This document shows positions 1 to 64,000 of a DNA stretch of 64,000 nucleotides, one piece after another. The DNA is from a virus (Duplodnaviria > Caudoviricetes). The notes beneath the pieces are model-generated. The model was not told the DNA's origin. It saw only the letters and a list, made by a program, of their open reading frames with translations, and did no database searches. A program made the position numbers and the translations under genes. Location: the IMG/VR virus record IMGVR_UViG_2974707348_000001, positions 32,001 through 96,000 of that record; one strand, given 5' to 3'. Position 1 is the first letter of the stretch. Each line of letters begins with the position of its first letter.

Positions 1-298
1 GGCAAACATTACTACCGAAACACGTAACGCATCATTTGAAGAAATCCTTGAAACAATCAGTGACCGACAACAAATAGTTATTGACTACTTGGAAGCATTT
101 GACGAACCTTTATCTGCGAGTGATATTGCGTATGGTCTATATATTAACGGACTTGTTCCAACACCTGAACGCAACTCAGTACACCCTCGATTAACAGAAT
201 TGACAAAAATGGGAATTGTACGTGTAGTCGGTAAAGAAAAAGACCAAGTTACAAATCGAAAAGTTGCGGTCTATGAATTGGTAAAGGAAGCTCGATAA
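1..298 (+). CDS. Winged-helix DNA-binding-like protein (5' end at or just before the window edge)
   Basis: Frame open from base 2; 'SASDIA...SVHPRLTELTKMGIV' wHTH-like pattern. Confidence 0.55.
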   Translation, partial: ANITTETRNASFEEILETISDRQQIVIDYLEAFDEPLSASDIAYGLYINGLVPTPERNSVHPRLTELTKMGIVRVVGKEKDQVTNRKVAVYELVKEAR

Positions 299-531
299 TG
301 AAAAAACTTAATGCAAATCAAACAATTCCAACAAACATTGTAAAATACTTAAACGGAGTCAATCATAATGAGTATGAGAGTGTAGTTGATGCATTCATTG
401 AATCATACGATGACTGGACATTACCTGATGAACTTAATGACTTCTGCAAAGACATTAAGAACTTTCACTTATGTGTAATATACTTGCTAGATAGCGAAAG
501 GTCATTACATATGTTTGAGAATGGAGAATAA
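298..531 (+). CDS. Hypothetical protein
   Basis: ORF coupled to upstream stop, AAGGA RBS. Confidence 0.65.
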   Translation: MKKLNANQTIPTNIVKYLNGVNHNEYESVVDAFIESYDDWTLPDELNDFCKDIKNFHLCVIYLLDSERSLHMFENGE

Positions 532-532
532 T

Positions 533-715
533 ATGTATCCTAAATTTATTGTAGTGGAAGTATATCAACATGAAATCAAAAAGTCTTACTGGAAGCTAAA
601 AATTCTTGAAGGCAAAAGTAAAGTGTGGGAAGATTTCACACACTTTAGATATAATAACTGGATGGATGCCAATTATTATTTACAAACATCAAAAGAAATT
701 AGAGGTTTAAAATGA
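533..715 (+). CDS. Hypothetical protein
   Basis: GGAG RBS before ATG 533. Confidence 0.6.
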   Translation: MYPKFIVVEVYQHEIKKSYWKLKILEGKSKVWEDFTHFRYNNWMDANYYLQTSKEIRGLK

Positions 716-855
716 AAACAAGTACAGAAGTTTTAACAACATTAGTATTCTTCATTATATTATTTGCGATGAAGATGATTGCAGGATTTGAATACGCAGT
801 ACTTTTTGGTTTAGCAGTTGCCATTGTTAAAGTAATTAAGCATGGTAATGGATAA
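712..855 (+). CDS. Small membrane protein (47 aa)
   Basis: GAGG RBS; hydrophobic MKTSTEVLTTLVFFIILFAM...; not in ORF track. Confidence 0.55.
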   Translation: MKTSTEVLTTLVFFIILFAMKMIAGFEYAVLFGLAVAIVKVIKHGNG

Positions 856-1060
856 GAATGAATAACAAACACATCTCTGATTTTTAACCCCTCAGAATGC
901 GTCAGATTCAATTCTAAGCATCTTTTCGACAAATTTGTCCAAATATACGCTGATGAGCGTGTGTATTACTATGCGGTCTTCTCAGAGGGTATTAAAAAAG
1001 AGAGACGAGTAAGAAAGATATAAAATAAGAATTTTATATACGGTTTATGGAGCTTATCGC

Positions 1061-1089
1061 TTGACAATTAGAAAGAAATAGATTATAAT
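1061..1089 (+). promoter_or_regulatory. sigmaA promoter
   Basis: TTGACA-17-TATAAT. Confidence 0.8.
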
Positions 1090-1113
1090 AGGGTATAAAA
1101 TAAGGAGTGGAAA

Positions 1114-1272
1114 ATGAGATATGCTTACAGAGTAACAGACGGAGCGCTTGTTATAGCTTGGGAAGTAACCAATAGCATGGACGAGCTAATAAAAGTAAAA
1201 AACCATGCTGAAAATGTAAGAGGTTATAAGTTTGAAGCATGGGAACTAGAATTTAAGGAAATTGAAGTATGA
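1114..1272 (+). CDS. Hypothetical protein (52 aa)
   Basis: AAGGAG RBS after promoter. Confidence 0.6.
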   Translation: MRYAYRVTDGALVIAWEVTNSMDELIKVKNHAENVRGYKFEAWELEFKEIEV

Positions 1273-1442
1273 AAAAAGTAAAATTTGAATTTAGTGACGG
1301 TTACCAAATACCCGTAACAGAAGTTTTTGAATTTGAAGACGAAGCGACAGAAGAGGAAATTGAAAAAGAGTTTCGTGAGTGGTTTTTTAACGAACTTGAT
1401 ATAGCTGGCATAGGAGGAAATTTTGAGGAGATAGAGTTGTGA
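1269..1442 (+). CDS. Small acidic protein (57 aa), paralog of 36888-37055
   Basis: MKKVKFEF...EVFEFEDEATEEEIEKEFREWF shares a pattern with 36888-37055. Confidence 0.6.
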   Translation: MKKVKFEFSDGYQIPVTEVFEFEDEATEEEIEKEFREWFFNELDIAGIGGNFEEIEL

Positions 1443-1456
1443 AAGAGGGAATAACA

Positions 1457-1846
1457 ATGTATAACTCAACCTTTAGAGAAAGACCACTAAGAACAAACGC
1501 ACCAGTACAGCCGAATAAAGGAGTTATGATGGACAATAAAAGAATTTCTGAAATCGTTGACGAAGAAATGATAAAGCAAGATGCAAACAGATATCGTAAT
1601 ATGAGGAAAATTCTCACGATTCCGAAAAGCATTGCGGATGAGTTGGATGAAATTTTTATTACATTCATCAGAGAACAACATAGTTCTAGTGTTTGGCATT
1701 TTCTGTGGCGAGCAGAGGAAATAGACTGGGAAATCGGTGAACAGTTATCGGCATTACTACCAGATGAAAACCAAGTTAATATCGCTGTCGCCTACCTCGC
1801 AGGAAAAGCTCTTGGAGTTGATTTAGTAGAGGTGGTGGAAGAATGA
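1457..1846 (+). CDS. Lactococcal prophage-type hypothetical protein (DUF1642-like)
   Basis: C-terminal AYLAGKALGVDLV recalled from lactococcal temperate phage proteins. Confidence 0.55.
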   Translation: MYNSTFRERPLRTNAPVQPNKGVMMDNKRISEIVDEEMIKQDANRYRNMRKILTIPKSIADELDEIFITFIREQHSSSVWHFLWRAEEIDWEIGEQLSALLPDENQVNIAVAYLAGKALGVDLVEVVEE

Positions 1847-2682
1847 TTGAATTAAATAAGATTTATAATGAGGACTGTTTAGAAGGAATGAAGCGGATAC
1901 CTGACGGTAGTATTGATATGATTTTATGTGATTTGCCATACGGAACGACCGCTTGCACATGGGACGAAATTATTCCTTTCAAACCCTTATGGGAGCAGTA
2001 TGAAAGAGTTATTAAAGATAACGGTGCGATAGTTCTCACAGCTAGTCAACCATTTACGAGCAAGCTAGTTAGTAGTAATATCAAATGGTTTAAGCATGAA
2101 TGGATATGGGAAAAACAACGTGCATCAAATTTTATGAGAGCTAATCATGAACCTTTAAAATATCATGAAAATATACTAGTATTTTCAAAGGGGTCACTGA
2201 ACATCAACCCACAAAGGTACAAAGTATTGGAAATAGACGAAATTATGAACATGACTAAAAAACAAATGGAAGGAATGATGAAATCAAAAGATTATGATAG
2301 GTTTGGAAAAGTCGATAGGAGAAAAACAGTCAAAGACCCAGACGAAAATAAAGAATATCTTGGTTCAGAAATTAAGAGAGTAAGAAACGCAGATGACGGT
2401 TTTAGAAACCCAAAAAGTGTACTTAAAATAAATAATAAACTGCATGGTAATATACATCCAACACAAAAACCTGTTCACTTATTTGAATACCTAATTAGGA
2501 CTTATACAAATAAAGGCGACACCGTCCTAGATAATTGCATAGGTTCAGGTACAACGGCAATTGCGTGCTTAAATACTGAACGAAATTTTATTGGATTTGA
2601 ATTAGACAAAGAATACTTTGAAGGTGCACAAGATAGAGTTGAAGAAAGAAAAAGTCAAATGAGTTTATTTGACGAGGTCTAA
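1843..2682 (+). CDS. Orphan N6-A/N4-C DNA methyltransferase (beta class)
   Basis: DLPY catalytic motif N-terminal, HPTQKP, and CIGSGTT SAM-binding motif C-terminal. Confidence 0.92.
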   Translation: MIELNKIYNEDCLEGMKRIPDGSIDMILCDLPYGTTACTWDEIIPFKPLWEQYERVIKDNGAIVLTASQPFTSKLVSSNIKWFKHEWIWEKQRASNFMRANHEPLKYHENILVFSKGSLNINPQRYKVLEIDEIMNMTKKQMEGMMKSKDYDRFGKVDRRKTVKDPDENKEYLGSEIKRVRNADDGFRNPKSVLKINNKLHGNIHPTQKPVHLFEYLIRTYTNKGDTVLDNCIGSGTTAIACLNTERNFIGFELDKEYFEGAQDRVEERKSQMSLFDEV

Positions 2683-2734
2683 GAATGACCGAAAAACTAA
2701 TATCAATGGTCAATGACTGGTGGGGAGGGATTAA

Positions 2735-3028
2735 ATGAACGAAAGAAAATCATTATATGTCAAACCAATAAATGAAATACACGATAGTGGGTTCAAAATG
2801 TTAGAAGTTGGCTATGTAAACAATGGAGAATACAACGCCATAGGACGATGTTCTGATGTTATAAACTTTGGTTTTTATGGGATGGATGTTGTGCCAAAAG
2901 ATTTAAATGTTGATGTGAGTCCAAACGGGGTGGTAAATATTTGGTCATTTAATGATGAACTTGAATGGAAAAGACCGATTTTATCTAATGCTCAAGTGAT
3001 TGTTAAAAACAAGGAGGATAACCAATGA
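2735..3028 (+). CDS. Hypothetical protein
   Basis: GGAGG RBS, ORF. Confidence 0.7.
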   Translation: MNERKSLYVKPINEIHDSGFKMLEVGYVNNGEYNAIGRCSDVINFGFYGMDVVPKDLNVDVSPNGVVNIWSFNDELEWKRPILSNAQVIVKNKEDNQ

Positions 3029-3217
3029 AACTTTTATGTAAGCTGTTCGGGCATAAGTGGGATGATTTCCCAGTTGATGTTTATGGGACTGTCATCTGTG
3101 AAAGATGCGGAATTGAGTCGAAAGATTGTTTGGAGTAAAAAATTCCATTCACAAGATTTCAACTGCTCAGACCTTGACGAGTCTGATAACGTGTTCGGGG
3201 AGAAAAAAAATAAATGA
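3025..3217 (+). pseudogene. DUF1660-like gene with +1 frameshift/stop
   Basis: MKLLCKLFGHKW...CERCG, TAA at 3136, family-like tail DFNCSDLDESDNVF continues in +1 frame. Confidence 0.55.
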
Positions 3218-3366
3218 ATGAACCATTAAAATATCGCATTTTAAGAAAATTAAAGCAGTTATTCTGTTTTAATCATGATTGGTATGTTTGGGTAAATAAA
3301 AAAGATAGAACTTGTCTAAAATGTGATAAAACAGAAAAAGATTTCAACCGCTCAGACTCTCATTAG
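3214..3366 (+). CDS. Second DUF1660-like Zn-finger protein, truncated by TAG
   Basis: LFCFNHDW...CLKC...DFNRSD then TAG inside the homologous tail. Confidence 0.5.
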   Translation: MNEPLKYRILRKLKQLFCFNHDWYVWVNKKDRTCLKCDKTEKDFNRSDSH

Positions 3367-3394
3367 TCTGACAGTGTGTTTAAGGAGGAATATG

Positions 3395-3670
3395 ATGACA
3401 CAATTTGAAAAAGATTTGGACAAATTATTATATTTAGCAAGTGTTAATAGCAAAGATTATGTGGTAGTATATTCAGAATTTGTAAGAAAATATGAATTAA
3501 TCCTTAATCAAACAATAAATATGAAAGAATTTATAAATGATGTAATTCATGAGTGTGATTATGGTTGTGATAATAATTGTGAACTTGATGGCACTTTAAG
3601 TAGGTATGCAGTTGAAGACTTAAAAGGAACATTAGACAGCATTGAAGGAGAGTATAATGAAAGCTTATAA
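3395..3670 (+). CDS. Hypothetical protein
   Basis: AAGGAGG RBS. Confidence 0.65.
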   Translation: MTQFEKDLDKLLYLASVNSKDYVVVYSEFVRKYELILNQTINMKEFINDVIHECDYGCDNNCELDGTLSRYAVEDLKGTLDSIEGEYNESL

Positions 3671-3962
3671 ATTAAGTATTAAAGATGACCCAGACCAAGG
3701 AGAAATAATTGTTTTTGCGAAGACAGCTCGTGAAGCAAAGAATAATTGGCATTGGTACTTGGACGCTGATAACTTCCTCGATAAACTGGTTCATCGTGCA
3801 CCAGAATTTGACGGTATGGAAAATGCTAGTGATATGGAACTTATGACTAAGCAGTGGCAAGAAGGTTGGAGATGGTATGATTGTTATGATATGCCTGATG
3901 TAGAAGAAGATACAGTTGAAGATTTTCAAGCATGGTTCAGAAAGGAATATGGAAATGAATAA
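3657..3962 (+). CDS. Hypothetical protein
   Basis: AAGGAG RBS, overlapping ORF chain. Confidence 0.7.
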   Translation: MKAYKLSIKDDPDQGEIIVFAKTAREAKNNWHWYLDADNFLDKLVHRAPEFDGMENASDMELMTKQWQEGWRWYDCYDMPDVEEDTVEDFQAWFRKEYGNE

Positions 3963-4290
3963 ATTAATTAAAAAATATATTTTAACAATTATTGCGCTTG
4001 TTCTTGATATTTTTGCAATGGTAATCACAATTTTAACGCTTAATTTAAGTTGGAATCATTTTATCGTGCCAGCTTTTAATGTTCCAAAGCTAGGGTTTTT
4101 ATTAACTTTTGCAATTGTGGTAATGTGGGAGTTATTTGACTTTAGAGTAACGAATACAGGAATTACAACTATTTTATCTAAAACTACAGATACACCCAAC
4201 GAACAGATTGCAGTTGATTATGCTGTAACCAATGTAATGGTTTCATTGACAATCGCATTGGTTCTCTTAGTATTAAGCTTATTTATTTAA
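3955..4290 (+). CDS. Membrane protein (about 3 TM segments)
   Basis: Three hydrophobic stretches. Confidence 0.65.
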   Translation: MNKLIKKYILTIIALVLDIFAMVITILTLNLSWNHFIVPAFNVPKLGFLLTFAIVVMWELFDFRVTNTGITTILSKTTDTPNEQIAVDYAVTNVMVSLTIALVLLVLSLFI

Positions 4291-4342
4291 ACTATCATTA
4301 GATAGTTTTTTGTTTGACTTTTGAATTATATTATGGTATAAT
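4289..4342 (+). promoter_or_regulatory. Terminator plus sigmaA promoter
   Basis: AAACTATC-ATTA-GATAGTTTTTT hairpin, then TTGACT(4314)-17-TATAAT with TG extension. Confidence 0.75.
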
Positions 4343-4371
4343 ATATATTATAAAACATAAGGAGAATTTAA

Positions 4372-4515
4372 ATGGAAAGTAAACTTGATACAATCTATAA
4401 TTTCATTTTTAAAGAAAAAGCACCTAATGATTGGTCAGATAGTTTAAAGTTATTGATGATTACTTCTTACCTTGAATCAGAAATAAAAATTAAACAAGCG
4501 TTAGAAAAAACTAGG
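4372..4515 (+). CDS. Hypothetical protein (47 aa)
   Basis: AAGGAG RBS. Confidence 0.55.
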
Positions 4516-4523
4516 AGTGAATT

Positions 4524-4763
4524 ATGGAAAACGAACGTATTCAACAGTTAGCAGAATTTTATGAATGTCAAATGGATGTAACTCTATCTAAAAATGACAA
4601 GGAAGAGTTATTTCAAGTTTATTTAGAATATCAAAAAGAGAGTGCAAAAATAAAGAGTTCAAGAATGATACATTTAGCAAGAAGCTCTGGGAAAACTCAT
4701 CTTATAAGACATTTTGGTGTTCTTGAAATGTTTGAATATATGGAGGCAAAAAATGGAAAGTAA
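4524..4763 (+). CDS. Hypothetical protein
   Basis: AGGAG RBS. Confidence 0.65.
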   Translation: MENERIQQLAEFYECQMDVTLSKNDKEELFQVYLEYQKESAKIKSSRMIHLARSSGKTHLIRHFGVLEMFEYMEAKNGK

Positions 4764-4989
4764 AGAAATATTTACTAAAGCACAACTATCAATCTATCGA
4801 AACCTGCTGATTATCTGGATGAACAATTCAGACCTAAGATTTAATCAGTTTATATCTAATCTTCAAGTAGATTTTAATAATCGGCAGTTTAGAAAATATT
4901 CACGTAGTGATGGAACACCAGATTTGTTCTATTTAAGCGATGAAAAATTCGCAGAATTTTTAGAAGATTTAATAGAGGAGAATAGTTAA
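4753..4989 (+). CDS. Hypothetical protein
   Basis: GGAGG RBS. Confidence 0.65.
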   Translation: MESKEIFTKAQLSIYRNLLIIWMNNSDLRFNQFISNLQVDFNNRQFRKYSRSDGTPDLFYLSDEKFAEFLEDLIEENS

Positions 4990-5282
4990 TGGAATATGGA
5001 AAATCATTTGTACACAATGGATTAAAATACCAGCGCTCAGAGGACACGGTTCTCTTTACACTTCGAAATAAAAACAACCAATACATTGGAATTGATTTAG
5101 GTCGTAATGGTAATGAATTTGTTATCGAAAAGACCGTCTTAACAACGAGTGACGAAGCGTTTATTTTTATGATGGATAAAGAGATTTTTAAAGAAAAAGG
5201 AATCTCTAACACAATTGCTATGTTACGTAAAGAGGCTAGTAACAAAATGAACTATGCAGGATTTAAGCCAGTCATGGTGTAG
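4989..5282 (+). CDS. Hypothetical protein
   Basis: GAGGAG RBS, coupled stop/start. Confidence 0.65.
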   Translation: MEYGKSFVHNGLKYQRSEDTVLFTLRNKNNQYIGIDLGRNGNEFVIEKTVLTTSDEAFIFMMDKEIFKEKGISNTIAMLRKEASNKMNYAGFKPVMV

Positions 5283-5292
5283 GGAGACTAAT

Positions 5293-5589
5293 ATGGTACG
5301 ATATTTAGTACAATGGAAGAATGGGGAAAGTTTTACCAATCATGGATTCTTTCGAACAAGTGAACAGGCATTTGAGTCAATCCAAGACTGGTGGGAACTC
5401 AATAGTTTTAAACCTAACTATGTTCGTGTTCTTGGTGAAGACGACACAATCAAAGCAATTGACTATGGAAGTTATACATCATTTTATTATATTATTCCAG
5501 TAACAGAGGATACCTTTAGTGATTTATTAACTAATGGTGTGGAAGCATATGGGATGAATGTAAACTGGAATAAATATAAAAGTAATTAA
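5293..5589 (+). CDS. Hypothetical protein
   Basis: GGGAG RBS. Confidence 0.65.
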   Translation: MVRYLVQWKNGESFTNHGFFRTSEQAFESIQDWWELNSFKPNYVRVLGEDDTIKAIDYGSYTSFYYIIPVTEDTFSDLLTNGVEAYGMNVNWNKYKSN

Positions 5590-5596
5590 ATTGTAA

Positions 5597-5625
5597 TTGA
5601 CTTTATTCTTTGAATATGGTATAAT
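5597..5625 (+). promoter_or_regulatory. sigmaA promoter
   Basis: TTGACT-17-TATAAT with TG extension. Confidence 0.8.
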
Positions 5626-5653
5626 TATTATATAAAGTTAAGGAGAAACGTAA

Positions 5654-6106
5654 ATGAACATAAAACAAATTTTAGATATGGAAGTTGTTAAAGAAGTACG
5701 TGTTGATTGGAATGACAATCACGATGGAGTATCTCATTTTGATATCAATACCCTTGATACAGCATTTTTTATGGAGGATGAATGGGATAAAGTAGCAGAA
5801 CACATTATGTATAAATTTGTTATTTATCACAATGTTGATGGTCGAAGAATTTGGGCTTTAGGATATGCAACTTTTGATAACGTTCCATTTATGATTATTC
5901 AAAATGCAGGTCGTGAAGGTGATGATTATGTTCAAGAATATATCTTTAATGAAGAGGTTTATGAACAAGCTGTTGAGTTGCTACTTGATATTCAAAGAGA
6001 TATTCCAAGAGGAGTCAGAAAACCATATATTTATAATATTGAAGAACATAATGAGAATTTAAACTCGTTTTATGGTTTGATTCTTAACAAGAATGAAGAG
6101 GACTAG
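5654..6106 (+). CDS. Hypothetical protein
   Basis: AAGGAG RBS, 150 aa. Confidence 0.75.
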   Translation: MNIKQILDMEVVKEVRVDWNDNHDGVSHFDINTLDTAFFMEDEWDKVAEHIMYKFVIYHNVDGRRIWALGYATFDNVPFMIIQNAGREGDDYVQEYIFNEEVYEQAVELLLDIQRDIPRGVRKPYIYNIEEHNENLNSFYGLILNKNEED

Positions 6107-6109
6107 AAC

Positions 6110-6331
6110 ATGGAAATTAAACAAAAAGCTGGTAGGTTTGCTGGTATGTCAGGGTGGTTAATTAAAGGTGCAAACATCTCTATTGCGGAAGATGAAATTA
6201 CTGATACACGGAGTGTGGTTTGTTATCCAGACCATCCAGTCGAATCAATCCAAGAAGCAGAGAGTTTGACGGTTTATCTCACAGAAGATGAGTTTGAACT
6301 CTTGAAAAAGATTTTCAGAATTGAGGAATAG
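6110..6331 (+). CDS. Hypothetical protein
   Basis: GAGGA RBS. Confidence 0.65.
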   Translation: MEIKQKAGRFAGMSGWLIKGANISIAEDEITDTRSVVCYPDHPVESIQEAESLTVYLTEDEFELLKKIFRIEE

Positions 6332-6438
6332 AGTTTAACTGACAAGGAAAAGTCAATAACACCCAATCACTATATACATGAGTGCGTGGTCAGCAGAATA
6401 GCTGATGCAGAGTAAGACAACTTATGTATGTAGATTTA

Positions 6439-6575
6439 TATGTCGTTAGTCGTGGTTGACTGATTGAGTAGCTTGATAGATGATTTTCAATGTATGATGA
6501 GACAATATTGTAAAGGATTCTAAATTGTTAATCGGAGAGTGAAAAATTTTGCAGGTTCGATTCCTGTCGACATAG
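6439..6575 (+). ncRNA. tRNA-like RNA with ~90-nt insert replacing the anticodon/variable arms
   Basis: Perfect acceptor TATGTCG/CGACATA, D arm AGTC-GTGGTT-GACT, T arm GCAGG-TTCGATT-CCTGT. Confidence 0.6.
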
Positions 6576-6591
6576 TTAAGGAGGTTCTCAT

Positions 6592-6855
6592 ATGAAAGAA
6601 CATATTGTAGTAATTGATGAAGTTCATGAAGATAACATGGAGAAACTAGAAAACATAAATAATGCAAAAGAATCTGTGCAAGCTCTCTCTGACTCTTTTG
6701 TTGAAGCTGGAGAGAAAATGAGAGAATTAGCAGATTCTTTACATGGTGAATCTATTGATGTTTATGACCCATTAACAGATAAACGTAAGAAAGAACAATC
6801 TTTTAAAAACGGTGTAAGTAATCTTAAACATATCAAAAAACGTGGAGGAAAGTGA
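6592..6855 (+). CDS. Hypothetical protein
   Basis: AAGGAGG RBS. Confidence 0.7.
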   Translation: MKEHIVVIDEVHEDNMEKLENINNAKESVQALSDSFVEAGEKMRELADSLHGESIDVYDPLTDKRKKEQSFKNGVSNLKHIKKRGGK

Positions 6856-6905
6856 CATGTTAGTTAAAGTAGGAAAACGTATAAAAAACAAAAGGAACAA
6901 AAATT

Positions 6906-7304
6906 ATGAGAATAACTAAATACATCAAAGATAATAATGTTAAAATAGTTGTGTTATTAACAATTATTACATTAATCATTAGCATTGCATACGCATTTAA
7001 TTATTCATCAAATAAAAAAATAAATGACAAAAAAGAATCAATAAAAACTGAAATTTATTTAAATAAACTTGAAGAATTAAAAGATGAAAATGATAGAATC
7101 TTAGAATTATATCGTGTTACAGATGGAATATCAGAATACGAATATGACACTTATGAAGAAAGAGAATTAAAAAATCTTAAAGACTGGCAAAAAGATAATA
7201 ATATGACAGATGAAGAATATAATGATATGAAAGATTTTGTAGAATTAAATACTGAAACATATAGTGATGTCTATTTTAATCAGCCAACGAGAAATAATTA
7301 CTAA
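6906..7304 (+). CDS. Membrane-anchored hypothetical protein
   Basis: Single N-terminal TM segment. Confidence 0.65.
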   Translation: MRITKYIKDNNVKIVVLLTIITLIISIAYAFNYSSNKKINDKKESIKTEIYLNKLEELKDENDRILELYRVTDGISEYEYDTYEERELKNLKDWQKDNNMTDEEYNDMKDFVELNTETYSDVYFNQPTRNNY

Positions 7305-7321
7305 AAATAATGACTTTATTC

Positions 7322-7350
7322 TTGACAAGTGTTTAAGGATATGATATAAT
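7322..7350 (+). promoter_or_regulatory. sigmaA promoter
   Basis: TTGACA-17-TATAAT with TG extension. Confidence 0.85.
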
Positions 7351-7404
7351 ATATACATAGAGTCAGGGTAATAACCCACACGAACTCGAAAAGGAGAAAA
7401 CATA

Positions 7405-8481
7405 ATGACAATTATCAACGTAAGCGACACTTTTCAAATCTTTCCAGATGACCTTAAAACATTTGACAAACTTCCTAAGGGAACATATACAGTTCGATTT
7501 AATAAAATGGAAGGCTTCTCTCTTATTAAGCGTGAGAATCTAACTGTTGACGAAAAAATGTATGGTAATCATAAAGAAAAAGCTGAAAAAGCTCTTAAAA
7601 CATTTGGTCTCTTTGACCGTTCTATGGGAATTATTTTATCGGGAGATAAGGGTATTGGTAAAACAATGTTTACACGCTACCTTGCAAATCAGTTTGTTGA
7701 AACTAAAGAACTTCCTGTTATTCTAATTGACCAAGCCTACTTTGGTATTGCAGACTTCCTTTCATCTATCAAACAAGAAGCAATGATTTTATTTGATGAG
7801 TTTGAGAAAGTATTTGATGAACGCAATGACAATTCTGAAAGTCAAGATTCATTACTTGGTTTGTTTGATGGTCTATCAAGTACAAAACACATGTATGTAA
7901 TCACTGTGAATGACCTACATAGATTGAGTAGTTTTATGCAAAATCGTACAGGACGTTTCCATTATCATTTCCGATTCAAATATCCTAAAGGTCAAGAAGT
8001 TCGTGATTACATCCATGACCACGTTCAAGACATTGATGAATCAGTTTTAGATAAAATTGTTGACTTTAGCACAAAAGTTAAAGTTACATTTGATACACTT
8101 CGTTCAATTGCTTTTGAAGTAGCAAATGGACATAACTTTTCTGAAACTATTGAAGACCTTAATATCAGTCAAGGAGACGCTTCTCAATACTCTATCTTGG
8201 TTAAACTTAAAGATGGAACAATTCATAAAGTTCAAGATAAGTACGAAGTTGATTTATTCGAAGATTTTGTAAAATTTGGTGGTCATATTGATGGAGAATG
8301 GGTTAAGTTTGTCTTTGAATCTAAGAACTTACACTCAATTGCGTCCGAGGATGGATACCTTGTAGACACAGGTATTGAAGCTAAAGTTTATGATGATGAA
8401 GATGGCGAATATGTTCCACTAGAAATCGCCGAGATTCTTCTTAAAATCAACAATGATGCAAACATTAAATATACAGTTTAA
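7405..8481 (+). CDS. AAA+ ATPase
   Basis: Walker A GDKGIGKT, Walker B ILFDEFEK, R-finger RTGRF. Confidence 0.88.
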   Translation: MTIINVSDTFQIFPDDLKTFDKLPKGTYTVRFNKMEGFSLIKRENLTVDEKMYGNHKEKAEKALKTFGLFDRSMGIILSGDKGIGKTMFTRYLANQFVETKELPVILIDQAYFGIADFLSSIKQEAMILFDEFEKVFDERNDNSESQDSLLGLFDGLSSTKHMYVITVNDLHRLSSFMQNRTGRFHYHFRFKYPKGQEVRDYIHDHVQDIDESVLDKIVDFSTKVKVTFDTLRSIAFEVANGHNFSETIEDLNISQGDASQYSILVKLKDGTIHKVQDKYEVDLFEDFVKFGGHIDGEWVKFVFESKNLHSIASEDGYLVDTGIEAKVYDDEDGEYVPLEIAEILLKINNDANIKYTV

Positions 8482-8508
8482 AATATTTAGACACGCAAGT
8501 GTCTATAA

Positions 8509-8581
8509 GGTTCTATAGCTTAGATGGTAAAGCCCTCTGCCCATAACAGAGTTAACGCAGGTTCAAGCCCTGCTAGAACCA
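8509..8581 (+). tRNA. tRNA-Met/Ile2 (CAT)
   Basis: Cloverleaf GGTTCTA/TAGAACC, anticodon arm CTCTG-CCCATAA-CAGAG, T loop TTCAAGC. Confidence 0.85.
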
Positions 8582-8629
8582 TTCCCAAAAGGGAAAATAG
8601 ACAGATAGATAGAAAGAGAGGTACTAACC

Positions 8630-8860
8630 ATGATTTTAAAATATGGAGTACATAACGGTAAAGGAGAAACAGTTGTTAATATCGTAGACAACATCACAAG
8701 TGTAGAGGAGGTTGAAGGGAGTAATGCCCCCATCTTCCACCATGAAAGAGGAGATAAACCTCGGACATATTTCGGCAATCTCAAAGAGAATGAATATATT
8801 ATCTTTATGTATTTGATGAACGATGATTTTAAAACAATTAAAATTTACAAGAGGGATTAA
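8630..8860 (+). CDS. Hypothetical protein
   Basis: GAGG RBS. Confidence 0.65.
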   Translation: MILKYGVHNGKGETVVNIVDNITSVEEVEGSNAPIFHHERGDKPRTYFGNLKENEYIIFMYLMNDDFKTIKIYKRD

Positions 8861-8862
8861 AC

Positions 8863-9231
8863 ATGAAACGTATAAAAACACAGACTATATCATTTGATAT
8901 GAATGAAGTGAAAGCATTGACAGGTTTTACTTTAAAAAACTCATGGGGGAACTATGTTCTTGAACATGAAAAATATGGAGTTATCCATGACGTCGTTGAA
9001 GGTGAAGATGGAGAATCTTGGACAAATGGTCTGTTTAATTGCCACATGACTGAGTTAGAAGGTGCCCTAAGACATTATGTTCATCAAAATTTTAGTCTTG
9101 ACTATTTCGATATCGTACAGAACGGTCGATTTGAATATGATACTGTTGGGCATACTGTTCAATTCCATTCTGAAAATGAAGTTACAGTATATTTTATTCT
9201 TGAGGATGAAAAATATTGGGAGGTATCTTAA
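8863..9231 (+). CDS. Hypothetical protein
   Basis: GAGGG RBS. Confidence 0.7.
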   Translation: MKRIKTQTISFDMNEVKALTGFTLKNSWGNYVLEHEKYGVIHDVVEGEDGESWTNGLFNCHMTELEGALRHYVHQNFSLDYFDIVQNGRFEYDTVGHTVQFHSENEVTVYFILEDEKYWEVS

Positions 9232-9279
9232 TTTACTTTTTATTTTATTGCTTTTAAATATAATATGTAAGGAGAAAAT

Positions 9280-9474
9280 ATGGATACAACAACTGCATTA
9301 AAAATAACAGCAACAGCTGTAATTGCGACACTCTTTGAGTATGGATGGTATAAGAGTGTCGAGTGGATTTCTGAATGGAATTATACATGTGGAGTGATAT
9401 GGTTATTAGTGACATTTGCGATACAATTATTTTTAGTTCTTAGATTTACTGGTGATTTTCTTGATTTATTTTAA
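9280..9474 (+). CDS. Small membrane protein
   Basis: AAGGAG RBS, two hydrophobic segments. Confidence 0.65.
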   Translation: MDTTTALKITATAVIATLFEYGWYKSVEWISEWNYTCGVIWLLVTFAIQLFLVLRFTGDFLDLF

Positions 9475-9483
9475 AGTTTATGC

Positions 9484-9512
9484 TTGACAAACATTAAAAG
9501 ATATGGTATAAT
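9484..9512 (+). promoter_or_regulatory. sigmaA promoter
   Basis: TTGACA-17-TATAAT with TG extension. Confidence 0.85.
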
Positions 9513-9537
9513 ATTTATATAACGCAAGGAGAGAAAC

Positions 9538-9963
9538 ATGGAAGAGAAATATATCGAATATCAAACAATGGTAGAAGAAATCATTCTAGGTCGTCGTATT
9601 GTTGTTATTGTTCCAGACAATATGCAAGATTATTCTAGGTTAAATAAAAAGTTAATTAACGATGGAGTTCATTATGAAAATCTATGGCTTGACTTACATA
9701 TGCCAAAAGACAGAATTAACATAATTAAATTAAGTACCTCCAATGGTCGTGAAAAACTTAAGCTTAAACCATTAACATTCTTAGTTGTTACAGACCCTTA
9801 TACTATGGAAGCTCTTGAAGTATATGCTGGTAAGAGTGATATTCTATATGTCGGTATGGATGGAAAAGGTAATTTATTAGATGTAACAGATAATTTAGAG
9901 TATATTTACGACAAATTCTTTCAGCCATTTCAATACTTTGAAGAAGTTCGAGGAGATTTGTAA
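9538..9963 (+). CDS. Hypothetical protein
   Basis: AAGGAG RBS. Confidence 0.7.
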   Translation: MEEKYIEYQTMVEEIILGRRIVVIVPDNMQDYSRLNKKLINDGVHYENLWLDLHMPKDRINIIKLSTSNGREKLKLKPLTFLVVTDPYTMEALEVYAGKSDILYVGMDGKGNLLDVTDNLEYIYDKFFQPFQYFEEVRGDL

Positions 9964-9997
9964 GATTAAATAATTTAAAAAAAATTCAACTTTATAC

Positions 9998-10026
9998 TTG
10001 ACATTATATCAAAATTATGGTATAAT
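9998..10026 (+). promoter_or_regulatory. sigmaA promoter
   Basis: TTGACA-17-TATAAT with TG extension. Confidence 0.85.
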
Positions 10027-10058
10027 ATTAATATAGTCAAGTGAGAGAGGTTGATTGA

Positions 10059-10658
10059 ATGAAAGAAATTGATTCAAAAGAGTTCTTTCCTATAAAAAGA
10101 TATGAAGGTATTTATGAAATCAATACTAACGGAGATATTCGTTCAGTAGATAGAATAATAACAACTAAAGGAAGCAATGGAAGGGGCTCTTACACTTCTC
10201 ATAAAAAGGGAGTTCCAATGAAGAGTTTTCAAAATGGTAGTGGTTATCTTCAAATTAGATTAAGTGTAAATGGTAAATGTAGAATGGAATATGTACATTG
10301 TCTTGTATATGATACTTTCATTGGTATCGAAGATAAGAAAAATGATATAGACCACTTAGACCATAACAAATTAAATTGTTCATTGAATAATTTAGAGGAA
10401 ATAACCCATAAAGAAAATATGAGAAGAATGCGTAAATTCTATGGTATAGAAGCTAAACCCAAAGAAAAGAAAAGCCGAAGAACTTATACATATGATGAAA
10501 TGAAGGAAGCTCTTGAAAGACTTAAAGCTGAACCAATGTCTAAGGTCTGTAAAGACTATGGAATTTCTGATAAAGGTTTATCAAAAAGACTTAAGAGTGT
10601 AGGTCTTCCATATCAAATGAAGGAAATAAATAAATACTTTAATAACAACTTCTTCTAG
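10059..10658 (+). CDS. Free-standing NUMOD4-HNH homing endonuclease
   Basis: YEGIYEINTNGDIRS (NUMOD4), VHCLV..F, IDHLDHNKLNCSLNNLE (HNH). Confidence 0.85.
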   Translation: MKEIDSKEFFPIKRYEGIYEINTNGDIRSVDRIITTKGSNGRGSYTSHKKGVPMKSFQNGSGYLQIRLSVNGKCRMEYVHCLVYDTFIGIEDKKNDIDHLDHNKLNCSLNNLEEITHKENMRRMRKFYGIEAKPKEKKSRRTYTYDEMKEALERLKAEPMSKVCKDYGISDKGLSKRLKSVGLPYQMKEINKYFNNNFF

Positions 10659-10667
10659 TTGTTATCT

Positions 10668-10740
10668 GCTCGGTTGGTGAAGCTGGATATCATGCAAAAT
10701 TTCTAATTTTGTGTCAAGGGTTCAAATCCCTTACTGAGTA
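10668..10740 (+). tRNA. tRNA-Arg (TCT)
   Basis: GCTCGGT/ACTGAGT acceptor, CAAAA-TTTCTAA-TTTTG, AAGGG-TTCAAAT-CCCTT. Confidence 0.85.
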
Positions 10741-10871
10741 TATCAAGTCAATCTTGATTGATTTCTTTATTAGATTAAATGAAGTGGTGGAGGTACAGAT
10801 GAATCTGTAACGTACACATGGGTTGGGGGTACGGTAAGTAGTGTAGCTTATCGCTCGACCATTTTTATTAA

Positions 10872-11217
10872 GGGGATGTAAAGGTTTCGACAGACTATGG
10901 CAATCTCAAATCACATTCCGACAGGGATAGTCGTAAAAACCAAACTAAATATAATTGCAAATACTCAATTAGCTGTAGCCTAAGCTACAAAAAAGTTTAA
11001 GTAATTAAACAGCTAGTAACTGAGACATCGGTAGGTCACTAGTACAAAACAGATGTGTGATGGATTCTGATAAGTCACGATTAACAATCAGAACAGAGTT
11101 AGTAGATAGTTGTTTATTCAAGAAACTAACAATGTGTATCCAATGAATAAACTATGAATGTAAGAAAGTTTTAAGATATGTATAGTTTGGACGCGGATTC
11201 GATTTCCGCCATCTCCA
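10872..11217 (+). ncRNA. ssrA: tmRNA, tag ANTQLAVA* at 10957-10983
   Basis: 5' GGGGATGTAAAGGTTTCGAC, 3' GCGGA-TTCGATT-TCCGC-CATCTCC-A with G3.U70; resume context ATAATT-GCA. Confidence 0.9.
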
Positions 11218-11259
11218 TCATGTTTTTAAAACATATTTAAAAAACATATTACTTTATAC

Positions 11260-11288
11260 TTGACAAACATTAAAAAATGTGTTATAAT
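11260..11288 (+). promoter_or_regulatory. sigmaA promoter for RNA island
   Basis: TTGACA-17-TATAAT. Confidence 0.85.
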
Positions 11289-11465
11289 AGTATATAGTGA
11301 TTATTAAATGAAATAGAGTGCGAGGTCAGTCATATCATTATGATAGTGGACTGAATGACTAGAGTAAAAAGACTAACAATCTTCTAGTCTTAGAATAGGC
11401 AAGTTCCGTTCAATGTCGCCCAAGATTTCGGTTGGAGAAACTGAGAAGACAGCTTTATTTCTAAA

Positions 11466-11538
11466 GGTTTGTTGGTGTAGTGGTTATCACGCTTGCCTGT
11501 CACGCAAGAGAACACGGGTTCGAATCCCGTACGAGCCG
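11466..11538 (+). tRNA. tRNA-Asp (GTC)
   Basis: CTTGC-CTGTCAC-GCAAG anticodon arm, canonical T arm. Confidence 0.93.
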
Positions 11539-11715
11539 TAGATAAGATAGTAATACGAGTCTTATCGCCCTCTAGGGTTCACTGTAATGCCTAGGGTAAA
11601 AGGCTTTAGCCTAGTCCAGTATGGTAGTTTTAGTAACTTTATAACAAAGTTCTAAAGTCATCGAGGATATTGGACTAATGTAACACTACTAAATGTTAGA
11701 AAGTTAGTAGTCAAA

Positions 11716-11777
11716 GGTTAACGAGTGGTAGCAGTAGTTATTAAATGTTCAGCTGATGAAGTGGACAGCCAAGTATA
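11716..11777 (+). repeat. 62-nt repeat, copy 1 (copy 2 at 13882-13943)
   Basis: 59/62 identical by direct comparison. Confidence 0.9.
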
Positions 11778-11905
11778 GGGTGCTTAGGATAATAATAAAG
11801 ATAGTCCTAATTGTTAAATGAGTAAAACTATCCAAGTCGACGGAAACTAACAGCCCTTTGTATATTATATGTCAGTGAACCTTTAACGTAGCTGGCATAT
11901 AATAA

Positions 11906-11977
11906 CAGGATATAGTGTTAATGGTAGCATGCGTGTTTTGGGAACATGTAGTGTTGGTTCGAGTCCAGCTATCCTGA
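11906..11977 (+). tRNA. tRNA-Pro (TGG)
   Basis: CAGGATA/TATCCTG, CGTGT-TTTGGGA-ACATG. Confidence 0.9.
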
Positions 11978-12183
11978 TGAGTGGTGTATAGTCCACACGT
12001 AAAGTGTCTAATCGGTGTACAACGTATGGCACAACTATACAAGCATGAGAGTATGATAAATACCTGACGGGTGTAGCTACTATTTGTTATAACTACTTAT
12101 GTTAGTTACCAGAAACCTAGTGTATTAAATGTCACAGGGTAAAGGATAGGAACAAAGACCTATCGAATAAGTGACAGCTGGTT

Positions 12184-12240
12184 AGAGTAATAGGTTGCAA
12201 CAGGTCACGACTGTGGAGGGTCCGAGTCCCTTCTGCTCTG
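12184..12240 (+). ncRNA. Degenerate mini-tRNA-like element
   Basis: AGAGTA/TGCTCT acceptor, GAGGG-TCCGAGT-CCCTT T arm, no D stem. Confidence 0.45.
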
Positions 12241-12300
12241 TTGAGGGAGCATAAACCTGGCGAAAAGTTATGTGGAGGAATAAACCTGGCGAAAAATTCA

Positions 12301-12358
12301 TCCGATATTATGGTTAAATAAAGGACGCTTTATGTTGGTTCGATTCCAACTGTCGGAT
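12301..12358 (+). ncRNA. Anticodon-less mini-tRNA
   Basis: TCCGATA/TGTCGGA acceptor, GG linker, ATAAAG-GACG-CTTTAT, GTTGG-TTCGATT-CCAAC. Confidence 0.7.
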
Positions 12359-12418
12359 ATAGGTGTTGCTTATTCACCGTATAATAAGCTAGAAAAGTAA
12401 GTATAGTAGGTAAATAAA

Positions 12419-12934
12419 ATGACAAATCCAATTCTAATCAAAGAATTAAGTTTTCAACTTAAAGAATATCGAGATATCTTAACAGATATTATTAAGTTAT
12501 CTGCACGTTCTGATGACCAAGCAAATTCAGCTAAAAATATATTATTTCAAATATTTTATCATACAGAATGGATGATTCAAATGTATGCTGGTAATTATGA
12601 AGAAAAACCATACGGAGACTCCGAAGATTTAAGTTTTAAAGAAGGAAAAGTTTCTCAAAATATTGTAAAATATATTATGGATAACTTCAAAGGTATTCCA
12701 CTTACAGAAGAAGGTTTGAGTAAGTTGACTAAGAAAGAAAAAGAATTTTTAAATCCTTTCGAAGACCTATTATCTATCACCCATAGAATGATAAGAGCTG
12801 TTGTAGATTATTCAGATAGTCATTCTGAAAGTAAAACTATAGACAGAACAGATGCACAACCTATGAGTATTTTATATTTCATTGATTCACTGAAAGAAAG
12901 AACTGCTTATGCTATGGAAAAAGAAGTATACTAA
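12419..12934 (+). CDS. Hypothetical protein inside the RNA island
   Basis: 171-aa ORF, weak RBS. Confidence 0.7.
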   Translation: MTNPILIKELSFQLKEYRDILTDIIKLSARSDDQANSAKNILFQIFYHTEWMIQMYAGNYEEKPYGDSEDLSFKEGKVSQNIVKYIMDNFKGIPLTEEGLSKLTKKEKEFLNPFEDLLSITHRMIRAVVDYSDSHSESKTIDRTDAQPMSILYFIDSLKERTAYAMEKEVY

Positions 12935-13073
12935 TTTAGGTGACTCACTACCTATACCCCAAATGTGAAGCTTAAAGGGGGTTAATAACACTATTCCCTA
13001 GGTTTGAATCCTTGAAAATTATCGGTAAGCGATGATTGCAAAATTCATAGTGGATGGAGCAAGAGTGTTTCAT

Positions 13074-13147
13074 TGGTTGGTAGCTCAGTTGGTAGTAGCA
13101 CTAGTCTCCAAAACTAGGTGTCGTGAGTTCGAATCTCACCCAATCAG
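13074..13147 (+). tRNA. tRNA-Trp (CCA)
   Basis: CTAGT-CTCCAAA-ACTAG, canonical arms. Confidence 0.92.
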
Positions 13148-13212
13148 TATGTAAGAGCTGTGCACAGTTACTTACAGAGTTAGGTCAAAGGATTAATTAA
13201 CCTTAACCAAAC

Positions 13213-13266
13213 GGCTTGTTTTTGGTAATAACATGCGTTAACTGAGTTCGATTCTCAGGCAAGTCT
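13213..13266 (+). ncRNA. Anticodon-less mini-tRNA
   Basis: GGCTTGT/GCAAGTC acceptor, TTTTGGTAA linker, TAAC-ATGC-GTTA, CTGAG-TTCGATT-CTCAG. Confidence 0.7.
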
Positions 13267-13322
13267 TATCAGTACCTTATCCGCTTAAGTAGAAATACAG
13301 CGCATTAGATAAGGGCGATTGA

Positions 13323-13394
13323 ATCCGTTTAGTGTAGTGGTAAGCACATCAGATTCCAAACCTGATAACGTGGGTTCGATTCCTACAATGGATG
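13323..13394 (+). tRNA. Second tRNA-Trp (CCA)
   Basis: ATCCGTT/AATGGAT, TCAGA-TTCCAAA-CCTGA (31-39 mismatch). Confidence 0.85.
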
Positions 13395-13607
13395 TTATAT
13401 GTGTGCAAGTCTCTCATAAAGGGAGATGGTGTTAAATGCGGAAGATGTCCGACAGCCATATAAAAACAACACAGCCAAAATACGACTCTATATAGATATT
13501 TTGGTTTGCAATCTTGGTGGTAATCGTTATAGAGACGGTAAGTCCGAAAATGATAGGGAAGGTGTTGTATGCCTATCTACGAGAGTGTTCAAGAAGCTCT
13601 CAATTAT

Positions 13608-13679
13608 ACAGGGTGGGTGGCAAGGAGTCGCATTAGTTTTATAGGCTAAATAAGAGCGGTTCGATTCCGTTACCCCGAA
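13608..13679 (+). tRNA. Degenerate tRNA-Ile (TAT)
   Basis: TTAGT-TTTATAG-GCTAA, AGCGG-TTCGATT-CCGTT; acceptor has mismatches. Confidence 0.5.
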
Positions 13680-13881
13680 TATTACTGAAAAGTAATTAAA
13701 AGGAACTTTGAGTAGTTCGCCTTTATGGAAACGGGTTGTTAGTGTATACCGCAAAAGAAAACTATCCGTTACTCTTTACGATATAAGAAGCTTAAAATCA
13801 TGTTTGGTCTTTGCATATCATTCCTAAAGACTAAGGTGTACTGATTGACGGTGCTTAAATGTTATAGAGTTGACAGCCAAT

Positions 13882-13943
13882 GGTTAACGAGTGGTAACAG
13901 TAGTTATTAAATGTTCAGCTGATGTAGTGAACAGCCAAGTATA
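13882..13943 (+). repeat. 62-nt repeat, copy 2
   Basis: 59/62 identical to 11716-11777. Confidence 0.9.
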
Positions 13944-14052
13944 CATTGGTCTTGATAGATAATGTGAAGGTTATATTAGCTAGTCTATGATATAACTCAA
14001 AAAACTACTTGCACAGTACTCGATTTGTAGTTTACCAATACACAATTTGGTT

Positions 14053-14129
14053 TCCCACTTCGTTTAAACATTGGAAGAAGACTGCCTATTCGAGAACAGG
14101 CAACCTCGGTTCGATTCCGAGGGTGGGGA
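14053..14129 (+). ncRNA. tRNA-like RNA with aberrant 10-nt anticodon loop
   Basis: TCCCACT/GGTGGGG, TGCCT-ATTCGAGAAC-AGGCA, CTCGG-TTCGATT-CCGAG. Confidence 0.6.
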
Positions 14130-14157
14130 TTTAATTTAAAATATTATTACTCATCTC

Positions 14158-14186
14158 TTGACAAACTCATTTGATTATGGTATAAT
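14158..14186 (+). promoter_or_regulatory. sigmaA promoter
   Basis: TTGACA-17-TATAAT with TG extension. Confidence 0.85.
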
Positions 14187-14224
14187 AATATATGTAAGTT
14201 AAAAAAACGTAAGGAGAACAAAAT

Positions 14225-14338
14225 ATGGGATGTTTAATTCCGATTGTATTAATTGTATTTTTAATCAATCCAGCTATGGGTTTAATGACAGCAATTATTT
14301 TATTGATTGTATTGGCACTAGCAAGTCTTAAAAAATAA
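14225..14338 (+). CDS. 37-aa hydrophobic membrane peptide
   Basis: AAGGAG RBS; MGCLIPIVLIVFLINPAMGLMTAIILLIVLALASLKK; not in ORF track. Confidence 0.7.
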   Translation: MGCLIPIVLIVFLINPAMGLMTAIILLIVLALASLKK

Positions 14339-14351
14339 GGAGAAAACACAA

Positions 14352-15008
14352 ATGACACAAAGTAAAACACTCACAGTACAAGAAGCACTTAATGAACTTA
14401 AAGTTCTTGACAAACGTATTGAACGTAAACTTGGAGACACTAAATATGTAGGTGTTGTTCAAGAAGACAAACTTGTTTATCCTGCATCATCAAAAGGTGA
14501 TAAAGATAAATTCATTTCAGAGGCAAAATCTAGTATTGATTCATTACTTGATTTGATTGCTTATCGTCATGCTTTGAAAGCTGGTGTATTGCGTTCTAAT
14601 GCGTTAACAGAAGTTGTAATTGGAGACAAAACAATGACAGTTGCAGAAGCAATTGATTATAAAACTTCAATCCAAAGTGAAAAAGATTTGGTTCAAACTC
14701 TTGTTAATGATTTGACTCAAGCGACAACTAAGGCGACACGTATTAATGAGGATATTGATAAGACTCTTGAAAAGAAACAAAATAGCTTGTTAAGCTCAGA
14801 CAAAGACGATAAAAATCCTGATATTATTAAATTCTTGAAAGAACAAGCTGAGAGCGAAAAAGCAACAGTTCTTGAATTGGAAGTTGGTAAAGCTCTTGTA
14901 AGTGATTACACCAAAGCTAAACTTGACTCAATTGAACAATTTGAACAAACAGTTGATTTCAAATTAACTGCATCAAATGTTGCAACAGAAATTACCGTTG
15001 AGTGGTAA
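14352..15008 (+). CDS. Coiled-coil protein (DIP1984/DUF6847-like by recall) upstream of a large ncRNA
   Basis: AAGGAG RBS; TVQEALNELKVL...MTVAEAI...SNVATEI; helical heptads. Confidence 0.75.
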   Translation: MTQSKTLTVQEALNELKVLDKRIERKLGDTKYVGVVQEDKLVYPASSKGDKDKFISEAKSSIDSLLDLIAYRHALKAGVLRSNALTEVVIGDKTMTVAEAIDYKTSIQSEKDLVQTLVNDLTQATTKATRINEDIDKTLEKKQNSLLSSDKDDKNPDIIKFLKEQAESEKATVLELEVGKALVSDYTKAKLDSIEQFEQTVDFKLTASNVATEITVEW

Positions 15009-15023
15009 TAATTAAGTTATAAT

Positions 15024-15399
15024 CATGTTATGACGAACAATCTAAAGTATAGATTTCCAGATAGTTCTGTTTTTCAGAGGTTCTTATAACTGGAAATAAA
15101 TAATAAATATGACGAACTTCTGATACTATAATATAATATAAAAATATGATGAATCTCAAAAAGAGAGGTTATGTATTCAAGACGGTAAGGATGAGTCCTT
15201 ATTCGTAGGAATAGATAAAAACTACTTCATAGATTATAGTTCAAAGCTCATGCTTTATAGCTTAGAGTTTATATCTTATATTGGATAATGAATCCAGTTA
15301 TAGATTAAGTTTGAAGATTTAAGTTTTCTTCAAAATCCTAGAGTTACGTTTTGTGACTTTCTATATCAGTTTGGTTGTACGCTAGGCTGTCATAACATG
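15024..15399 (+). ncRNA. Putative ~375-nt structured ncRNA with heptamer array
   Basis: 11-bp closing helix CATGTTATGAC/GTCATAACATG, internal hairpins, crossing pairings, no long ORF. Confidence 0.7.
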
Positions 15400-15401
15400 G
15401 T

Positions 15402-15438
15402 AAAATAAGGACTACTTCAGTAGTTCTTATTTTTTTTA
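15402..15438 (+). terminator. Intrinsic terminator
   Basis: AATAAGGACTAC-TTCA-GTAGTTCTTATT followed by T-run. Confidence 0.85.
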
Positions 15439-15448
15439 TACTTTTCTC

Positions 15449-15477
15449 TTGACAAAGCAAAATAGTTATGGTATAAT
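15449..15477 (+). promoter_or_regulatory. sigmaA promoter
   Basis: TTGACA-17-TATAAT with TG extension. Confidence 0.85.
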
Positions 15478-15511
15478 ATATTATAACCGATTGAAAGGAA
15501 TGGTATTAACA

Positions 15512-17780
15512 TTGACAGAAAAAATTAGAAAGCTGAGTAATCGTGACCAAGCTCGTGAGAAGATTGCGGTATGGTACGGTTCAGCAGATAACTACCAACA
15601 TGGACTAAAAGAACTCCTAGCCAATGCAACAGATGAAATTATTAATAATTTTGAAGATGGGACTATTACGGTCAAGCTGAGTGCAGATGGCTCAACAGTA
15701 ACTGTTACAGATACTGGTCGAGGTATTCCAATTTCAGGCGAAACTGACGGAATCCCCAACTATGAATTGTTGTTTTTGACTCTCTTTGCAGGAACTAAGT
15801 ATGGAGATAGTGGTGTAACAAATGGAACTTATACAGGTTCAAATGGTGTAGGTACTACAGTTCTTAACTATACGTCAGTTCTTTTCGAAGTAACATCAAT
15901 TATTAAGGGAATTAAATACCATATTAAATTCACTAATGGTGGAGAAGTTACCGAAGAGTTAACAGAAGAAAAAACAAATGATACTGATGGAACAACTGTG
16001 ACGTTTTCACTTGACCCAGCAGTTTATACAAAGACAGTCTTTAAAGACGAAGATGTCCGTGAGATTGCACACCGATATGCTGTTAGTTCAAATAAGATTA
16101 CAGTTGACTATATTCATGGAGAGACTGAATTAAAATACCATTATACAGACTTGAAAGAATATTATTCAGAACTTACAGGTGCTGTCAATACAAGTGGGAT
16201 TGTCTTTGGTGATTTGGTTGAGTATCAAGATACAATTACAAGTAATCAACATGATGTTTTCACGTCTCATGAAGAATTAACTTCTCTTTCGATTGCATTA
16301 TCAACCTCAACAACACCAACACAAGAATCTTACTTGAACTTAAACTACTTACCTAATGGTGGCAAGATTAACGAAGGAATTATTAATGGTATTAAACTTT
16401 ACGTTAATAAATACTGTCGTGCAAATAATCTGTTTCCTAAGAAAGTCAATTCTTTTTCAGATTCAGATATTACAGAGTCATTTAGCTTTGTAGCTGTTAT
16501 GTTTTCAAACAATGTTGAGTTTGCAAATCAAACTAAATTCTCTACAAACAAAGAACTCTATAAAGAAGTTGCCAAGAGACGTGTTACACAAATCTTAGAA
16601 GTCACAGAAATTGAAGACCCTAAAAACTTCAAAGATATTATTAATCACCTACTTCTTGTTCAAAAAGAAAATACAGTCAATGCTAAACACAAAGAGAAAC
16701 TTAAAAAGAAATTGACTGAAAAGGTTGATTCAATGTCAAATCGTATTGATAAACTTGTTGATTCTCGTATTCATGGGGAAGAAGCAGAGCTTTATCTTGC
16801 GGAGGGAGACTCGGCTCATGGTTCAGTAGTTTTAGCTCGTGATAGTAGGTTCCAAGCAAGTATGCCTATGGGTGGTAAATTCCTTAACGTTGAAAAAGCA
16901 ATGAATATTGAAGACATTGTTAATAATGAAACAGTCATGAATGTAATTAAGGCTTTGGGGTGTGGGATTGATTTAGGTAAGAAACAAAAAGACTTACCTA
17001 AATTCGACATTACTAAGCTACGCTATGGGAAAATTATCTGTGCGTCAGATGAAGACCCAGATGGAGCGCAAATTCAATGTTTGATTATTACACTGTTCTA
17101 TAAGTTAATGCCAGAAATTATTCATACTGGTCGCCTATACTTGGCTCAAACACCTTTGTTCGAAATTAAGCTCAAAGATGATTCAGTTCTGTATGCTTAT
17201 ACAGATAAGGGACGTGATGAAATTCTAAAAGAACAAGGAAATAAAGTAGTTCAATATTCACGTTCCAAAGGGTAAGAGGAAATCCAAGCCCTTAACCACC
17301 TTTTCCAGTTATCACTGGGGTAATCATTATGATTGCTAACGAGGTAGCCTAAGTCTTTAAGATATGGTAATCTCGTGGGAAATTTTAAGTGTTTATTTTA
17401 TAAATTTGATTAGAAATTGGAAATCAATAATAGTTTAAATAAAATAAACACTTAAATAAACCTGTATCGACTATCGGCTTTGTCGCTGAGTACGCTAACT
17501 ATTGATACGTTAGTGGAAATGGGTGGATAACCATTTTTGGTTATTAAGAAATAGTCAGTGCCTGATGAAAAGAAGGATAATACACGTAGGAGAATTAGAT
17601 GCACATGTTATGGCTGAGACAGCAATGAATCCTGAGACTCGTCATTTGACACGTGTTACAATTGAAGATGCCAAAGAAGCTGAACAAGCTATTGTTGATT
17701 GGATGGGTAATGATGTTAGCAATCGTAAAGTATTCATTTCAAGAAACCTTAACAAATTTATTAAAGAAGGACTAGAATAA
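15512..17780 (+). CDS. gyrB: Type II topoisomerase subunit B (GyrB/ParE-like); exons 15512-17273 + 17587-17780 (start may be ATG 15500)
   Basis: GHKL motifs DTGRGIP and GSNGVG; TOPRIM EGDSA and DEDPDG; splicing restores KGLGEL. Confidence 0.9.
17274..17586 (+). mobile_element. Group I intron (313 nt, no ORF)
   Basis: P1 AAGGGT/GCCCTT with U.G, P7 GACTA/TAGTC, terminal G. Confidence 0.88.
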
Positions 17781-17781
17781 A

Positions 17782-19896
17782 ATGGAAATTGTAGAAAAAG
17801 GATTGCAACATATCGTGACCGACAATATGGGGCAATATTCAACATATGTATTGCTTTCACGTGCAATACCAGATTTTCGAGACGGATTAAAGCCATCTTA
17901 TCGAAGAATCTTATGGGCTATGCACGAAAAAAAAGCTACAAGATTCACTAAGTCTGCAAACATTGTGGGGGAAGCGATGCTTCTTCATCCTCATGGTTCA
18001 ACATATCCAACTATGGTTGGTATGACCCAAAAAGATAGCCAATTGAATCCTATGGTAATAGGAAAAGGAAACTTTGGACAACATGCAAGTGAATTAGCAT
18101 TTGGTGCTGAACGTTATACCGAAGTTAAACTTTCTGCTATTGGTCTTGATATGATGGCTGATGTTAAAAAAGACGGTGTTGACTTCGTAGACAATTATGA
18201 TGGTACACGTAAAATTCCAGAAGTTTTCCCAGTTAAATATCCAACTATCTTAGCATATGCTCAATCAGGAATTGGTGTAGGATTTAGTTCAAGTATTCCT
18301 TCGTTTAACACAACCGAATTGTGTGAAGCTATTATTAAACGAATTGAAGATAATGAACAGACATTGCTTATTCCCGACTTTGGTACTGGTGCTTATATTA
18401 TCAATGACCCTGATGTTATCAAGTCAATCAATGAAAATGGTAGTGGTTCAATCAATCAACGTGCTAAAGTTGAGTTTGATAAAGATAGCCGTGAGATTAT
18501 TGTTAAAGAAATTCCTTACGGAACAACAAAAGAGAAAATCATCGAACGTATTATTAAATTAAATAAAGAAGATAAGCTCAAAGAAGTTACTAAGGTGGAA
18601 GATGGGAGTGGATTGAAAGGTCTTGAAATTGTTATCACAGCTAAACGTGGTGTTGACCTTGAACAATTACTTGAAAAACTGTATCAGATGACACCTATGC
18701 AAGCAAGTTATTCTACTAACTTAATGGTTATTAATCGTCAAGGATTGCCAGAAAAGATGGGTGTATGGTCACTTATTGCTAAGTGGTTAGATTGGCGAAC
18801 AGATACATATCAACGCATGATTACGAAAGATATTCAAACTAAACAAGTACAGCTTGAAATTTTGTACGGACTGGAAAATATCAAAGATGATTTGGAACAT
18901 GTAATCAAAATTATTCGTAACTCTACAGATGATAATGTGATTCAAAATCTCTCTAGTGAGTTTAGCCTGACTAAACTTCAAGCAGAACGTGTTTCAGGGT
19001 TGAAACTTAAAAATCTTACAACTACTTTTATTAAGAAACAATTGAGTAATATTAAAAGTCTCGAAAAAGAAATTGAACAACTTGAATGGACAGTTGCAAA
19101 ACCTCAGCGTATTCATAAATTGATTGTTCAAGATATGAAAGATGTTATTGCTCAATTTGGAGCACCTCGTAAATCACAACTCATTGACAAATCTGTGGTA
19201 GCTAAGAAAGCAAAACTTTCCCCTGTAAATACTGTAGAAGAATATAATGTAAAAGTTATTGTAACTAAAGATGGTTATGTCAAAAAGATTCCCTTGACTT
19301 CTCTTCGTGGTAATGCAGAGATTCAATTTAAAGAAGGGGATGTCCCTACATCAGAAACTGATACTGACAATGGAGAAGAACTTCTTATCTTTACAAATAA
19401 ACAAAATGTTTATAAGAAACAACTTAATGATTTGAATGATACTAAACCCAAAGATTTGGGTAATTACATTCCATCTCTAATTGATTTAGAAAAGGGTGAA
19501 GAAATTAAGGGCATTATAACGCTTTCTAAGGACACCAAATACGTTCTTTTGGGATTTGAAGACGGAAAGGTCGCTAAAGTTAACGTAGAGGCTTATAGAA
19601 CGTCCACAAAGCGTTCTAAACTTAAGAACGGTGTGGTTGGTAAAATGATAGTTTTACTGACGACATTGACTGATGATGTGGACATTATGTCTATCTCTGA
19701 AAGTGATAAAGCTGTCGTTACTAACACATCTATGATTTCTGCTAAAAATTCTAAAGCAACACAAGGTATCACCAACCAAAAATTGAAAGTAGGAGAATCA
19801 ATTAAGAAGTTATTTGTTCTTCAAGAAGGTGATGAGGACAATCGAGAGTATTATCGTGTACAATCAGCAGGTGCTGGTAAGAAATTTAAAGGATAA
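17782..19896 (+). CDS. gyrA: Type II topoisomerase subunit A (GyrA/ParC-like)
   Basis: RAIPDFRDGLKP, HPHG, catalytic AERYTE, C-terminal pinwheel-like repeats. Confidence 0.92.
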   Translation: MEIVEKGLQHIVTDNMGQYSTYVLLSRAIPDFRDGLKPSYRRILWAMHEKKATRFTKSANIVGEAMLLHPHGSTYPTMVGMTQKDSQLNPMVIGKGNFGQHASELAFGAERYTEVKLSAIGLDMMADVKKDGVDFVDNYDGTRKIPEVFPVKYPTILAYAQSGIGVGFSSSIPSFNTTELCEAIIKRIEDNEQTLLIPDFGTGAYIINDPDVIKSINENGSGSINQRAKVEFDKDSREIIVKEIPYGTTKEKIIERIIKLNKEDKLKEVTKVEDGSGLKGLEIVITAKRGVDLEQLLEKLYQMTPMQASYSTNLMVINRQGLPEKMGVWSLIAKWLDWRTDTYQRMITKDIQTKQVQLEILYGLENIKDDLEHVIKIIRNSTDDNVIQNLSSEFSLTKLQAERVSGLKLKNLTTTFIKKQLSNIKSLEKEIEQLEWTVAKPQRIHKLIVQDMKDVIAQFGAPRKSQLIDKSVVAKKAKLSPVNTVEEYNVKVIVTKDGYVKKIPLTSLRGNAEIQFKEGDVPTSETDTDNGEELLIFTNKQNVYKKQLNDLNDTKPKDLGNYIPSLIDLEKGEEIKGIITLSKDTKYVLLGFEDGKVAKVNVEAYRTSTKRSKLKNGVVGKMIVLLTTLTDDVDIMSISESDKAVVTNTSMISAKNSKATQGITNQKLKVGESIKKLFVLQEGDEDNREYYRVQSAGAGKKFKG

Positions 19897-19899
19897 AAT

Positions 19900-20196
19900 A
19901 TGGAAGAAAAAATATTTGATATTATCAGAGGAGTTCTGATGACAGTTATCACAATCAGTTTGCTATTGGGCTATATTTGGTTTACTTTTGACTTAAATAT
20001 GCTTGCGTGGGGAACTATTCTTGGAGGAATTATGTTTCAGGGTACTATAGTTATGTTTATAATTGGTTTATGGTTAGGAATATTAAGCTATATCTTCTTC
20101 TTTGTTTTAGGTATGGCATTAATATTCTGGATATCAGTTTTATTTGATAAAATTGAAGAATATATTTTTGAAGAAAGGAAAATACGAAATGATTAA
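19900..20196 (+). CDS. Membrane protein
   Basis: Highly hydrophobic. Confidence 0.65.
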   Translation: MEEKIFDIIRGVLMTVITISLLLGYIWFTFDLNMLAWGTILGGIMFQGTIVMFIIGLWLGILSYIFFFVLGMALIFWISVLFDKIEEYIFEERKIRND

Positions 20197-20545
20197 AGTT
20201 TACCAATGTCGAGCACAAATTAATACACCCTATCTGACATCAAATTCACGTTCAGGGTTCTTTAAAAAAGGAGAAGACTTTCTTATGTATCGTAGTTCAA
20301 AAGGTACATGGGTTGTAAGTTCTCCGAAGAACTCAACAATGCACACAAATGCTATTCCAATCGAACATGCTTTGGATACTAAACACTCGTGGCTCTTAAA
20401 CCTTAATATCACGAGTATTGTGAATATTTTTGAAGCACCAAACAAGACACATCTACGTCATTCATTCACTCTATTCAAATACCCTAGCTTTGCAAATTTT
20501 GTCAATATAGAGAATTTTGAACTCAATCTTAAAGGAGAACAATAA
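20189..20545 (+). CDS. Hypothetical protein
   Basis: AAGGA RBS. Confidence 0.65.
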   Translation: MIKVYQCRAQINTPYLTSNSRSGFFKKGEDFLMYRSSKGTWVVSSPKNSTMHTNAIPIEHALDTKHSWLLNLNITSIVNIFEAPNKTHLRHSFTLFKYPSFANFVNIENFELNLKGEQ

Positions 20546-20694
20546 TGGATATTGTTAATTGTGAACATTGCAATAAAGAAATTGATTTAGACAAAGAATC
20601 TTATGACCGTAATGCAACAATGCGTTGTTTAAATCCCATCTGTTCAAAATGTGAAGATGGACTATGGGTAGAAGCCGAGGAGACTACAATATGA
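20545..20694 (+). CDS. Small Zn-ribbon protein (49 aa)
   Basis: AAGGAG RBS; CEHC...CSKC. Confidence 0.6.
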   Translation: MDIVNCEHCNKEIDLDKESYDRNATMRCLNPICSKCEDGLWVEAEETTI

Positions 20695-21002
20695 GAAAAC
20701 TAAAAGATGGTTATGTTTACCAAATCGAAGAAAAACTTGAAGATGTTATCAACAAATTAGATGTTATGCGTGAAGCTTTTCAACAATGTCGTGAACTGCA
20801 AGAAATCTATATTGATATATCAACAATAATTCAACAAGGACACTATAATGAACATCCAGAAGACTTAGAATTTGTTTATAGGAATGAAGAATTTGAGAAA
20901 ATTCTTGAAAAGTTTGAAGATACTTATGACACAGCCTTAGAAGAAGCATTTTTATCATTGAAAAAACTTGAACCACGAGACCATAAGGAGGTTCTTAAAT
21001 GA
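20691..21002 (+). CDS. Hypothetical acidic protein
   Basis: GAGGAG RBS. Confidence 0.65.
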   Translation: MRKLKDGYVYQIEEKLEDVINKLDVMREAFQQCRELQEIYIDISTIIQQGHYNEHPEDLEFVYRNEEFEKILEKFEDTYDTALEEAFLSLKKLEPRDHKEVLK

Positions 21003-21517
21003 ACAAAGTTAAAATTTATTTTGCAAGCCCACTCTTTTCAGATATGGAACGTTGGTTCAATACCGACATCGTTGACAGCTTACGATACGCTCTTCCTGAA
21101 AATGTAGAGATTTATCTACCACAGGAAAATGAAGCAATTAATGATAAGTCAGGATATGCAAACTCTGTAATGATTGCAGAAGCTGATACAAATGAACTGT
21201 TGGGTTCTGACTTTATTGTCGCTGTCCTAGACGGTGCAACAATTGATGTTGGTGTGGCTAGTGAAATTGGAGTTGCTTATGCTAAGGGTATTCCAGTTAT
21301 TGGTCTATATTCAGATTCACGTCAAGGTGCTTTTGGAAACACAAACAAAATCAATGCTCTTGAAGAAGTAGGGGAATCACAATTCTCTTATATTAACCTC
21401 TATACTGTAGGGTTAGTTAAATCTAACGGTACTCTATTTAAAGATGTTGGCGACTGGTTCAACTACATTGTTGACGAAGCTAAAAAATTATCAGAAGAAA
21501 AGGAAACAAATGACTAA
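20999..21517 (+). CDS. Nucleoside 2-deoxyribosyltransferase family protein
   Basis: IYFASPLFS, YLPQE, DVGVASEIGVAYA. Confidence 0.88.
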   Translation: MNKVKIYFASPLFSDMERWFNTDIVDSLRYALPENVEIYLPQENEAINDKSGYANSVMIAEADTNELLGSDFIVAVLDGATIDVGVASEIGVAYAKGIPVIGLYSDSRQGAFGNTNKINALEEVGESQFSYINLYTVGLVKSNGTLFKDVGDWFNYIVDEAKKLSEEKETND

Positions 21518-22169
21518 ACTAATTAACAAACCAGCATTTCAATATGCCTATATCTCGCTTATCGTACTTGCTCAATTAGTAGTACTCTTCACAGTTCAAA
21601 CACCTATTATTCAATGGGTATCGGGTCTTTCAGGTGCATTATATGTATCGACTCTAACGTTCAGTAAGAAATATACTTTCTTAGTAGCTCTTGTATTTAA
21701 TACGACAATGTTGTTTATTGGGATTCAACATGGCATCTTATCAGAAAGTATTCAACAACCACTATTTATGGCAATGGGTATCATTGGATTCATTCATATG
21801 AACTTCAAAGGACGATACAAATTTATTAACAATACCCTTCAACGAATTAAAAATATTGAAGTTTGGAAAATTCTCTTACTTAGTGTGGTTGTTATGATAG
21901 TATGGACTTTCATTTCTAAGGGTCTCGGTTCTCCTATTTGGTGGAAAGATGGAATCCTTGGTGGTGTAGCTATTTCAGCACAGTTATTCTCTATTGCAGG
22001 AAGCAAATATAGTTGGTTCTACTGGATGACATTAAACGCTCTTACAACTTGGACGTGGTTTACCTTAGCGACACCTAATGTTACTATGGGTGTTCTATAT
22101 CTAATCTTCCTTGTAAACTCAATCTTTGGTTACATTTTCTGGAATGTATCTAATAAAGAAAGCCTTTAA
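21510..22169 (+). CDS. pnuC: PnuC-family nucleoside/vitamin transporter
   Basis: About 7 TM segments, AQ..S...K...WFYW..LN pattern. Confidence 0.7.
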   Translation: MTKLINKPAFQYAYISLIVLAQLVVLFTVQTPIIQWVSGLSGALYVSTLTFSKKYTFLVALVFNTTMLFIGIQHGILSESIQQPLFMAMGIIGFIHMNFKGRYKFINNTLQRIKNIEVWKILLLSVVVMIVWTFISKGLGSPIWWKDGILGGVAISAQLFSIAGSKYSWFYWMTLNALTTWTWFTLATPNVTMGVLYLIFLVNSIFGYIFWNVSNKESL

Positions 22170-22218
22170 TGGGCTTTTTATTATGTCACTTGACAAACCA
22201 TGAAAAATATGGTATAAT
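22158..22218 (+). promoter_or_regulatory. Terminator plus sigmaA promoter for nrdD
   Basis: AAAGCCT-TTAAT-GGGCTTTTT; TTGACA(22190)-17-TATAAT. Confidence 0.8.
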
Positions 22219-22247
22219 ATAACTTGCATAGAAATTGGAGGAAATAG

Positions 22248-25200
22248 ATGGATAATTTATTTGTTGTTAAGAAAAGAACAGATGAGAAACAAGAAAGGGT
22301 GACGGAAGAGTGGAACTTTGATAAGGTAATTTCTGCCTGTCAAAAGTCAGCTCAACACATAGACAAACCTCTAAAGAAGGAACAAATCGCTAAGATTAAA
22401 TCCTTAGTAGAACTTGCCATTGCTAAGCGTCAAGATGATATTTTAGCTGATACAGATACTCAACATGAAGATAAACTTCATTACATTAATGTTCGTGAAA
22501 TTCACGATATTGTTTTGTCAGCTCTTAAACAAGTTGATACTGATATTTATGATTCATATCATGAATATCGAAATTATAAAATATCGCAAGATAAGCATTA
22601 TCGTGAACTATACAAGGATTTAGACAGTCTTAAGAATGGAATTTATACTGAGAATGCAAACAAAGATAGCTCTATTAATTCAACCAAGCGTTCTCTTCTT
22701 GCTGAAATGACTCAGAAGAAAATTGTGACTGACTTTATTCTTCAAAAGAACTGGGCTAAGGCTCATGAAGAAGGATGGATTTATATTCATGACTTAGGAG
22801 ATTTGTACTGGCGAACATTCAATTGCGACAACGTTGATTTAGCAAATATCATTAAGACTAAAAAGCAAAAAGATGGAGAGTATGCTTTTACTTTAAATGG
22901 TATTAAATATCCTGAACCTAAATCAATTAGTGCAGCATTCAATTTAGTGGCGGATTTGATTTTACAAATGTCTAGCCAACAATTCGGTTTAACAAAATCA
23001 GTCTAGCGACTACCAAACTGCCGAATCAAAACAGTGTTAACCTATCACAATAGGGGTCTTGATTAACATCAAGGCTAACGAGGAAGGGTTGGAATGGCTT
23101 AATCTCGTGATTATATAGAAAGTGGAATACTTTAATGGAAAATAAAAAACAATTTAATGACTTTAAAGATATAATTATCAAACTCTACGAAAAAGAAGGA
23201 AAATCAATTAAATATATTAGTAATCTCTTGGGCTTTGGAAGAAGCAATTTATCCAAACAAATTCAAGAGTGGGGGTTGATAGAAAGCCAAAATAAACATT
23301 TAAAACCATCTACGGTTAAATTTATCAACAAGCACAGAACGATGATAAAAAGTAGATTAGATAATGATGTAACTATTGCGAACATAGCTAGAGAGTTACA
23401 GGTAAAAGCAAACTATTTGTCTGTTACGATTATTCGAAATGATATGGTTTTGGAAAAAGCTAATGATGATAGACTTAAGCGTTCACATATTAGAAAACAA
23501 GCTAGAATAGAAGAACTAAAAGAGAAATCTTGTCTCACATATGATTTTAAAGATTTAGACAATGAGGAGTGGAGAGAGATTTTAGGATATCCAAACTACT
23601 TTGTATCAAATTTTGGTAGATTTAAAAAATATATGAAAAGTTCAGAAAGTTTTATTCTTATGAAAAAGACATATAATAAAGCGGTAGAGTATAATTATAT
23701 TAGTATGATTAATGATAAAAACAAACGAAAAAATCTTAGAGCTTGTAGAGTTGTTGGATTTGCATTTGTCGATGGATTTTCTAAAGAGAAAAATACAATT
23801 AATCATATTAATGGGGACAAAACAAATGACTCATCTTCTAATTTAGAATGGATTTCACAGCATGACAACAATCCTCATAGTCATAGAGTGTTGAATAGAG
23901 CTGTTAATAAAAACAAAAAGAGATATGAAAAAATAGTTTATAAAGAAAAGTATGAATTTAAGACAGTTATAGGTCTTGCAAAGTTCCTAGGGGTTTCTGA
24001 AGCGCAAGCTCATAGATTATTAAAACAGTCTCCTGACATATATTATACCCTTAAAGATAAAAAATAAATAATTTTCCAGAATATAATTGTAACGACTATA
24101 TATAAATATATTTAGAATCATCATAGGATGATTCGAAACACACTGATAGATAAACACAAATATCTATAAGAAATAGTCTAAGGTAGGGTTGGAACACAAA
24201 CCTCCCTATTCTTGGGTTTTAGTGTCCAGAACTTTGACCATCTTCTAGCACCTTATGCGGAATTAACTTACGATAAATCATTCAAAAGATATATGGAAAA
24301 GGGAATTGCATATAATACAGCACGTGAAATGGCAGAAGAAGATACTCTTTATGCAATAAAACAAGGTGTTCAAGGGTTTGAACTTGAAATAAGTACTGTT
24401 TCTAATGCGTTGGGACAAATTCCATTTACATCAATTGGTTTTGGGTTAGATACATCAAAATGGGGTCGTGAAATTACTCGTGCTTTCTTGCTTGAGCGTT
24501 CTGAACCAGATTGTGTACTTGTCTTTCCTAAATTAATCTTTGCTAGTGCGAAAGAAGTCAACTTAAATCCTGATTCACCTAACTATGATTTATTCCAATT
24601 GGCTATTAAATGCAGTTCAACTAAACTATATCCTGACTATGTTTCAATGGATAATGGTATTCTTGCACCTGCATACAGTCGTCATAAAGATGACTTAAAC
24701 CAAATTTTATCAGTACCAATGGGATGCCGCTCGTATAACAATGTTGAGTTTATTAATCCCTTAGAGGATTCAGAAGACTTCCAAAAAGAAGTTTATAAAG
24801 GACGTGGAAATGTTGGTGTAGTAACAATTAATTTCCCTAAAATTGCCATAGAATCAGGTGGTGATTGGAATAAATTCTATGAATTACTACATAAGTATAC
24901 CAATATGACGATGGATATCTTAGATTGGAGATATAATTATGCTGGAGAAGCTAGAGCAGAAAGCAATCCTCTCATGTGGATGGAAGGTGGAGCATGGAGA
25001 CGACTCAATCACGATGAAAAAATCTCTAAAACAATCTTTAATTTCACTGCCTCTGTTGGCATAATTGGGTTCAATGAAGCTTTGAACTACATGTATTTGA
25101 ATAATGGGTATGAAGTTGATAACTTACCAAACTACAAGAGTGGTGAACAACGTCAACAAGACCAAATAAAATTCATGGAAGTCCTTAATTCAATTAAAGA

Positions 25201-26971
25201 ATTTAGAAATATCCATGACGCTGTTCGTATTGACGAAGATGGTGTTCAAACTCGTGTTTGGGATGAAGAAGGAAACTTTGTTCACCCAGACCCTGACAAG
25301 AAATATCTTGAAGTTTATGAAGGTTTAGACACGACACACAAAACAACTATTATTCCTCGTATGTATTCTATCTATGGAACACCTGCTGAATCTCTTGTGT
25401 ATAAAATGATGAAGCAATTACAAAAACAGTATGGATTCATCAATGGTATTACAGCTCAAGAAGATGGAAAAGGACGTAATTATATTACCAACTCATTCCA
25501 CCAACCAGTGTGGGAAAAATCTAATATTTTTGATAAGATTGATTTTGAAGCACCTTTCCATTTGGATAAAATGGCAAGTGGTGGACATATCAGTCAAAAT
25601 GAATTTGCATATGGTACACCAGTAACAGTTCTTGAACAAACTGTGCGTTATGCAATGGAGAAGGGAATGTACTATGGCATCAATATTGCATCTAGTCATT
25701 GTTTTGATTGTGGATGGAATGGTGAAACAGCAGACACCTGTGCTGAGTGTGGCTCAGAGAATGTAGTAACAATTCAGCGTGTTTGTTTTACAGGAGAAAA
25801 TCTTGTGTTTACCGACAAAGGATACGTAAAAATCAAAGATATCAAAGAGGGTGACAAGGTTTGGACAATGAATAAGAGATTTAAGCCTGTCGTTCAAGTT
25901 GGTAAAAAAGAAGTAGAAAAAACAATTAATCTTAAAATTTCAGGAACAGAAGATGTTGTATCAACTTTAGACCATCCTTTCTTTGCTAAAAAAGATAAAA
26001 ATTCAGAAACAGAATTAATCGAAGCACAAAACCTAACAAAAGACTCTTATATTGCAGTACCAATCAATCAAGAATCTATTGTTCCGAAAGTAGAAGGACT
26101 ACCTGTTGAAGATAAAGATTTCTGGTGGTTGGTTGGTCGTTATTTGGGTGATGGTTGGGTCAAACAACATAGTGAAAACTCTATTAGAAGTTATATTTGT
26201 GTTGGAAAAGATGATTCTAATGGTATTGAAAAAATTCAATATGTAATAGATAAATTTAACCTTGGTTATACAGATAGAAAAGAGGCTCGGACAACATATA
26301 CATGGTCTACATTTGATAAAACATTTAATAATTTTATGAAACAAATGGGACATGGAGCTGAAAATAAACAGATTCCTGTAGAATGGCTCAATCTACCTAT
26401 TGATTTGGCGAGAGAACTTCTTTATGGATATCTTTCTGCTGATGGGTGCGTTCATAATAATAAACAAATTTGTAATTCTGTTTCTCGTAAATTGTTATAT
26501 GGAATTGGACAACTTGTATTAAAAGTTGAAAACAAAGGATATACCATTTACAAAAATAGAGATGCTGGAACTATGGAGATAGAAGGTAGAACAGTAAACA
26601 CTAAAGCTAGATATGACCTAAAATTCTCTTTAGGAAAACCAACTATGAGTTTTGTTCAAAATGGTTATGCCTTCTTTAGAGTTAGAGGTTCTGAAATTGT
26701 AGAAAAAAATGATACAGTTTACTCTTTGACGGTTTTAGATGATGCAAGTTATACAATTCAAAATTTACTTGTTAAGAATTGCGGTTATCTTTCTATTACA
26801 TCACGTAACGGACATAGTGTTGTCAATGCTGGTAAGACAGAGGAATTACTTGAACGTGTTAATCACGTTGGAAATGCTAAAAAAGAATATACTAAAAACT
26901 TTGAGAAAAAACATGACATACAAAGAGATGTTGTATCTAAAGAGTTCTCAATGTTTGAATCGGGGGAATAG
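22248..26971 (+). CDS. nrdD: Anaerobic (class III) ribonucleotide reductase; exons 22248-22988 + 24215-26971, contains an intein
   Basis: ATP cone, ENANKD, IHDL, QQFG|GFS, MGCRS, TPAESL, YITNSFH, CxxC pairs, RV|CGY. Confidence 0.93.
22989..24214 (+). mobile_element. Group I intron with HNH ORF
   Basis: P1 TTCGGT/GCCGAA, P7 GACTA/TAGTC, terminal G; restores QQFGGF. Confidence 0.88.
23135..24067 (+). CDS. Intron-encoded NUMOD4-HNH endonuclease with N-terminal HTH region
   Basis: EEWREILGYPNYFVSNFGR, INHINGDKTNDSSSNLEW. Confidence 0.85.
   Translation: MENKKQFNDFKDIIIKLYEKEGKSIKYISNLLGFGRSNLSKQIQEWGLIESQNKHLKPSTVKFINKHRTMIKSRLDNDVTIANIARELQVKANYLSVTIIRNDMVLEKANDDRLKRSHIRKQARIEELKEKSCLTYDFKDLDNEEWREILGYPNYFVSNFGRFKKYMKSSESFILMKKTYNKAVEYNYISMINDKNKRKNLRACRVVGFAFVDGFSKEKNTINHINGDKTNDSSSNLEWISQHDNNPHSHRVLNRAVNKNKKRYEKIVYKEKYEFKTVIGLAKFLGVSEAQAHRLLKQSPDIYYTLKDKK
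25784..26779 (+). mobile_element. Intein in NrdD (332 aa, LAGLIDADG)
   Basis: CFTGE...TLDHPF...LVGRYLGDG...LLYGYLSADG...VKN|C. Confidence 0.92.
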
Positions 26972-27567
26972 TGGCTTATATACATCAAATAAATGCTATG
27001 GACTTTGAGAACAGCTTCCAAGAAGGAGGATTTAGACACGATATGCAATCTAAACTTCCTGTTGGGGCTGTTGTTTCAGTCTTTGTGAACTACTGCTCAT
27101 TCCATTGTTTAGGATGTTGGAATAGTGATACGTGGGAGAGAAAAGATGATTTATTTGTAGAAGATGAGAAAGTTGCAGAACAAATCATCGAAGGATTAGA
27201 CCAGTTTGACTTAAATCCGCCTATTGGGTTGAGTTTCTTAGGTGGAGACCCTATCTTACCACAGAATGCAGAATCAACAGCTAATATAATTAGACTTGTA
27301 TTAGAGAAGAAACCTAACATTGTTATTGGTTTATGGACTGGATACAAATTTGAATACTTATTAAAACATGCTGATGAGAACCAAAAATACATCTTAGAAC
27401 ATATTGATGTTATCATTGATGGCAGATTTATTGAAAAGAAAAAGATAGCAAACAAAAGATATGGTTCATATAATCAACGAGTTATTAATGTTCCTAAATC
27501 ACTTAAAAAATGTAAGACAATATTTACAGAATCTTATCAACTAGATATGAAAGATTTCCCAATATAA
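26971..27567 (+). CDS. nrdG: Anaerobic RNR activase (radical SAM)
   Basis: CSFHCLGC, GGDP, IDGRF, GSYNQRVI. Confidence 0.92.
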   Translation: MAYIHQINAMDFENSFQEGGFRHDMQSKLPVGAVVSVFVNYCSFHCLGCWNSDTWERKDDLFVEDEKVAEQIIEGLDQFDLNPPIGLSFLGGDPILPQNAESTANIIRLVLEKKPNIVIGLWTGYKFEYLLKHADENQKYILEHIDVIIDGRFIEKKKIANKRYGSYNQRVINVPKSLKKCKTIFTESYQLDMKDFPI

Positions 27568-27571
27568 ATTT

Positions 27572-27612
27572 AAAAGCTATCTCTTGACCGAGATGGCTTT
27601 TAATGGTATAAT
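27572..27612 (+). promoter_or_regulatory. Terminator hairpin with -35 in its loop, plus -10
   Basis: AAAAGCTATCTC-TTGACC-GAGATGGCTTTT, TATAAT at 27607. Confidence 0.8.
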
Positions 27613-27646
27613 AATAATAGTAATATGAAATGAAAAGAGATAGGAA

Positions 27647-28183
27647 ATGCCTAAAAAATTAACAACAGAAGAAATTGATAAAAGAATTAAAGAATTAACT
27701 AATGGGGAATATTTATTATTGGGAGATTATGTTAATTCTTACACTAAAATACAAATCAAACACAGTCTATGTAGAAATACATATGAAGTGAAATGGAGTC
27801 ATTTTCAACAAGGTAGAAGGTGTCCAAAATGTAATGAATCTAAGGGTGAGAAAACAATCTCAGACATTTTAAACTCTCTTAACATTAAATACACTACTCA
27901 AAAAAGATTCCCAGAATGTAAGTATAAACATACTCTACCATTTGACTTTTATGTTTATAATAAAAAATCTAAACTACTTATTGAATTTGATGGTATCCAA
28001 CACTTTAAATCAATTGATGCATGGGGTGGAGATAATGGTCTTAAAGATACTCAATTCAGAGACCAAATCAAAAATGATTTCGCTCTCTCAAAAAATATTC
28101 CTCTGTTAAGAATGCCCTATACAGAACAAGATAATATCAAACAAATCCTAACAAACAAACTCAAAGAGTTAGATTTTATTTAA
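27647..28183 (+). CDS. Zn-ribbon + PD-(D/E)xK/Vsr-like (DUF2726-type) putative endonuclease
   Basis: RCPKC, SKGE, LPFDFY, IEFDGIQHF, LLRMPY. Confidence 0.75.
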   Translation: MPKKLTTEEIDKRIKELTNGEYLLLGDYVNSYTKIQIKHSLCRNTYEVKWSHFQQGRRCPKCNESKGEKTISDILNSLNIKYTTQKRFPECKYKHTLPFDFYVYNKKSKLLIEFDGIQHFKSIDAWGGDNGLKDTQFRDQIKNDFALSKNIPLLRMPYTEQDNIKQILTNKLKELDFI

Positions 28184-28190
28184 CTACGAC

Positions 28191-28219
28191 TTGACTATTT
28201 TAAATAAATATGCTATAAT
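28191..28219 (+). promoter_or_regulatory. sigmaA promoter
   Basis: TTGACT-17-TATAAT with TG extension. Confidence 0.8.
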
Positions 28220-28240
28220 ATTATATAGAAGGAGATTAAT

Positions 28241-28438
28241 ATGAATTTATTAGAACATTATATTGAAGAAGTCGTTCTTGAAAAGCCTTTCAAGGCAGAC
28301 TGGACAAAACAACATAAAGATAAATTTGTCGAAGTCGAAATGATTGTAAATGTTCATGGTGGGCTATCTAGCGCACATAAAATTTTTACAGTTGACAAAT
28401 GGAAGGAAGTCAAAGAAAAGGGCTTTTATATTGCGTAA
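28241..28438 (+). CDS. Hypothetical protein
   Basis: AAGGAG RBS. Confidence 0.65.
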   Translation: MNLLEHYIEEVVLEKPFKADWTKQHKDKFVEVEMIVNVHGGLSSAHKIFTVDKWKEVKEKGFYIA

Positions 28439-28456
28439 TTATAAAGGAGGTGTATA

Positions 28457-28708
28457 ATGACACTAGGTTCGGTAGATTTCAAAATAAAAGATTTAGTCAA
28501 GTCAGAATCAGATAACTTTGCCTTAGTACAGCATGACAATCTATATCAAGTATTTGAGAAAGACAGTAACAACCCATTTATCGTTTACGATGATGAAACA
28601 AAACAATTAAATTACCTAAACAAAAATGTTTATTCTGCTGATAATCAACATAAAGCTCGTGCTATATACGAGAAATTACAGATTATCAAAAACAACAGAA
28701 CGTTTTAG
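28457..28708 (+). CDS. Hypothetical protein
   Basis: AAGGAGG RBS. Confidence 0.65.
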   Translation: MTLGSVDFKIKDLVKSESDNFALVQHDNLYQVFEKDSNNPFIVYDDETKQLNYLNKNVYSADNQHKARAIYEKLQIIKNNRTF

Positions 28709-28746
28709 TTGACAAAATAAGACTATTATGATATAATAGTCTTATT
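28709..28746 (+). promoter_or_regulatory. sigmaA promoter for nrdHIE with a palindrome over -10
   Basis: TTGACA-17-TATAAT; inverted repeat AATAAGACTATTAT/ATAATAGTCTTATT. Confidence 0.8.
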
Positions 28747-28771
28747 GCTTTATATAGAAGGAGATATAAAA

Positions 28772-29011
28772 ATGGTTAAAGTATACAGTAAATACAATTG
28801 CAAAAATTGTAAGCAAGTCAAACGCTTACTCAAATTCTCAGAGATTGATTATGTTGAGATTAATGTTGAAGACAATGAAGAAGCATTCAAATACGTTAAA
28901 GAAGAACTAGGGTTCTCTAATCTTCCAGTTATCGTAGCTCAGGATGTAGAACCATTTGAGTTCAACTCTATCAAAGTGAATGAATTTGTTAAGAGTCATG
29001 CACATGGATAA
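28772..29011 (+). CDS. nrdH: Glutaredoxin-like NrdH
   Basis: VYSKYNCKNC, LGFSNLPVI; upstream of nrdI/nrdE. Confidence 0.88.
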   Translation: MVKVYSKYNCKNCKQVKRLLKFSEIDYVEINVEDNEEAFKYVKEELGFSNLPVIVAQDVEPFEFNSIKVNEFVKSHAHG

Positions 29012-29375
29012 TATTTTAATTGCTTATAAATCATTAGGTGGAAACTGTGATAGAGTAATTAAAAAACTTGGTATCGGAGGATTCAAGATTGATGGAGATA
29101 ATATCTATGACTTTAATGAAAATAGTAAATTTTATCTCTTGATTCCCACTTATGAGGAAGAGTGGATTGGAGATGCGTGGGATTTTATGGACGATTATCA
29201 TGAGAACTGCCTAGGTATCATAGGGTCAGGAAACTTTAACTTTGGAGATGACATGTTCATATTTACAGCGAATGACATGAGTAAGAAATATGATATTCCT
29301 GTAATCTATTCCATTGAGAATTTTGGAAATAAGAAAGACATCAATAACATTAAAGAGTTATTGCAAATAAATTAA
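29004..29375 (+). CDS. nrdI: Flavodoxin NrdI
   Basis: YKSLGGN, IPTY, GIIGSGNFNFG. Confidence 0.88.
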   Translation: MDNILIAYKSLGGNCDRVIKKLGIGGFKIDGDNIYDFNENSKFYLLIPTYEEEWIGDAWDFMDDYHENCLGIIGSGNFNFGDDMFIFTANDMSKKYDIPVIYSIENFGNKKDINNIKELLQIN

Positions 29376-29388
29376 TAGGAGGTTTCAC

Positions 29389-32300
29389 TTGACAGTCACA
29401 AAGATTGAAACAAAAAAATCAGCAACACCAGAGTATTTTATGCTCAACAACCAACTAAATATCATTAAAGATGGTAAAATTCAGTTGAACGCAGACAGAG
29501 AAGCTGTCCATAGCTATTTCATTGATTACGTAAACCCACATACAGTCTATTTTGGAGACTTGCGTGAGAAGCTCGACTATTTAGTGAAACACAAGTATAT
29601 CAAAGGCGAAGTACTTGATAAATATACTTTCAAATTTATTAAAAAATTATTTAAAACTCTATATGACAAGAAGTTTAGATTCACAACTTTCATGGGTGCG
29701 TATAAGTTTTATACACAATATGCTATGCACACAACAGATGGAAAATCAATTCTTGAACGATATGAAGACCGTATTGCTTTTAATGCCTTAGTTATGGCTG
29801 ATGGCGATGAGCAATTGGCTCTCAACATTGCAAATGAAATGATTTCACAAACCTATCAACCTGCAACACCAACATTTTCTAATGCTGGTAAATTGCGTGG
29901 GGGTAATGCTGTATCATGTTTTCTCTTGAATATTGAAGATAATATGACTTCTATCGGACGCTCAGTAAACTCAGTTCTTCAATTGTCTAAAATGGGTGGT
30001 GGAGTTGGAATCAACTTAACTGATATCCGTCCATCAGGAGACCCTATCAAGGGTATTGAGAATATGGCTGATGGAGTTGTTCCAATCATGAAACTTTATG
30101 AAGATTCATTTTCATATGCCAATCAACTGGGGACAAGAAGCGGTGCAGGAGTGACTTATCTCAATGTATTCCATAAAGATATTGTTAAATTCCTATCTAC
30201 TAAAAAAGAAAATGCTGACGAAAAAGTTCGTGTTAAAACACTTTCGTTGGGTGTTGTCGTTCCTGATAAATTCTATGAACTCATTGCTAAAGGTGAATCA
30301 ATGTATTTGTTCAGCCCTTATGATATCTATAATGAATACGGAAAACTAATGTCTGAAATCAACATCACAGAAATGTATGATGAGTTAGTTGAAAACAAAA
30401 ATATCAAGAAAGATAAAATCTTTGCTCGTGACCTTGAAGAAGAAATGTCTAAACTTATTCAAGAGTCAGGATATCCATACATCATTAATATTGATACAGC
30501 AAACCAAGAAAATGCTATTGATGGTGTAATTAAAATGAGTAATTTGTGTTGATAGTAGCACCTTTATAGAGAAATCTATATCGAAAATCCTGTGAAACGG
30601 AGAAACTCTAATTTTTAAATTAGACAATTCCGTGCTAAATAAAATATAGTTAAAAATAAAGGAAATAATAATAACTATATTTTTAAATGCCTAACGACTA
30701 GAGAAATCAGATGAGATAAGTAATTATCTCTGAATAAGAAATTATCGTAAGCCTTAAACAAGGTTGAAGCGCAGGAAACCTAAGAATCCAAAACTGGATT
30801 TATGGTTATGAAATAGTCTGTTCTATATAGTGATATATAGATGTTTATATCATAATGTACTGGATATAAACTGCTAAAGAGTAGTGACCTTTAGTGAACA
30901 AAAAGTCAGAAATCCTTCAAGTACAATCTCCATCAGAGTTGAACCCAGACCAAACTTATAAGACTATTGGTACTGACGTATCATGTAATCTTGGTTCAAC
31001 TAATATTGCACATCTTATGGAATCACCAGACTTTGGAAAATCTGTTAGAACAGCATTTCGTGCATTAACCTATGTTGCAGATAGCTCTAATATTGAAGAA
31101 GTTCCTACTGTCAAGAATGCCAACGACAAGTATCACTCAGTAGGGTTGAAAATCGCCTAGCTCTACTATAAAATTTTGCTATATGCTGGAAACTCTTAAA
31201 GATATTGATACTTGAATCTTACCAATTCGCAAAAGTAAAAATTCAATATATAAATAGACAATCAGCAGGGAAGTCGTGGTTGACCCCTCAGAGACTACAC
31301 GCAGAACAACTTAACCAAAAAAAACATTTAACTATAATAGAAAGGAGAATATATGGAAGAATTATGGTCTAATATTGATGGTTTTAACGACAAATATCTT
31401 ATAAGTTCTTTAGGTAGAATGAAAATTCAAGCCAATACATCTAAAAGAATGATTAATGGTGTTGTATTCGATTATCATCAAAAAGAAATGATAAAATCTC
31501 TAAAAATAAACGAAGATAAAAATGAATATGTAAAAGTTCGTCTAATTCAGAAACTTAATAATAAATCAAAAACAGTTTCTGTACATAGATTAGTTGCAAA
31601 AGCATTTATTCCTAATCCTCATAATCTACCAGAAGTAAATCATATAAATGGTAAGAAAAGTGACAATAGAGTTGAGAATCTTGAATGGTGCGATAAAAGC
31701 TATAACATGAAACATGCAATAGAATATCTTGGTTTCAAAGCTGACACCTCCAATTTACAAGACAAAAGACCTGTTTATCAAATAGATAAAGACACTGATG
31801 AGATAATTAAATCTTTTGATAGTATCACTCAAGCCACCAGAGAAACAGGGGTTTTGCACATATCTGGTGTTTGTTTGGGTAACAGACGTACAGCTGGTGG
31901 ATTTAAATGGAAATATAAAGAATAACAACTAATGGTTAAGTTGAAGATATAGTCCAAACCCTAGACAAATATCTCGAAAGAGAGGGTATTTTCATTGTAG
32001 GCGCAATGGGGCTACATGGATTCCTTGCTAAAAACGGAATCTTCTATGGTTCTCCTGAATCAATTGAGTTCACAGGTATGTACTTCCAACTTCTGAACTA
32101 TTGGACTTTGTTTGAAAGCAATCAAATTGCTATCGAACGCAACAAAGCTTTCTATAACTTTGATAAATCAGAATATGCAAATGGTAAATATTTCAAACGC
32201 TATTTACCACGTGTTAAATTCAAAAATAATCTTTCTGATACAGTTCAAGAATTATTTAAAGACATTGATATCCCAACTGCACAAGACTGGGCTGACCTAC

Positions 32301-32785
32301 AATCTTCAATCGAAGAACATGGTTTATATAACTCTTATCGTTTGGCTGTGGCTCCAAATGGTTCTATTTCTTATATCAATGAAGCAACTGCATCTATTCA
32401 TCCAATCGTACAAAAGATTGAGAAACGTTCAGAAGGTAAGCGTGGTGATGTATTCTACCCAGCACCTTATCTTTCAGAAGGTCTTCCTTACTATGAATCA
32501 GCTTATAACATTGACCAGCGCCAAATCATTGATGTCTACGCAGAAGCGCAAAAACATGTTGACCAAGCTCTTTCTATGACACTCTTCATGAATGCAGACC
32601 ACGGAAAAGATTTGTATGAGTGGAAAATTGGAACAAGTGGTGAAGACTCATTCACTACCCGTGATATTAACATCTTACGCAATTATGCATGGACTAAAGG
32701 TATTAAATCAATTTACTATGTTCGTACTTATCGTTCTGATGGTGAAGTTAGTTCAGTAAACGAATGTGAATCATGTTCAATCTAA
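29389..32785 (+). CDS. nrdE: Class Ib RNR alpha subunit; exons 29389-30549, 30906-31146, 31998-32785
   Basis: PATPTF, SCF, SNLC|[26 protein letters not shown], terminal CESC. Confidence 0.93.
30550..30905 (+). mobile_element. Group I intron 1 of nrdE (356 nt, no ORF)
   Basis: P1 GTGT/GCAC, P7 GACTA/TAGTC, terminal G; restores NLCSEI. Confidence 0.88.
31147..31997 (+). mobile_element. Group I intron 2 of nrdE with HNH ORF
   Basis: P1 GTAGGGT/GCTCTAC, P10 CGCCTA/TAGGCG, terminal G; restores GLGAMG. Confidence 0.9.
31353..31925 (+). CDS. Intron-encoded NUMOD4-HNH-NUMOD1 endonuclease
   Basis: [36 protein letters not shown]. Confidence 0.9.
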
Positions 32786-32799
32786 TGTAATATAAATTT

Positions 32800-32841
32800 A
32801 AAATACTATCTCTTGACAGGAATAGTATTTTTTGATATAAT
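32800..32841 (+). promoter_or_regulatory. Terminator hairpin with -35 in loop, plus -10
   Basis: AAAATACTATCTC-TTGACA-GGAATAGTATTTT; TATAAT 32836. Confidence 0.8.
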
Positions 32842-32879
32842 AGTATTAAATATTAAAACACTAAAAGGAACATAAAGAT

Positions 32880-34202
32880 ATGGCAAATAAATTAACAAAT
32901 GAAGATGTAGATAAAAGAATTTTTAATCTCGTTAGAGATGAATATATAAGACTGGGAGAGTATAAAAATACTCATTCTAAATTATTAATCAAGCATAATA
33001 TCTGTGGAAATGAGTATAAAACATCTTGGCATAACTTTGAGAAAATTCGTAAATGTCCAGAGTGTTCTAAGATTAAAAACAAAAAACAATCTTTAACAAA
33101 TAAGGAGATAGATAAACGTATTCTTAAGATTGGGAATGGGGAATATACTAGGTTAGGTGAATATAAAAATAGTAAAATTAAATTTTTGATAAAGCATAAT
33201 GTCTGCGGAAATGAATATGAAGTCGATTGGAGTAATTTTTATAGTGGCAAAAGATGTCCTAAATGTAGTGTGTCAATTTCATCTCAAAAAAGAAGTTTAA
33301 ATAATGGAAAAATTGATAAAGAAATTTATAAATTAGTAGAAGATGAGTATATTAGATTGGGTGAATATAAAGATTCTAAAACAAAGTTTTTGATAAAACA
33401 TATCACGTGTGGAAATGAATATACTGTTATATGGGGCAATTTTAAAAAAGGTCAGAGATGTCCAAAATGTTATGGCAATAAAAAACTGAACAATGAAACA
33501 GTTGATAAAGAGATTTTAAAGCTCGTTGGAGATGAGTATGTTAGATATGGTGAGTATAAAAACAACTCTACTAAAATGCTCATCAAGCACAATATCTGTG
33601 GAAATAAATATATGGGTAGATGGAGTAACTTTCAATCAGGTCAGAGATGTCCTGAATGTTATGGAACAGAAAAAAGAACAGATAAATATGTAGAAGAGGG
33701 TATTCATAATCTGGTAGGAAATGAATATAGCAAACTAGGGAAATATCTAGGGGCAAATAAAAACTTTCTAATGAAACATAATGTATGTGAAAATGAATAT
33801 ATGGTTTCATGGGCTAATTTTCGAAAAGGTAAAAGATGTCCTAAGTGTGCTAGCTCAAAGGGGGAGAAAAAAGTATCAGATATATTAAAACGATTAAATA
33901 TGGAATATGTATCTGAGAAAAGATTTAAAAATTGTAAAAATGAAAAACCTCTTCCTTTTGACTTTTATATAGCCAATAAGAAAACTAAATTACTTATTGA
34001 ATTTGATGGTAAACAGCATTTTCAACCTATTGAATATTTTGGTGGAAAAAAGCAGTTCGAGAGACAACAAGTTAATGATTCTATCAAGACAAAATTCGCA
34101 AAAGATAATAATATCCCCTTATTACGTATCCCTTACGCAGAAATAGATAACATTGAAACAATTCTCGTCAATAAATTAAAAGAATTAAATTTTATTAAAT
34201 AG
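32880..34202 (+). CDS. Five-repeat Zn-ribbon + DUF2726-type putative endonuclease
   Basis: Five KHNxCGNEY...W.NF..G.RCPxC repeats; LPFDFY, IEFDGKQH. Confidence 0.78.
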   Translation: MANKLTNEDVDKRIFNLVRDEYIRLGEYKNTHSKLLIKHNICGNEYKTSWHNFEKIRKCPECSKIKNKKQSLTNKEIDKRILKIGNGEYTRLGEYKNSKIKFLIKHNVCGNEYEVDWSNFYSGKRCPKCSVSISSQKRSLNNGKIDKEIYKLVEDEYIRLGEYKDSKTKFLIKHITCGNEYTVIWGNFKKGQRCPKCYGNKKLNNETVDKEILKLVGDEYVRYGEYKNNSTKMLIKHNICGNKYMGRWSNFQSGQRCPECYGTEKRTDKYVEEGIHNLVGNEYSKLGKYLGANKNFLMKHNVCENEYMVSWANFRKGKRCPKCASSKGEKKVSDILKRLNMEYVSEKRFKNCKNEKPLPFDFYIANKKTKLLIEFDGKQHFQPIEYFGGKKQFERQQVNDSIKTKFAKDNNIPLLRIPYAEIDNIETILVNKLKELNFIK

Positions 34203-34214
34203 AAAGAGGTTTGT

Positions 34215-34625
34215 ATGCCTAATAAATTAAATGTAGAAGATAAAAGTTTTGAAGATAAATGGTTTATCTTTGATACATATCATGAAATCAGCAAGTGTGT
34301 TTATTACAATGAAGAATTAAATAATCTAATGACATTCTACTCTGAAACAGAAGAAACACCTGTTGACGTTATTAACTGGGTTGTTAATAAAGATAGATTT
34401 TTAGAAACTTTAGATATTCTTGAAACAAATAAAAATACAGTTGTCAGTTTCTTTAGAGTTGAAGGAACTACGTCTGTTGTCACAATTCTTGAAACAACAA
34501 AAGATGTGATTGATACACTCAAAAGAAAAACAATGAGTGGTATCAACAAACACATTAATGATGTGATTTACAAAAAAGATAAAAAACTTTTGTATAAGAA
34601 ATTTGCAATAGTTAAAGACTTGTAA
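34215..34625 (+). CDS. Hypothetical protein
   Basis: GAGG RBS. Confidence 0.65.
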   Translation: MPNKLNVEDKSFEDKWFIFDTYHEISKCVYYNEELNNLMTFYSETEETPVDVINWVVNKDRFLETLDILETNKNTVVSFFRVEGTTSVVTILETTKDVIDTLKRKTMSGINKHINDVIYKKDKKLLYKKFAIVKDL

Positions 34626-34634
34626 TATAAATTT

Positions 34635-34676
34635 AAAAAAGTATTTCTTGACAGGAATGCTTTTTTGTGTTATAAT
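34635..34676 (+). promoter_or_regulatory. Terminator hairpin with -35 in loop, plus -10
   Basis: AAAAAAGTATTTC-TTGACA-GGAATGCTTTTTT; TATAAT 34671. Confidence 0.8.
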
Positions 34677-34731
34677 ATATAATATAAAGAAGTTATTTAT
34701 ATATAACATTTAAAAGAAGGAAGGTATTCAA

Positions 34732-35475
34732 ATGTATAATGAAGAATTTTGGGATTTCTCAGTGCCTTACGAACAAGAATATGTTGAGTTTTTCAATAAC
34801 TTAAAAGATTCTGTCAAAGAAGGTATCAAACAGGAACTTGAGGGTTTAAAAGATGAAAATAGTAGACTACAAAAGATTGTCAATGGAATCCAAGAAAAGG
34901 AAGCAAATATTAATCGTAGAGAACGAGATTTGCAAACCGCCATTGAAGTTTCAGCTCAATCTGCCAAGAGTCTAGCTTTAAAAGAGTTACTTGAACCACT
35001 TGAAAATGTCTACTGGGATATTACATATAAACATGAGCTAATGCCTCAATGTGATAAGTGTGACAGATATCGTAGACGAGAATATATTACACCTATGGGG
35101 CGAGAGGCTTACGAAAAATGCTCTTGTGATATTGGAAAGAATGTTTATTTTCCCAAAGAAATGACTCTACACAAAATCCACAGAAAAGATAAACAACTAA
35201 ATGGATATTACACCATGAATATAAGAGGTGGAAGTGAAGAACTTGCTTATTATGGCGGAAGTGATGATGGAAGTTTTGAAACTAAAACTCCTAATAATTT
35301 TTTAATTTCCAAAGAAGAAGACTTTAAAAACTATTCTCGTTTCAATTCTATGTTTGCTACAAAAGAACTTTGTGAAAAATATTGTGAAAAACTTCAAAAA
35401 GAAGAAGATATTAAACTTCAAAAAAGATTAGAAAATGCACTTGAAGATTTAAGTCTACAAGCACCGTTTGAATAA
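34732..35475 (+). CDS. Coiled-coil + Cys-motif phage protein
   Basis: CDKC...CSC motif, 247 aa. Confidence 0.75.
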   Translation: MYNEEFWDFSVPYEQEYVEFFNNLKDSVKEGIKQELEGLKDENSRLQKIVNGIQEKEANINRRERDLQTAIEVSAQSAKSLALKELLEPLENVYWDITYKHELMPQCDKCDRYRRREYITPMGREAYEKCSCDIGKNVYFPKEMTLHKIHRKDKQLNGYYTMNIRGGSEELAYYGGSDDGSFETKTPNNFLISKEEDFKNYSRFNSMFATKELCEKYCEKLQKEEDIKLQKRLENALEDLSLQAPFE

Positions 35476-35501
35476 AAAATATTATTAGAAGAGGTTATAA
35501 A

Positions 35502-35609
35502 TTGAACTGTTATTTGTGCGGTAAAGAAATTCCAGAAGAAGAAATTCTCGAAGGAGAGAAATATCAAATTTGTTACGAGTGCGAACTCAGAGAGGAGTAT
35601 GGAATCTAA
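35502..35609 (+). CDS. Micro Zn-finger protein (35 aa)
   Basis: GAGG RBS; CYLC...CYEC. Confidence 0.5.
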   Translation: MNCYLCGKEIPEEEILEGEKYQICYECELREEYGI

Positions 35610-35679
35610 TGAAATTAAATGAGTTCTTAGATGTTCTTAAAGGTATTGGTCAGAAGCTAAAAGAGAGTGAGGAAGAATA

Positions 35680-35826
35680 ATGCGAATAACTATATGTGAG
35701 TTCTGTAATAAACTTACACTCAACAAACTAGATTACAGTGAAACGAATCCGTATCTTCATATATCTGAATTTTGTTACGTATGTGAAGAGTGTGGAAAAA
35801 TTAAACATAGAGGAGTTGAAATATGA
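35680..35826 (+). CDS. Micro Zn-finger protein (48 aa)
   Basis: GAGG RBS; CEFC...CEEC. Confidence 0.55.
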   Translation: MRITICEFCNKLTLNKLDYSETNPYLHISEFCYVCEECGKIKHRGVEI

Positions 35827-36044
35827 GATTTAAAGCAAAACCAACAGAAGCGTTGACAAAAGAAATGGTTGATGAAGATTTATGGTTTTTTATGAAAGAA
35901 TACGTTGACGATGAAGGATACATCTATGGGTGGTATGTTGATGGGTATATTGTGGGTGGAATGATTGAAGCAAATGATGAATACTGTTCGCTTGAATATT
36001 GGGTGCCAGTTATTAAAGACACGGTAGTGTTAGTAGAGGAGTAA
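35823..36044 (+). CDS. YopX-like small protein
   Basis: MRFKAK...YIYGWYV pattern. Confidence 0.55.
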   Translation: MRFKAKPTEALTKEMVDEDLWFFMKEYVDDEGYIYGWYVDGYIVGGMIEANDEYCSLEYWVPVIKDTVVLVEE

Positions 36045-36045
36045 T

Positions 36046-36441
36046 ATGTTTGAACTGATTGGACTTCCAACAGAATGGATTTACTCCCCATCAATGTGTT
36101 TTATGCCAGATGGAGTAACACTTGAACAGCGTGAACATTATCATTATTATAATGATGCAGAACTTATAGCAGAAGATGAGGAAGAAATTCCTATGCGTGG
36201 AATTTGCGGAAAAGGACTAGCGTTGAATTGGAGTCTGGCAACTCTTGATAGAAATATTCAACATTTAGATTGTCCTACTATGTTTTGTCAGGATTGCATT
36301 GAAATTATGAATCGTAAAAAAGAAAGTACTCTTGCTGAGTTATCATACTTAAACATTTACGCAGATAATCCAAATGAATATATTCTACAGGCTCTCGAAG
36401 ATGAAATGGAGTCCTATCAACCAACGAAAGATTATAAGTAG
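36046..36441 (+). CDS. Hypothetical Cys-containing protein
   Basis: GAGGAG RBS. Confidence 0.65.
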   Translation: MFELIGLPTEWIYSPSMCFMPDGVTLEQREHYHYYNDAELIAEDEEEIPMRGICGKGLALNWSLATLDRNIQHLDCPTMFCQDCIEIMNRKKESTLAELSYLNIYADNPNEYILQALEDEMESYQPTKDYK

Positions 36442-36451
36442 GAGAGAAGAA

Positions 36452-36808
36452 ATGGAACTAGAAAACGTAACACTTAAACAATTACAAAATAAAGAGGTTA
36501 TTCCTTTGCGTGAGCAGGCTTTGCAATACTTTAGAGATTTAGAAAAATTCAAAAGGAAATTACGTAAAGACGGACAAACTCACTATGATGTTCTAGTAGC
36601 ACCTGAATACTTTACCGCAGAAGTTGCTCTAGTATTTTCTAACGATGAAGAAGTTAGTTTAGCACGTAAACAAATCTATTCACAGTTAATGTTCTTTACG
36701 GATAATGACATCGTATTTGCTAGTCAATTATTTTACAAATTGACATATGGTAAGATTGATTTTGTTAGTTTTGATAAAGAATTTACTTTAGAAGATGATA
36801 AAAAATAG
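36452..36808 (+). CDS. Hypothetical protein
   Basis: AGGAG RBS. Confidence 0.65.
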   Translation: MELENVTLKQLQNKEVIPLREQALQYFRDLEKFKRKLRKDGQTHYDVLVAPEYFTAEVALVFSNDEEVSLARKQIYSQLMFFTDNDIVFASQLFYKLTYGKIDFVSFDKEFTLEDDKK

Positions 36809-36836
36809 TTAGGAAAGTATAAAAAAGACAATCCTC

Positions 36837-36865
36837 TTGACAAACAAGGGGATTTGTGTTATAAT
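36837..36865 (+). promoter_or_regulatory. sigmaA promoter inside an inverted repeat
   Basis: TTGACA-17-TATAAT; AATCCTCTTG/CAAGGGGATT. Confidence 0.8.
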
Positions 36866-36887
36866 ATAATAATAAAGGAGGACTATA

Positions 36888-37055
36888 ATGAAAGTTAAAT
36901 TTTGGTTTAAACGTGGATTCAATGAATCCGAAGTTGAAGTCTTTGAGTTTGAAGACGGAACAGACATGAAAAAAATCGAACAAGAATATTATAATTGGTT
37001 CGACGAACAACGCTCTAAAGGGGGAGGCATTGAGGGCGGATTCGATATTCAATAG
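36888..37055 (+). CDS. Small acidic protein, paralog of 1269-1442
   Basis: AAGGAGG RBS; EVFEFEDG. Confidence 0.6.
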   Translation: MKVKFWFKRGFNESEVEVFEFEDGTDMKKIEQEYYNWFDEQRSKGGGIEGGFDIQ

Positions 37056-37071
37056 AAAACGAGAAGAAGAA

Positions 37072-37839
37072 ATGACAATAGAAAGCAAACAATTGCATGC
37101 TGGAACTTTCTTTGTAAATAATAGAGGTCATGAATACAAGATTATTTGTGATGAATACATAGTGAGAAGCACTAAAGGTAAAGCAACTCTCGTGGCAGAT
37201 ATTATATTTTCTGACTCAGGAACAACGATGACGGCTCACAAGGGGAACATTTTAAAGGGCAATGTCAAAGACCCTTACGCAAAAGACGTTCAGGGTGTTG
37301 CTTGTCGAGGGAATGCAAAGAAAATTGGCAATGAAAAAATATACCAAATATGGATGAGTATGATTCAAAGATGTTATAACTCTAACGCAAGCTCTTACAA
37401 ACAATATGGCGCAAAAGGTGTCTTTATTGAGAAACGGTGGTTGTGTTTCGAATATTTCTTAGAAGATATTTCAAAAATAGAGGGGTATGACGAGAAAAGG
37501 TTTTTCAATGGAGAACTCCATATTGATAAAGATATGAAGTGCGAAGCAATGAATCTTACACCTAAGAGGTATTCTTTGGATACTTGTACTTTTGTCCCTG
37601 TTTTTGATAATCTATCTTATCAAAAGGGAAAGAAAAGAGACAGAAAAGAGGATGTTCCACTTCTGGTGGCAACTAATGTTGAAACAGGTGATAAAGAATA
37701 TATCTATAATATTAGTCGCTATGCAATAGATAACGGATTCAATCTTCGTGCCATTAGGTATCGAATAACTAAACATGTTAAAAAACCGCACAAAGGTTTT
37801 ATATTTGAAAGGATAAATTATTATAATGTCAAAAAATAA
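37072..37839 (+). CDS. Free-standing HNH-like homing endonuclease
   Basis: W.SMIQRCYN...YGAKG...W..FE.F.ED...IDKD...YS..TC.FV pattern. Confidence 0.75.
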   Translation: MTIESKQLHAGTFFVNNRGHEYKIICDEYIVRSTKGKATLVADIIFSDSGTTMTAHKGNILKGNVKDPYAKDVQGVACRGNAKKIGNEKIYQIWMSMIQRCYNSNASSYKQYGAKGVFIEKRWLCFEYFLEDISKIEGYDEKRFFNGELHIDKDMKCEAMNLTPKRYSLDTCTFVPVFDNLSYQKGKKRDRKEDVPLLVATNVETGDKEYIYNISRYAIDNGFNLRAIRYRITKHVKKPHKGFIFERINYYNVKK

Positions 37840-39225
37840 ATTAGTAACCGCTGTGAATTGGAATCGGCTGGAAGATAACATCGACCGTGCAACTTGGGAT
37901 AAATTGATTTCACAATTTTGGGTCAGCTCACGTGTACCCGTTTCAAATGACATGGGTGATTGGAATAAATTGTCTGCCCCAGAGAAAGATTTATTCAATA
38001 AAGTTTTTGGGGGGTTAACCCTACTTGATACTTTGCAGGGTGAAGTCGGTAACAATGAGATTGCAAAAGATTCTCGTACTCAACATGAACTAGCTGTATT
38101 CAGGAATATCGCCTACATGGAATGCATCCATGCTGAATCATATTCAACAATCTTCTCAACTTTCTGTACTATGAAAGATATTGATGGGATATTTGAATGG
38201 ACTGCAACAAATCCTTATATTGTTAAGAAAACAGAAATTATCCAAGACATCTATGAAAACGGAACTCCTCTTCAAAAGAAAGTTGCATCAGTATTCTTGG
38301 AATCATTCCTCTTTTACTCAGGATTCTTTACACCCTTATATTATGCTGGACTCGGAAAGATGAAAAATACAGCCGAGATTGTAAAATTAATTTTGAGGGA
38401 TGAGTCGGTTTTGTAAGTGAGCTGACTTAGGTATTTTGCCTTAGCGAAACCACAATCCTAAACAGGGAAACTCTCTCGCAGACAATCCTGTGTTAAATTA
38501 TTGTAAAAACCTTATGATAAACTCTCTATCTTTTTTAAGATGATGAAGACCGAGAGTTTCTCAAAAAGGAAGAAGTACAATATAAAGACTCAACGACTAT
38601 CGAAAGGCAGTTAATAGCTCTAGGGGTTATTAATGAAACCAAGTAGAGTACAGCCAAGTGGTAAGCAACGTGTGTGAAAATGGCATGCAGATAAGTCTTT
38701 TAAATGGAAATGGAGTATGTGGGGTGTTGACTAACAACAGCACTAAGATATAGTCTCAGCGTCCATAGTGATATGGAGAAGTTCATCAGAGAACTGCATA
38801 GAACTTACGACTCTATGTGAAGGTACTATCACGGATATTACATAGGCTACAAATTTCAAATTGGATACAATGAATTAACAGAATCTGAACAAGAAGAGTT
38901 AGAAGAATGGACATTCGATTTACTTGAGAAGCTATATCAAAATGAATTGAAATATACTGAACTTCTTTATGATACTGTGGGTTATACAGAGGACGTAAAA
39001 CAATTCCTCAAATATAACGCAGACAAAGCTCTTATGAATCTCGGATTCGACACTTTATTTGAAGTTGGTCGTGAAGATATCAATCCACTCGTAATGAATG
39101 GTATCTCAACTGAAACAGCTAACCATGATTTCTTCTCAGCGGTAGGTAATGGATATCTCCTTGGAGAAGTCGAAGCTATGAAAGACGATGACTACGCTTT
39201 GATTAAAGAAAAACTTAATAAATAA
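37826..39225 (+). CDS. nrdF: Class Ib RNR beta subunit; exons 37826-38409 + 38829-39225
   Basis: GLTLLDT, ECIHAESYS, LESFLFYSGF, RDESV|HGYYIG, NHDFFS. Confidence 0.92.
38410..38828 (+). mobile_element. Group I intron of nrdF (419 nt, no ORF, apparent terminal A)
   Basis: P1 GAGTCGGT/GCTGACTT, P10 GTGA/TCAC, P7 GACTA/TAGTC. Confidence 0.82.
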
Positions 39226-39232
39226 AAAAATC

Positions 39233-39268
39233 AGAGGACTTGACAAGTCCTCTTTTTTATGGTATAAT
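39233..39268 (+). promoter_or_regulatory. Terminator palindrome centred on -35, plus -10
   Basis: AGAGGACTTG-A-CAAGTCCTCT followed by T-run; TATAAT 39263. Confidence 0.8.
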
Positions 39269-39303
39269 ATTACTATCAAACATTTAAGGAGAATAAACAT
39301 AAT

Positions 39304-39873
39304 ATGGGTTTACCAAACAATCAAAACTATACCCCTACAGTACACTATTTAGAAAGGATGTCAGAACGATTTAATATTAAAACAAACTTAGAGTCTATGA
39401 ACTTTTTTAAACAACAAGTTGATACTTTAGAGTATGCTGGAAAAAATACTACTAAGCTTGGTGTGTGCGAAGTTTGGGCGAATGATAAAGTAACTTTTAT
39501 TCTTGATGTTCAAAATAAGAGAATTGTAACAGTTTATAAAACTGGAAGCATTGAAATTCAGGTTGATGATACCTCTATAAAAAAATCCGAACAATATTTC
39601 GAAAATCCACTATCATTGTTCGGAAATGAACAGATTCATAGCATAATCTTTGATGAATTGTTCGGAAATGTCGAACAAACTTTTGAAAAAATCTCAAATT
39701 TAACAAGTAAAATCACGATTTTACATGAGAAGATGCAAAAGACAAGCCGTAAAGATTACAAGGCTAAACAAATGGATGAAGCTCATGAAATCATGTATGA
39801 ACTTGCACGTCAAATTAAAGCATGTAGTCAAAAAGAAAACGAAATTAACAAATTTAAAGAAAGACTTGGGTAA
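39304..39873 (+). CDS. Hypothetical protein with RelE/DUF4258-like N-domain
   Basis: TVHYLERMSERF...IVTVY, then a helical tail. Confidence 0.6.
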   Translation: MGLPNNQNYTPTVHYLERMSERFNIKTNLESMNFFKQQVDTLEYAGKNTTKLGVCEVWANDKVTFILDVQNKRIVTVYKTGSIEIQVDDTSIKKSEQYFENPLSLFGNEQIHSIIFDELFGNVEQTFEKISNLTSKITILHEKMQKTSRKDYKAKQMDEAHEIMYELARQIKACSQKENEINKFKERLG

Positions 39874-39878
39874 CTATT

Positions 39879-40172
39879 ATGGAAGATAAAATTTCAACAC
39901 TAGCAGAAGTTAATAAACTTATTGACGAATATAATGAATTTTCTGATAGATTTAATGAAGATTTTGACGAATATAATGAATTTTCTGATAACCTTAATGA
40001 AGATTGGGAAACGGCATTCTTTATGATATTAAAAATTCATGAATCAGACAGCAAACGAACAGGAAAGATTCTTGATGTCCTTTTTGATAATCTTGACGAC
40101 TTGCCAAAACCAGTCATTGAGGTAATGCAAAAATATTCAAATCTCGAACGTAATAATTTGAAAGGAAAATAA
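39879..40172 (+). CDS. Hypothetical protein with 14-aa tandem duplication
   Basis: DEYNEFSD.NED twice. Confidence 0.65.
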   Translation: MEDKISTLAEVNKLIDEYNEFSDRFNEDFDEYNEFSDNLNEDWETAFFMILKIHESDSKRTGKILDVLFDNLDDLPKPVIEVMQKYSNLERNNLKGK

Positions 40173-40173
40173 A

Positions 40174-40449
40174 ATGGAAGCAATTGATGTTGAATTTACT
40201 ATAGGAGTTGATGACTATTTGGATGAAAAATTCCGATTATTAGAAATGAATTGTTATTACGATTTTGATATTTCTCGAAAACTAGAAATGCTTGATGCTA
40301 TTCGCAAAGGGCTTATTGAAGAAGAAATCTGCAAAGTAACAAACATTATTAATACTCTGCATCACTCAACACATAGCTCTGGTGAATTAACAAAACTCAT
40401 CGAGACGCAAACAAAACTATTAGAAAGATTGAAAAATAATGGAAATTAA
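40174..40449 (+). CDS. Hypothetical protein
   Basis: AAGGA RBS. Confidence 0.65.
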   Translation: MEAIDVEFTIGVDDYLDEKFRLLEMNCYYDFDISRKLEMLDAIRKGLIEEEICKVTNIINTLHHSTHSSGELTKLIETQTKLLERLKNNGN

Positions 40450-41359
40450 AGATGTAGTAATTATTGGTGGTGGAGTCGCAGGTACAACTGTGGCTTTATA
40501 TCTTGCTCGTGCAGGATTCGAACCTGTCCTATTGACAGACGGTGAAATTGGTGGAAATCTTAATTCCATTGATACCATTCAAAATTACGTTGGAATTTAT
40601 AACGCAAAAGGTAGTGATATCACAGAAGCAATTCGCTGTCAACTTTATCAAGCTGGATGTGATATGGGTAGCAATATTAAAGAAGATACTAAAGTAACCA
40701 ATGTTTCTAAAGATAAAAATGGTATTTATCTGATTACGTATGAAAACCTTTTAGGCACTGAGGATACTATTCTGTCTAAAAACCTTGTCATTGCAACAGG
40801 TCAACACAATCTTAAACTTCCAATTGACACAGAACAACACAATTGTGTTTTGTGTGATGGCTTTATGTTTAAAGGTGAACCAGTAGTTGTAATTGGTGGT
40901 GGAAATTCTGCTTTAACAGAAGCAATCGAGCTAGCTAAAACATCAAGTAAAGTTTATCTTGTTACACGTAGACCAGAGTTTCGTGCAGAACAACATTTGC
41001 AAAATGAAATCAAAGAACATGATAATATTGTTCATTCAGTGGGTAATCTTCAATCTGTGGTTGGAGACTCATATATCTTCGACACACACACTATTATGGC
41101 AAAAGGGCTTTTTGTTTACATTGGCTCAAAACCTAATACACAGTTTATGGAAGACGAATTAATTCTAACAGATAGCGGACATATTGATACAATGGGTTAT
41201 AATGCTTTGGTTGGTGTTAAAGGTAGTCGCCACATGGATATTGACCGAAACTTATATGTTGTTGGTGATGTGAATGGTTCGGTTGAAGCAAAACAATTTG
41301 GTATTGCCATTGGTCAAGCCACAGAGGTTGCAGTCCAACTTATTAAAAAATTGTCATAA
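40439..41359 (+). CDS. trxB: Thioredoxin reductase
   Basis: IIGGGVAG, IATG, CVLCDG, VIGGGNSA, VVGD. Confidence 0.9.
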   Translation: MEIKDVVIIGGGVAGTTVALYLARAGFEPVLLTDGEIGGNLNSIDTIQNYVGIYNAKGSDITEAIRCQLYQAGCDMGSNIKEDTKVTNVSKDKNGIYLITYENLLGTEDTILSKNLVIATGQHNLKLPIDTEQHNCVLCDGFMFKGEPVVVIGGGNSALTEAIELAKTSSKVYLVTRRPEFRAEQHLQNEIKEHDNIVHSVGNLQSVVGDSYIFDTHTIMAKGLFVYIGSKPNTQFMEDELILTDSGHIDTMGYNALVGVKGSRHMDIDRNLYVVGDVNGSVEAKQFGIAIGQATEVAVQLIKKLS

Positions 41360-41373
41360 CTATGACCTCACTC

Positions 41374-41402
41374 TTGACATATGATATTAATTATGGTATA
41401 AT
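41374..41402 (+). promoter_or_regulatory. sigmaA promoter
   Basis: TTGACA-17-TATAAT with TG extension. Confidence 0.85.
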
Positions 41403-41437
41403 ATTATGAGTAATATGTTTAGAAAGGAGAACATGAA

Positions 41438-42118
41438 ATGAGTCCGAAAAGCGAACTAATATTTGATAATTTAGAAAATATGGACAATATCCTTATTTTT
41501 GTTGGTGCAAGTGGAAGTGGTAAATCAACTCTTGTAGAACATATCAGAAAAAATTTAGGCATTCCTCAACTTGTCACCACTACAACACGACACAAGAGGC
41601 GTAACGAGAAAGAAGGAGAAGATTATCACTTTATTGGGCCAGAAGAGTTTAACCGTTTAGCTGATAATGAGTCTTTTTTGGAGACTACCAGTTATTCTGG
41701 TAACTTATATGGTTTAACTAAAGAGGAAATTGATAAAAATTCTAACAATGTATCAACTGTTATCACAGATATCAATGGTGCTCGTACATTGGCAAATCTG
41801 TACCCAGACCGTGTTATGGTCTTTTGGATGAAAAGTACACCACTTAATCTTGTTAAGAGATTAAGAAAACGTGGTGAAAGTTGGTTCACGATTATATCCA
41901 GACTGTTTAATGCTTATCGTTGTGATGAGTTTACCGTTCCATCATCGAAGTTTGTTGATGTAACATTTACGGTTATTCACTCGGAAGATGATATGGTTAA
42001 TAATTTTGGAATAGTTTATTATAAGCTATTAACAGATGAGTTCAAAAAGAACACAGATTATCTACAAAAATTAGAAAAAGAAAAGGAACTGAATAATGGC
42101 AGAAAGACGTTATTATAA
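41438..42118 (+). CDS. gmk: Guanylate kinase
   Basis: GASGSGKST, TTTTR..R..E..G.DYHF, Y.GNLYG. Confidence 0.9.
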   Translation: MSPKSELIFDNLENMDNILIFVGASGSGKSTLVEHIRKNLGIPQLVTTTTRHKRRNEKEGEDYHFIGPEEFNRLADNESFLETTSYSGNLYGLTKEEIDKNSNNVSTVITDINGARTLANLYPDRVMVFWMKSTPLNLVKRLRKRGESWFTIISRLFNAYRCDEFTVPSSKFVDVTFTVIHSEDDMVNNFGIVYYKLLTDEFKKNTDYLQKLEKEKELNNGRKTLL

Positions 42119-42839
42119 AACAGGAGAACAAGTATGGTCAAATCAAGATGGTGTGGTAGCTATCGTTAAAAGTGTCGATACTGTAAATAAGGAAATGACA
42201 GTTTATCTTCTTGATGAAAAAGATAAGACAACTACAGCCACACGTAACCTTTGGGAATTTGATAAACTTCGTGGATTTAATAAATATGAAGCTGGGACAA
42301 TTGGTTTTGCTAAATTCCGTCCAACAGCTAAAATCCCTACTAAGAATCATTTTGAAGATGCGGGATTTGATGTTTATTTAGATATCCCTAAAGAACACAA
42401 ATGGAAAGATTTATCAGGTCAAGAACATGACTCATGGAATAATGGAGTCCTCTCACTTCATATCTTTAAAGGTAAACCAACCCTATTACCGACTGGTATC
42501 GGAGTGAAAGTTTCAGAAGATTACTATACTGATTGGGCTAATGAACGTGGTTCAACTGGTTTACAAGGTATGGCTACACTTTCAGGTGTTGTTGATGCAG
42601 GGTATCGTGGTGAAGTATTCCTTGATATTGCTCCGACTTATAAAGATATTATTATTACAAATGCTTATCAAGATGTGAAGGAAACTGATGATGAAATTTT
42701 CTTCCCAATCACAAAAGCTGTTGCTCAAATGATTGTACGTGATAATTTACATTTACGTGAATATGAATTATCTATTGATGATTTTAAAGATGATGTAACT
42801 AATCGTGGAGATTCTAAATTAGGTGCTTCTGGAAAATAA
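42096..42839 (+). CDS. dut: Trimeric dUTPase with extra N-terminal domain
   Basis: AGFDV, ERGS, GVVDAGYRGE, AQMIV, RG...LGASG. Confidence 0.85.
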   Translation: MAERRYYKTGEQVWSNQDGVVAIVKSVDTVNKEMTVYLLDEKDKTTTATRNLWEFDKLRGFNKYEAGTIGFAKFRPTAKIPTKNHFEDAGFDVYLDIPKEHKWKDLSGQEHDSWNNGVLSLHIFKGKPTLLPTGIGVKVSEDYYTDWANERGSTGLQGMATLSGVVDAGYRGEVFLDIAPTYKDIIITNAYQDVKETDDEIFFPITKAVAQMIVRDNLHLREYELSIDDFKDDVTNRGDSKLGASGK

Positions 42840-42848
42840 TAATCTATT

Positions 42849-42907
42849 AACTAGCTTCGGCTAGTTTTTGTTTTTCTCTTGACAGGTAGGGAAAATTATG
42901 ATATAAT
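42849..42907 (+). promoter_or_regulatory. Terminator plus sigmaA promoter
   Basis: AACTAGC-TTCG-GCTAGTTTTT; TTGACA(42879)-17-TATAAT. Confidence 0.85.
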
Positions 42908-42934
42908 ATTATTATAATAAAAAAGGAGAAAATA

Positions 42935-43699
42935 ATGAATTTAGAGCAATACTTAAAATTAACTGGTTTTGATAAGCCTGAACAAAAAGGTATTAACATT
43001 GCAATTCTTGACAGTGGATTTAATACACAAAATAAAAATGTAAAATATAGATTTAATGCCTTTGACAAATCAGAAGACGTAAAAGATGAACGTGGACATG
43101 GTACTGCAATTCTTGATGTTGTCAGTACAATTTCACCAAACTCAAACTTCTATTTATTCAAGGCTTTAGATAAAGATGGAAAAGGAACAATGTTATCAAT
43201 TTATGAATCATTGATTCGTGTACGTGATATTGAAGAAATTGATATTGTCTGCATGAGTTTTAGTAGTTTTCAAAAACTTAGTATTACAACAGATAAAGCA
43301 ATTAAAGAGTGCCTTGAAAACAAAAAGATTCTTGTATCAGCACTAGGTAATGATGAACGACAACAGGACACTTATCCAAGTGCTGTGGAAGGTGTATATA
43401 AAGTAGGTGCACTTTCTGAAAGTCTAATCTCACGCTACCACTTATCAAATTATTCTCCAACAACCCACTTTGTGGCATTAGGTGAAAATATTCTTGCCAA
43501 TGAAGAACTACGTGAAGGTACAAGCTTTGCAACCGCTATTGTTGTTGGACAAATTGCAGAGATTATGGCTCATTATCAAATCAAAAAAGAAGAAGTTAAT
43601 TATGAATTATTTGAAGATTCATTCTTATCTAGCTCATTACGGACTATGGATATAGCTAAGGGTCATCTTCTTAAGGGAGGTAGCGATGACTTTGAGTGA
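42935..43699 (+). CDS. Cytoplasmic subtilisin-like (S8) serine protease
   Basis: Triad motifs ILDSG, GHGT, GTSFA; oxyanion-hole GN; no signal or propeptide. Confidence 0.88.
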   Translation: MNLEQYLKLTGFDKPEQKGINIAILDSGFNTQNKNVKYRFNAFDKSEDVKDERGHGTAILDVVSTISPNSNFYLFKALDKDGKGTMLSIYESLIRVRDIEEIDIVCMSFSSFQKLSITTDKAIKECLENKKILVSALGNDERQQDTYPSAVEGVYKVGALSESLISRYHLSNYSPTTHFVALGENILANEELREGTSFATAIVVGQIAEIMAHYQIKKEEVNYELFEDSFLSSSLRTMDIAKGHLLKGGSDDFE

Positions 43700-44207
43700 T
43701 GAGTTTGAATTTAACTACCTAAAAACAATGTATGCCAGTGGATATAGTCTTGAAAATATTGATAAATATCTATCAGATTCAGAATATACTGCACAGGATT
43801 TCATCAACGAACTAGTTTTACGTGAAGTTACAGTAAGCGAAACCAAAAAGACTGGTAAACGATTGTCAGAAGACTTGAAGAAATTAATTGCACAGCGTGA
43901 TAGTAACGGAATCTCTCGTACAGAAATATTTAAAGAACTTAATCTTAATTTTTTAACTGTTCGTAGAGCTTGTGAAAAATATGGCTCTGCAAACAAATAT
44001 AATGGACGAGTGTCATATCGTGACATTTATGAGGTTGTTCCTTTTGCTATCAAACATGTGACAGATGGAATCATTTGTCCTATCTGTAGAGGACGTGCTA
44101 ATAGCACAGAAGGCTCTCCCAATGTTTTCTTCTGTGTTAAATGCTTAGAGGAATATACTGTTCGTCATAGAAAATTATATCGCACACGTTGGGAAAATAT
44201 AGACTAA
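43686..44207 (+). CDS. HTH + Zn-ribbon protein
   Basis: ISRTEIFKELNLNFLTVRRAC HTH; CPIC...CVKC. Confidence 0.65.
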   Translation: MTLSDEFEFNYLKTMYASGYSLENIDKYLSDSEYTAQDFINELVLREVTVSETKKTGKRLSEDLKKLIAQRDSNGISRTEIFKELNLNFLTVRRACEKYGSANKYNGRVSYRDIYEVVPFAIKHVTDGIICPICRGRANSTEGSPNVFFCVKCLEEYTVRHRKLYRTRWENID

Positions 44208-44250
44208 AAAAAATAAAAAGAATAAAAAAAGGAACACAAGGAGAAATAAA

Positions 44251-44883
44251 ATGACATACCAATTGAAAGTAATTTACCCTAAACAAGAATCTATTGAATC
44301 AAATAAATTCACTGAACGTAGCCATAACGAGTTGATTGATGATGTATCTGCTGAGGACGCAATTAAGACTTATAAAGATTTACTATTGCAAGGATACTCT
44401 ATCGCAACATCATTTACTCCACCAGAAATTGTCGAAGATGAAAATTTTGATGCATTTGTTGTGGCTAAAAATCTTGAATTAGCAGGGTTGCAATACACAG
44501 CAACTATCAAGCTCAAAAGTAAAACAGACTACGAGGGTGCTAAAGAGATTACTAGGGTTATTGAACAGCAAGGGTTTGATTATTCAGTAACAGCTAAATT
44601 AAATATCAATGAAAACTCACCTGTAGACTTTGAAAAGGAAAGTACTTGGTTTGACTCTGAATATGCTTCATATTCTGTATTACCAAAAGCTAAAAGCTAC
44701 GATATTATGGATTTAAAATCTCTATATGAAACACTATCAGATATAAATCTAAAAGTATCCATCAGTCTTAAAATGCGTACTAAAAAAGATAATGATGAGG
44801 TCTTTGAACAACAACTGGATTCTTATCCAGATGACACACTTATTATTTTAAAACTTAAGGATGCTGATATTTATGGTGAATAA
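44251..44883 (+). CDS. Hypothetical acidic protein
   Basis: AAGGAG RBS, 210 aa. Confidence 0.75.
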   Translation: MTYQLKVIYPKQESIESNKFTERSHNELIDDVSAEDAIKTYKDLLLQGYSIATSFTPPEIVEDENFDAFVVAKNLELAGLQYTATIKLKSKTDYEGAKEITRVIEQQGFDYSVTAKLNINENSPVDFEKESTWFDSEYASYSVLPKAKSYDIMDLKSLYETLSDINLKVSISLKMRTKKDNDEVFEQQLDSYPDDTLIILKLKDADIYGE

Positions 44884-45208
44884 AGTATATGCTGATGCTA
44901 TATTATTAAAGTATGAACAAGGTGAATATGAAGGCTATGAACTAGTAGTTTTTAATGTTTTAGATAAAAATTTAACACTGCTAGAGATTACTGATGTCGC
45001 AAAGTTATTCTTAAAAGAGTATGTGCATAATGAAGACTACCTATCTTATACTGGAATGACGATATTTGCTGAACATTGGAAAAATGGAAAAATGGTAAAG
45101 AGTATTAAAATAGGTAACGTTCACGATGAGGACGATAGAGATGGTTTACCAGTTTGGAAATGCGATTGGGAAATTGGTGAAACTGAATACTTTTATCCGT
45201 ATGGTTGA
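44861..45208 (+). CDS. Hypothetical protein
   Basis: Overlapping ORF; start uncertain. Confidence 0.65.
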   Translation: MLIFMVNKVYADAILLKYEQGEYEGYELVVFNVLDKNLTLLEITDVAKLFLKEYVHNEDYLSYTGMTIFAEHWKNGKMVKSIKIGNVHDEDDRDGLPVWKCDWEIGETEYFYPYG

Positions 45209-45214
45209 TAAATA

Positions 45215-45263
45215 AAAATAGTTGGGGCTTAGCCTTGACTATTTTTTTGTTTTATGATATAAT
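45215..45263 (+). promoter_or_regulatory. Terminator plus sigmaA promoter for dnaE
   Basis: AAAATAGTTGGGGCT/AGCCTTGACTATTTT; TTGACT(45235)-17-TATAAT. Confidence 0.8.
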
Positions 45264-45303
45264 AGATATGTAATAAAATATTTAAAAATATAGGAGGAAT
45301 TGA

Positions 45304-48300
45304 ATGACAGACTTAAACACATTAACATATCAAAACATTCACTCACACAGTTTTTATTCAAATATTTCAACGCATGACTCAGTTATCTCTCGTACAGATG
45401 TTGCAGAACGTGCTGTTGAGCTAGGACATACAACCTTATCATGTATTGAACATGGTTATATGGGGAACGTATTTGAAACTTATAGAATTGCTAAACAATT
45501 TAATCTTAAACTAATCTTTGGAACAGAGTTCTATTATGTTAAAGACCGTTTTGAGAAAGACCGTACCAATTCCCATTTGCTCGTTGTAGCTAAGAATGAG
45601 AATGGTAAAGAAGCTATCACAGGACTTATTTCAGAATCATACCAAACTGGATTCTATGGACGTAATCGTATTGACGAAGAATTATTATTTTCTCTTCCAA
45701 AAGACGATGTTATTGTAACAACTGCGTGTATTGCAAGTCCTATCAATCTTTATGAAGGATATGCTGAATACTTTATTCCAAAAGCTAAAGCTTACTTTGG
45801 CGACAATTTCTTTTTAGAAGTTCAACCACATTGGAATAAAAAACAAGCTGACTTCAACGAGAAGTTGATTGAGTACCGAAAAGAATATAATGTTCCTTTT
45901 ATCTTAGGTGTTGATACTCATTACATTAAAGAAGAAGACTACAAAATACGTGACATTTATCTTAAATCTCGTAAGATTGTTTATGATAAAGAAGAAGGGT
46001 TCTTCATGGATTATCCCGAAACCAAAACAATCATAGAGCGATTTAAAAAACAAAATGTTTTAAGTGATGAACAAATCATAGAAGCTTTTGATAACAGTCA
46101 TGTTGTTGATGAGTTCGATGCTATTGTAATCAACGATGATATTAAGATGCCATCTGTTTATCCAGATAAGACTGAGAAAGAAAAAGTTAAAATTTTAAAG
46201 AAACATATTAATAAGGCTTGGATTGAAGACCGCAAACATATTTCAAAAGAACGTCATAAAGAATATATTGAAGCAATTCAATCTGAAATGTCCATTGTAG
46301 AGAATACTCATATGACAGATTATTTCTTGATGAATGAGAAAATTATTAGTTTAGGTAAAGAAAAATATGGCGGAGTCTTGACTAAGACTGGACGTGGGTG
46401 TTTTGAAGAAACAGCTCTTGTTCAAACAAAAGATAGTCTTAAAAAGATATCAGAAGTAGAAGTTGGAGACAAGGTTATCAATCGCTTTGGAGAATGGGAT
46501 AACGTAATTAATAAATTCACTTACGATATTGAAGAAGAAATGATTCAAATTGACCACTTAAATAGTGCTGGAAAATACAATCCTATCATTGCAACCTTTG
46601 ACCACAAAATCCTTATCAAAGATGGTAATGGAACTAAATTTGTTCAAGCTAAAGATTTGACTAAAAATGACTATGTTGTGTTACCAAAACTTAAACATAT
46701 TGTTGAAGAAACTTATCGTAAAGATTTTATTGACCTCAACGACTTTAACGACTTTGGATTCGAATATGATGATAAGTTTATTTATGAGACATATGAAGGG
46801 GCAAATAATCGTAGATACAATAAAACCATTAACCGCTTCATTCCTAATGACAAAGTACATAATATTTTTGTCGGATTAATGTATGGTGATGGCAATGTAC
46901 ACCGAAATGATGTAAGTCTATATGTCAATACCAAAACGCATAAAATTTATAAGAATAAAAATATTTTTAAACTTATCTCTGATAGGGTTGGAGTTTCAAT
47001 GAAAGTCTACTCAGCTAAGAATAAGAACTTAGAACATCTAATTTCTACCTCTAAAATCTTTGCTTCATTCATTAAAAAAGAATACTTTACATCCAATAAA
47101 GATAGTTTTAAGAAATTTAATAAATCTCTCTTTAATCAGTCTAATGAAAACTTGTCAGGGTTAAAAGAAGGTCTCATCCTTTCAGATGGCTCTGTTTCAG
47201 ATGGTAGAATTTCATTTGATAACACCTCTAAAGACTTGATGTATTCCTATAAAAAATTAAATGATATTCTTCACGAGACTCCTGTATCTATGAGTGTTCG
47301 TCTTAAACATATAGACTCACGGGGTTATACTTCAAAAGAATCTTACAAAATGAGAAAAAGAGATGATAATGTTTGCAAAACTGCTTCGAGAGTCTTAGAA
47401 GATGAAGAACATTTCTATCTGCCTATCACTAAACTAACTATCATTCCAAAACGTAAGACAAAAGTTTATGATTTACAAGTAGAAAATGACCCTAGTTTTG
47501 TTATCTATAATATGGTTGTGCACAATTCAGCCCCTTCTTTCTACTTAAATAAACTACTTGATTTTACAGCAGTAGACCGTGTCAATTCGCCATTAAAATT
47601 ATATCCTACTCGTTTTATGTCAGAATCACGTATCTTGGAGGCTCGCAGTTTGCCTGACGTGGACTACAATACAGCAGACCCAGAGCCTTTTATGAAAGCT
47701 CAAAAAGAGATTTTAGGTGAAGACAATGCTTATCAAATGATTGCTTATGGAACAATGCAAGAAAAAGATGCTTTCAAAACATATTGTCGTGGGTTAGATA
47801 TTCCGAAAAATGAATACTGGACAATTGCAGAAGACCTTGAACGTTGGGTTAAAACTGATAAGTGGAGAGATATTATTAAAGCTAGTCAGCAATTCATTGG
47901 AGTCGTAACTTCTTTCTCACCTCATCCATGTTCATCATTGTTGCTTTCAGACCCTATCTCTCGCAAGATTGGTGTTATTAAAACAAAAGAAGGTGTCGAC
48001 GTTGCTCTAATTGGTTCTTATGATTCTGATGTATATAAATATCTTAAAAATGATTTATTAGTTGTTACGGTTTGGGATATTATTGCTAAAGTATGTAAAG
48101 AATTAAATATTGAAATTCCTGATGTACGTACTCTTACAAAACTAGTAGAGAGTAATGATAAAGTATGGGATTTGTATAAAGATGGAATGGTTGCAACTCT
48201 CAATCAAGCTGGAACACCATCTGGTAAACCTCAAGTGATGCAATATAAACCTCAAAGTGTTCGTGAATTAAGTATGTGGGTTGCAGGTATTCGCCCTTCA

Positions 48301-49593
48301 TTTGCAAGTATGAAATCCTACTTCTTAAATAGACAACCTTTTAGCTATAATATTCCAGCCTTTGATGAACTTCTTAAAGACAGTGATAACTTCGTGCTCT
48401 TTCAAGAGTCAATTATGGCAACCTTACAATTTGCTGGATACGAAGAAGATGTTACCTACGGACTTCTTAAAGCTATTGCTAAAAAGAAAAAAGGCATCAT
48501 TGAACCTATTCACGACAAATTCATTGAAGGGTTTGTAGCTAAGACTGGCTCAAAAGAACAGGCATTAAAAGTTTGGACTATCATTGAGAATGCCGTAAAT
48601 TATGGTTTTAATTCTAGTCATGCTTACTCTGTTGCGTTAGATTCACTATATGGTGCATGGCTCAAAGCTACTTACCCTCTTGTTTATTTTGCTGTAGTAC
48701 TTAATGTATATAAGAACTCTAAAGATAAACAAGCTGAATTAATCAACGAATTAGAATACTTTGGAATCACTCTTAAAGGATTGCAATTTGGTAAATCTAA
48801 ATCAGACTATTCATATGAAACAGATACTAACACTATCTATAAAGGTATTTCTACTGTTGCGTATCTTAATCAGCAAGTTGCAGACAACCTCTATAATCTT
48901 GCAAAAGAGAAACGTTATGAAAAAGATGATATTATTCAACTCTTTCTTGATATCTTAGATGGTGCTCTTGCTGACAACCGACAAATGAATATCTTGATTA
49001 AACTTGGATTCTTTAAAGAATTTGGTGAAGAATCAACACTTCTTGAACTCTACAACACTATGACTGGATATCAAACTAAAAAGCCTAATCCTATCTTTAC
49101 AGACAATAAAAAGCTCGATGTTAAATATTCACGTACACACAAAGAGAAAACTAAACTTGTACGTATTGAAAACATTAAAGAATATTATGGTTTGATATTG
49201 AAAAATGCTCATCTACTTCCTACAACTAATCTATTCGATAGACTTACAAGTGAAGTTGAATACATGGGATATGCTGAAACTCTTGACCAAAGTCTTGGCA
49301 AAAATGTCTACGTTGTTATGGATATTAATACTAAGTATACACCAGTTTATACTCTATACAACATGTATGATGGACATGTCTCTGTTGCTAAGATTGATAA
49401 GAAAAAGGCTTACCGTGATACAAAATCAACCAAAGATGGAGAATTAATCATCAAACTTGGAGACAAAATTGAAGTTATGGAATTTACGCAAAGACCTAAG
49501 ATGGCTTTAGTTGATGGTAAATGGGAATCAAACTATGACCAAATGCAAGATTATATCGAACACGTTCGAATGATTGAACGTTATAAAGATTAA
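45304..49593 (+). CDS. dnaE: DNA polymerase III alpha subunit with intein
   Basis: PHP motif HSHS..S, GRG|SA, PDVD, HPC, KND, YGFNSSH. Confidence 0.93.
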   Translation: MTDLNTLTYQNIHSHSFYSNISTHDSVISRTDVAERAVELGHTTLSCIEHGYMGNVFETYRIAKQFNLKLIFGTEFYYVKDRFEKDRTNSHLLVVAKNENGKEAITGLISESYQTGFYGRNRIDEELLFSLPKDDVIVTTACIASPINLYEGYAEYFIPKAKAYFGDNFFLEVQPHWNKKQADFNEKLIEYRKEYNVPFILGVDTHYIKEEDYKIRDIYLKSRKIVYDKEEGFFMDYPETKTIIERFKKQNVLSDEQIIEAFDNSHVVDEFDAIVINDDIKMPSVYPDKTEKEKVKILKKHINKAWIEDRKHISKERHKEYIEAIQSEMSIVENTHMTDYFLMNEKIISLGKEKYGGVLTKTGRGCFEETALVQTKDSLKKISEVEVGDKVINRFGEWDNVINKFTYDIEEEMIQIDHLNSAGKYNPIIATFDHKILIKDGNGTKFVQAKDLTKNDYVVLPKLKHIVEETYRKDFIDLNDFNDFGFEYDDKFIYETYEGANNRRYNKTINRFIPNDKVHNIFVGLMYGDGNVHRNDVSLYVNTKTHKIYKNKNIFKLISDRVGVSMKVYSAKNKNLEHLISTSKIFASFIKKEYFTSNKDSFKKFNKSLFNQSNENLSGLKEGLILSDGSVSDGRISFDNTSKDLMYSYKKLNDILHETPVSMSVRLKHIDSRGYTSKESYKMRKRDDNVCKTASRVLEDEEHFYLPITKLTIIPKRKTKVYDLQVENDPSFVIYNMVVHNSAPSFYLNKLLDFTAVDRVNSPLKLYPTRFMSESRILEARSLPDVDYNTADPEPFMKAQKEILGEDNAYQMIAYGTMQEKDAFKTYCRGLDIPKNEYWTIAEDLERWVKTDKWRDIIKASQQFIGVVTSFSPHPCSSLLLSDPISRKIGVIKTKEGVDVALIGSYDSDVYKYLKNDLLVVTVWDIIAKVCKELNIEIPDVRTLTKLVESNDKVWDLYKDGMVATLNQAGTPSGKPQVMQYKPQSVRELSMWVAGIRPSFASMKSYFLNRQPFSYNIPAFDELLKDSDNFVLFQESIMATLQFAGYEEDVTYGLLKAIAKKKKGIIEPIHDKFIEGFVAKTGSKEQALKVWTIIENAVNYGFNSSHAYSVALDSLYGAWLKATYPLVYFAVVLNVYKNSKDKQAELINELEYFGITLKGLQFGKSKSDYSYETDTNTIYKGISTVAYLNQQVADNLYNLAKEKRYEKDDIIQLFLDILDGALADNRQMNILIKLGFFKEFGEESTLLELYNTMTGYQTKKPNPIFTDNKKLDVKYSRTHKEKTKLVRIENIKEYYGLILKNAHLLPTTNLFDRLTSEVEYMGYAETLDQSLGKNVYVVMDINTKYTPVYTLYNMYDGHVSVAKIDKKKAYRDTKSTKDGELIIKLGDKIEVMEFTQRPKMALVDGKWESNYDQMQDYIEHVRMIERYKD
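46399..47526 (+). mobile_element. Intein in DnaE (376 aa, LAGLIDADG)
   Basis: GRG|CFEE...TFDH...FVGLMYGDG...GLILSDG...VVHN|S. Confidence 0.93.
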
Positions 49594-49603
49594 ATAGATT
49601 TGT

Positions 49604-49645
49604 AATACACCTGTAATTGACTTTATAGGTATATTTTGGTATAAT
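49604..49645 (+). promoter_or_regulatory. Hairpin with -35 in loop, plus -10
   Basis: AATACACCTGTAA-TTGACT-TTATAGGTATATT; TATAAT 49640. Confidence 0.8.
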
Positions 49646-49677
49646 TAATATATAGAAAACGTAAGGAGAAAAAAATA

Positions 49678-49848
49678 ATGGAATTAAAAGAAATTGAACC
49701 AGCTATCATTGGGTTTACTGGTGGACTGGGTGACCACGAATATGTACTTGAACGTGGGGAAGTCACAAGCATAGGGTATTTTACAGAAAATGAAAATCTC
49801 TACACAGAAACACAGGTCAAAGAATTACTTGAAAGTAGAGGAAAATAA
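49678..49848 (+). CDS. Hypothetical protein (56 aa)
   Basis: AAGGAG RBS. Confidence 0.6.
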   Translation: MELKEIEPAIIGFTGGLGDHEYVLERGEVTSIGYFTENENLYTETQVKELLESRGK

Positions 49849-49849
49849 C

Positions 49850-50182
49850 ATGAAAATTAATTTAAACAACGAGGAACTTTTACAAATGATGCTTGAACCA
49901 CAAGAATTTAACGATGTTAATTTAATCTTTGTTCGTCTTACATCAGAAGGTCTATCACCAGAAGATTGGTATCTTACAGAAGTTCCTTCTGACCGTGTTT
50001 ATCTTTTTGAAAATACAACTAGTGATAAATTCTTTGATATTTATTTCTTGAACGATGATATCGTTCGTCCACAGTATTTTACATCCCCAGAAAATTGGGA
50101 TGGTAAAGTAGAAACATATATTAATATTCATGATGCAGAAACAATCAAAGAAGCTATTGAAAAATACGAAATAGGAGAATAA
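49850..50182 (+). CDS. Hypothetical protein
   Basis: GAGG RBS. Confidence 0.65.
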   Translation: MKINLNNEELLQMMLEPQEFNDVNLIFVRLTSEGLSPEDWYLTEVPSDRVYLFENTTSDKFFDIYFLNDDIVRPQYFTSPENWDGKVETYINIHDAETIKEAIEKYEIGE

Positions 50183-50184
50183 AA

Positions 50185-50532
50185 ATGAATAAAGCAATAG
50201 AATCACAACTAAAAAGAATCGAGCCTATCTCGAAATTAAAAATATTCACTGGTGACACCAAAGTCTATGATACAGTTAAAAAATATAATGACCAGATTAA
50301 AGAGGTGGATGTTTACACTCAGGAACAAATGATTGAATTTGCAAAATTTGTTTCTGGTTATACAGCTGAGTATGTTTCTTATGAAATGGAGGAGGATTGT
50401 TGGGAAATGCAGGGTCATATGTTAGGAATATCCTATAGTGCAAAAAATGCAATTGAAGAGTTATTTGAAGATGATGATGAAGAAGAATTTCAAGATAGCC
50501 ACCCAAAACTTACTCTCGAAGATTTCTTTTAA
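50185..50532 (+). CDS. Hypothetical acidic protein
   Basis: AGGAG RBS. Confidence 0.65.
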   Translation: MNKAIESQLKRIEPISKLKIFTGDTKVYDTVKKYNDQIKEVDVYTQEQMIEFAKFVSGYTAEYVSYEMEEDCWEMQGHMLGISYSAKNAIEELFEDDDEEEFQDSHPKLTLEDFF

Positions 50533-50576
50533 AATCCGTTAGTACTATGATTAATTAAATAAAACACACTTATCTC

Positions 50577-50605
50577 TTGACAATCATCTGTCATTATGAT
50601 ATAAT
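50577..50605 (+). promoter_or_regulatory. sigmaA promoter
   Basis: TTGACA-17-TATAAT with TG extension. Confidence 0.85.
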
Positions 50606-50669
50606 ATATATATAGGTTAAAGCAATAGCCTAAACAATAAAACTCAATTCCAAAAGGAGAAAAAACACT

Positions 50670-50912
50670 ATGTCTACAAAATTCTACGCACTATACAATG
50701 GTACTCGTAAAGAAAAACATTCAGGAACTGAACGTGTCTTCGATAAGAAATCTGGGAAACGTGTTCAAAAACAAGTTGAACGTGAAGTCTCTGTTGGAAC
50801 TTCTTACGTGTTTGATTTGTTATCTGAGACACGGATTGGTGCTCGTCAAGAAGCATTAGCAATTGCTCGTGAAGACGGACTTAAATTTGCAGGTTTGCAT
50901 TTGTATAAATAA
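50670..50912 (+). CDS. Small basic protein
   Basis: AAGGAG RBS, own promoter. Confidence 0.7.
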   Translation: MSTKFYALYNGTRKEKHSGTERVFDKKSGKRVQKQVEREVSVGTSYVFDLLSETRIGARQEALAIAREDGLKFAGLHLYK

Positions 50913-50913
50913 T

Positions 50914-50947
50914 AAAAAAGAGAGAAATTAATTCTCTCTTTTTTTTG
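50914..50947. terminator. Bidirectional terminator at the strand switch
   Basis: AAAAAAGAGAGAA/TTCTCTCTTTTTTTT. Confidence 0.8.
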
Positions 50948-51608
50948 CAATATTTTCAAGGTCTTTAAACATCTTATCAACATCAAATTCTTTAGGAACT
51001 TTTGCTTCTTTAACGATTGTCTTTGTGGCAGTCGTTTTCTTTTTAGTTCCAGTTGCTTTTTTCTTAGTGCCCTTTTTAGGCTTTTTAAGAGCTTCAATCT
51101 CTTTCTTGGTATAAGCTTTAGGCTTAGTCCATTCAAGTCCATTCTTGACGAGATAAGCGTATGCAACAGCCATTGCGTCAGACTCATCATCAGAATTAAA
51201 TGTGATGTTTAAATGTTTACTTAAGATGTCTGCAACTTCTTCTTTACTTGCATTTCCTTTATATAGCGTTTCACGTATTGTTTTTGCTGGATAATAAATA
51301 TTATCAACCTCGGAAAAGACTAGGTTGAATATTCCATGAACACGGAACACTACCTGAGTAGATTTATTGAATCGTGTGAATCCTCTTTCAATTACAGCGA
51401 CACTAGGTGGATATTTTCTTGTAAGTTTGATTAATTCTTCATAGATAAATCTTAGCTTCTTTGGATTCCTCATTTCTTCTGGAAGATTCTTATAGTCTTT
51501 GATGTTGTCCGTTCTTATACCACCAACATATACTATTTCTTTAGTGTCTTTGTCTATAATAACAATACCAGAGTTCTTCAACGAAGGGTCTAGTCCATAT
51601 ATATACAT
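50928..51608 (-). CDS. ruvC: RuvC-like Holliday junction resolvase
   Basis: YGLDPS, VIE, ASKEEV, DESDAMAVA. Confidence 0.85.
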   Translation of the reverse strand: MYIYGLDPSLKNSGIVIIDKDTKEIVYVGGIRTDNIKDYKNLPEEMRNPKKLRFIYEELIKLTRKYPPSVAVIERGFTRFNKSTQVVFRVHGIFNLVFSEVDNIYYPAKTIRETLYKGNASKEEVADILSKHLNITFNSDDESDAMAVAYAYLVKNGLEWTKPKAYTKKEIEALKKPKKGTKKKATGTKKKTTATKTIVKEAKVPKEFDVDKMFKDLENIAKKREN

Positions 51609-51661
51609 AAATAACTCCTTAACTCAAAAAATGGTGAGTATTTCACCCACCATGTTCAATC

Positions 51662-52069
51662 TTATTCTTTAATTGTATCTGCAACTTCTAATGCTGTAAC
51701 ATTTGCTTGAATAGATGGAGCTTCTAACGTTACTTTCTCTGTCATACCTTGTTTGAAATTAGCAACAGATGCTTCAATTAACATATTCAATTCAGCGTCT
51801 GTGATTTTGATTCCTTTTTCAGATAGAATTTCAAGAGCTTTATTTTTAGCTTCATTATATTTAGTTTTATTATCAGCTTCATTAAATACTTGTTGAACAT
51901 ATTTTACAGCTAGGTCTACAATTGTTTTGTTTGCATCTAGCTTGGCTTTGATTGCATATTTATCTGCAACTCGTTGTACTTGTATTCCTGCAATTTTTGC
52001 AAGATATCCAATAATAGCTACCAAGAGGGCTAAAAGTATAGGTGTAATTGCTTGTAGTAATTCATTCAT
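51662..52069 (-). CDS. Holin (LL-H-like)
   Basis: N-terminal TM; AVKYVQQ...K...A...IEASV. Confidence 0.75.
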   Translation of the reverse strand: MNELLQAITPILLALLVAIIGYLAKIAGIQVQRVADKYAIKAKLDANKTIVDLAVKYVQQVFNEADNKTKYNEAKNKALEILSEKGIKITDAELNMLIEASVANFKQGMTEKVTLEAPSIQANVTALEVADTIKE

Positions 52070-52242
52070 TATTTATTTTCTCCTTTGTTTAAAATAATAT
52101 TTCCGTCTTTATCACGGTTTTTATCGAGTTCTTTTATTCTAGCCTCTACTTGTTTTTTCAAGAAAGCTGGAACACGTTCTCTTGTTATTTTACCTTCTAA
52201 GATATTCAAAGCATATAAGGTTGTAATTCCTTCGTAAGCCAT
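52069..52242 (-). CDS. Small phage tail-module protein (CD1375-like, 57 aa)
   Basis: LYALNILEGKITRERVPAFLKKQV; not in ORF track. Confidence 0.6.
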   Translation of the reverse strand: MAYEGITTLYALNILEGKITRERVPAFLKKQVEARIKELDKNRDKDGNIILNKGENK

Positions 52243-52245
52243 AAA

Positions 52246-52536
52246 CTATACTCCTTTCGGACTGATTAAGTCCATTAAATCAAATACAGATTGTTCATTA
52301 ATTGTCACACGACCTTCAAGTTCATTAATATCTGATTTTTGTTTTTCAATAATACTATCTTTGTCTTCTTCCCAGATACCACGTTCATAGTTGTAGCGTG
52401 GAAACAAAATATTTTCGTTAGGTGGTGTACGGACAAGACCCGCTCCTAGAGGAAGTTGGTCGTCCACTTGATATGTCTTGTAGAATTTTCCATCTACTTT
52501 TTCACTTAACGGTTGATAAATTGTAATTGTTGCCAT
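52246..52536 (-). CDS. Putative tail fibre/RBP chaperone
   Basis: PP...PRYN...WEE motif; position after RBP gene. Confidence 0.55.
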   Translation of the reverse strand: MATITIYQPLSEKVDGKFYKTYQVDDQLPLGAGLVRTPPNENILFPRYNYERGIWEEDKDSIIEKQKSDINELEGRVTINEQSVFDLMDLISPKGV

Positions 52537-52551
52537 TTTTCCTCTTTTCTT

Positions 52552-54387
52552 TTATGCAATTCTTCTCCATCTGTATACAGAAATTGATGGTTGCCAGTTA
52601 TTATGGTTTGTGTTATCACCACTATTTTGAACACTAGAACCATCACTATCCTGTTTGGTGAATAATCCATTATTAGTAGCATTTTCTGCTACAACTTGTG
52701 TCCCTCTAACCGATACCTGAGGATTTACAAAACCACCATCACCCCATGCGAAAGCGTGTGCTTGATGTCCATTAAAATTTTTAAAATAGTGACTATGTGA
52801 TGTTAAGGGGTTAACTGAACCTACAGACCTATTTCCGCTATTGATTGAATCGTCTCCTTCATCAACACCAACTGTCACACGACCATTACCGAATCGTTCC
52901 CAGCTACCTCCCATGATATTAGCAGGGTTTTCGCTGTTAGTACTCTCAAAAATACATCCTACTGGATAAAATATGTCAATTAGCTTTTTGCCATTTATTG
53001 ACATATCACCAGAGACTTGGAAATTTTCTCCCCCCTCTTCAAACACTTTTCCTACTGATGCACCAGTTGTTCCCCAAGACATCGGTACTTGTGCCACAGG
53101 AATAACTGTAGTTGATACAGTCGACATAAATTCATCGTACATCGTAATTCTAATATTATATACTTTATCTATGTCTATAGCATCTTTAACTATTTTTCCT
53201 GACCAACTTTCCTGAGTGGCACTACTATTTTGCTCTAATAAAATCCAACTTTTATTTATCGGTTGATATTCTATTTTATACCCCATAATATTATCAACAC
53301 TAATTGCTTTTGAAGTACCTGACCATGTAATATCTACGATTTCTTGAGCATCTTTCCTTCTTTGAGCTGATATTGTAGTTGTGGGGTTACTATACGGTGC
53401 TAGATTAATAGGTTTAGAGGAAGTAGCTTCATATCCACGACTATCAGTTACAGTAACTATAATATCTAATTTTCCAGACTCCGCAACAAACCCTGACACT
53501 ATAGAGCTTCCTGTATATGTCGCATTACCAACCTTTGTTTCAATTTTAGAAATTGAACTATACATTTTAGGGCTTGCATCAACATTTACTTTAAGTTTTG
53601 ATTTTGATTGAACATATATAGCTCCCACTGCCGTGGTTACTTCTGGATTTCCTTCTGATATTGCAAAGTCATGAATAACTGGTTGAAATCTACTATCATT
53701 AACCGTATTTATTGTTAATCTTGCACTAGAAGAACCTATTTTTGTTCCACCACTATATGTGTCGCAAACTATCGTTCCCCAACCAGAAGTTTCATTCGGA
53801 ATGTACCTTGACAAATCTATGTTTGGTGTAAAATCATAATCAACATAATTAATTTCACTTGCGAAAGTATTATCATCACTCCCAAACTTAAACGTTAGGG
53901 TATGTGTAAAACTTTCACTAGCTCTATTGATATGTATGCTTGTTTTTTCTCCAAAGTTAATTGTTGATGGATGAATAGATATTGAACTTGTACGTGGGAT
54001 AGTATTTAATGTACCATCCCCCGAAACAGTCCTATTCCCATAGAAAACTCCATTGAATGTTACATTTATGTTGTATGTAGCAGAGAAACCAAATGATTTT
54101 GTTCCATCTGCATTGTGAGGTATAGTCCAATTTCCTGCAAAAAGCAATTTCTTTTGATTTGCACCTAAGTTAGAAGAATTTGTCCATGTTCTTCTTTCTC
54201 CGTTTATTGTCATAGAACCTGCATTTTGAACTGGGGCATACATTGCTCCATAAACGTCCATTGATTGTAAAAATAATTTACCTGTAATAACAGAGTTATT
54301 ACTAGGTATGCTTTGAGATGCTATGTTCCACTCAAAGACTAACCTATGTCTCGCAAATGAGACATAGGTAGAGCCACTTGAAGCCAT
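52552..54387 (-). CDS. Baseplate/receptor-binding structural protein (DUF859-like)
   Basis: IPHNADGTK, TIPR.S, YPVGCIF, NNWQPSISVYRWRRIA. Confidence 0.75.
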   Translation of the reverse strand: MASSGSTYVSFARHRLVFEWNIASQSIPSNNSVITGKLFLQSMDVYGAMYAPVQNAGSMTINGERRTWTNSSNLGANQKKLLFAGNWTIPHNADGTKSFGFSATYNINVTFNGVFYGNRTVSGDGTLNTIPRTSSISIHPSTINFGEKTSIHINRASESFTHTLTFKFGSDDNTFASEINYVDYDFTPNIDLSRYIPNETSGWGTIVCDTYSGGTKIGSSSARLTINTVNDSRFQPVIHDFAISEGNPEVTTAVGAIYVQSKSKLKVNVDASPKMYSSISKIETKVGNATYTGSSIVSGFVAESGKLDIIVTVTDSRGYEATSSKPINLAPYSNPTTTISAQRRKDAQEIVDITWSGTSKAISVDNIMGYKIEYQPINKSWILLEQNSSATQESWSGKIVKDAIDIDKVYNIRITMYDEFMSTVSTTVIPVAQVPMSWGTTGASVGKVFEEGGENFQVSGDMSINGKKLIDIFYPVGCIFESTNSENPANIMGGSWERFGNGRVTVGVDEGDDSINSGNRSVGSVNPLTSHSHYFKNFNGHQAHAFAWGDGGFVNPQVSVRGTQVVAENATNNGLFTKQDSDGSSVQNSGDNTNHNNWQPSISVYRWRRIA

Positions 54388-57300
54388 TAAGTAATTCCTC
54401 CTACGTATCTTATGATTGTTACTGGTGATTCATTTGAGAATTTAGTAATTAAATGATTACCTATTGTTGCTGATTCAAGGAAGACTCCTTTTTGAATATT
54501 AAGAACCTCTCCTGTAATAAATGCTACATCAACGTTATTATCCCAAAAGACTATTTTATCACTTGTGACTTGAATTGCCATTTTAGATTGTTTGTTGGAA
54601 ATGAACATTCCTTCTTCACTAAATGTGAATGATTCATTAATGAAGTTCCATTTGACTTTCATTCTATCGTAGAATCCTTCAACAATAGTTGTTCTATCAT
54701 TTACATTGTTTATATCTTCTTTGTTTTGAGTTGAAACAGCATGAAGATTATCAATAGTGCTTTGATAATCATGTTCTAACCAAGAGGTATAATCTTCATT
54801 AGAGACTGCATTTTGAGCCTGAACTAAAGCATCATTAGCTGTCTCAGCAACCGATTCTAAATCATCGAGCCCTGCTTTATTTGATAGACCACTATCAGAA
54901 CTAGCTTGAACATATCTTGGATTTAATTGCCATCTATAATCTGATGGGTTTTGAGAGTCTTTTTCTCCAACACCTACATACATAGGTATTGCATCTTGCC
55001 ATTGAGCTTGTGACTCACTTTGGCTTGGTGTCCAAGGAGTAGCGGTTGAGCCTTCTTCCCACTTATGACCAGCAGTCCATACAATTGAATCCGTTCCAGC
55101 ACCAGATATTTCGTATCTAGGGTTAAGAGTATCGCCAGTCTTCAAATTTACTGTGAAAGAATCTCTCAGCCAATCAAAGCTATTTCCCATGAACGCGTTA
55201 AGTGCTAGCCATTTTTCGTGTCCATTAATATCCCAACAATTGACGAATCTATATATGGTCGCTGTGCTTCCTGAACTTTTAACATAAGCTGAAAACGTGT
55301 AAACACCACTTTTTGGAGCTGTAAATGTTTTATGAATACCGCCCCATTGATAGGTTCGTTTTTTAACAGCTAATCCTTTATATGTTCCGTCGTTGTCATA
55401 ACCACTTATATACTCCCAGTCCCCACTAAAATCTTTAGTTCCGTCTAATAAATTCAAATTCGGATAAACCGTACTGAATCTATCTGTTCCATCCGAACTC
55501 CAAGAATAAGCGGTATACGCATTTGAGTCCTGTCCTTTAAATAGACTCCAAACGTAATCGGATGGATTAGTACTGTCATCTTTTTTATCGTTTGTATACT
55601 GACCAATGTAGTTCGGATAGTCACTAGTTTTTACTTCGCTTTTACTTGGCATGTGTGGAGTAGCTACTGAGCCTGGTTCGAGCTTGATATTCTTGATTAT
55701 TAGCCAATTACCATTTGCTGTTGACATCCCTCTTAAGTATACAATTTGCGATAAATCATCTGGCAAAGTTTCTTTACTTGTCAAAACGCATGATACTTTA
55801 GTCCACTGATTCGCCGAAGCTTTATTCATAGTGACATCATCAGTCAACGCTTTTTGGTATTCGGTTCTAGCTAGAGTTGCAATAAAACTCACATCTACGC
55901 TTGGCTTAACATCAAACGAAAGAACATACTGTGTACTTGGCTGTATGAGATTACGCAGCAAACCTGCATATTGAATTAAATTCCAACCAGTATTTGCAGT
56001 TGTTGTACCTTTGATTAGTTTTACAGCACGAATACCATCGACATTTACTTCTTCAACACTCTTGTCTCCATCTGAAAGCGTCCAATCCCAGTTGACAACA
56101 CCTTGATTGGTTTTATCCAACAGATTCAAATTTGGATAAACCGTACTAAATCTATCTGTACCGTCTGAACTATATGCCCACGCTGTGTGGAAATATGGTG
56201 TCTCACCATCTGCCCCAGGTTTACCTGGAATCCCTTGAGTTCCATCAGGACCTTGCAAACCCTGAATACCTTGGTCGCCCTTAGGGCCTTTTTCACCCAT
56301 CATTGCAACTGAATATCCTGTTTCAGATGAGTTGTCTGTGTAAGTCCAAATAGTCTTAGTCCATAGGAATTGTCCAGCAGGAACACTAGGCACTGTGGTT
56401 GTATATCCAGTAGTTGGAGGAGTAGTACCATTGGTATGACTAGCGTATGTAATGGTCGTAGTTTTGATTCCTACACCGTCTTTACCAGCAATTCCGTCAT
56501 GACCGTTATTACCATCTTTTGCAATATAAGTTACTGAGTAACCTGTTTCAGATGAGCTGTCCGTGTATGTCCATATGGTCTTAGTCCAGAGATACTGACC
56601 TTTTACAAGACTAGGAACAGAACTTGTCCAACCAGTGTTTGGTGCTGTCGTTCCGCTTGTTGAAATAGCGTAAGTGATAACAGTGTTTTTGATACCATTA
56701 CCATCTTTACCAGCAATACCATCTTTACCAGTTGCCCCATCTTTACCGTCATTTCCTCGCATCAGACTCCAAGTATAATCTGATGGTTTGACACTATCTG
56801 ATACTTTATCATCTGAATATGTTCCTATATAACTTGGGTAATCGCTAGTTTCCACTTCACTCTTACTAGGCATGTGTGGAGTAGCAACCGAACCCTCTTC
56901 CCATTTATGTCCAGCAGTCCATAAAATTGAATCAGAAGTTGAACCACTTATTTCATATCTGGCAGAAATCACATCACCAGCTTTCAGAGTTACAGTGAAA
57001 CTATCTCTAAACCAATCAAAATCACTTCCTAATTCTTTATGTGCCCCCAAATAATCTGCATTATTTAGACTAATAAATCTATGTATATTTGCATTATTTC
57101 CTGAACTTTTAACATAAGCTGAGAAAGTATATGTTCCGTCTTTAGGAGCTGTAAATGTTTTATGAATACCGCCCCATTGATAGGTTCGTTTTTTAACAGT
57201 TAGACCTTTATAAGTTCTGTCGTTTGTCCAATTCTCTGACAATAACCAAGACCCACTAAAGTCTTTAGTACCGTCTAACAGATTCAAGTTAGGGTAGACA

Positions 57301-60300
57301 GTCGTGAAACTGTCAGTGCCGTCTGCGCTATAAGAGTATGCAGTATGAGTATATGCTTTATTTCTATCAATAATAACTGGCAAGATTTGTTCGTCAATTA
57401 AATTGAGTGTACCTCCTGCAAGATAAAATTGTAATTTTACATGTGTTATATCATTATCGAATGGTTTATATGTTACTATAGATTCATCGGAAGATGAAGT
57501 GTATTTAAGAAAATAATTCAACCCACCGTCTTTTGATTCATAAACTTTATATCGACCTCGATACTCAGTTGTATCACCACCTACTAACTCTTGATTTCCT
57601 AGTACAGTTATTGGTGTATTGACCCATTCGTCATAAGGTGTTTTTCGTAAAGAATCAGAAGTCAACATCCAACGATTTATGTTTCCTGATGTATCTTTAT
57701 ATTTCTTTACTTTAAACTCTTTTTTCAGAGTTTCTTTTCCTTGGGTTGCAACTATAACTATTGTCTCAAAGTCTGTTTTTGTTGATAAAACTTTTACTGT
57801 ATTTTTTGAAACTGTATAAACTACATTATTGTTTCTCTCAACAGAGAAAGTCCAATTACTTGTATCTAAGACACCATCTCTATATACATTCATTTCTGTC
57901 GAAGCATAATCATAATTTCCTGATGAACCGTTAGGGTCTGTGAAGATTGTAATGAAGTCATTTGATAAAGTTGAAACTATAGTTCCTTTTAGGGGAGTTA
58001 TATCATCATGTGTAACAAGATTAGAATCAGCTCCGATTGTGACCTTCTTATTAAGTTTTATTTCACCTGTATTAAGGTTGATGATGATTCCATCATCTTT
58101 TCCTTTAATAACACCTGCATTCATTACTAAGTCAGCGTTGAACTCTGTTTTACTATTAATCTCTAATAGTTTACCATCAATCTTAACACCTTCCTCAGAA
58201 AGATTTAATGCAGTAACAACATTATCGTTTTTGACATAATTCAAAGAAATCCCAGTTTCAAGAGTTTTTATTTCAGATTTAGTATAATCAAATGATATAA
58301 TTGATTCTAACGCTTGTTTCTTTTTATCATAGTTGATAAATTTCTCTTTAAATACTTCTGGGTCAATTGTTGTTGTTTTTGTTATATTAGCATCATTTAA
58401 GATAGAATAACCATCTGATTGTTGTGTTTGGTTCAAATATTTATTCAAATCTTCATATGCTGTAACATACTCATTATACTCGTCAGGATAAGGATTTTCC
58501 TTAGTCGGCTTCCCTCTTCCTTTCATGAATGAGGAAATCATAGAACTGTGTATATCTGTGATTTTAGTCCATTGATTCTTTAATTGTTTCTTTTCATACT
58601 CATTGATTAAATTATCATTCGCAATCTCATCATAAGTAAGTAACAATTTATTCCATGATTCGATAACGTTCTTAGGGTTTCCCTCATGACCACTCATGAT
58701 TTTAATTGAATCCATGTTGACTGTCAGACCAGTATTGTCAATTACAAAGCTACCTGAATCGTTTGTAATAATAAGATTGTTACCTGCTAAAATTTTACCG
58801 ATAAGTGTTTCAGCAATAACTCCATTAGGTGTAATTGATGTATTCCATGTCTTACCATTATCTTTAGAAAGAGCTACGACACCTGATTGAATAATAATTA
58901 CTTCATTTGGAAAATCTGGGTTACGAACCATCATACCATGATTATCAAGAGTAATTGATTCATTTGCACCAGCGACAATACGATTATCAACCGCTTTAAT
59001 TTCTTTATCTCTCCAAGCCGTAACTTCATCTTTAACTTCTACAATATTGTTCCATTTGTATTTGTTATTTTCTAATATTGAAGACGACGACTCTGCTTGA
59101 TAAATAATTGTTGCTAATCTATCGAGAGCATCAATATCGTCCATGTTATCAGATATTTCAAGTTGGAAATCACCAGAAACTAAATCACCACTATACCCAA
59201 TAATAATTGATGTATATTCTTCTTCTAATTTATTAGATTTAATCTTAACTTCTTCACCGATTTCTAATCTTCCATGATACTTCTTAGATTCAATGGAATT
59301 AATGAACGATGCTAAATCTGTTTTAAATGAGCGTGTTGGTTTTTGATATTTCTCAAATTCTTCTACGGTTGCTTTATATAGTTCTTTTGCATCAATATAT
59401 CTGTCATCTGAGAAATCTTTCTCATAAACAAATAATTTCAACTCTTCAACTAAATCTGCCCTAAAAGAATTTGTTGAGATAATTTCTTGATAACCAACTA
59501 TTGTCTTATTCCAAACTTCAATAGTTTTATTTATAGAATCAATTTCTGAACTTTTGTCATCAACTTGTTTTTGTTTTGCAATGATTTCAGACTCTCTTTG
59601 AGCAGTCAAAGATTTATTGTTTGTTGACTTTGCAGTATCTAACAGAGCTTGTAGGGTAATCATTTCTCCATCGAGGTCATCTTTTTCAGACATTTTTTTC
59701 GTTAAATCAACATATCCTTGATTGATTAATTTTTGTAGATTATCAATTTTTGGATTATAGACTTTTTGTAATTCCATTAAATCCAATAGAGCATGAGCTA
59801 AATCATCCGACATATAGTTTGAATGATGTAATACATTTTTATGTTCATCACGCTTAAATGGTTGTATGAAATATGAAAAATCTTCAATATATCGCATACC
59901 AGTTGGATTTGCTGATGAAATATCTAAATCTTCATTCCCTTTCGCATACATTCTTGTGACTATTTCTTCTGATGTCGATGAGATATCTATAGAATTTGCA
60001 TAGTTTTCACGTTTAAGAACAACACCACGAAACACTCTTAATTCATCAATTGTTAAAAGATTTAATGTTCGTGTTTCTCCATCGAAATCTGTTATTGCTC
60101 CATAGGCTTCAATACCACTTTGAATAGCTTCATATCTTGTTTGCTTATCCTGTTCTGAAAATGTTCTGTATGTATTTTTTAATTTATTTGAAATGTGCCC
60201 TAGTTTCCAAGGTGACTGTTCAAGAGTTTTTTTGAAATATTCTTCTGCTCCAACCCCTGTTCCATCTATCGTAACATTTGTTGTTCGAAGTTCACTCTCT

Positions 60301-60668
60301 AAACTATCACAGGATATTTTAGTTGTAATTCCGTCACTTGAATCATTTTTTTCAATGGTTATGATTCTAAACCAATTTACTCTACCTCCATACCACGTTA
60401 ATTTAATAAGTTTCTCTTCTTTGATGCTATCTAAGTCAGGATTTTTGATGTATTCAATTTCATCAGTTACACCTTTATTTTTAGACTCTACCAAATAAGG
60501 TATTTCAAATTCAAAATGTGGGAGTGAGTTTAGTTTAACATCTGATATATTAGCTGTGTTAATATTTGAGATGTTCTGTGTTATGACTTTACTAGGAAGA
60601 GCAAGTTGAACCTTAAATGGTCTCTTACTTCTAGTTAGGTCTAGGTCTAACCCTAAATCTTTCAACAT
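54387..60668 (-). CDS. Tal/host-specificity tail protein with three CBM-like modules and collagen-like repeats
   Basis: N-terminal prophage tail domain, repeated AYS.DGTD.F.TVYPNLNLL...WEEG..ATP modules, GxY repeats. Confidence 0.85.
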   Translation of the reverse strand: MLKDLGLDLDLTRSKRPFKVQLALPSKVITQNISNINTANISDVKLNSLPHFEFEIPYLVESKNKGVTDEIEYIKNPDLDSIKEEKLIKLTWYGGRVNWFRIITIEKNDSSDGITTKISCDSLESELRTTNVTIDGTGVGAEEYFKKTLEQSPWKLGHISNKLKNTYRTFSEQDKQTRYEAIQSGIEAYGAITDFDGETRTLNLLTIDELRVFRGVVLKRENYANSIDISSTSEEIVTRMYAKGNEDLDISSANPTGMRYIEDFSYFIQPFKRDEHKNVLHHSNYMSDDLAHALLDLMELQKVYNPKIDNLQKLINQGYVDLTKKMSEKDDLDGEMITLQALLDTAKSTNNKSLTAQRESEIIAKQKQVDDKSSEIDSINKTIEVWNKTIVGYQEIISTNSFRADLVEELKLFVYEKDFSDDRYIDAKELYKATVEEFEKYQKPTRSFKTDLASFINSIESKKYHGRLEIGEEVKIKSNKLEEEYTSIIIGYSGDLVSGDFQLEISDNMDDIDALDRLATIIYQAESSSSILENNKYKWNNIVEVKDEVTAWRDKEIKAVDNRIVAGANESITLDNHGMMVRNPDFPNEVIIIQSGVVALSKDNGKTWNTSITPNGVIAETLIGKILAGNNLIITNDSGSFVIDNTGLTVNMDSIKIMSGHEGNPKNVIESWNKLLLTYDEIANDNLINEYEKKQLKNQWTKITDIHSSMISSFMKGRGKPTKENPYPDEYNEYVTAYEDLNKYLNQTQQSDGYSILNDANITKTTTIDPEVFKEKFINYDKKKQALESIISFDYTKSEIKTLETGISLNYVKNDNVVTALNLSEEGVKIDGKLLEINSKTEFNADLVMNAGVIKGKDDGIIINLNTGEIKLNKKVTIGADSNLVTHDDITPLKGTIVSTLSNDFITIFTDPNGSSGNYDYASTEMNVYRDGVLDTSNWTFSVERNNNVVYTVSKNTVKVLSTKTDFETIVIVATQGKETLKKEFKVKKYKDTSGNINRWMLTSDSLRKTPYDEWVNTPITVLGNQELVGGDTTEYRGRYKVYESKDGGLNYFLKYTSSSDESIVTYKPFDNDITHVKLQFYLAGGTLNLIDEQILPVIIDRNKAYTHTAYSYSADGTDSFTTVYPNLNLLDGTKDFSGSWLLSENWTNDRTYKGLTVKKRTYQWGGIHKTFTAPKDGTYTFSAYVKSSGNNANIHRFISLNNADYLGAHKELGSDFDWFRDSFTVTLKAGDVISARYEISGSTSDSILWTAGHKWEEGSVATPHMPSKSEVETSDYPSYIGTYSDDKVSDSVKPSDYTWSLMRGNDGKDGATGKDGIAGKDGNGIKNTVITYAISTSGTTAPNTGWTSSVPSLVKGQYLWTKTIWTYTDSSSETGYSVTYIAKDGNNGHDGIAGKDGVGIKTTTITYASHTNGTTPPTTGYTTTVPSVPAGQFLWTKTIWTYTDNSSETGYSVAMMGEKGPKGDQGIQGLQGPDGTQGIPGKPGADGETPYFHTAWAYSSDGTDRFSTVYPNLNLLDKTNQGVVNWDWTLSDGDKSVEEVNVDGIRAVKLIKGTTTANTGWNLIQYAGLLRNLIQPSTQYVLSFDVKPSVDVSFIATLARTEYQKALTDDVTMNKASANQWTKVSCVLTSKETLPDDLSQIVYLRGMSTANGNWLIIKNIKLEPGSVATPHMPSKSEVKTSDYPNYIGQYTNDKKDDSTNPSDYVWSLFKGQDSNAYTAYSWSSDGTDRFSTVYPNLNLLDGTKDFSGDWEYISGYDNDGTYKGLAVKKRTYQWGGIHKTFTAPKSGVYTFSAYVKSSGSTATIYRFVNCWDINGHEKWLALNAFMGNSFDWLRDSFTVNLKTGDTLNPRYEISGAGTDSIVWTAGHKWEEGSTATPWTPSQSESQAQWQDAIPMYVGVGEKDSQNPSDYRWQLNPRYVQASSDSGLSNKAGLDDLESVAETANDALVQAQNAVSNEDYTSWLEHDYQSTIDNLHAVSTQNKEDINNVNDRTTIVEGFYDRMKVKWNFINESFTFSEEGMFISNKQSKMAIQVTSDKIVFWDNNVDVAFITGEVLNIQKGVFLESATIGNHLITKFSNESPVTIIRYVGGIT

Positions 60669-60704
60669 AGTTGTTTACTCCTCTATATATTTCCTTTATA
60701 CTCT

Positions 60705-60782
60705 ATTATACCATAATTATTACATAGGCGCAAGTACAGAATTATATGTATAAAAAAAATAAGATGCCTAAGCATCTTATTT
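60705..60782 (-). promoter_or_regulatory. Terminator after dit and sigmaA promoter for tal
   Basis: AATAAGATGC/GCATCTTATT hairpin; TTGCGC-17-TATAAT with TG extension on - strand. Confidence 0.7.
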
Positions 60783-61541
60783 AATATAGTATGGTTGATA
60801 GGTAATAATAACCTTGAGGTTTTGACTTGCTGGGGCACTAACTGTATTTACCTTTTTCAAAAAACTTAATTTAGATAAATCCCCTACGTAATCTGAATAA
60901 TGATATATATTATCTAAATTACTAGAGATTTCTTCCTCATAGGGATTTATTGTAACAATTTCATTTGCTTTCAAATTATTTATCTGTAGTGTATATCCAT
61001 TTACTGTTATTGAATATGTTCCATCTTTTAATGGATATAAATCAATATTCATCTCTGGATTTATTTTACCATCCAACGTAACACTAATTGAATCATTGTT
61101 TGCTGTCTTTTCAAATGACAAGATATTTCCATACATATATGGAGAGTTAGTTATCATAGAAACAACTATATAACCTCTTCCAGTTCCCGTATGCACTATC
61201 CTAGATTCTCCGTTTGGCATTGCATAGACAAATTTATTTAATCCTTCAAATTGCAATTTACTGTAGTACTCTTTACCATAGAGCCAATCAATTACTTTGT
61301 TGATTAATTCATCTGTGAAATCTTTCTCGAAAGCTAAATTCAATTCAAATGACAAATCTTCATAAGTCACACCATTAAATAATGATTTTCTCACATCTTT
61401 CACCGTTTCTGAATTGACAGTTCGATTTGCAACAAATGCTTCATCAAACATTCCACTATCCATAGAAACGCTTATAATTCCAAATTCGCTAGTATTCTTT
61501 CCGTTGTATGTAAAACTCATCTTATCTTTAATAGTATTCAT
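60777..61541 (-). CDS. Distal tail protein (Dit)
   Basis: FTYNGK...SPYMYG; located between TMP and Tal. Confidence 0.8.
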   Translation of the reverse strand: MNTIKDKMSFTYNGKNTSEFGIISVSMDSGMFDEAFVANRTVNSETVKDVRKSLFNGVTYEDLSFELNLAFEKDFTDELINKVIDWLYGKEYYSKLQFEGLNKFVYAMPNGESRIVHTGTGRGYIVVSMITNSPYMYGNILSFEKTANNDSISVTLDGKINPEMNIDLYPLKDGTYSITVNGYTLQINNLKANEIVTINPYEEEISSNLDNIYHYSDYVGDLSKLSFLKKVNTVSAPASQNLKVIITYQPYYIK

Positions 61542-61592
61542 TTTACCAACTTTCTATAAAAATAATTGAAGGGTGGGTTACACCCTATCCAA

Positions 61593-64000
61593 TTATCTAC
61601 GTGATTTCAACCTATCCATAACTTCGTCTGCAAATCTAACAGCACCTTCTTTGTCTCCACGATAGTTTTCAAAGTTGAATTGCATATCGCCTACAACTAA
61701 GCTATTACCAGTCTTAGAGGCTTGTATTGATTTTATAAAGTCATTGAGTTGATTTTTAGTTTTGTCTACAATTGATACTGTTTTTAAAATATCGCTTGTT
61801 TGATTTTTATTTAAGACCATTTCTTTCTTGTGGAGCATGGCAACTTTGCCTTGATTACCGAACCAATCACCAGTATAACCACCAGTATCAAAGGGAATCA
61901 ACAACTTTCTACCAATTGGAACTCGGTAAGGGTCAATACCACCATTAGCTTTTTGAATCTTAGTCCATTGATAATAATTTCCATAATACTTCTTGGCTAA
62001 ATCCCAAAGTGTATCTCCGTTGACAACTGTGTGTGTTGCTTTTACTCCATTTTGTGTTGCAGGAGTTGCAGGTTGTTCAGGAGGAAGATAAGGGGTTACA
62101 TTCCTGTGTGCTATAAAAGAACTTGTTTCGTTAGTAGTATAATTAGGATTGTTGACATCATTTCCTTTTTGCTGACTTGCATTCAAGTCGTCTAAATTTT
62201 TATTTATACTATTGAGTTCTGTTAATTGGTCTTTTATGCCCAACCAGATATTTGATACATCAGTTAGGTTGTCCCCTACAATTGATTTAATATCATCAGG
62301 ACTCAAGTTTTCTGTTCCCATGATTCCTTTTCCGTCTCCACTCATCAAGTTAGATAGTTCCTCTTGCATATCATTCATCATTTGAGTTAAGACATTTGTA
62401 TCTCCTGCGTTCCATTTGTCTACCGCATTTTTCCATAGGGTATCATCGCTAATTAATTTATTATAATAATCTTGAATTTGTTTAGATTTATCATTGACTT
62501 CACTAACATTATTATCATAATTCGTGTTCTCATTATCTTTATTTTTATTTACTTTGTCAAGCTGTTCTTGTTTTTGTTTATCTAACTGTTCTTTCCAGAG
62601 TGTATCTTGTCTCTCTAATTGAGTATCAGTAATATCTTTATTCAAATCCGTCAGTTGTTTTTGAAGGTCTGATAAAGCCTTTTTACCCTCTAACGAATTA
62701 TCTCTTGAAGCTAAGGATATTTTTTGCATAAAATCTGCACGTTTAGCATTAAAGTCTTCCATCTTCTTAGCATATGTTTCTTCTGCTTTTTCCGAATCAC
62801 GTTCCTTAACTTTTGCATCATAGACTTCATTTATTTTTGAAATCTCATCATCGTATGATTTTATTTTTGCATCATGTGTTGTTTTTAAGTTTGCAAGTTC
62901 TTTTTCGGTAGATTGCTTGCTTAATGTTTGCATTTGTTTATAATAGTTTTTGAGAGAAGATACTTCGTCTTGTGCAACCTTTCCACGAGCATCCGCAACT
63001 GATTTTTGTTCTTTAAGCGTTTCGAGAACTGCACTATTATAATTCTTTTGAGCATTTTCAAGCATTTTCTGCATTTCAATAGCTTGTTTAGATGACGCAC
63101 CATATTTTTCACTTGCATTGTTATATTCAGCTTGATATTTAGCAACTTGATTTTTGTACGTAAGTTCAAGTTTTTGTTGTTGCTCTATCATCTCATATTG
63201 AATCTTAAGCTGTTGACCTACATCATTAGGATTAGTATATTGAAGTTTCTCATTCTGGAAGCTTAATACATCTTTAGCTTTTTGAATAGAACCAATTGTC
63301 TTATCCCAATTATTTCCGATATCAGCAATGTAATCAAGATAAATATTAATGTCGCTTTGTCTGATTTCATTATTAAGGTTTTCAATTTGTGTTTCGAGTT
63401 TCCATATATTTCCTGAATTTGTGTCATATTCTTGCTGTAACTCGTTGTAACGTTTACGTTGAGCTTCTGTGTGTTGATTTGTGTGTCTTAATCCTTCAAG
63501 TTCTCTAGCAACTACATTTTGGCGATTAATCATTGCTTGATACTGAGCTTGTTGTTGATTCAATAAGCTTTTATTTAAGCTTTGAATACCAAGTAATTGA
63601 TTACGATAGGCGACTGTATTCTCAATTAAGCGTTTCAAAACAGCTTCTGATTTGTCAATCCTAGTTTGAGTTTGGTCAATTGTAAGACCCGCTGTATCTC
63701 TATTATAGAGAGCATCTAATGAATTACCAGCACTTTCTCCAAACACAGGAATAAATTCTTGCATTGTCTGAATAGCTGGGGTGATACTAGGAACATAAGT
63801 CCCTGCTCCACCTTCTCCTGAACTACCAGAACCAGATTCGCCTTCACTTCCTGCGAATCCTCCTCCTAGTGCACCCATTCCATTAGTACCTCTTATTCCG
63901 AAGAGACTACCTAGACCAAGTTTTTGAGCTGTTTGTAACCACAAATCAATACCACGGTCTCTACGTTGTGGGATAAGTGGGATGATTGCTTCTTCACCTT
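61593..64000 (-). CDS. Tape measure protein C-terminus with LysM domain (5' end outside window)
   Basis: Long coiled coil; HTVVNGDTLWDLAKKYYG LysM; FDTGGYTG. Confidence 0.85.
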   Translation of the reverse strand, partial: GEEAIIPLIPQRRDRGIDLWLQTAQKLGLGSLFGIRGTNGMGALGGGFAGSEGESGSGSSGEGGAGTYVPSITPAIQTMQEFIPVFGESAGNSLDALYNRDTAGLTIDQTQTRIDKSEAVLKRLIENTVAYRNQLLGIQSLNKSLLNQQQAQYQAMINRQNVVARELEGLRHTNQHTEAQRKRYNELQQEYDTNSGNIWKLETQIENLNNEIRQSDINIYLDYIADIGNNWDKTIGSIQKAKDVLSFQNEKLQYTNPNDVGQQLKIQYEMIEQQQKLELTYKNQVAKYQAEYNNASEKYGASSKQAIEMQKMLENAQKNYNSAVLETLKEQKSVADARGKVAQDEVSSLKNYYKQMQTLSKQSTEKELANLKTTHDAKIKSYDDEISKINEVYDAKVKERDSEKAEETYAKKMEDFNAKRADFMQKISLASRDNSLEGKKALSDLQKQLTDLNKDITDTQLERQDTLWKEQLDKQKQEQLDKVNKNKDNENTNYDNNVSEVNDKSKQIQDYYNKLISDDTLWKNAVDKWNAGDTNVLTQMMNDMQEELSNLMSGDGKGIMGTENLSPDDIKSIVGDNLTDVSNIWLGIKDQLTELNSINKNLDDLNASQQKGNDVNNPNYTTNETSSFIAHRNVTPYLPPEQPATPATQNGVKATHTVVNGDTLWDLAKKYYGNYYQWTKIQKANGGIDPYRVPIGRKLLIPFDTGGYTGDWFGNQGKVAMLHKKEMVLNKNQTSDILKTVSIVDKTKNQLNDFIKSIQASKTGNSLVVGDMQFNFENYRGDKEGAVRFADEVMDRLKSRR

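Follow-up and report, generated by a model that had tools for sequence, protein, structure and literature searches.

Three elements of 53-58 nt, here called A, B and C, lie on the plus strand within a tRNA/tmRNA cluster of a Lactococcus 949-group phage, the source of the 64-kb window (that is, the whole stretch of DNA analysed). Each has the design of a mini-tRNA, and this design occurs well beyond chance expectation. A, B and C are probably still tRNA-shaped RNAs that are unable to decode, because shrunken tRNAs of this kind recur in many Lactococcus phages. We put at roughly 45% the probability that such minis are retained as processing modules of the RNase P/RNase Z/CCA type within a long tRNA-mRNA transcript.

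Architecture and genomic setting of the elements

In minimum-energy and centroid structures computed with RNAfold, A forms a 7-bp acceptor stem, a 10-nt linker containing GG, a 6-bp hairpin with a 4-nt loop, and a T arm with a 5-bp stem and the loop TTCGATT. B has a 7-bp acceptor stem that includes two G.U pairs, a 9-nt linker with GG, a 4-bp hairpin with a 4-nt loop, and a 5-bp T stem that also closes the loop TTCGATT. C combines a 6-bp acceptor stem and a 6-bp T stem, which give the same 12-bp stack as the usual 7+5, with a GG-containing linker of 10 nt and a 4-bp hairpin whose loop has 7 nt; the stems were independently recovered by RNAalifold. The T loop of C is TCCGAGT, with C in place of U at T-loop position 55 in the window. 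The shared design claimed in the preliminary description is reproduced both by the sequence and by RNAfold, including the unpaired 9-10-nt linker with GG in all three elements and the short hairpin in place of the D and anticodon arms, with a 4-nt loop in the two clear copies. The 7-bp acceptor stem and the TTCGATT loop hold for A and B but not for C, which had been rated the weaker copy and is so because of its divergent T loop.

A strict scan of the window required 7 bp of acceptor stem directly next to a 5-bp T stem whose loop is a T-loop-like 7-mer. It gave 11 matches (10 distinct T arms) on the plus strand versus none on the minus strand, and a mean of 0.43 over thirty shuffles. The matches comprise six of the seven tRNAs called by ARAGORN, A, B, an odd 76-nt tRNA-like sequence and one doubtful site; the weak tRNA-Ile is missed. 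With a looser T loop, applied to the whole 123-kb genome, C is also recovered (shuffle mean 1.5), and all convincing matches fall on the plus strand in a single cluster. Fold-energy z-scores are weak (-2.08, -1.76 and -0.19 for A, B and C) and do not single the elements out.

Standard models pass over all three. ARAGORN, which called seven tRNAs and one tmRNA, made no call at A, B or C, and a search of positions 8000-15500 with Rfam RF00005 (E<=10; gathering score 29 bits) gave no match at any of them; the sole contact of the three with Rfam tRNA-Sec is that of A, at 21.4 bits (gathering score 47). The elements have the 12-bp acceptor/T-arm stack and 7-nt T loop of a canonical tRNA and lack its anticodon arm (5-bp stem, 7-nt loop, conserved anticodon): the hairpin loops of A and B have 4 nt, the loop triplet of C varies among orthologues, and most Skunavirus copies of C are without any hairpin. 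Together with the lack of an encoded CCA, the stack and T loop appear, from sequence and modelled folds, to provide the shape required by RNase P, RNase Z and the CCA-adding enzyme. The likeness to the tRNA-like domain of tmRNA drawn in the preliminary description stands in general terms only: at position 3:70, A and B have C-G and C has A-U in place of G3:U70, there is no linked tag-coding part, and no Rfam tmRNA match was obtained at A, B or C. The armless mitochondrial type does not fit either, as the T arm is kept and the anticodon arm is gone. For bacterial Y-RNA-like (YrlA) mimics, no curated Rfam model matched in 8000-15500, where the sole match outside tRNA and tmRNA was Plastid-ycf2, on the reverse strand of tRNA-Met (36.8 bits, gathering score 65.7); non-tRNA Rfam families gave no match in five related loci. 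Three other candidates were rejected: fragments of prophage attachment sites (each element has the two acceptor strands, and integrase is absent among the scanned window ORFs), split or permuted tRNA halves (both ends are present in each element) and coding sequence (no ORF of at least 40 aa overlaps A, B or C).

The features of the cluster are collected in the table below.

Table 1. Features in and around the mini-tRNA cluster (window coordinates)
Feature	Position	Strand	Remarks
tmRNA	10872-11220		about 1 kb upstream of the minis, same cluster
Sigma-70-type promoter, perfect match	11260..11288	+	TTGACA, 17 nt, TG-extended TATAAT
tRNA-Pro(tgg)	11906..11977	+	likely parent type of A
Conserved structured spacer	11978..12183	+	separates tRNA-Pro from C; RNAalifold
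Mini-tRNA C	12184..12240	+	sequence, fold, looser scan; 23 distinct family members
Two direct 28-nt repeats, period 29	12242..12298	+	between C and A
Mini-tRNA A	12301..12358	+	sequence, strict scan, fold; six distinct variants
ORF171	12419..12934	+	function unknown; PHROG 6282
tRNA-Trp(cca) number 1	13073..13148	+	likely parent type of B
Mini-tRNA B	13213..13266	+	sequence, strict scan, fold; three distinct variants
Conserved structured spacer	13267..13322	+	B to second tRNA-Trp; 34 matching phage records
tRNA-Trp(cca) number 2	13323..13394	+	
Weak tRNA-Ile	13607-13680		ARAGORN

From the promoter at 11260, one transcription unit is predicted, comprising tRNA-Asp, tRNA-Pro, C, A, ORF171, tRNA-Trp, B and tRNA-Trp. 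The following perfect plus-strand promoter is at 14158, and the sole plus-strand terminator-like site between the two (13617-13631, a consensus match only) lies within the weak tRNA-Ile, downstream of all elements of the predicted unit. RNAalifold analysis of the spacer upstream of C in eight phages yielded an invariant 8-bp stem with nested stems, some of them with compensatory changes, and the spacer downstream of B has a fold z-score of -2.49. The repeat between C and A is present in single copy only in the Skunavirus-like contig L147. ORF171, which lies 60 nt after A and 139 nt before tRNA-Trp, has no Pfam match, and no tRNA-related function was found by Pfam or PHROG for it or eight neighbouring ORFs. 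Pfam searches of the 36 larger window ORFs show a module for replication and nucleotide metabolism that includes neither RNA repair nor CCA enzymes.

Distribution and conservation in lactococcal phages

Approximately 40 of 394 matching Lactococcus records were compared; prevalence figures from this set are biased, because most loci were fetched by mini-derived patterns. A, B and C were found again in other 949-group phages, and 936-type (Skunavirus) phages, sk1 among them, carry minis as well: C, A, and additional families with lengths of 45-62 nt. One of these, family D, is confined to 936-type phages among the loci examined, and its members score 27.5-29.3 bits against RF00005 (gathering score 29). 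Minis make up 34 of 140 strict-scan matches in lactococcal loci (mostly fetched by mini-derived patterns), versus approximately three of 415 in an unrelated background of 107 tRNA-bearing viral contigs, which was taken from a scan of viral contigs with a 14-base pattern that is too unspecific. Several phages (L010/L136, L065, L129 and L139) have two or three minis each, yet no ordinary tRNA by ARAGORN.

In Skunaviruses, the last mini always ends approximately 8 nt upstream of the ribosome-binding site of a small ORF, regardless of its family. PMBT69 has a 45-nt mini in the gap following the ATPase gene, where most relatives have tRNA-Met; AM1 is without an element in this slot. B occurs as three distinct variants (in AM1, LW81 and phiL47), and its slot in phage 949 is occupied by a full-length suppressor-type tRNA. 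The A slot of phiL47 holds a long tRNA-like sequence, which its authors describe as a tRNA-Ser with an intron (PMC3888941, Table 4). The acceptor stems of these two slot occupants differ from those of the minis. When full-length counterparts of A and B were sought, with acceptor stem and T arm kept as in the mini and an unconstrained interior of 15-50 nt, only mini-length copies came up; a metagenome scan for the same forms returned a duplicate of L147. The preliminary description had named full-length orthologues with random deletions as evidence against its proposal. The phage 949 and phiL47 slots bear this out halfway, but the deletions are not random decay, because the deleted forms are those conserved across phages. 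Broken copies include a C/D chimera in phage 340 and one D copy with a T-stem mismatch. Our literature searches found no prior description of such minis; in the records examined, the mini regions are left blank or overlaid by doubtful small ORFs.

Selection on the acceptor/T-arm half is suggested by the recurrence of the architecture in related phages with pair-preserving changes. Sequence comparison gives clear support for the T stem of C: among 23 distinct sequences from 949-type and 936-type phages, in which the interior varies over 51-62 nt and is unalignable, this stem is 99.1% paired, shows two-sided change in three of five pairs, and has a covariation score of 0.173, compared to 0.064 in shuffles and reached by 0 of 500. 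Support is modest for family D (10 distinct sequences), with one UA-to-CG compensation in addition to GU/AU switches. The six distinct variants of A are 100% paired, with one compensatory pair; pairing is retained at all three variable stem positions. The five other variable positions belong to loops or linker, and among these changes is the exchanged tetraloop of L147. These changes fit the structure but are not significant, being matched by 254 of 500 shuffles. B is nearly invariant across its variants. The earlier argument from common architecture to selection rather than decay applies to C and, more modestly, to D, but is not carried by A or by the barely varying B.

Shuffled linkers would lead one to expect 27.1 minis with GG within the first 14 linker nucleotides; 45 of 50 distinct minis have it. 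Identity of A and B between phages is 97-99%, as is that of their flanks, and the Skunavirus spacer that separates C from D matches D in conservation, so Skunaviruses provide no neutral yardstick. C and D have acceptor stems that hardly vary, alongside covarying T stems and drifting interiors. This invariance hints at a sequence-specific partner or at recent spread.

Possible origin and roles

Judged by resemblance, the minis look like shrunken duplicates of neighbouring tRNAs. The T arm and 3' strand of tRNA-Pro(tgg) are 86% identical to those of A, the T arm of tRNA-Trp(cca) number 1 is 85% identical to that of B, and D resembles Skunavirus tRNA-Trp minus approximately 23 nt; between-phage homology breaks precisely at tRNA-like ends or within T arms. 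Phage tRNA genes may have been duplicated and then have shed the D stem and anticodon arm through deletions in their interior. They would have retained the 12-bp stack of acceptor stem and T arm together with the T loop and a D-loop remnant that bears GG, the tRNA elbow.

These likenesses and breakpoints also speak for neutral relics, left over when tRNA cassettes with common T-arm sequence duplicated, suffered deletions and recombined, with apparent conservation due to recent cassette spread between co-infecting dairy phages. The chimera in phage 340 is consistent with such relics, as are the A and B flanks and spacers, which are conserved as strongly as the minis themselves, and the occurrence of similar truncated tRNAs, although rare, in unrelated phage tRNA clusters. 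We nevertheless regard this explanation as somewhat unlikely: the T stem of C has been repeatedly compensated on both sides while the interior diverged beyond alignment, GG is kept in the linker, minis are far more frequent among scan matches in the (selectively fetched) lactococcal loci than in the unrelated contigs, and they persist in phages without ordinary tRNAs. Furthermore, no other partial tRNA matched in the Rfam scan of 8000-15500 (E<=10); our own scan detects the acceptor-plus-T-arm kind only.

RNase P, RNase Z and the CCA-adding enzyme all recognise a tRNA by its acceptor/T-arm half; excision of the minis, and their continued use as cutting sites, would follow. For the retention of minis as processing modules, which we prefer, the architecture, its recurrence, the covariation in family C and the common orientation within one predicted transcription unit are observed, and we infer transcription, cleavage, CCA addition and a benefit to the phage. 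The promoter at 11260 would drive co-transcription of the minis, the real tRNAs and ORF171, and the minis would be excised by RNase P and RNase Z and given a CCA end like tRNAs. Cuts at the minis would free the ORF171 message, the adjacent tRNAs and the structured spacers from one another, and the excised 53-58-nt RNAs would be unable to decode. As CCA is not encoded in Pro, C, A, Trp, B or Trp, tRNAs and minis alike would need the same RNase Z/CCA route. Also in favour are the GG kept in the linker, the persistence of minis in phages that have no ordinary tRNA, and the placement of minis ahead of the small ORF in Skunaviruses and in the tRNA-Met gap of PMBT69. Against this proposal, extra cutting sites seem unneeded where B lies between two real tRNAs and where C and A stand in tandem; also, RNase P and RNase Z read shape rather than sequence, and near-invariant acceptor stems such as those of C and D are not what this would require. 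The broken copies, the tRNA-Met slot left without an element in AM1, the non-significant support for A and the lack of a neutral yardstick in Skunaviruses likewise count against it.

Among public sequencing runs, none contained half or more of the sampled words, and six RNA runs contained 5-6%. A 169-nt contig from an RNA run covers 13121-13300, including B, and has a G>A change at 13259 that converts a U.G pair of B to U-A; as an assembled contig it does not prove transcription. A Skunavirus-type contig of 280 nt, also from an RNA run, starts 21 nt upstream of a tRNA-Pro and stops 1 nt past the discriminator of a C-type mini, positions that in an assembled contig cannot show RNA ends. Run X19, one of four RNA runs compared, yielded nothing. 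These contigs are not counted as support because they cannot show ends or prove transcription.

The preliminary description had proposed two roles, processing punctuation and decoys. On the second, the excised, CCA-tailed minis would themselves be the product and might serve as decoys or sponges towards proteins whose target is the acceptor/T-arm half of tRNAs. The candidates are defence enzymes with modifying or cutting activity on tRNA 3' ends: AbiEii/MenT nucleotidyltransferases, CapRel-type pyrophosphokinases and tail-cleaving nucleases. Several different minis stand in tandem in each phage, though one cutting site would suffice, and the near-invariant acceptor stems with covarying T stems and drifting interiors are the pattern expected of a sequence-specific partner. 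Suitable defences are described in the literature: lactococcal AbiE is given in a review table as active on Skunavirus and as likely to transfer nucleotides to tRNAs (PMC13064643), Cas12a3 cleaves tRNA tails (PMC12851939), and phage tRNAs neutralise PARIS (PMC13064643). However, the toxins are enzymes, and a decoy substrate would therefore have to be very abundant. In the main text of a study of lactococcal systems, escape mutations for type II CBASS and PARIS (two of 13 systems) are outside the mini region, and positions are not given for five further intergenic escape mutations (PMC12184496). There is no tRNA-related enzyme among the 45 window ORFs scanned. We consider a decoy role unlikely in this general form. 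Its narrower version, in which minis are CCA-tailed anti-defence decoys whose fixed acceptor stem mimics the tRNA end hit by a host abortive-infection enzyme, seems distinctly improbable; here, real tRNA genes would have been recruited via duplication and shrinkage, and the enzyme, for instance an AbiEii-type nucleotidyltransferase or a tail-cutting nuclease, would be titrated or blocked by the minis.

A role at the DNA level, as part of a replication origin with the stems acting as hairpins or protein-binding sites, is suggested by reviews that put the 936-type origin at the right genome end, where Skunavirus minis occupy a non-coding stretch with highly conserved, repeat-rich spacers. We find this very hard to reconcile with the many stem positions that are G.T pairs on the plus strand only, which indicate a one-strand RNA, with the tRNA-specific T-loop and GG features, and with the mid-genome tRNA operon in which the 949-group copies lie.

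Significance and comparison with known systems

Conserved phage tRNA genes that do not decode would show that the acceptor/T-arm half is useful alone, possibly as built-in cutting sites in long transcripts or as small RNAs against enzymes that read tRNA ends. The 936-type phages are the main phages of dairy fermentations, and they and their hosts are tractable models. For annotation, these are genes that standard tRNA finders overlook.

Phage tRNA genes are now seen mainly as counter-measures to tRNA-targeting defences. With ordinary phage tRNAs (RF00005), A, B and C have in common the cluster, the strand, the T loop, the lack of an encoded CCA and, likely, descent; they differ in having no conserved anticodon loop. 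The tRNA-like domain of tmRNA shares the acceptor stem, T arm, reduced D loop and absence of an anticodon arm, but has G3:U70, a coding part and pseudoknots, all of which are missing from A, B and C. Other tRNA-like processing elements, such as MALAT1 mascRNA and the tRNA-like units found in murine gammaherpesvirus 68, are likewise tRNA-shaped, and their anticodon is defective or missing; cleavage by RNase P and/or RNase Z and CCA tailing serve to release neighbouring RNAs. These systems are eukaryotic and their processing has been shown experimentally, whereas that of the phage minis is inferred.

RNAC and RNAD of phage T4 are approximately twice the length of the lactococcal minis. They too are non-decoding, stable small RNAs encoded within a phage tRNA cluster and co-expressed with its tRNAs, and no role is assigned to them (PMC3014915, PMC9697503). 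By comparison of descriptions, the lactococcal elements differ from RNAC and RNAD in being cleanly reduced tRNAs of 45-62 nt, with several families per phage. Conserved reduction is also known from the armless mitochondrial tRNAs of nematodes, mites and spiders, whose genes are reduced to 42-60 nt (PMC12221289, PMC6706885). Those tRNAs keep the anticodon arm and decode, having given up the D and/or T arms, whereas the phage minis keep the T arm and acceptor stem and have no anticodon arm.

Structure and genomic setting of the mini-tRNAs

The window is drawn from the 123,023-bp genome of a 949-group Lactococcus phage (Audreyjarvisvirus). Three mini-tRNAs without an anticodon arm (A, B and C) lie in a cluster of RNA genes, every one of which is on the + strand. 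ARAGORN calls tRNAs for Met, Arg, Asp, Pro, Trp, Trp and a weak Ile in this cluster, plus a tmRNA; six tRNAs and the tmRNA are confirmed at the Rfam gathering score. ARAGORN also called a tmRNA in all but one of the seven examined 949-type records (the stretch of phage 949 being the exception), and a tmRNA feature is annotated in none of the seven. Relatives of the weak tRNA-Ile have the anticodon cat, compensatory anticodon-stem changes and an unusual D region. Elsewhere in the window, inteins or HNH endonuclease genes split the genes for ribonucleotide reductase and DNA polymerase III alpha.

Coordinates of the mini-tRNAs and other features (window positions, unless one of the compared phage loci or contigs, L, is named)
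Feature	Position	Strand	Description
Mini-tRNA A	12301-12358	+	acceptor 7 bp; linker 10 nt with GG; hairpin 6 bp, 4-nt loop; T stem 5 bp, loop TTCGATT
Mini-tRNA B	13213-13266	+	acceptor 7 bp; linker 9 nt with GG; hairpin 4 bp, 4-nt loop; T stem 5 bp, loop TTCGATT, identical to A's
Mini-tRNA C	12184-12240	+	acceptor 6 bp; linker 10 nt with GG; hairpin 4 bp, 7-nt loop; T stem 6 bp, loop TCCGAGT
ORF171	12419-12934	+	between A and tRNA-Trp
tmRNA	10872-11220	+	ARAGORN (10872-11217); Rfam 111.2 bits; complete gene, tag ends ANTQLAVA
tmRNA in relatives	L002 4366-4711; L003 3200-3545; L004 3372-3716; L005 3113-3459; L006 3113-3459; L007 6201-6545		ARAGORN
tRNA-Ile(tat)	13607-13680		ARAGORN call; Rfam only 19.8 bits
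Promoter matches	9484-9512, 9998-10026, 11260-11288, 14158-14186, 15449-15477	+	sigma-70, 12 of 12 positions
Terminator-like site	13617-13631	+	consensus match only
Spacers	11978-12183, 13267-13322		between tRNA-like genes
28-nt direct repeats	12242-12298		two copies, 29 nt apart, between C and A
ACTAACAGCCC motif	11846-11860; L008 ~835-850; L009 ~990-1005; L010 ~1483-1498; L011 ~1486-1501		seen by eye
76-nt tRNA-like	14053-14129		
Long tRNA-like	6439-6575		
phiL47 A-slot element	L003 ~4623-4772		long tRNA-like
Split genes	24212-26971, 29389-32785, 45304-49593		ribonucleotide reductase, DNA polymerase III alpha
Truncated tRNA-likes, unrelated contigs	L020 10067-10127, 12244-12300; L088 12334-12391		

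The sequences, together with minimum-energy and centroid folds from RNAfold, reproduce the shared design that a preliminary description had proposed for A, B and C. Its 7-bp acceptor stem and 5-bp T arm with TTCGATT hold for A and B, and in C 6+6 bp give the same 12-bp stack; C had also been ranked as the weaker copy, which it is because of its T loop. A custom scan for T arms directly adjoined by a 7-bp acceptor stem gave 11 matches (10 T arms) on the + strand of the window, against 0.43 per shuffle, and none on the - strand. When the loop rule was relaxed and the whole genome scanned, every convincing match fell within this cluster (1.5 in shuffles). Fold-energy z-scores of the three minis are weak (-2.08, -1.76 and -0.19). 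None was called by ARAGORN or matched by the Rfam tRNA model at E<=10; A scores 21.4 bits against Rfam tRNA-Sec, whose gathering score is 47. No ORF of at least 40 aa overlaps A, B or C.

Other unusual tRNA-like sequences occur in the window. One of 76 nt, called by neither ARAGORN nor Rfam, has a normal acceptor stem and T arm, with a 5-bp stem and 10-nt loop in the place of the anticodon loop; it is kept in 949, AM1, phiL47, WRP3, LW81 and AM4. A longer one has a perfect 7-bp acceptor stem, a D-like arm with GG and a T arm, its anticodon arm being replaced by an insert of ~80 nt. It ends 17 nt upstream of an ATG at 6592 and resembles in build the element at the site corresponding to A (the A slot) in phiL47; across 20 records from phages of the 949 type, its conservation is 86-94%.

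Distribution and origin

A 3.5-kb query around the minis matches AM1, AM2, AM3, AM8, AM9, AM11 and AM12 at 88.5% identity over 96% of its length, and WRP3, LW81, AM4, 949 and phiL47 partially. A was found in 949, AM1, WRP3, LW81 and AM4; B in AM1, LW81 and phiL47; and C, with greatly differing interiors, in 949, AM1, WRP3 and AM4. The C region matches 130 records: the top 19 are 949-group phages and many others are 936-type (Skunavirus). Among the best 60 of the 130, the next 41 have 75-79% identity to window positions 12170-12239/12242, the match lying near their right genome end. An IMG/VR pattern scan gave 26 loci for family C. The Skunavirus-like contig L147 also has A, with C, A and another mini in tandem; the sole metagenome match has the same sequence. 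Family D, known only from 936-type phages, consists of just an acceptor stem, a D-loop-like linker and a T arm (46-48 nt). Skunaviruses carry further mini families of 54, 48 and 57 nt, and PMBT69 has two minis of 45 nt each.

Counting the best match per T arm, 38 sources gave 192 matches, 74 at 45-62 nt and 118 at 64-87 nt, with length modes of 47-57 and 70-72 nt. A background set of 107 unrelated viral contigs bearing tRNAs (947 kb) gave approximately 415 matches of 64-94 nt in the strict scan and 15 short ones: two lactococcal copies, five inside ARAGORN tRNAs, five that were judged from their sequence to lie within ordinary tRNAs, and three separate truncated tRNAs (L020 twice, L088 once). 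The last, of 57-61 nt, lie between ordinary tRNAs on the same strand in large tRNA clusters. In the lactococcal loci, most of them retrieved by mini-derived patterns and several being duplicates of one phage, minis make up 34 of 140 strict-scan matches; compared with the three separate background cases, this indicates that minis exist elsewhere and are concentrated in lactococcal phages.

The T arm and 3' strand of A have 86% identity to the neighbouring tRNA-Pro, those of B have 85% identity to the neighbouring tRNA-Trp, and D resembles a Skunavirus tRNA-Trp minus ~23 nt. From these similarities, the minis most plausibly descend from tRNA genes that were duplicated and shortened. The B slot of phage 949 is occupied by a full-length suppressor-type tRNA whose acceptor stem is unlike B's, and homology to the window restarts exactly at 13267. 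The phiL47 A-slot element, listed by its authors as a tRNA-Ser interrupted by a 58-bp intron (PMC3888941 Table 4), has only the T arm in common with A. When full-length versions that combine A's or B's own acceptor stem and T arm were searched for, only mini-length copies came up.

Predicted transcript, selection and possible function

Five perfect TTGACA-17-TATAAT matches with an extended -10 lie on the + strand within 6 kb (consensus matches only). Between those at 11260 and 14158, the sole terminator-like site on this strand is within the weak tRNA-Ile, downstream of the second tRNA-Trp, so Asp, Pro, C, A, ORF171, Trp, B and Trp would share one predicted transcript. As read from the sequence, none of Pro, C, A, Trp, B and Trp encodes CCA, and searches gave no known function for ORF171. 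In Skunaviruses, ~8 nt separate the end of the last mini from the ribosome-binding site of a small downstream ORF.

The two spacers are conserved and structured in 949-type and 936-type phages: one has a covarying hairpin inside an invariant 8-bp stem, the other a 56-nt hairpin (fold z-score -2.49). They may be small RNAs freed by flanking cuts. Structure prediction gave none for the 28-nt repeats, present as a single copy in L147. In both phage groups, several different tRNA or tRNA-like genes are preceded, at a distance of 8-12 nt, by a conserved motif of ~16 nt (core ACTAACAGCCC; seen by eye).

Family C comprises 23 distinct sequences. Its T stem is 99.1% paired, with two-sided changes at three of the five pairs (11 cells) and a covariation score of 0.173, versus 0.064 in shuffles (0/500 reach the observed value) and 0.001-0.050 in slid controls. 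Its acceptor stem is almost invariant and its interior unalignable (51-62 nt); RNAalifold independently predicted the same two stems from eight longer stretches. Family D (10 distinct) shows a single compensation from UA to CG, switches between GU and AU, and one cell with broken pairing; 49/500 shuffles reach the observed value. Family A (6 distinct) is paired in every cell and keeps pairing at three variable stem positions (CG, UG, UA; UA, UG); five further variable positions are in the linker or loops, among them those of a differing tetraloop in L147, and the shuffle control is not significant (254/500). Family B comprises three near-identical variants. GG is found within the first 14 nt of the linker in 45 of the 50 distinct minis (27.1 expected), and four distinct sources have 2-3 minis each with no ARAGORN tRNA in the retrieved stretch. 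Against selection stand a broken C/D chimera in phage 340, a C, not U, at T-loop position 55 of the window's C, and, in Skunaviruses, a C-D spacer conserved as much as D, which leaves no neutral yardstick there. That A and B are neutral relics is possible, if rather doubtful.

The most likely reading, with a probability of roughly 0.45, is that the minis are kept as tRNA-shaped sites in a long tRNA-mRNA precursor, at which RNase P and RNase Z would cut. Minihelices made of acceptor stem and T arm are substrates of both enzymes and of the CCA enzyme. Service as cutting sites would explain the retention of only the acceptor/T half and elbow alongside a drifting interior, but leaves unaccounted for the tandem minis, the position of B between two tRNAs and the fixed acceptor sequences. 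These three features would fit decoys, as would lactococcal AbiE, which is listed as active on Skunavirus and thought to add nucleotides to tRNAs (PMC13064643). We consider decoys unlikely. Escape mutations from lactococcal systems whose sites are given in the main text of PMC12184496 map elsewhere. A role as DNA at the 936 replication origin, placed by a review at the right genome end (PMC3445015), is highly improbable because of + strand G.T pairs and tRNA-specific loops.

Relation to known elements

Full-text literature searches found no description of such mini-tRNA elements. In the portions available, the phiL47 (PMC3888941) and AM-phage papers give ordinary tRNAs only, and no tRNA or tmRNA is reported for the phages covered by a 936-type survey (PMC6105707). 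The minis are filed as tRNA-like, non-decoding RNAs. Their closest precedent among phages is the pair RNAC and RNAD, small RNAs of the T4 tRNA region with roles described as unknown (PMC3014915).

Follow-up and report, generated by a model that had tools for sequence, protein, structure and literature searches.

A two-pseudoknot RNA behind the gene for a ~210-residue protein in phages and bacteria: a putative ribonucleoprotein module

A transcription unit with a structured non-coding stretch

The window, that is, the whole 64,000-nt stretch of DNA analysed here (positions 32,001 to 96,000 of IMG/VR record IMGVR_UViG_2974707348_000001), derives from a Lactococcus phage of the 949 group. An earlier note, made from its letters alone, had described in it a complete unit of promoter, 37-residue membrane peptide, 218-residue protein, structured non-coding region and terminator (Table 1). 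The promoter, which fits the consensus at all 12 positions and has a TG extension, the 218-residue ORF and the terminator, a stem followed by a T run, are all present; further, the terminator stem covaries inside the 949 group (ACUAC/GUAGU to ACAGC/GUGGU). The 37-residue peptide does lie in the same transcription unit, but it is confined to the 949 group and is not a member of the conserved module discussed below: the annotations of PMBT69, FFH1, Bacillus Z3 and Vibrio JSF12 include nothing that corresponds to it, and in T5 and FFH1 a different 60-aa ORF occupies its place. Upstream within the window lies a tRNA array with a tmRNA, and the promoter that follows the unit at 15449, again with 12/12 consensus positions, drives topoisomerase II genes. 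As the note had observed, no ORF or tRNA accounts for the non-coding stretch, there being no Rfam family, tRNA or conserved ORF in 15009-15448; its description of the phage as compact does not hold, since the phage record has 123,023 bases.

Table 1. Coordinates of the features of the unit in the window, with the support for each
Feature	Position	Strand	Support or remark
Sigma-70-type promoter, TTGACA-17-TATAAT with TG extension	14158..14186	+	12/12 consensus; kept in 949-group phages
37-aa hydrophobic peptide ORF	14225..14338	+	phrog_9039 match, E 6e-23
218-aa protein gene, the RNA's partner gene	14352..15008	+	phrog_1491, E 3e-68
Structured RNA, outer end to outer end of P1, 380 nt	15022..15401	+	fold, covariation, model R1
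P1 5' arm (AUCAUGUUAUGACG), partner 15388-15401	15022..15035	+	14 bp
P2 5' strand ACAAUC, partner 15373-15378 GGUUGU	15037..15042	+	60/60 cells pair
P3 5' strand GUAUAGA, partner 15360-15366 UCUAUAU	15047..15053	+	98.6% of cells pair
5' H-type pseudoknot (stems S1 and S2)	15055..15123	+	covariation, family-wide grammar search
S1 of 5' pseudoknot	15055-15060 with 15090-15095	+	supported by relatives
S2 of 5' pseudoknot	15074-15083 with 15114-15123	+	core 15076-15083 with 15114-15121
Variable linker with lineage-specific hairpin UAAGGA/UCCUUA	15124..15228	+	
Heptad array of xAG-N4 repeats (AUAGAUU AUAGUUC AAAGCUC ...)	15229..15330	+	
Small hairpin breaking up the heptad array	15282-15296	+	
3' pseudoknot 5' strand CCUAG, partner 15382-15386	15337..15341	+	held-out covariation
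3' hairpin AGUUAC/GUGACU between the 3' pseudoknot strands	15342..15358	+	93.3% of cells pair
3' pseudoknot 3' strand CUAGG	15382..15386	+	held-out covariation
P1 3' arm (UGUCAUAACAUGGU), partner 15022-15035	15388..15401	+	covariation
Intrinsic terminator, end of unit	15402..15441	+	15402-15433, then T run

Three candidate identities for the non-coding stretch were rejected: a retron-like RNA, as no reverse transcriptase lies nearby; a TnpB omega RNA, as the transposase of phage 949 lies upstream of the unit and does not adjoin the RNA; and a decayed gene, as conserved ORFs are absent, indels of 5 nt occur and the changes in pairs are compensatory.

Covariation and architecture of the RNA

The folding of the stretch beats that of 100 out of 100 shuffles on both strands (z = -4.4). 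The individual pairings were assessed in an alignment of 10 sequences, with slid partners and 500 shuffles as controls: 96.1% of 540 cells pair, against 31-43% with slid partners, and double changes occur at 8 pairs, a number that none of the 500 shuffles reached (1.3 in shuffles). Relatives uphold most of the helices first read from the single sequence. The 11-bp closing helix is real and grows to 14 bp (P1), with four compensatory double changes relative to phage PMBT69; ACAATC/GGTTGT is P2, in which U/C changes face G; ATTTCCAG/CTGGAAAT constitutes stem S1 of a 5' pseudoknot; GAGTTAC/GTGACTT is the 3' hairpin, with one compensatory pair and a hairpin at the equivalent place throughout the family alignment; and CCTAG/CTAGG forms the 3' pseudoknot. 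The remaining proposals are present in the sequence but find no such support, namely CTGATA/TATCAG, whose first strand overlaps the 3' strand of S2 and has a G to T change in AM4, LW81 and L008; TTTGAAGA/TCTTCAAA, which falls inside the heptad array and has a G-C position mismatched in 4 of the 10 sequences; and TAAGGA/TCCTTA, which belongs to a lineage-specific insert absent from phage 949 and PMBT69. Stem S2 has two compensatory pairs (phage 949: AAAGAUUC/GAAUCUUU), with its outermost pairs broken in 5 of the 10 sequences, and P3, assessed in the 949 group and PMBT69, has one.

The family-wide comparisons extend this picture. Pairing of the 3' pseudoknot is circular in the seed set; in sequences kept out of model building, all five pairs form in 35 of 36 distinct rows with 12 different pair sets, and in a second held-out set in 65 of 66 with 16 pair sets, while the held-out cells pair at a rate of 99.6%, compared with 27-50% for slid partners. 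P1 changes its sequence in nearly every lineage and keeps its complementarity: in 44 of 48 held-out loci the locus's own 3' arm is complementary at no fewer than 12 of 13 bases, against 132 of 2246 foreign arms, and in a further held-out set it reaches this level in 44 of 74, against 3.9% of foreign arms. P2 has at least six contiguous pairs in 39 of 52 held-out cases (286 of 2652 with permuted partners), and a grammar search for the 5' pseudoknot scores at least 28 in 28 of 62 (12 of 186 shuffles). P1 and the 3' pseudoknot together contain 160 G-U among 1013 standard pairs; as these would be A-C mismatches on the opposite strand, the RNA is read from the + strand.

In this architecture, P1 is stacked on P2, a conserved AAAAU precedes the CCUAG strand of the 3' pseudoknot, and its CUAGG strand is followed by an invariant C and then the P1 3' arm. 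Across the family the RNA measures ~270-440 nt, with a P1 of 12-21 bp and a heptad stretch of ~100-120 nt. The heptads have the consensus a-a-A-G-n-U-y, with ~9 AG-marked repeats per array in space for ~14-17 heptads. In autocorrelation, the best lag is 7 nt for 54 of the 64 viral sequences and for 71 of the 74 from bacteria, with values of 0.45, 0.43 and 0.39 at lags 7, 14 and 21 against ~0.30 in shuffles and a stronger signal in bacteria; the AG-to-AG spacing likewise peaks at 7, 14 and 21. Tandem Repeats Finder (TRF) did not detect the heptads in the window because the copies are too degenerate for it. Phage 949 has other sequence in place of the linker, and PMBT69 has lost it; in three loci (L036, L039 and L069) a tRNA lies inside the RNA, and elsewhere tRNAs adjoin its 3' end. 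In the Salmonella phage bobsandoy, the match to the RNA region is divided into two parts, underneath which a homing endonuclease is annotated, and the linker there possibly holds the endonuclease gene.

The partner protein and its linkage to the RNA

The protein aligns by its residues 4-218 with positions 2-211 of the 211 in the phrog_1491 profile (E 3.1e-68), and its family, which includes T5 ORF080, comprises 3349 clusters at 50% identity (E<=1e-3). The protein of the module is ~210 aa long and soluble-looking. RefSeq phage records call the protein a 'tail fiber protein', a label that phrog_1491 also carries; the gene context argues against a structural tail role and for a mislabel, the gene being set among tRNA and early genes (behind an early promoter in T5), replication genes in the window and housekeeping genes in bacteria. 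We found no Pfam family in scans of 8 homologs (to E<=1) and 17 alignment members (to E<=0.01), both of which included the window protein, no NCBIfam family in 8 homologs, no PADLOC family, and no recognisable RNA-binding or other domain. The likeness to DIP1984/DUF6847 put forward in the earlier note finds no support in these scans: PF20935 is matched neither by the 8 homologs, T5 ORF080 among them, to E<=1 nor by the 17 members to E<=0.01, and the NCBIfam DIP1984 model is unmatched by 8 homologs. The nearest named cluster in the ESM Atlas is DUF6847 (score 0.86), which we treat as a lead only, and a sequence-profile search of the PDB gave weak matches only, to 8bjw_A (E 0.006), to 3kdq_A, which we take to be DIP1984 (E 0.17), and to designed helical bundles. 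PADLOC similarly returned scattered weak matches among the 17 members, none common to them, including a match of AbiQ to the window protein (E 0.008, 1 of 17 members) at chance level.

An exact 16-nt motif scan of IMG/VR, which recovered 8 stretches (seven 949-group phages and locus L009, where the match is due to chance and lies inside a coding region), was too narrow and was replaced by loci anchored on the protein gene. Three sets of loci were collected separately, viral (IMG/VR and GenBank), metagenomic and bacterial-genome. Downstream of the gene, the 3' pseudoknot and the closing helix occur jointly in 75 of 85 viral loci, whereas the reverse complements and the shuffles each give 9 of 85; the viral loci show 26 different sets of pseudoknot pairs and 51 different 9-bp helices. 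Of the 68 metagenomic loci with room for the RNA, 50 have a match of the sequence-only model R1 behind the gene, on the + strand; among the 18 with no confident match, 11 have weak R1 matches at the expected place and 7 have none there at E<=0.1. In bacterial genomes, the RNA stands directly behind the gene on the same strand in 76 of 80 loci. Collecting homologs of the protein and examining what lies downstream, as the earlier note had proposed, uncovers the structured RNA behind the gene in each of the three sets. The distance from the stop codon to the start of P1 is 2-90 nt (median 20). Whole phage records hold exactly one RNA match, at the syntenic site behind the gene, in 6 of 6, and the family-wide R1 matches the window at 15325-15396 (E 2.2e-10) as its sole match in the 123-kb genome; loci L120 and L141 have an additional RNA copy that is not accompanied by another protein gene. 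These observations establish the RNA as a family, how it folds, the strand it is read from, its occurrence as one copy per genome and its link with the protein gene in both phages and bacterial chromosomes.

The carriers include hundreds of phages, T5 among them (large phages of the T5-like, Vibrio, Bacillus, Klebsiella, Pseudomonas and Lactococcus 949-group kinds), and many bacteria, with Bacillus, Lysinibacillus and Clostridium genomes and many Bacillota represented. tRNAs are found in 35 of 57 viral loci, always on the same strand; in bacterial loci a tRNA is nearby in 3 of 20 and absent in 17 of 20. The neighbours are otherwise diverse: topoisomerase genes here, in T5 the region of sleB, a lysozyme-like gene annotated as a spore cortex-lytic enzyme, the portal region in Bacillus Z3, and elsewhere tRNAs, permeases and a response regulator. 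Because the neighbours differ and some are convergent, the RNA is unlikely to regulate downstream genes.

No Rfam family describes the RNA, as the scan suggested by the earlier note makes clear. None of the 4227 models matches at its gathering score in the RNA of the window or of four further loci (L001 and L096-L098); at E<=10, window positions 14900-15550 give only four junk matches (miRNA, plastid UTR and flpD), L096 and L098 give none at E<=5, and 10 bacterial loci give none at E<=1. The covariance models of GOLLD, ROOL, OLE, raiA, tmRNA and RNase P RNA likewise leave the RNA unmatched. In the accessible portions of the literature we found neither the RNA nor the protein nor their pairing already described; the 10,006 candidates of PMC10690425 may include part of the RNA; the accessible portions of the phiL47 genome paper mention neither orf109 nor the intergenic region (PMC3888941).

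Among RNA libraries, 23 runs contain 0.10-0.26 of the sampled words and none contains half. Four runs were compared as contigs, a form in which transcript ends and strand are not visible. In run X1, taken as RNA only by guess, the contigs over 14706-15285 have a depth of 465 and those over 15256-15312 depths of 2850 and 616, against 23-31 in the flanks, so that contigs over 14706-15312 are 20-120x deeper than their surroundings; X3, X12 and X14 have no such contrast over the RNA. The X1 depth is thus a weak hint of a transcript.

Interpretation and comparison with known systems

The cognate protein-RNA pair proposed in the earlier note is borne out as regards a conserved, covarying, pseudoknotted RNA and its genetic tie to the gene (75/85, 50/68 and 76/80 loci); the complex itself is putative. 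On balance, we lean towards reading 14352-15401 as a copy of a conserved two-part module, the ~210-aa protein gene followed directly by the structured RNA on the same strand, which would form a putative ribonucleoprotein particle acting in trans. The RNA would arise as the 3' portion of the transcript that encodes the protein and, where tRNAs adjoin it, could be released by the tRNA-processing enzymes. Several copies of the protein are predicted to bind next to one another along the xAG-N4 repeats, which lie between one pseudoknot and the other, yielding a defined particle that would act in trans. Comparable reading of NAG triplets is known from HutP and TRAP; the 'RNA-templated oligomer' of the note fits the heptad array as a putative binding platform. 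The housing of the module in phage tRNA arrays points to a role in translation or tRNA biology, or in defence against attacks on these. A more specific version, which we hold tentatively and with rather less than even confidence, is a new ribonucleoprotein in which a dozen or so copies of an RNA-binding protein of new fold sit on the heptads, clamped by the long helix, and act on translation or the tRNA supply, or shield them; in phages its source would be the transcript of the tRNA array. Alternatively, the heptads could serve as sites for a host protein or for contacts between RNAs.

The alternative that fares best, though we think it unlikely, is an RNA-only machine of the GOLLD/ROOL sort, which folds and perhaps multimerises alone, the protein being merely co-expressed or acting elsewhere. 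The tRNAs inside the linker or at the 3' end recall the setting of those RNAs, and the second RNA copies in two loci have no protein gene of their own. Nevertheless, the gene precedes the RNA in all three sets, including chromosomes with no tRNA nearby and ordinary neighbours, and this constant order is hard to explain except by a functional tie of protein and RNA; moreover, ~100 nt of unpaired xAG-N4 repeats resemble a protein-binding platform rather than a folded core.

Less probable again is an autoregulatory 3' UTR, with the protein governing its own translation or stability through the repeats of its mRNA and no particle having a function apart from this. T4 gp32 autoregulates in a comparable manner on a pseudoknot followed by A/U-rich repeats, and the short distance from stop codon to P1 places the RNA within the mRNA unless it is cut off, as does the order of promoter, ORFs, RNA and terminator. 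Yet an operator behind its gene would be unusual, the two pseudoknots, the 12-21 bp closing helix and the tRNA insertions exceed what an operator needs, and processing at adjoining or interrupting tRNAs would part the RNA from the mRNA.

We regard as improbable a HutP- or TRAP-like attenuator, in which the protein on the xAG repeats would control the terminator at 15402 and hence read-through downstream. The succession of regulator gene, xAG-N4 repeats and terminator does resemble hutP and the hut terminator, hutP lying directly upstream of its own RNA target, and TRAP reads NAG triplets on the trp leader. However, the repeats here are enclosed by P1 and P2 and lie clear of the terminator, the genes that follow have a 12/12 promoter to themselves, downstream genes are unconserved and sometimes convergent (in L230 the full RNA is kept despite a convergent downstream gene), and the HutP family of Pfam is unmatched by the 8 homologs (to E<=1) and the 17 members (to E<=0.01). 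Slightly more improbable still is a type III toxin-antitoxin-like pair or decoy, with the repeat RNA neutralising a neighbouring ribonuclease: a repeat RNA does adjoin a protein gene, the cassette stands alone in phages and bacterial chromosomes, and there is the weak AbiQ match, but this is limited to one of the 17 members, ToxN-like Pfam families are unmatched, and the repeats are 7 nt long and behind the gene, whereas known type III antitoxin repeats are ~35 nt long and in front of the toxin gene. Finally, a DNA-level element, be it an origin of replication or a miniature transposon bounded by terminal inverted repeats, is very unlikely, for although the stretch is A+T-rich, adjoins topoisomerase genes and has flanks with an 11-14 bp inverted repeat, the covariation of the pseudoknot and P2 is intelligible only in a single strand, G-U pairing works on the + strand alone, each genome has one copy at a syntenic site, and 10 related phages display no presence/absence polymorphism.

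If the ribonucleoprotein module is real, T5, a model phage of seventy years' study, carries an unannotated ~350-nt RNA, and the same holds for hundreds of further phages and for many genomes of Bacillus, Lysinibacillus and Clostridium. It unites an RNA with two pseudoknots and a dedicated partner gene with a large protein family that has neither a Pfam nor an NCBIfam model and bears the name of a tail fiber protein in RefSeq. The regular xAG-N4 array would offer a simple system for how proteins measure themselves out along RNA. The RNA would be a third kind of large RNA in phage tRNA islands, beside GOLLD and ROOL, and the first such RNA with an obvious protein handle, which makes its function testable in T5 and E. 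coli.

GOLLD and ROOL are described, in the portions of the source available, as phage RNAs near tRNA islands with no known function or protein partner, GOLLD being conserved in its 3' part and variable in its 5' part, with a linker that sometimes includes a tRNA (bioRxiv 10.1101/2024.12.08.627333). The present RNA is likewise a large structured phage RNA in a tRNA-island setting, with a tRNA inside three of its representatives, but it is smaller, has a heptad array and a specific gene in front, and also occurs in bacterial chromosomes away from tRNAs. In the OLE system, a partner gene adjoins the ole gene, and the likeness of OLE-Oap to our module lies in a large structured RNA of Bacillota with dedicated protein partners, at variance with which we have a soluble-looking protein of no known family, an RNA with no Rfam match, and an occurrence that extends to phages of Gram-negative and Gram-positive hosts. 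OLE RNA has at least six protein partners according to the same partly available source (bioRxiv 10.1101/2024.12.08.627333). HutP, as far as the available text goes, recognises the A and G of XAG motifs with 4-nt spacers, and the hut terminator RNA, with XAG motifs and U4 spacers, lies upstream of the hut degradation genes (PMC2425495). Our RNA shares these xAG motifs with 4-nt spacers, and hence the 7-nt period; in contrast to the 3+3 motifs of hut, its more numerous repeats are enclosed by a closing helix and two pseudoknots, its protein is not a detectable HutP relative, and control of downstream genes is unlikely. CsrB-type sponges and type III antitoxin RNAs (ToxI and antiQ) also bind many protein copies through repeated motifs, though motif, repeat length, gene order and protein family are all unlike those described here. 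GOLLD/ROOL, OLE-Oap and HutP are analogues only, and in sequence and fold the module belongs to none of them.

The unit in lactococcal phages and its fold

The window belongs to a 949-group phage of Lactococcus lactis (record length 123,023 bases): the stretch 14100-15500 has 20 matching records, with 90-97% identity to phages AM1-AM12, WRP3, LW81, phiL47 and 949, and 66% identity to PMBT69. The complete unit described in the earlier note is largely confirmed, as its promoter agrees with the consensus at 12/12 positions, the 37-aa and 218-aa ORFs and the terminator were all found, and the 11-bp inverted repeat said to seal the non-coding stretch is real and grows to a 14-bp helix, P1. Seven tRNAs and a tmRNA form an array upstream of the unit, and downstream are two topoisomerase II genes with a consensus promoter of their own.

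The tmRNA is the phage's own (Rfam 111 bits; tag peptide VKTKLNIIANTQLAVA) and is not mentioned in the available part of the phiL47 genome paper (PMC3888941). Just upstream of the unit's promoter is a tRNA-like 3' end, called neither by ARAGORN nor by Rfam at E<=1, which could represent either a degenerate tRNA or the terminus of a different RNA. Phage 949 alone has an insertion directly ahead of the unit, a 'putative transposase' (ORF91), past which its similarity to the window begins. In one wastewater run, taken by guess to be RNA, contigs over part of the unit were 20-120x deeper than the flanks; three other runs gave no similar depth contrast there.

Features of the RNA unit and its surroundings in the window and in related loci
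Feature	Record	Coordinates	Strand	Details
tRNA array	window	8509-13680		7 tRNAs and tmRNA
tmRNA	window	10872-11220		within tRNA array
tRNA-like 3' end	window	about 14040-14134		T-arm-like GGTTCGATTCC, then GAGGGTGGGGA
Promoter of unit	window	14158		
218-aa protein gene	window	14352-15008	+	
Contigs of raised depth	window	14706-15312		one wastewater run
RNA	window	15022-15401	+	
P1	window	15022-15035/15388-15401		14 bp
P2	window	15037-15042/15373-15378		ACAAUC/GGUUGU
P3	window	15047-15053/15360-15366		GUAUAGA/UCUAUAU
Heptad array	window	15229-15330	+	AUAGAUU AUAGUUC AAAGCUC AUGCUUU AUAGCUU AGAGUUU, continuing
3' pseudoknot	window	15337-15341/15382-15386		
Terminator	window	15402-15433		
Downstream promoter	window	15449		consensus
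ORF91 'putative transposase'	phage 949 (L002)	243-1361		
Skipping-rope RNA (RF02924)	PMBT69 (L001)	377-455		in tRNA array
Skipping-rope RNA	Paenibacillus xylaniclasticus (L218)	2516-2644		R1 match at 2350-2431
Split RNA-region match	bobsandoy, NC_092683.1 (H109)	77152-78132		two pieces
Duplicated RNA and tRNA-Met	metagenome loci L120, L141	about 2200-3300		copies about 520 nt apart

Folding of 15009-15400, in which no Rfam family, tRNA or conserved ORF was found, beats 100/100 shuffles on either strand (z = -4.4). In an alignment of ten related phages the ends of the RNA are conserved and its centre is variable: phage 949 has other sequence there, and PMBT69 has lost it. P1 shows four compensatory double changes in PMBT69, and the long-range helices P2 and P3 stack on it. 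Across the ten phages, 96.1% of 540 cells in the proposed helices pair, against 31-43% with partners slid, and double changes occur at eight pairs, against 1.3 in shuffles, none of the 500 shuffles attaining eight. Three further pairings of the earlier note, CTGATA/TATCAG, TTTGAAGA/TCTTCAAA and the lineage-specific TAAGGA/TCCTTA, are present in the sequence but find no backing in the relatives. The window also has a 5' H-type pseudoknot, in which UUCCAG/CUGGAA is crossed with AGAGGUUC/GAACUUCU. The central domains were analysed with custom scripts, and model building covered a shorter part of the RNA.

A gene-RNA pair in phages, metagenomes and bacteria

The 218-aa protein matches phrog_1491 (E 3e-68), the PHROG family whose T5 member is ORF080, and neither it nor the homologs scanned belong to a Pfam, NCBIfam or PADLOC family. 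Relatives occur in 717 GenBank phage records, chiefly of Salmonella (284), Escherichia (140), Pseudomonas (58), Vibrio (55), Bacillus (33), Klebsiella (32) and Lactococcus (20), and on bacterial genome contigs (167 relatives). A profile search gave 3349 clusters at 50% identity, 1432 of them at E<=1e-30; length is about 202-222 aa throughout among the matches listed (best 150 of the 3349 clusters). Many RefSeq phage records carry the propagated name 'tail fiber protein' for these relatives, which is probably wrong, since the gene lies among tRNA and early genes in phages and beside housekeeping genes in bacteria.

Behind the protein gene in the three distant phages examined first (E. coli T5-like FFH1, Bacillus Z3 and Vibrio JSF12) lie 442-490 nt without an annotated gene, which fold well (z = -6.1, -3.2 and -2.8, respectively), share the window's end motifs (...AAAUC-CNNNN... 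hairpin ...NNNNG-C-UG) and have a long helix that extends back to a point shortly past the stop codon. In T5 this region is annotated with nothing but a predicted promoter, which lies at the far end; the T5-type region is present in 458 records and is mostly unannotated in the 60 sampled. We then defined the 3' architecture as an A-rich context with C plus 4 nt pairing 5/5 with a 5-mer 35-80 nt downstream, and after that 5-mer a C and a 9-nt arm at least 8/9 complementary to the first 110 nt past the stop. This was found at 75 of 85 viral loci (IMG/VR, GenBank and the window), 73 of them with plausible length, versus 9/85 reverse complements and 9/85 shuffles, and it comprises 26 pseudoknot pair sets and 51 different helices; two loci, L073 and L094, were judged spurious and removed.

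To avoid circularity, R1, a model of the 3' domain, was built from sequence without base pairs (57 of 58 non-identical seeds, L085 omitted). Among 80 metagenome loci collected via the protein, R1 matches 51, always on the + strand behind the gene, and it matches 50 of the 68 that offer 420 nt or more for the RNA; unfiltered, it gives weak matches (E<=0.1) at the expected place in 11 of these remaining 18. Among the 80 loci retained from the bacterial relatives, 76 likewise have an R1 match behind the gene, and each of six whole phage records has exactly one match, at that site. The module reaches well beyond lactococcal phages and is not a lactococcal oddity. Genome contigs L211, L259 and L265, assigned to a Bathyarchaeia archaeon and to cyanobacteria (Symploca, Phormidiaceae), carry it too, among tRNAs on the two cyanobacterial ones; they could be phage sequence that was binned together with the host.

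Phage cassettes sit in tRNA arrays, with tRNAs at 35/57 loci, all on the cassette's strand; a common arrangement has one tRNA ending about 50 nt ahead of the gene and another starting 8-15 nt past P1, and at L036, L039 and L069 a tRNA lies within the RNA's variable linker. The metagenome loci L120 and L141 carry a tandem duplication of the RNA with tRNA-Met, the second RNA copy having no protein gene in front. A tRNA lies within 1.5 kb of only 3/20 bacterial loci, and the flanking ORFs of the six scanned encode an MFS transporter, an amino-acid permease, PdaC, a response regulator, DinB and a dehydrogenase, some neighbours being convergent. With bacterial loci mostly free of tRNAs and set among ordinary chromosomal genes, the invariant is the gene-RNA pair, not the tRNAs or a downstream gene.

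Other elements were seen nearby. Skipping-rope RNA, of unknown function, is part of the same tRNA array in PMBT69 and starts 85 nt past the R1 match in P. xylaniclasticus. In the Salmonella phage bobsandoy the RNA-region match is split, spanning 981 nt versus 442, and a homing endonuclease is annotated under the match.

Covariation and the heptad array

The seed alignment A4 was selected on pairing, which makes its 100% pairing figure circular, and held-out counts alone are quotable. In the metagenome alignment, 99.6% of pseudoknot cells pair, versus 27-50% when slid; 35 of 36 distinct non-seed metagenome rows pair 5/5 and one 4/5 (12 pair sets), as do 65 of 66 new distinct bacterial rows at 5/5 (16 pair sets). 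A locus's own 13-nt 3' arm of P1 is at least 12/13 complementary near the stop in 44/48 metagenome loci, versus 132/2246 trials with foreign arms, and in 44/74 bacterial loci, versus 3.9%; in some bacterial-set lineages this arm begins one base later. Six or more contiguous P2 pairs form in 39/52 distinct cases versus 286/2652 with permuted partners, and the 5' H-type pseudoknot is enriched (score of at least 28 in 28/62 versus 12/186 shuffles).

The ~115 nt ahead of the 3' pseudoknot show a strong 7-nt period, with autocorrelation in viral sequences of 0.447, 0.432 and 0.387 at lags 7, 14 and 21, versus about 0.30 in shuffles; lag 7 scores highest in 54/64 viral and 71/74 bacterial sequences. 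The unit, a-a-A-G-n-U-y, is an xAG triplet with four spacer bases, and an array has about nine AG sites. HutP recognises XAG motifs four bases apart, contacting A and G (PMC2425495).

Proposed partnership, alternatives and known systems

That the RNA family is real we regard as practically certain. We observe a widespread + strand RNA, running 5' to 3' through P1/P2, the 5' pseudoknot, a variable linker, the xAG-N4 array, the 3' pseudoknot and again P1, with the protein family gene ahead of it throughout three locus sets, save for second copies in L120 and L141. The earlier note's structured, pseudoknotted RNA tied to a protein stands in the conserved covarying RNA and its gene linkage across these sets, but the DIP1984/DUF6847 label for the protein is not borne out, with two weak leads only. 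A functional tie between RNA and protein is very probable; for direct multimeric binding of the protein to the RNA the balance is about even. The RNA would be a dedicated partner of the protein family, and several protein copies might line the heptads that the two pseudoknots enclose.

Among the alternatives, an RNA-only machine of the GOLLD/ROOL kind is unlikely, and an autoregulatory 3' UTR of the protein gene is distinctly unlikely. An attenuator of downstream genes resembling HutP in action has a slim chance; the 218-aa protein shows no detectable HutP relationship. A pair like type III toxin-antitoxins has a slimmer one, AbiQ matching just 1/17 family members. G-U pairs form 160/1013 of the standard pairs in P1 and the pseudoknot, which places the RNA on the + strand, and the chance of a DNA element is negligible.

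A scan of the window and of loci in phages and bacteria matched the RNA to no Rfam family, in keeping with the novelty first proposed, and the literature covered, supplementary catalogues aside, held no prior description of the RNA, the protein or the pair. OLE resembles the RNA in having a partner gene, and TRAP targets resemble it in their repeats. GOLLD and ROOL are alike in setting (bioRxiv 10.1101/2024.12.08.627333) and HutP targets in repeats (PMC2425495).
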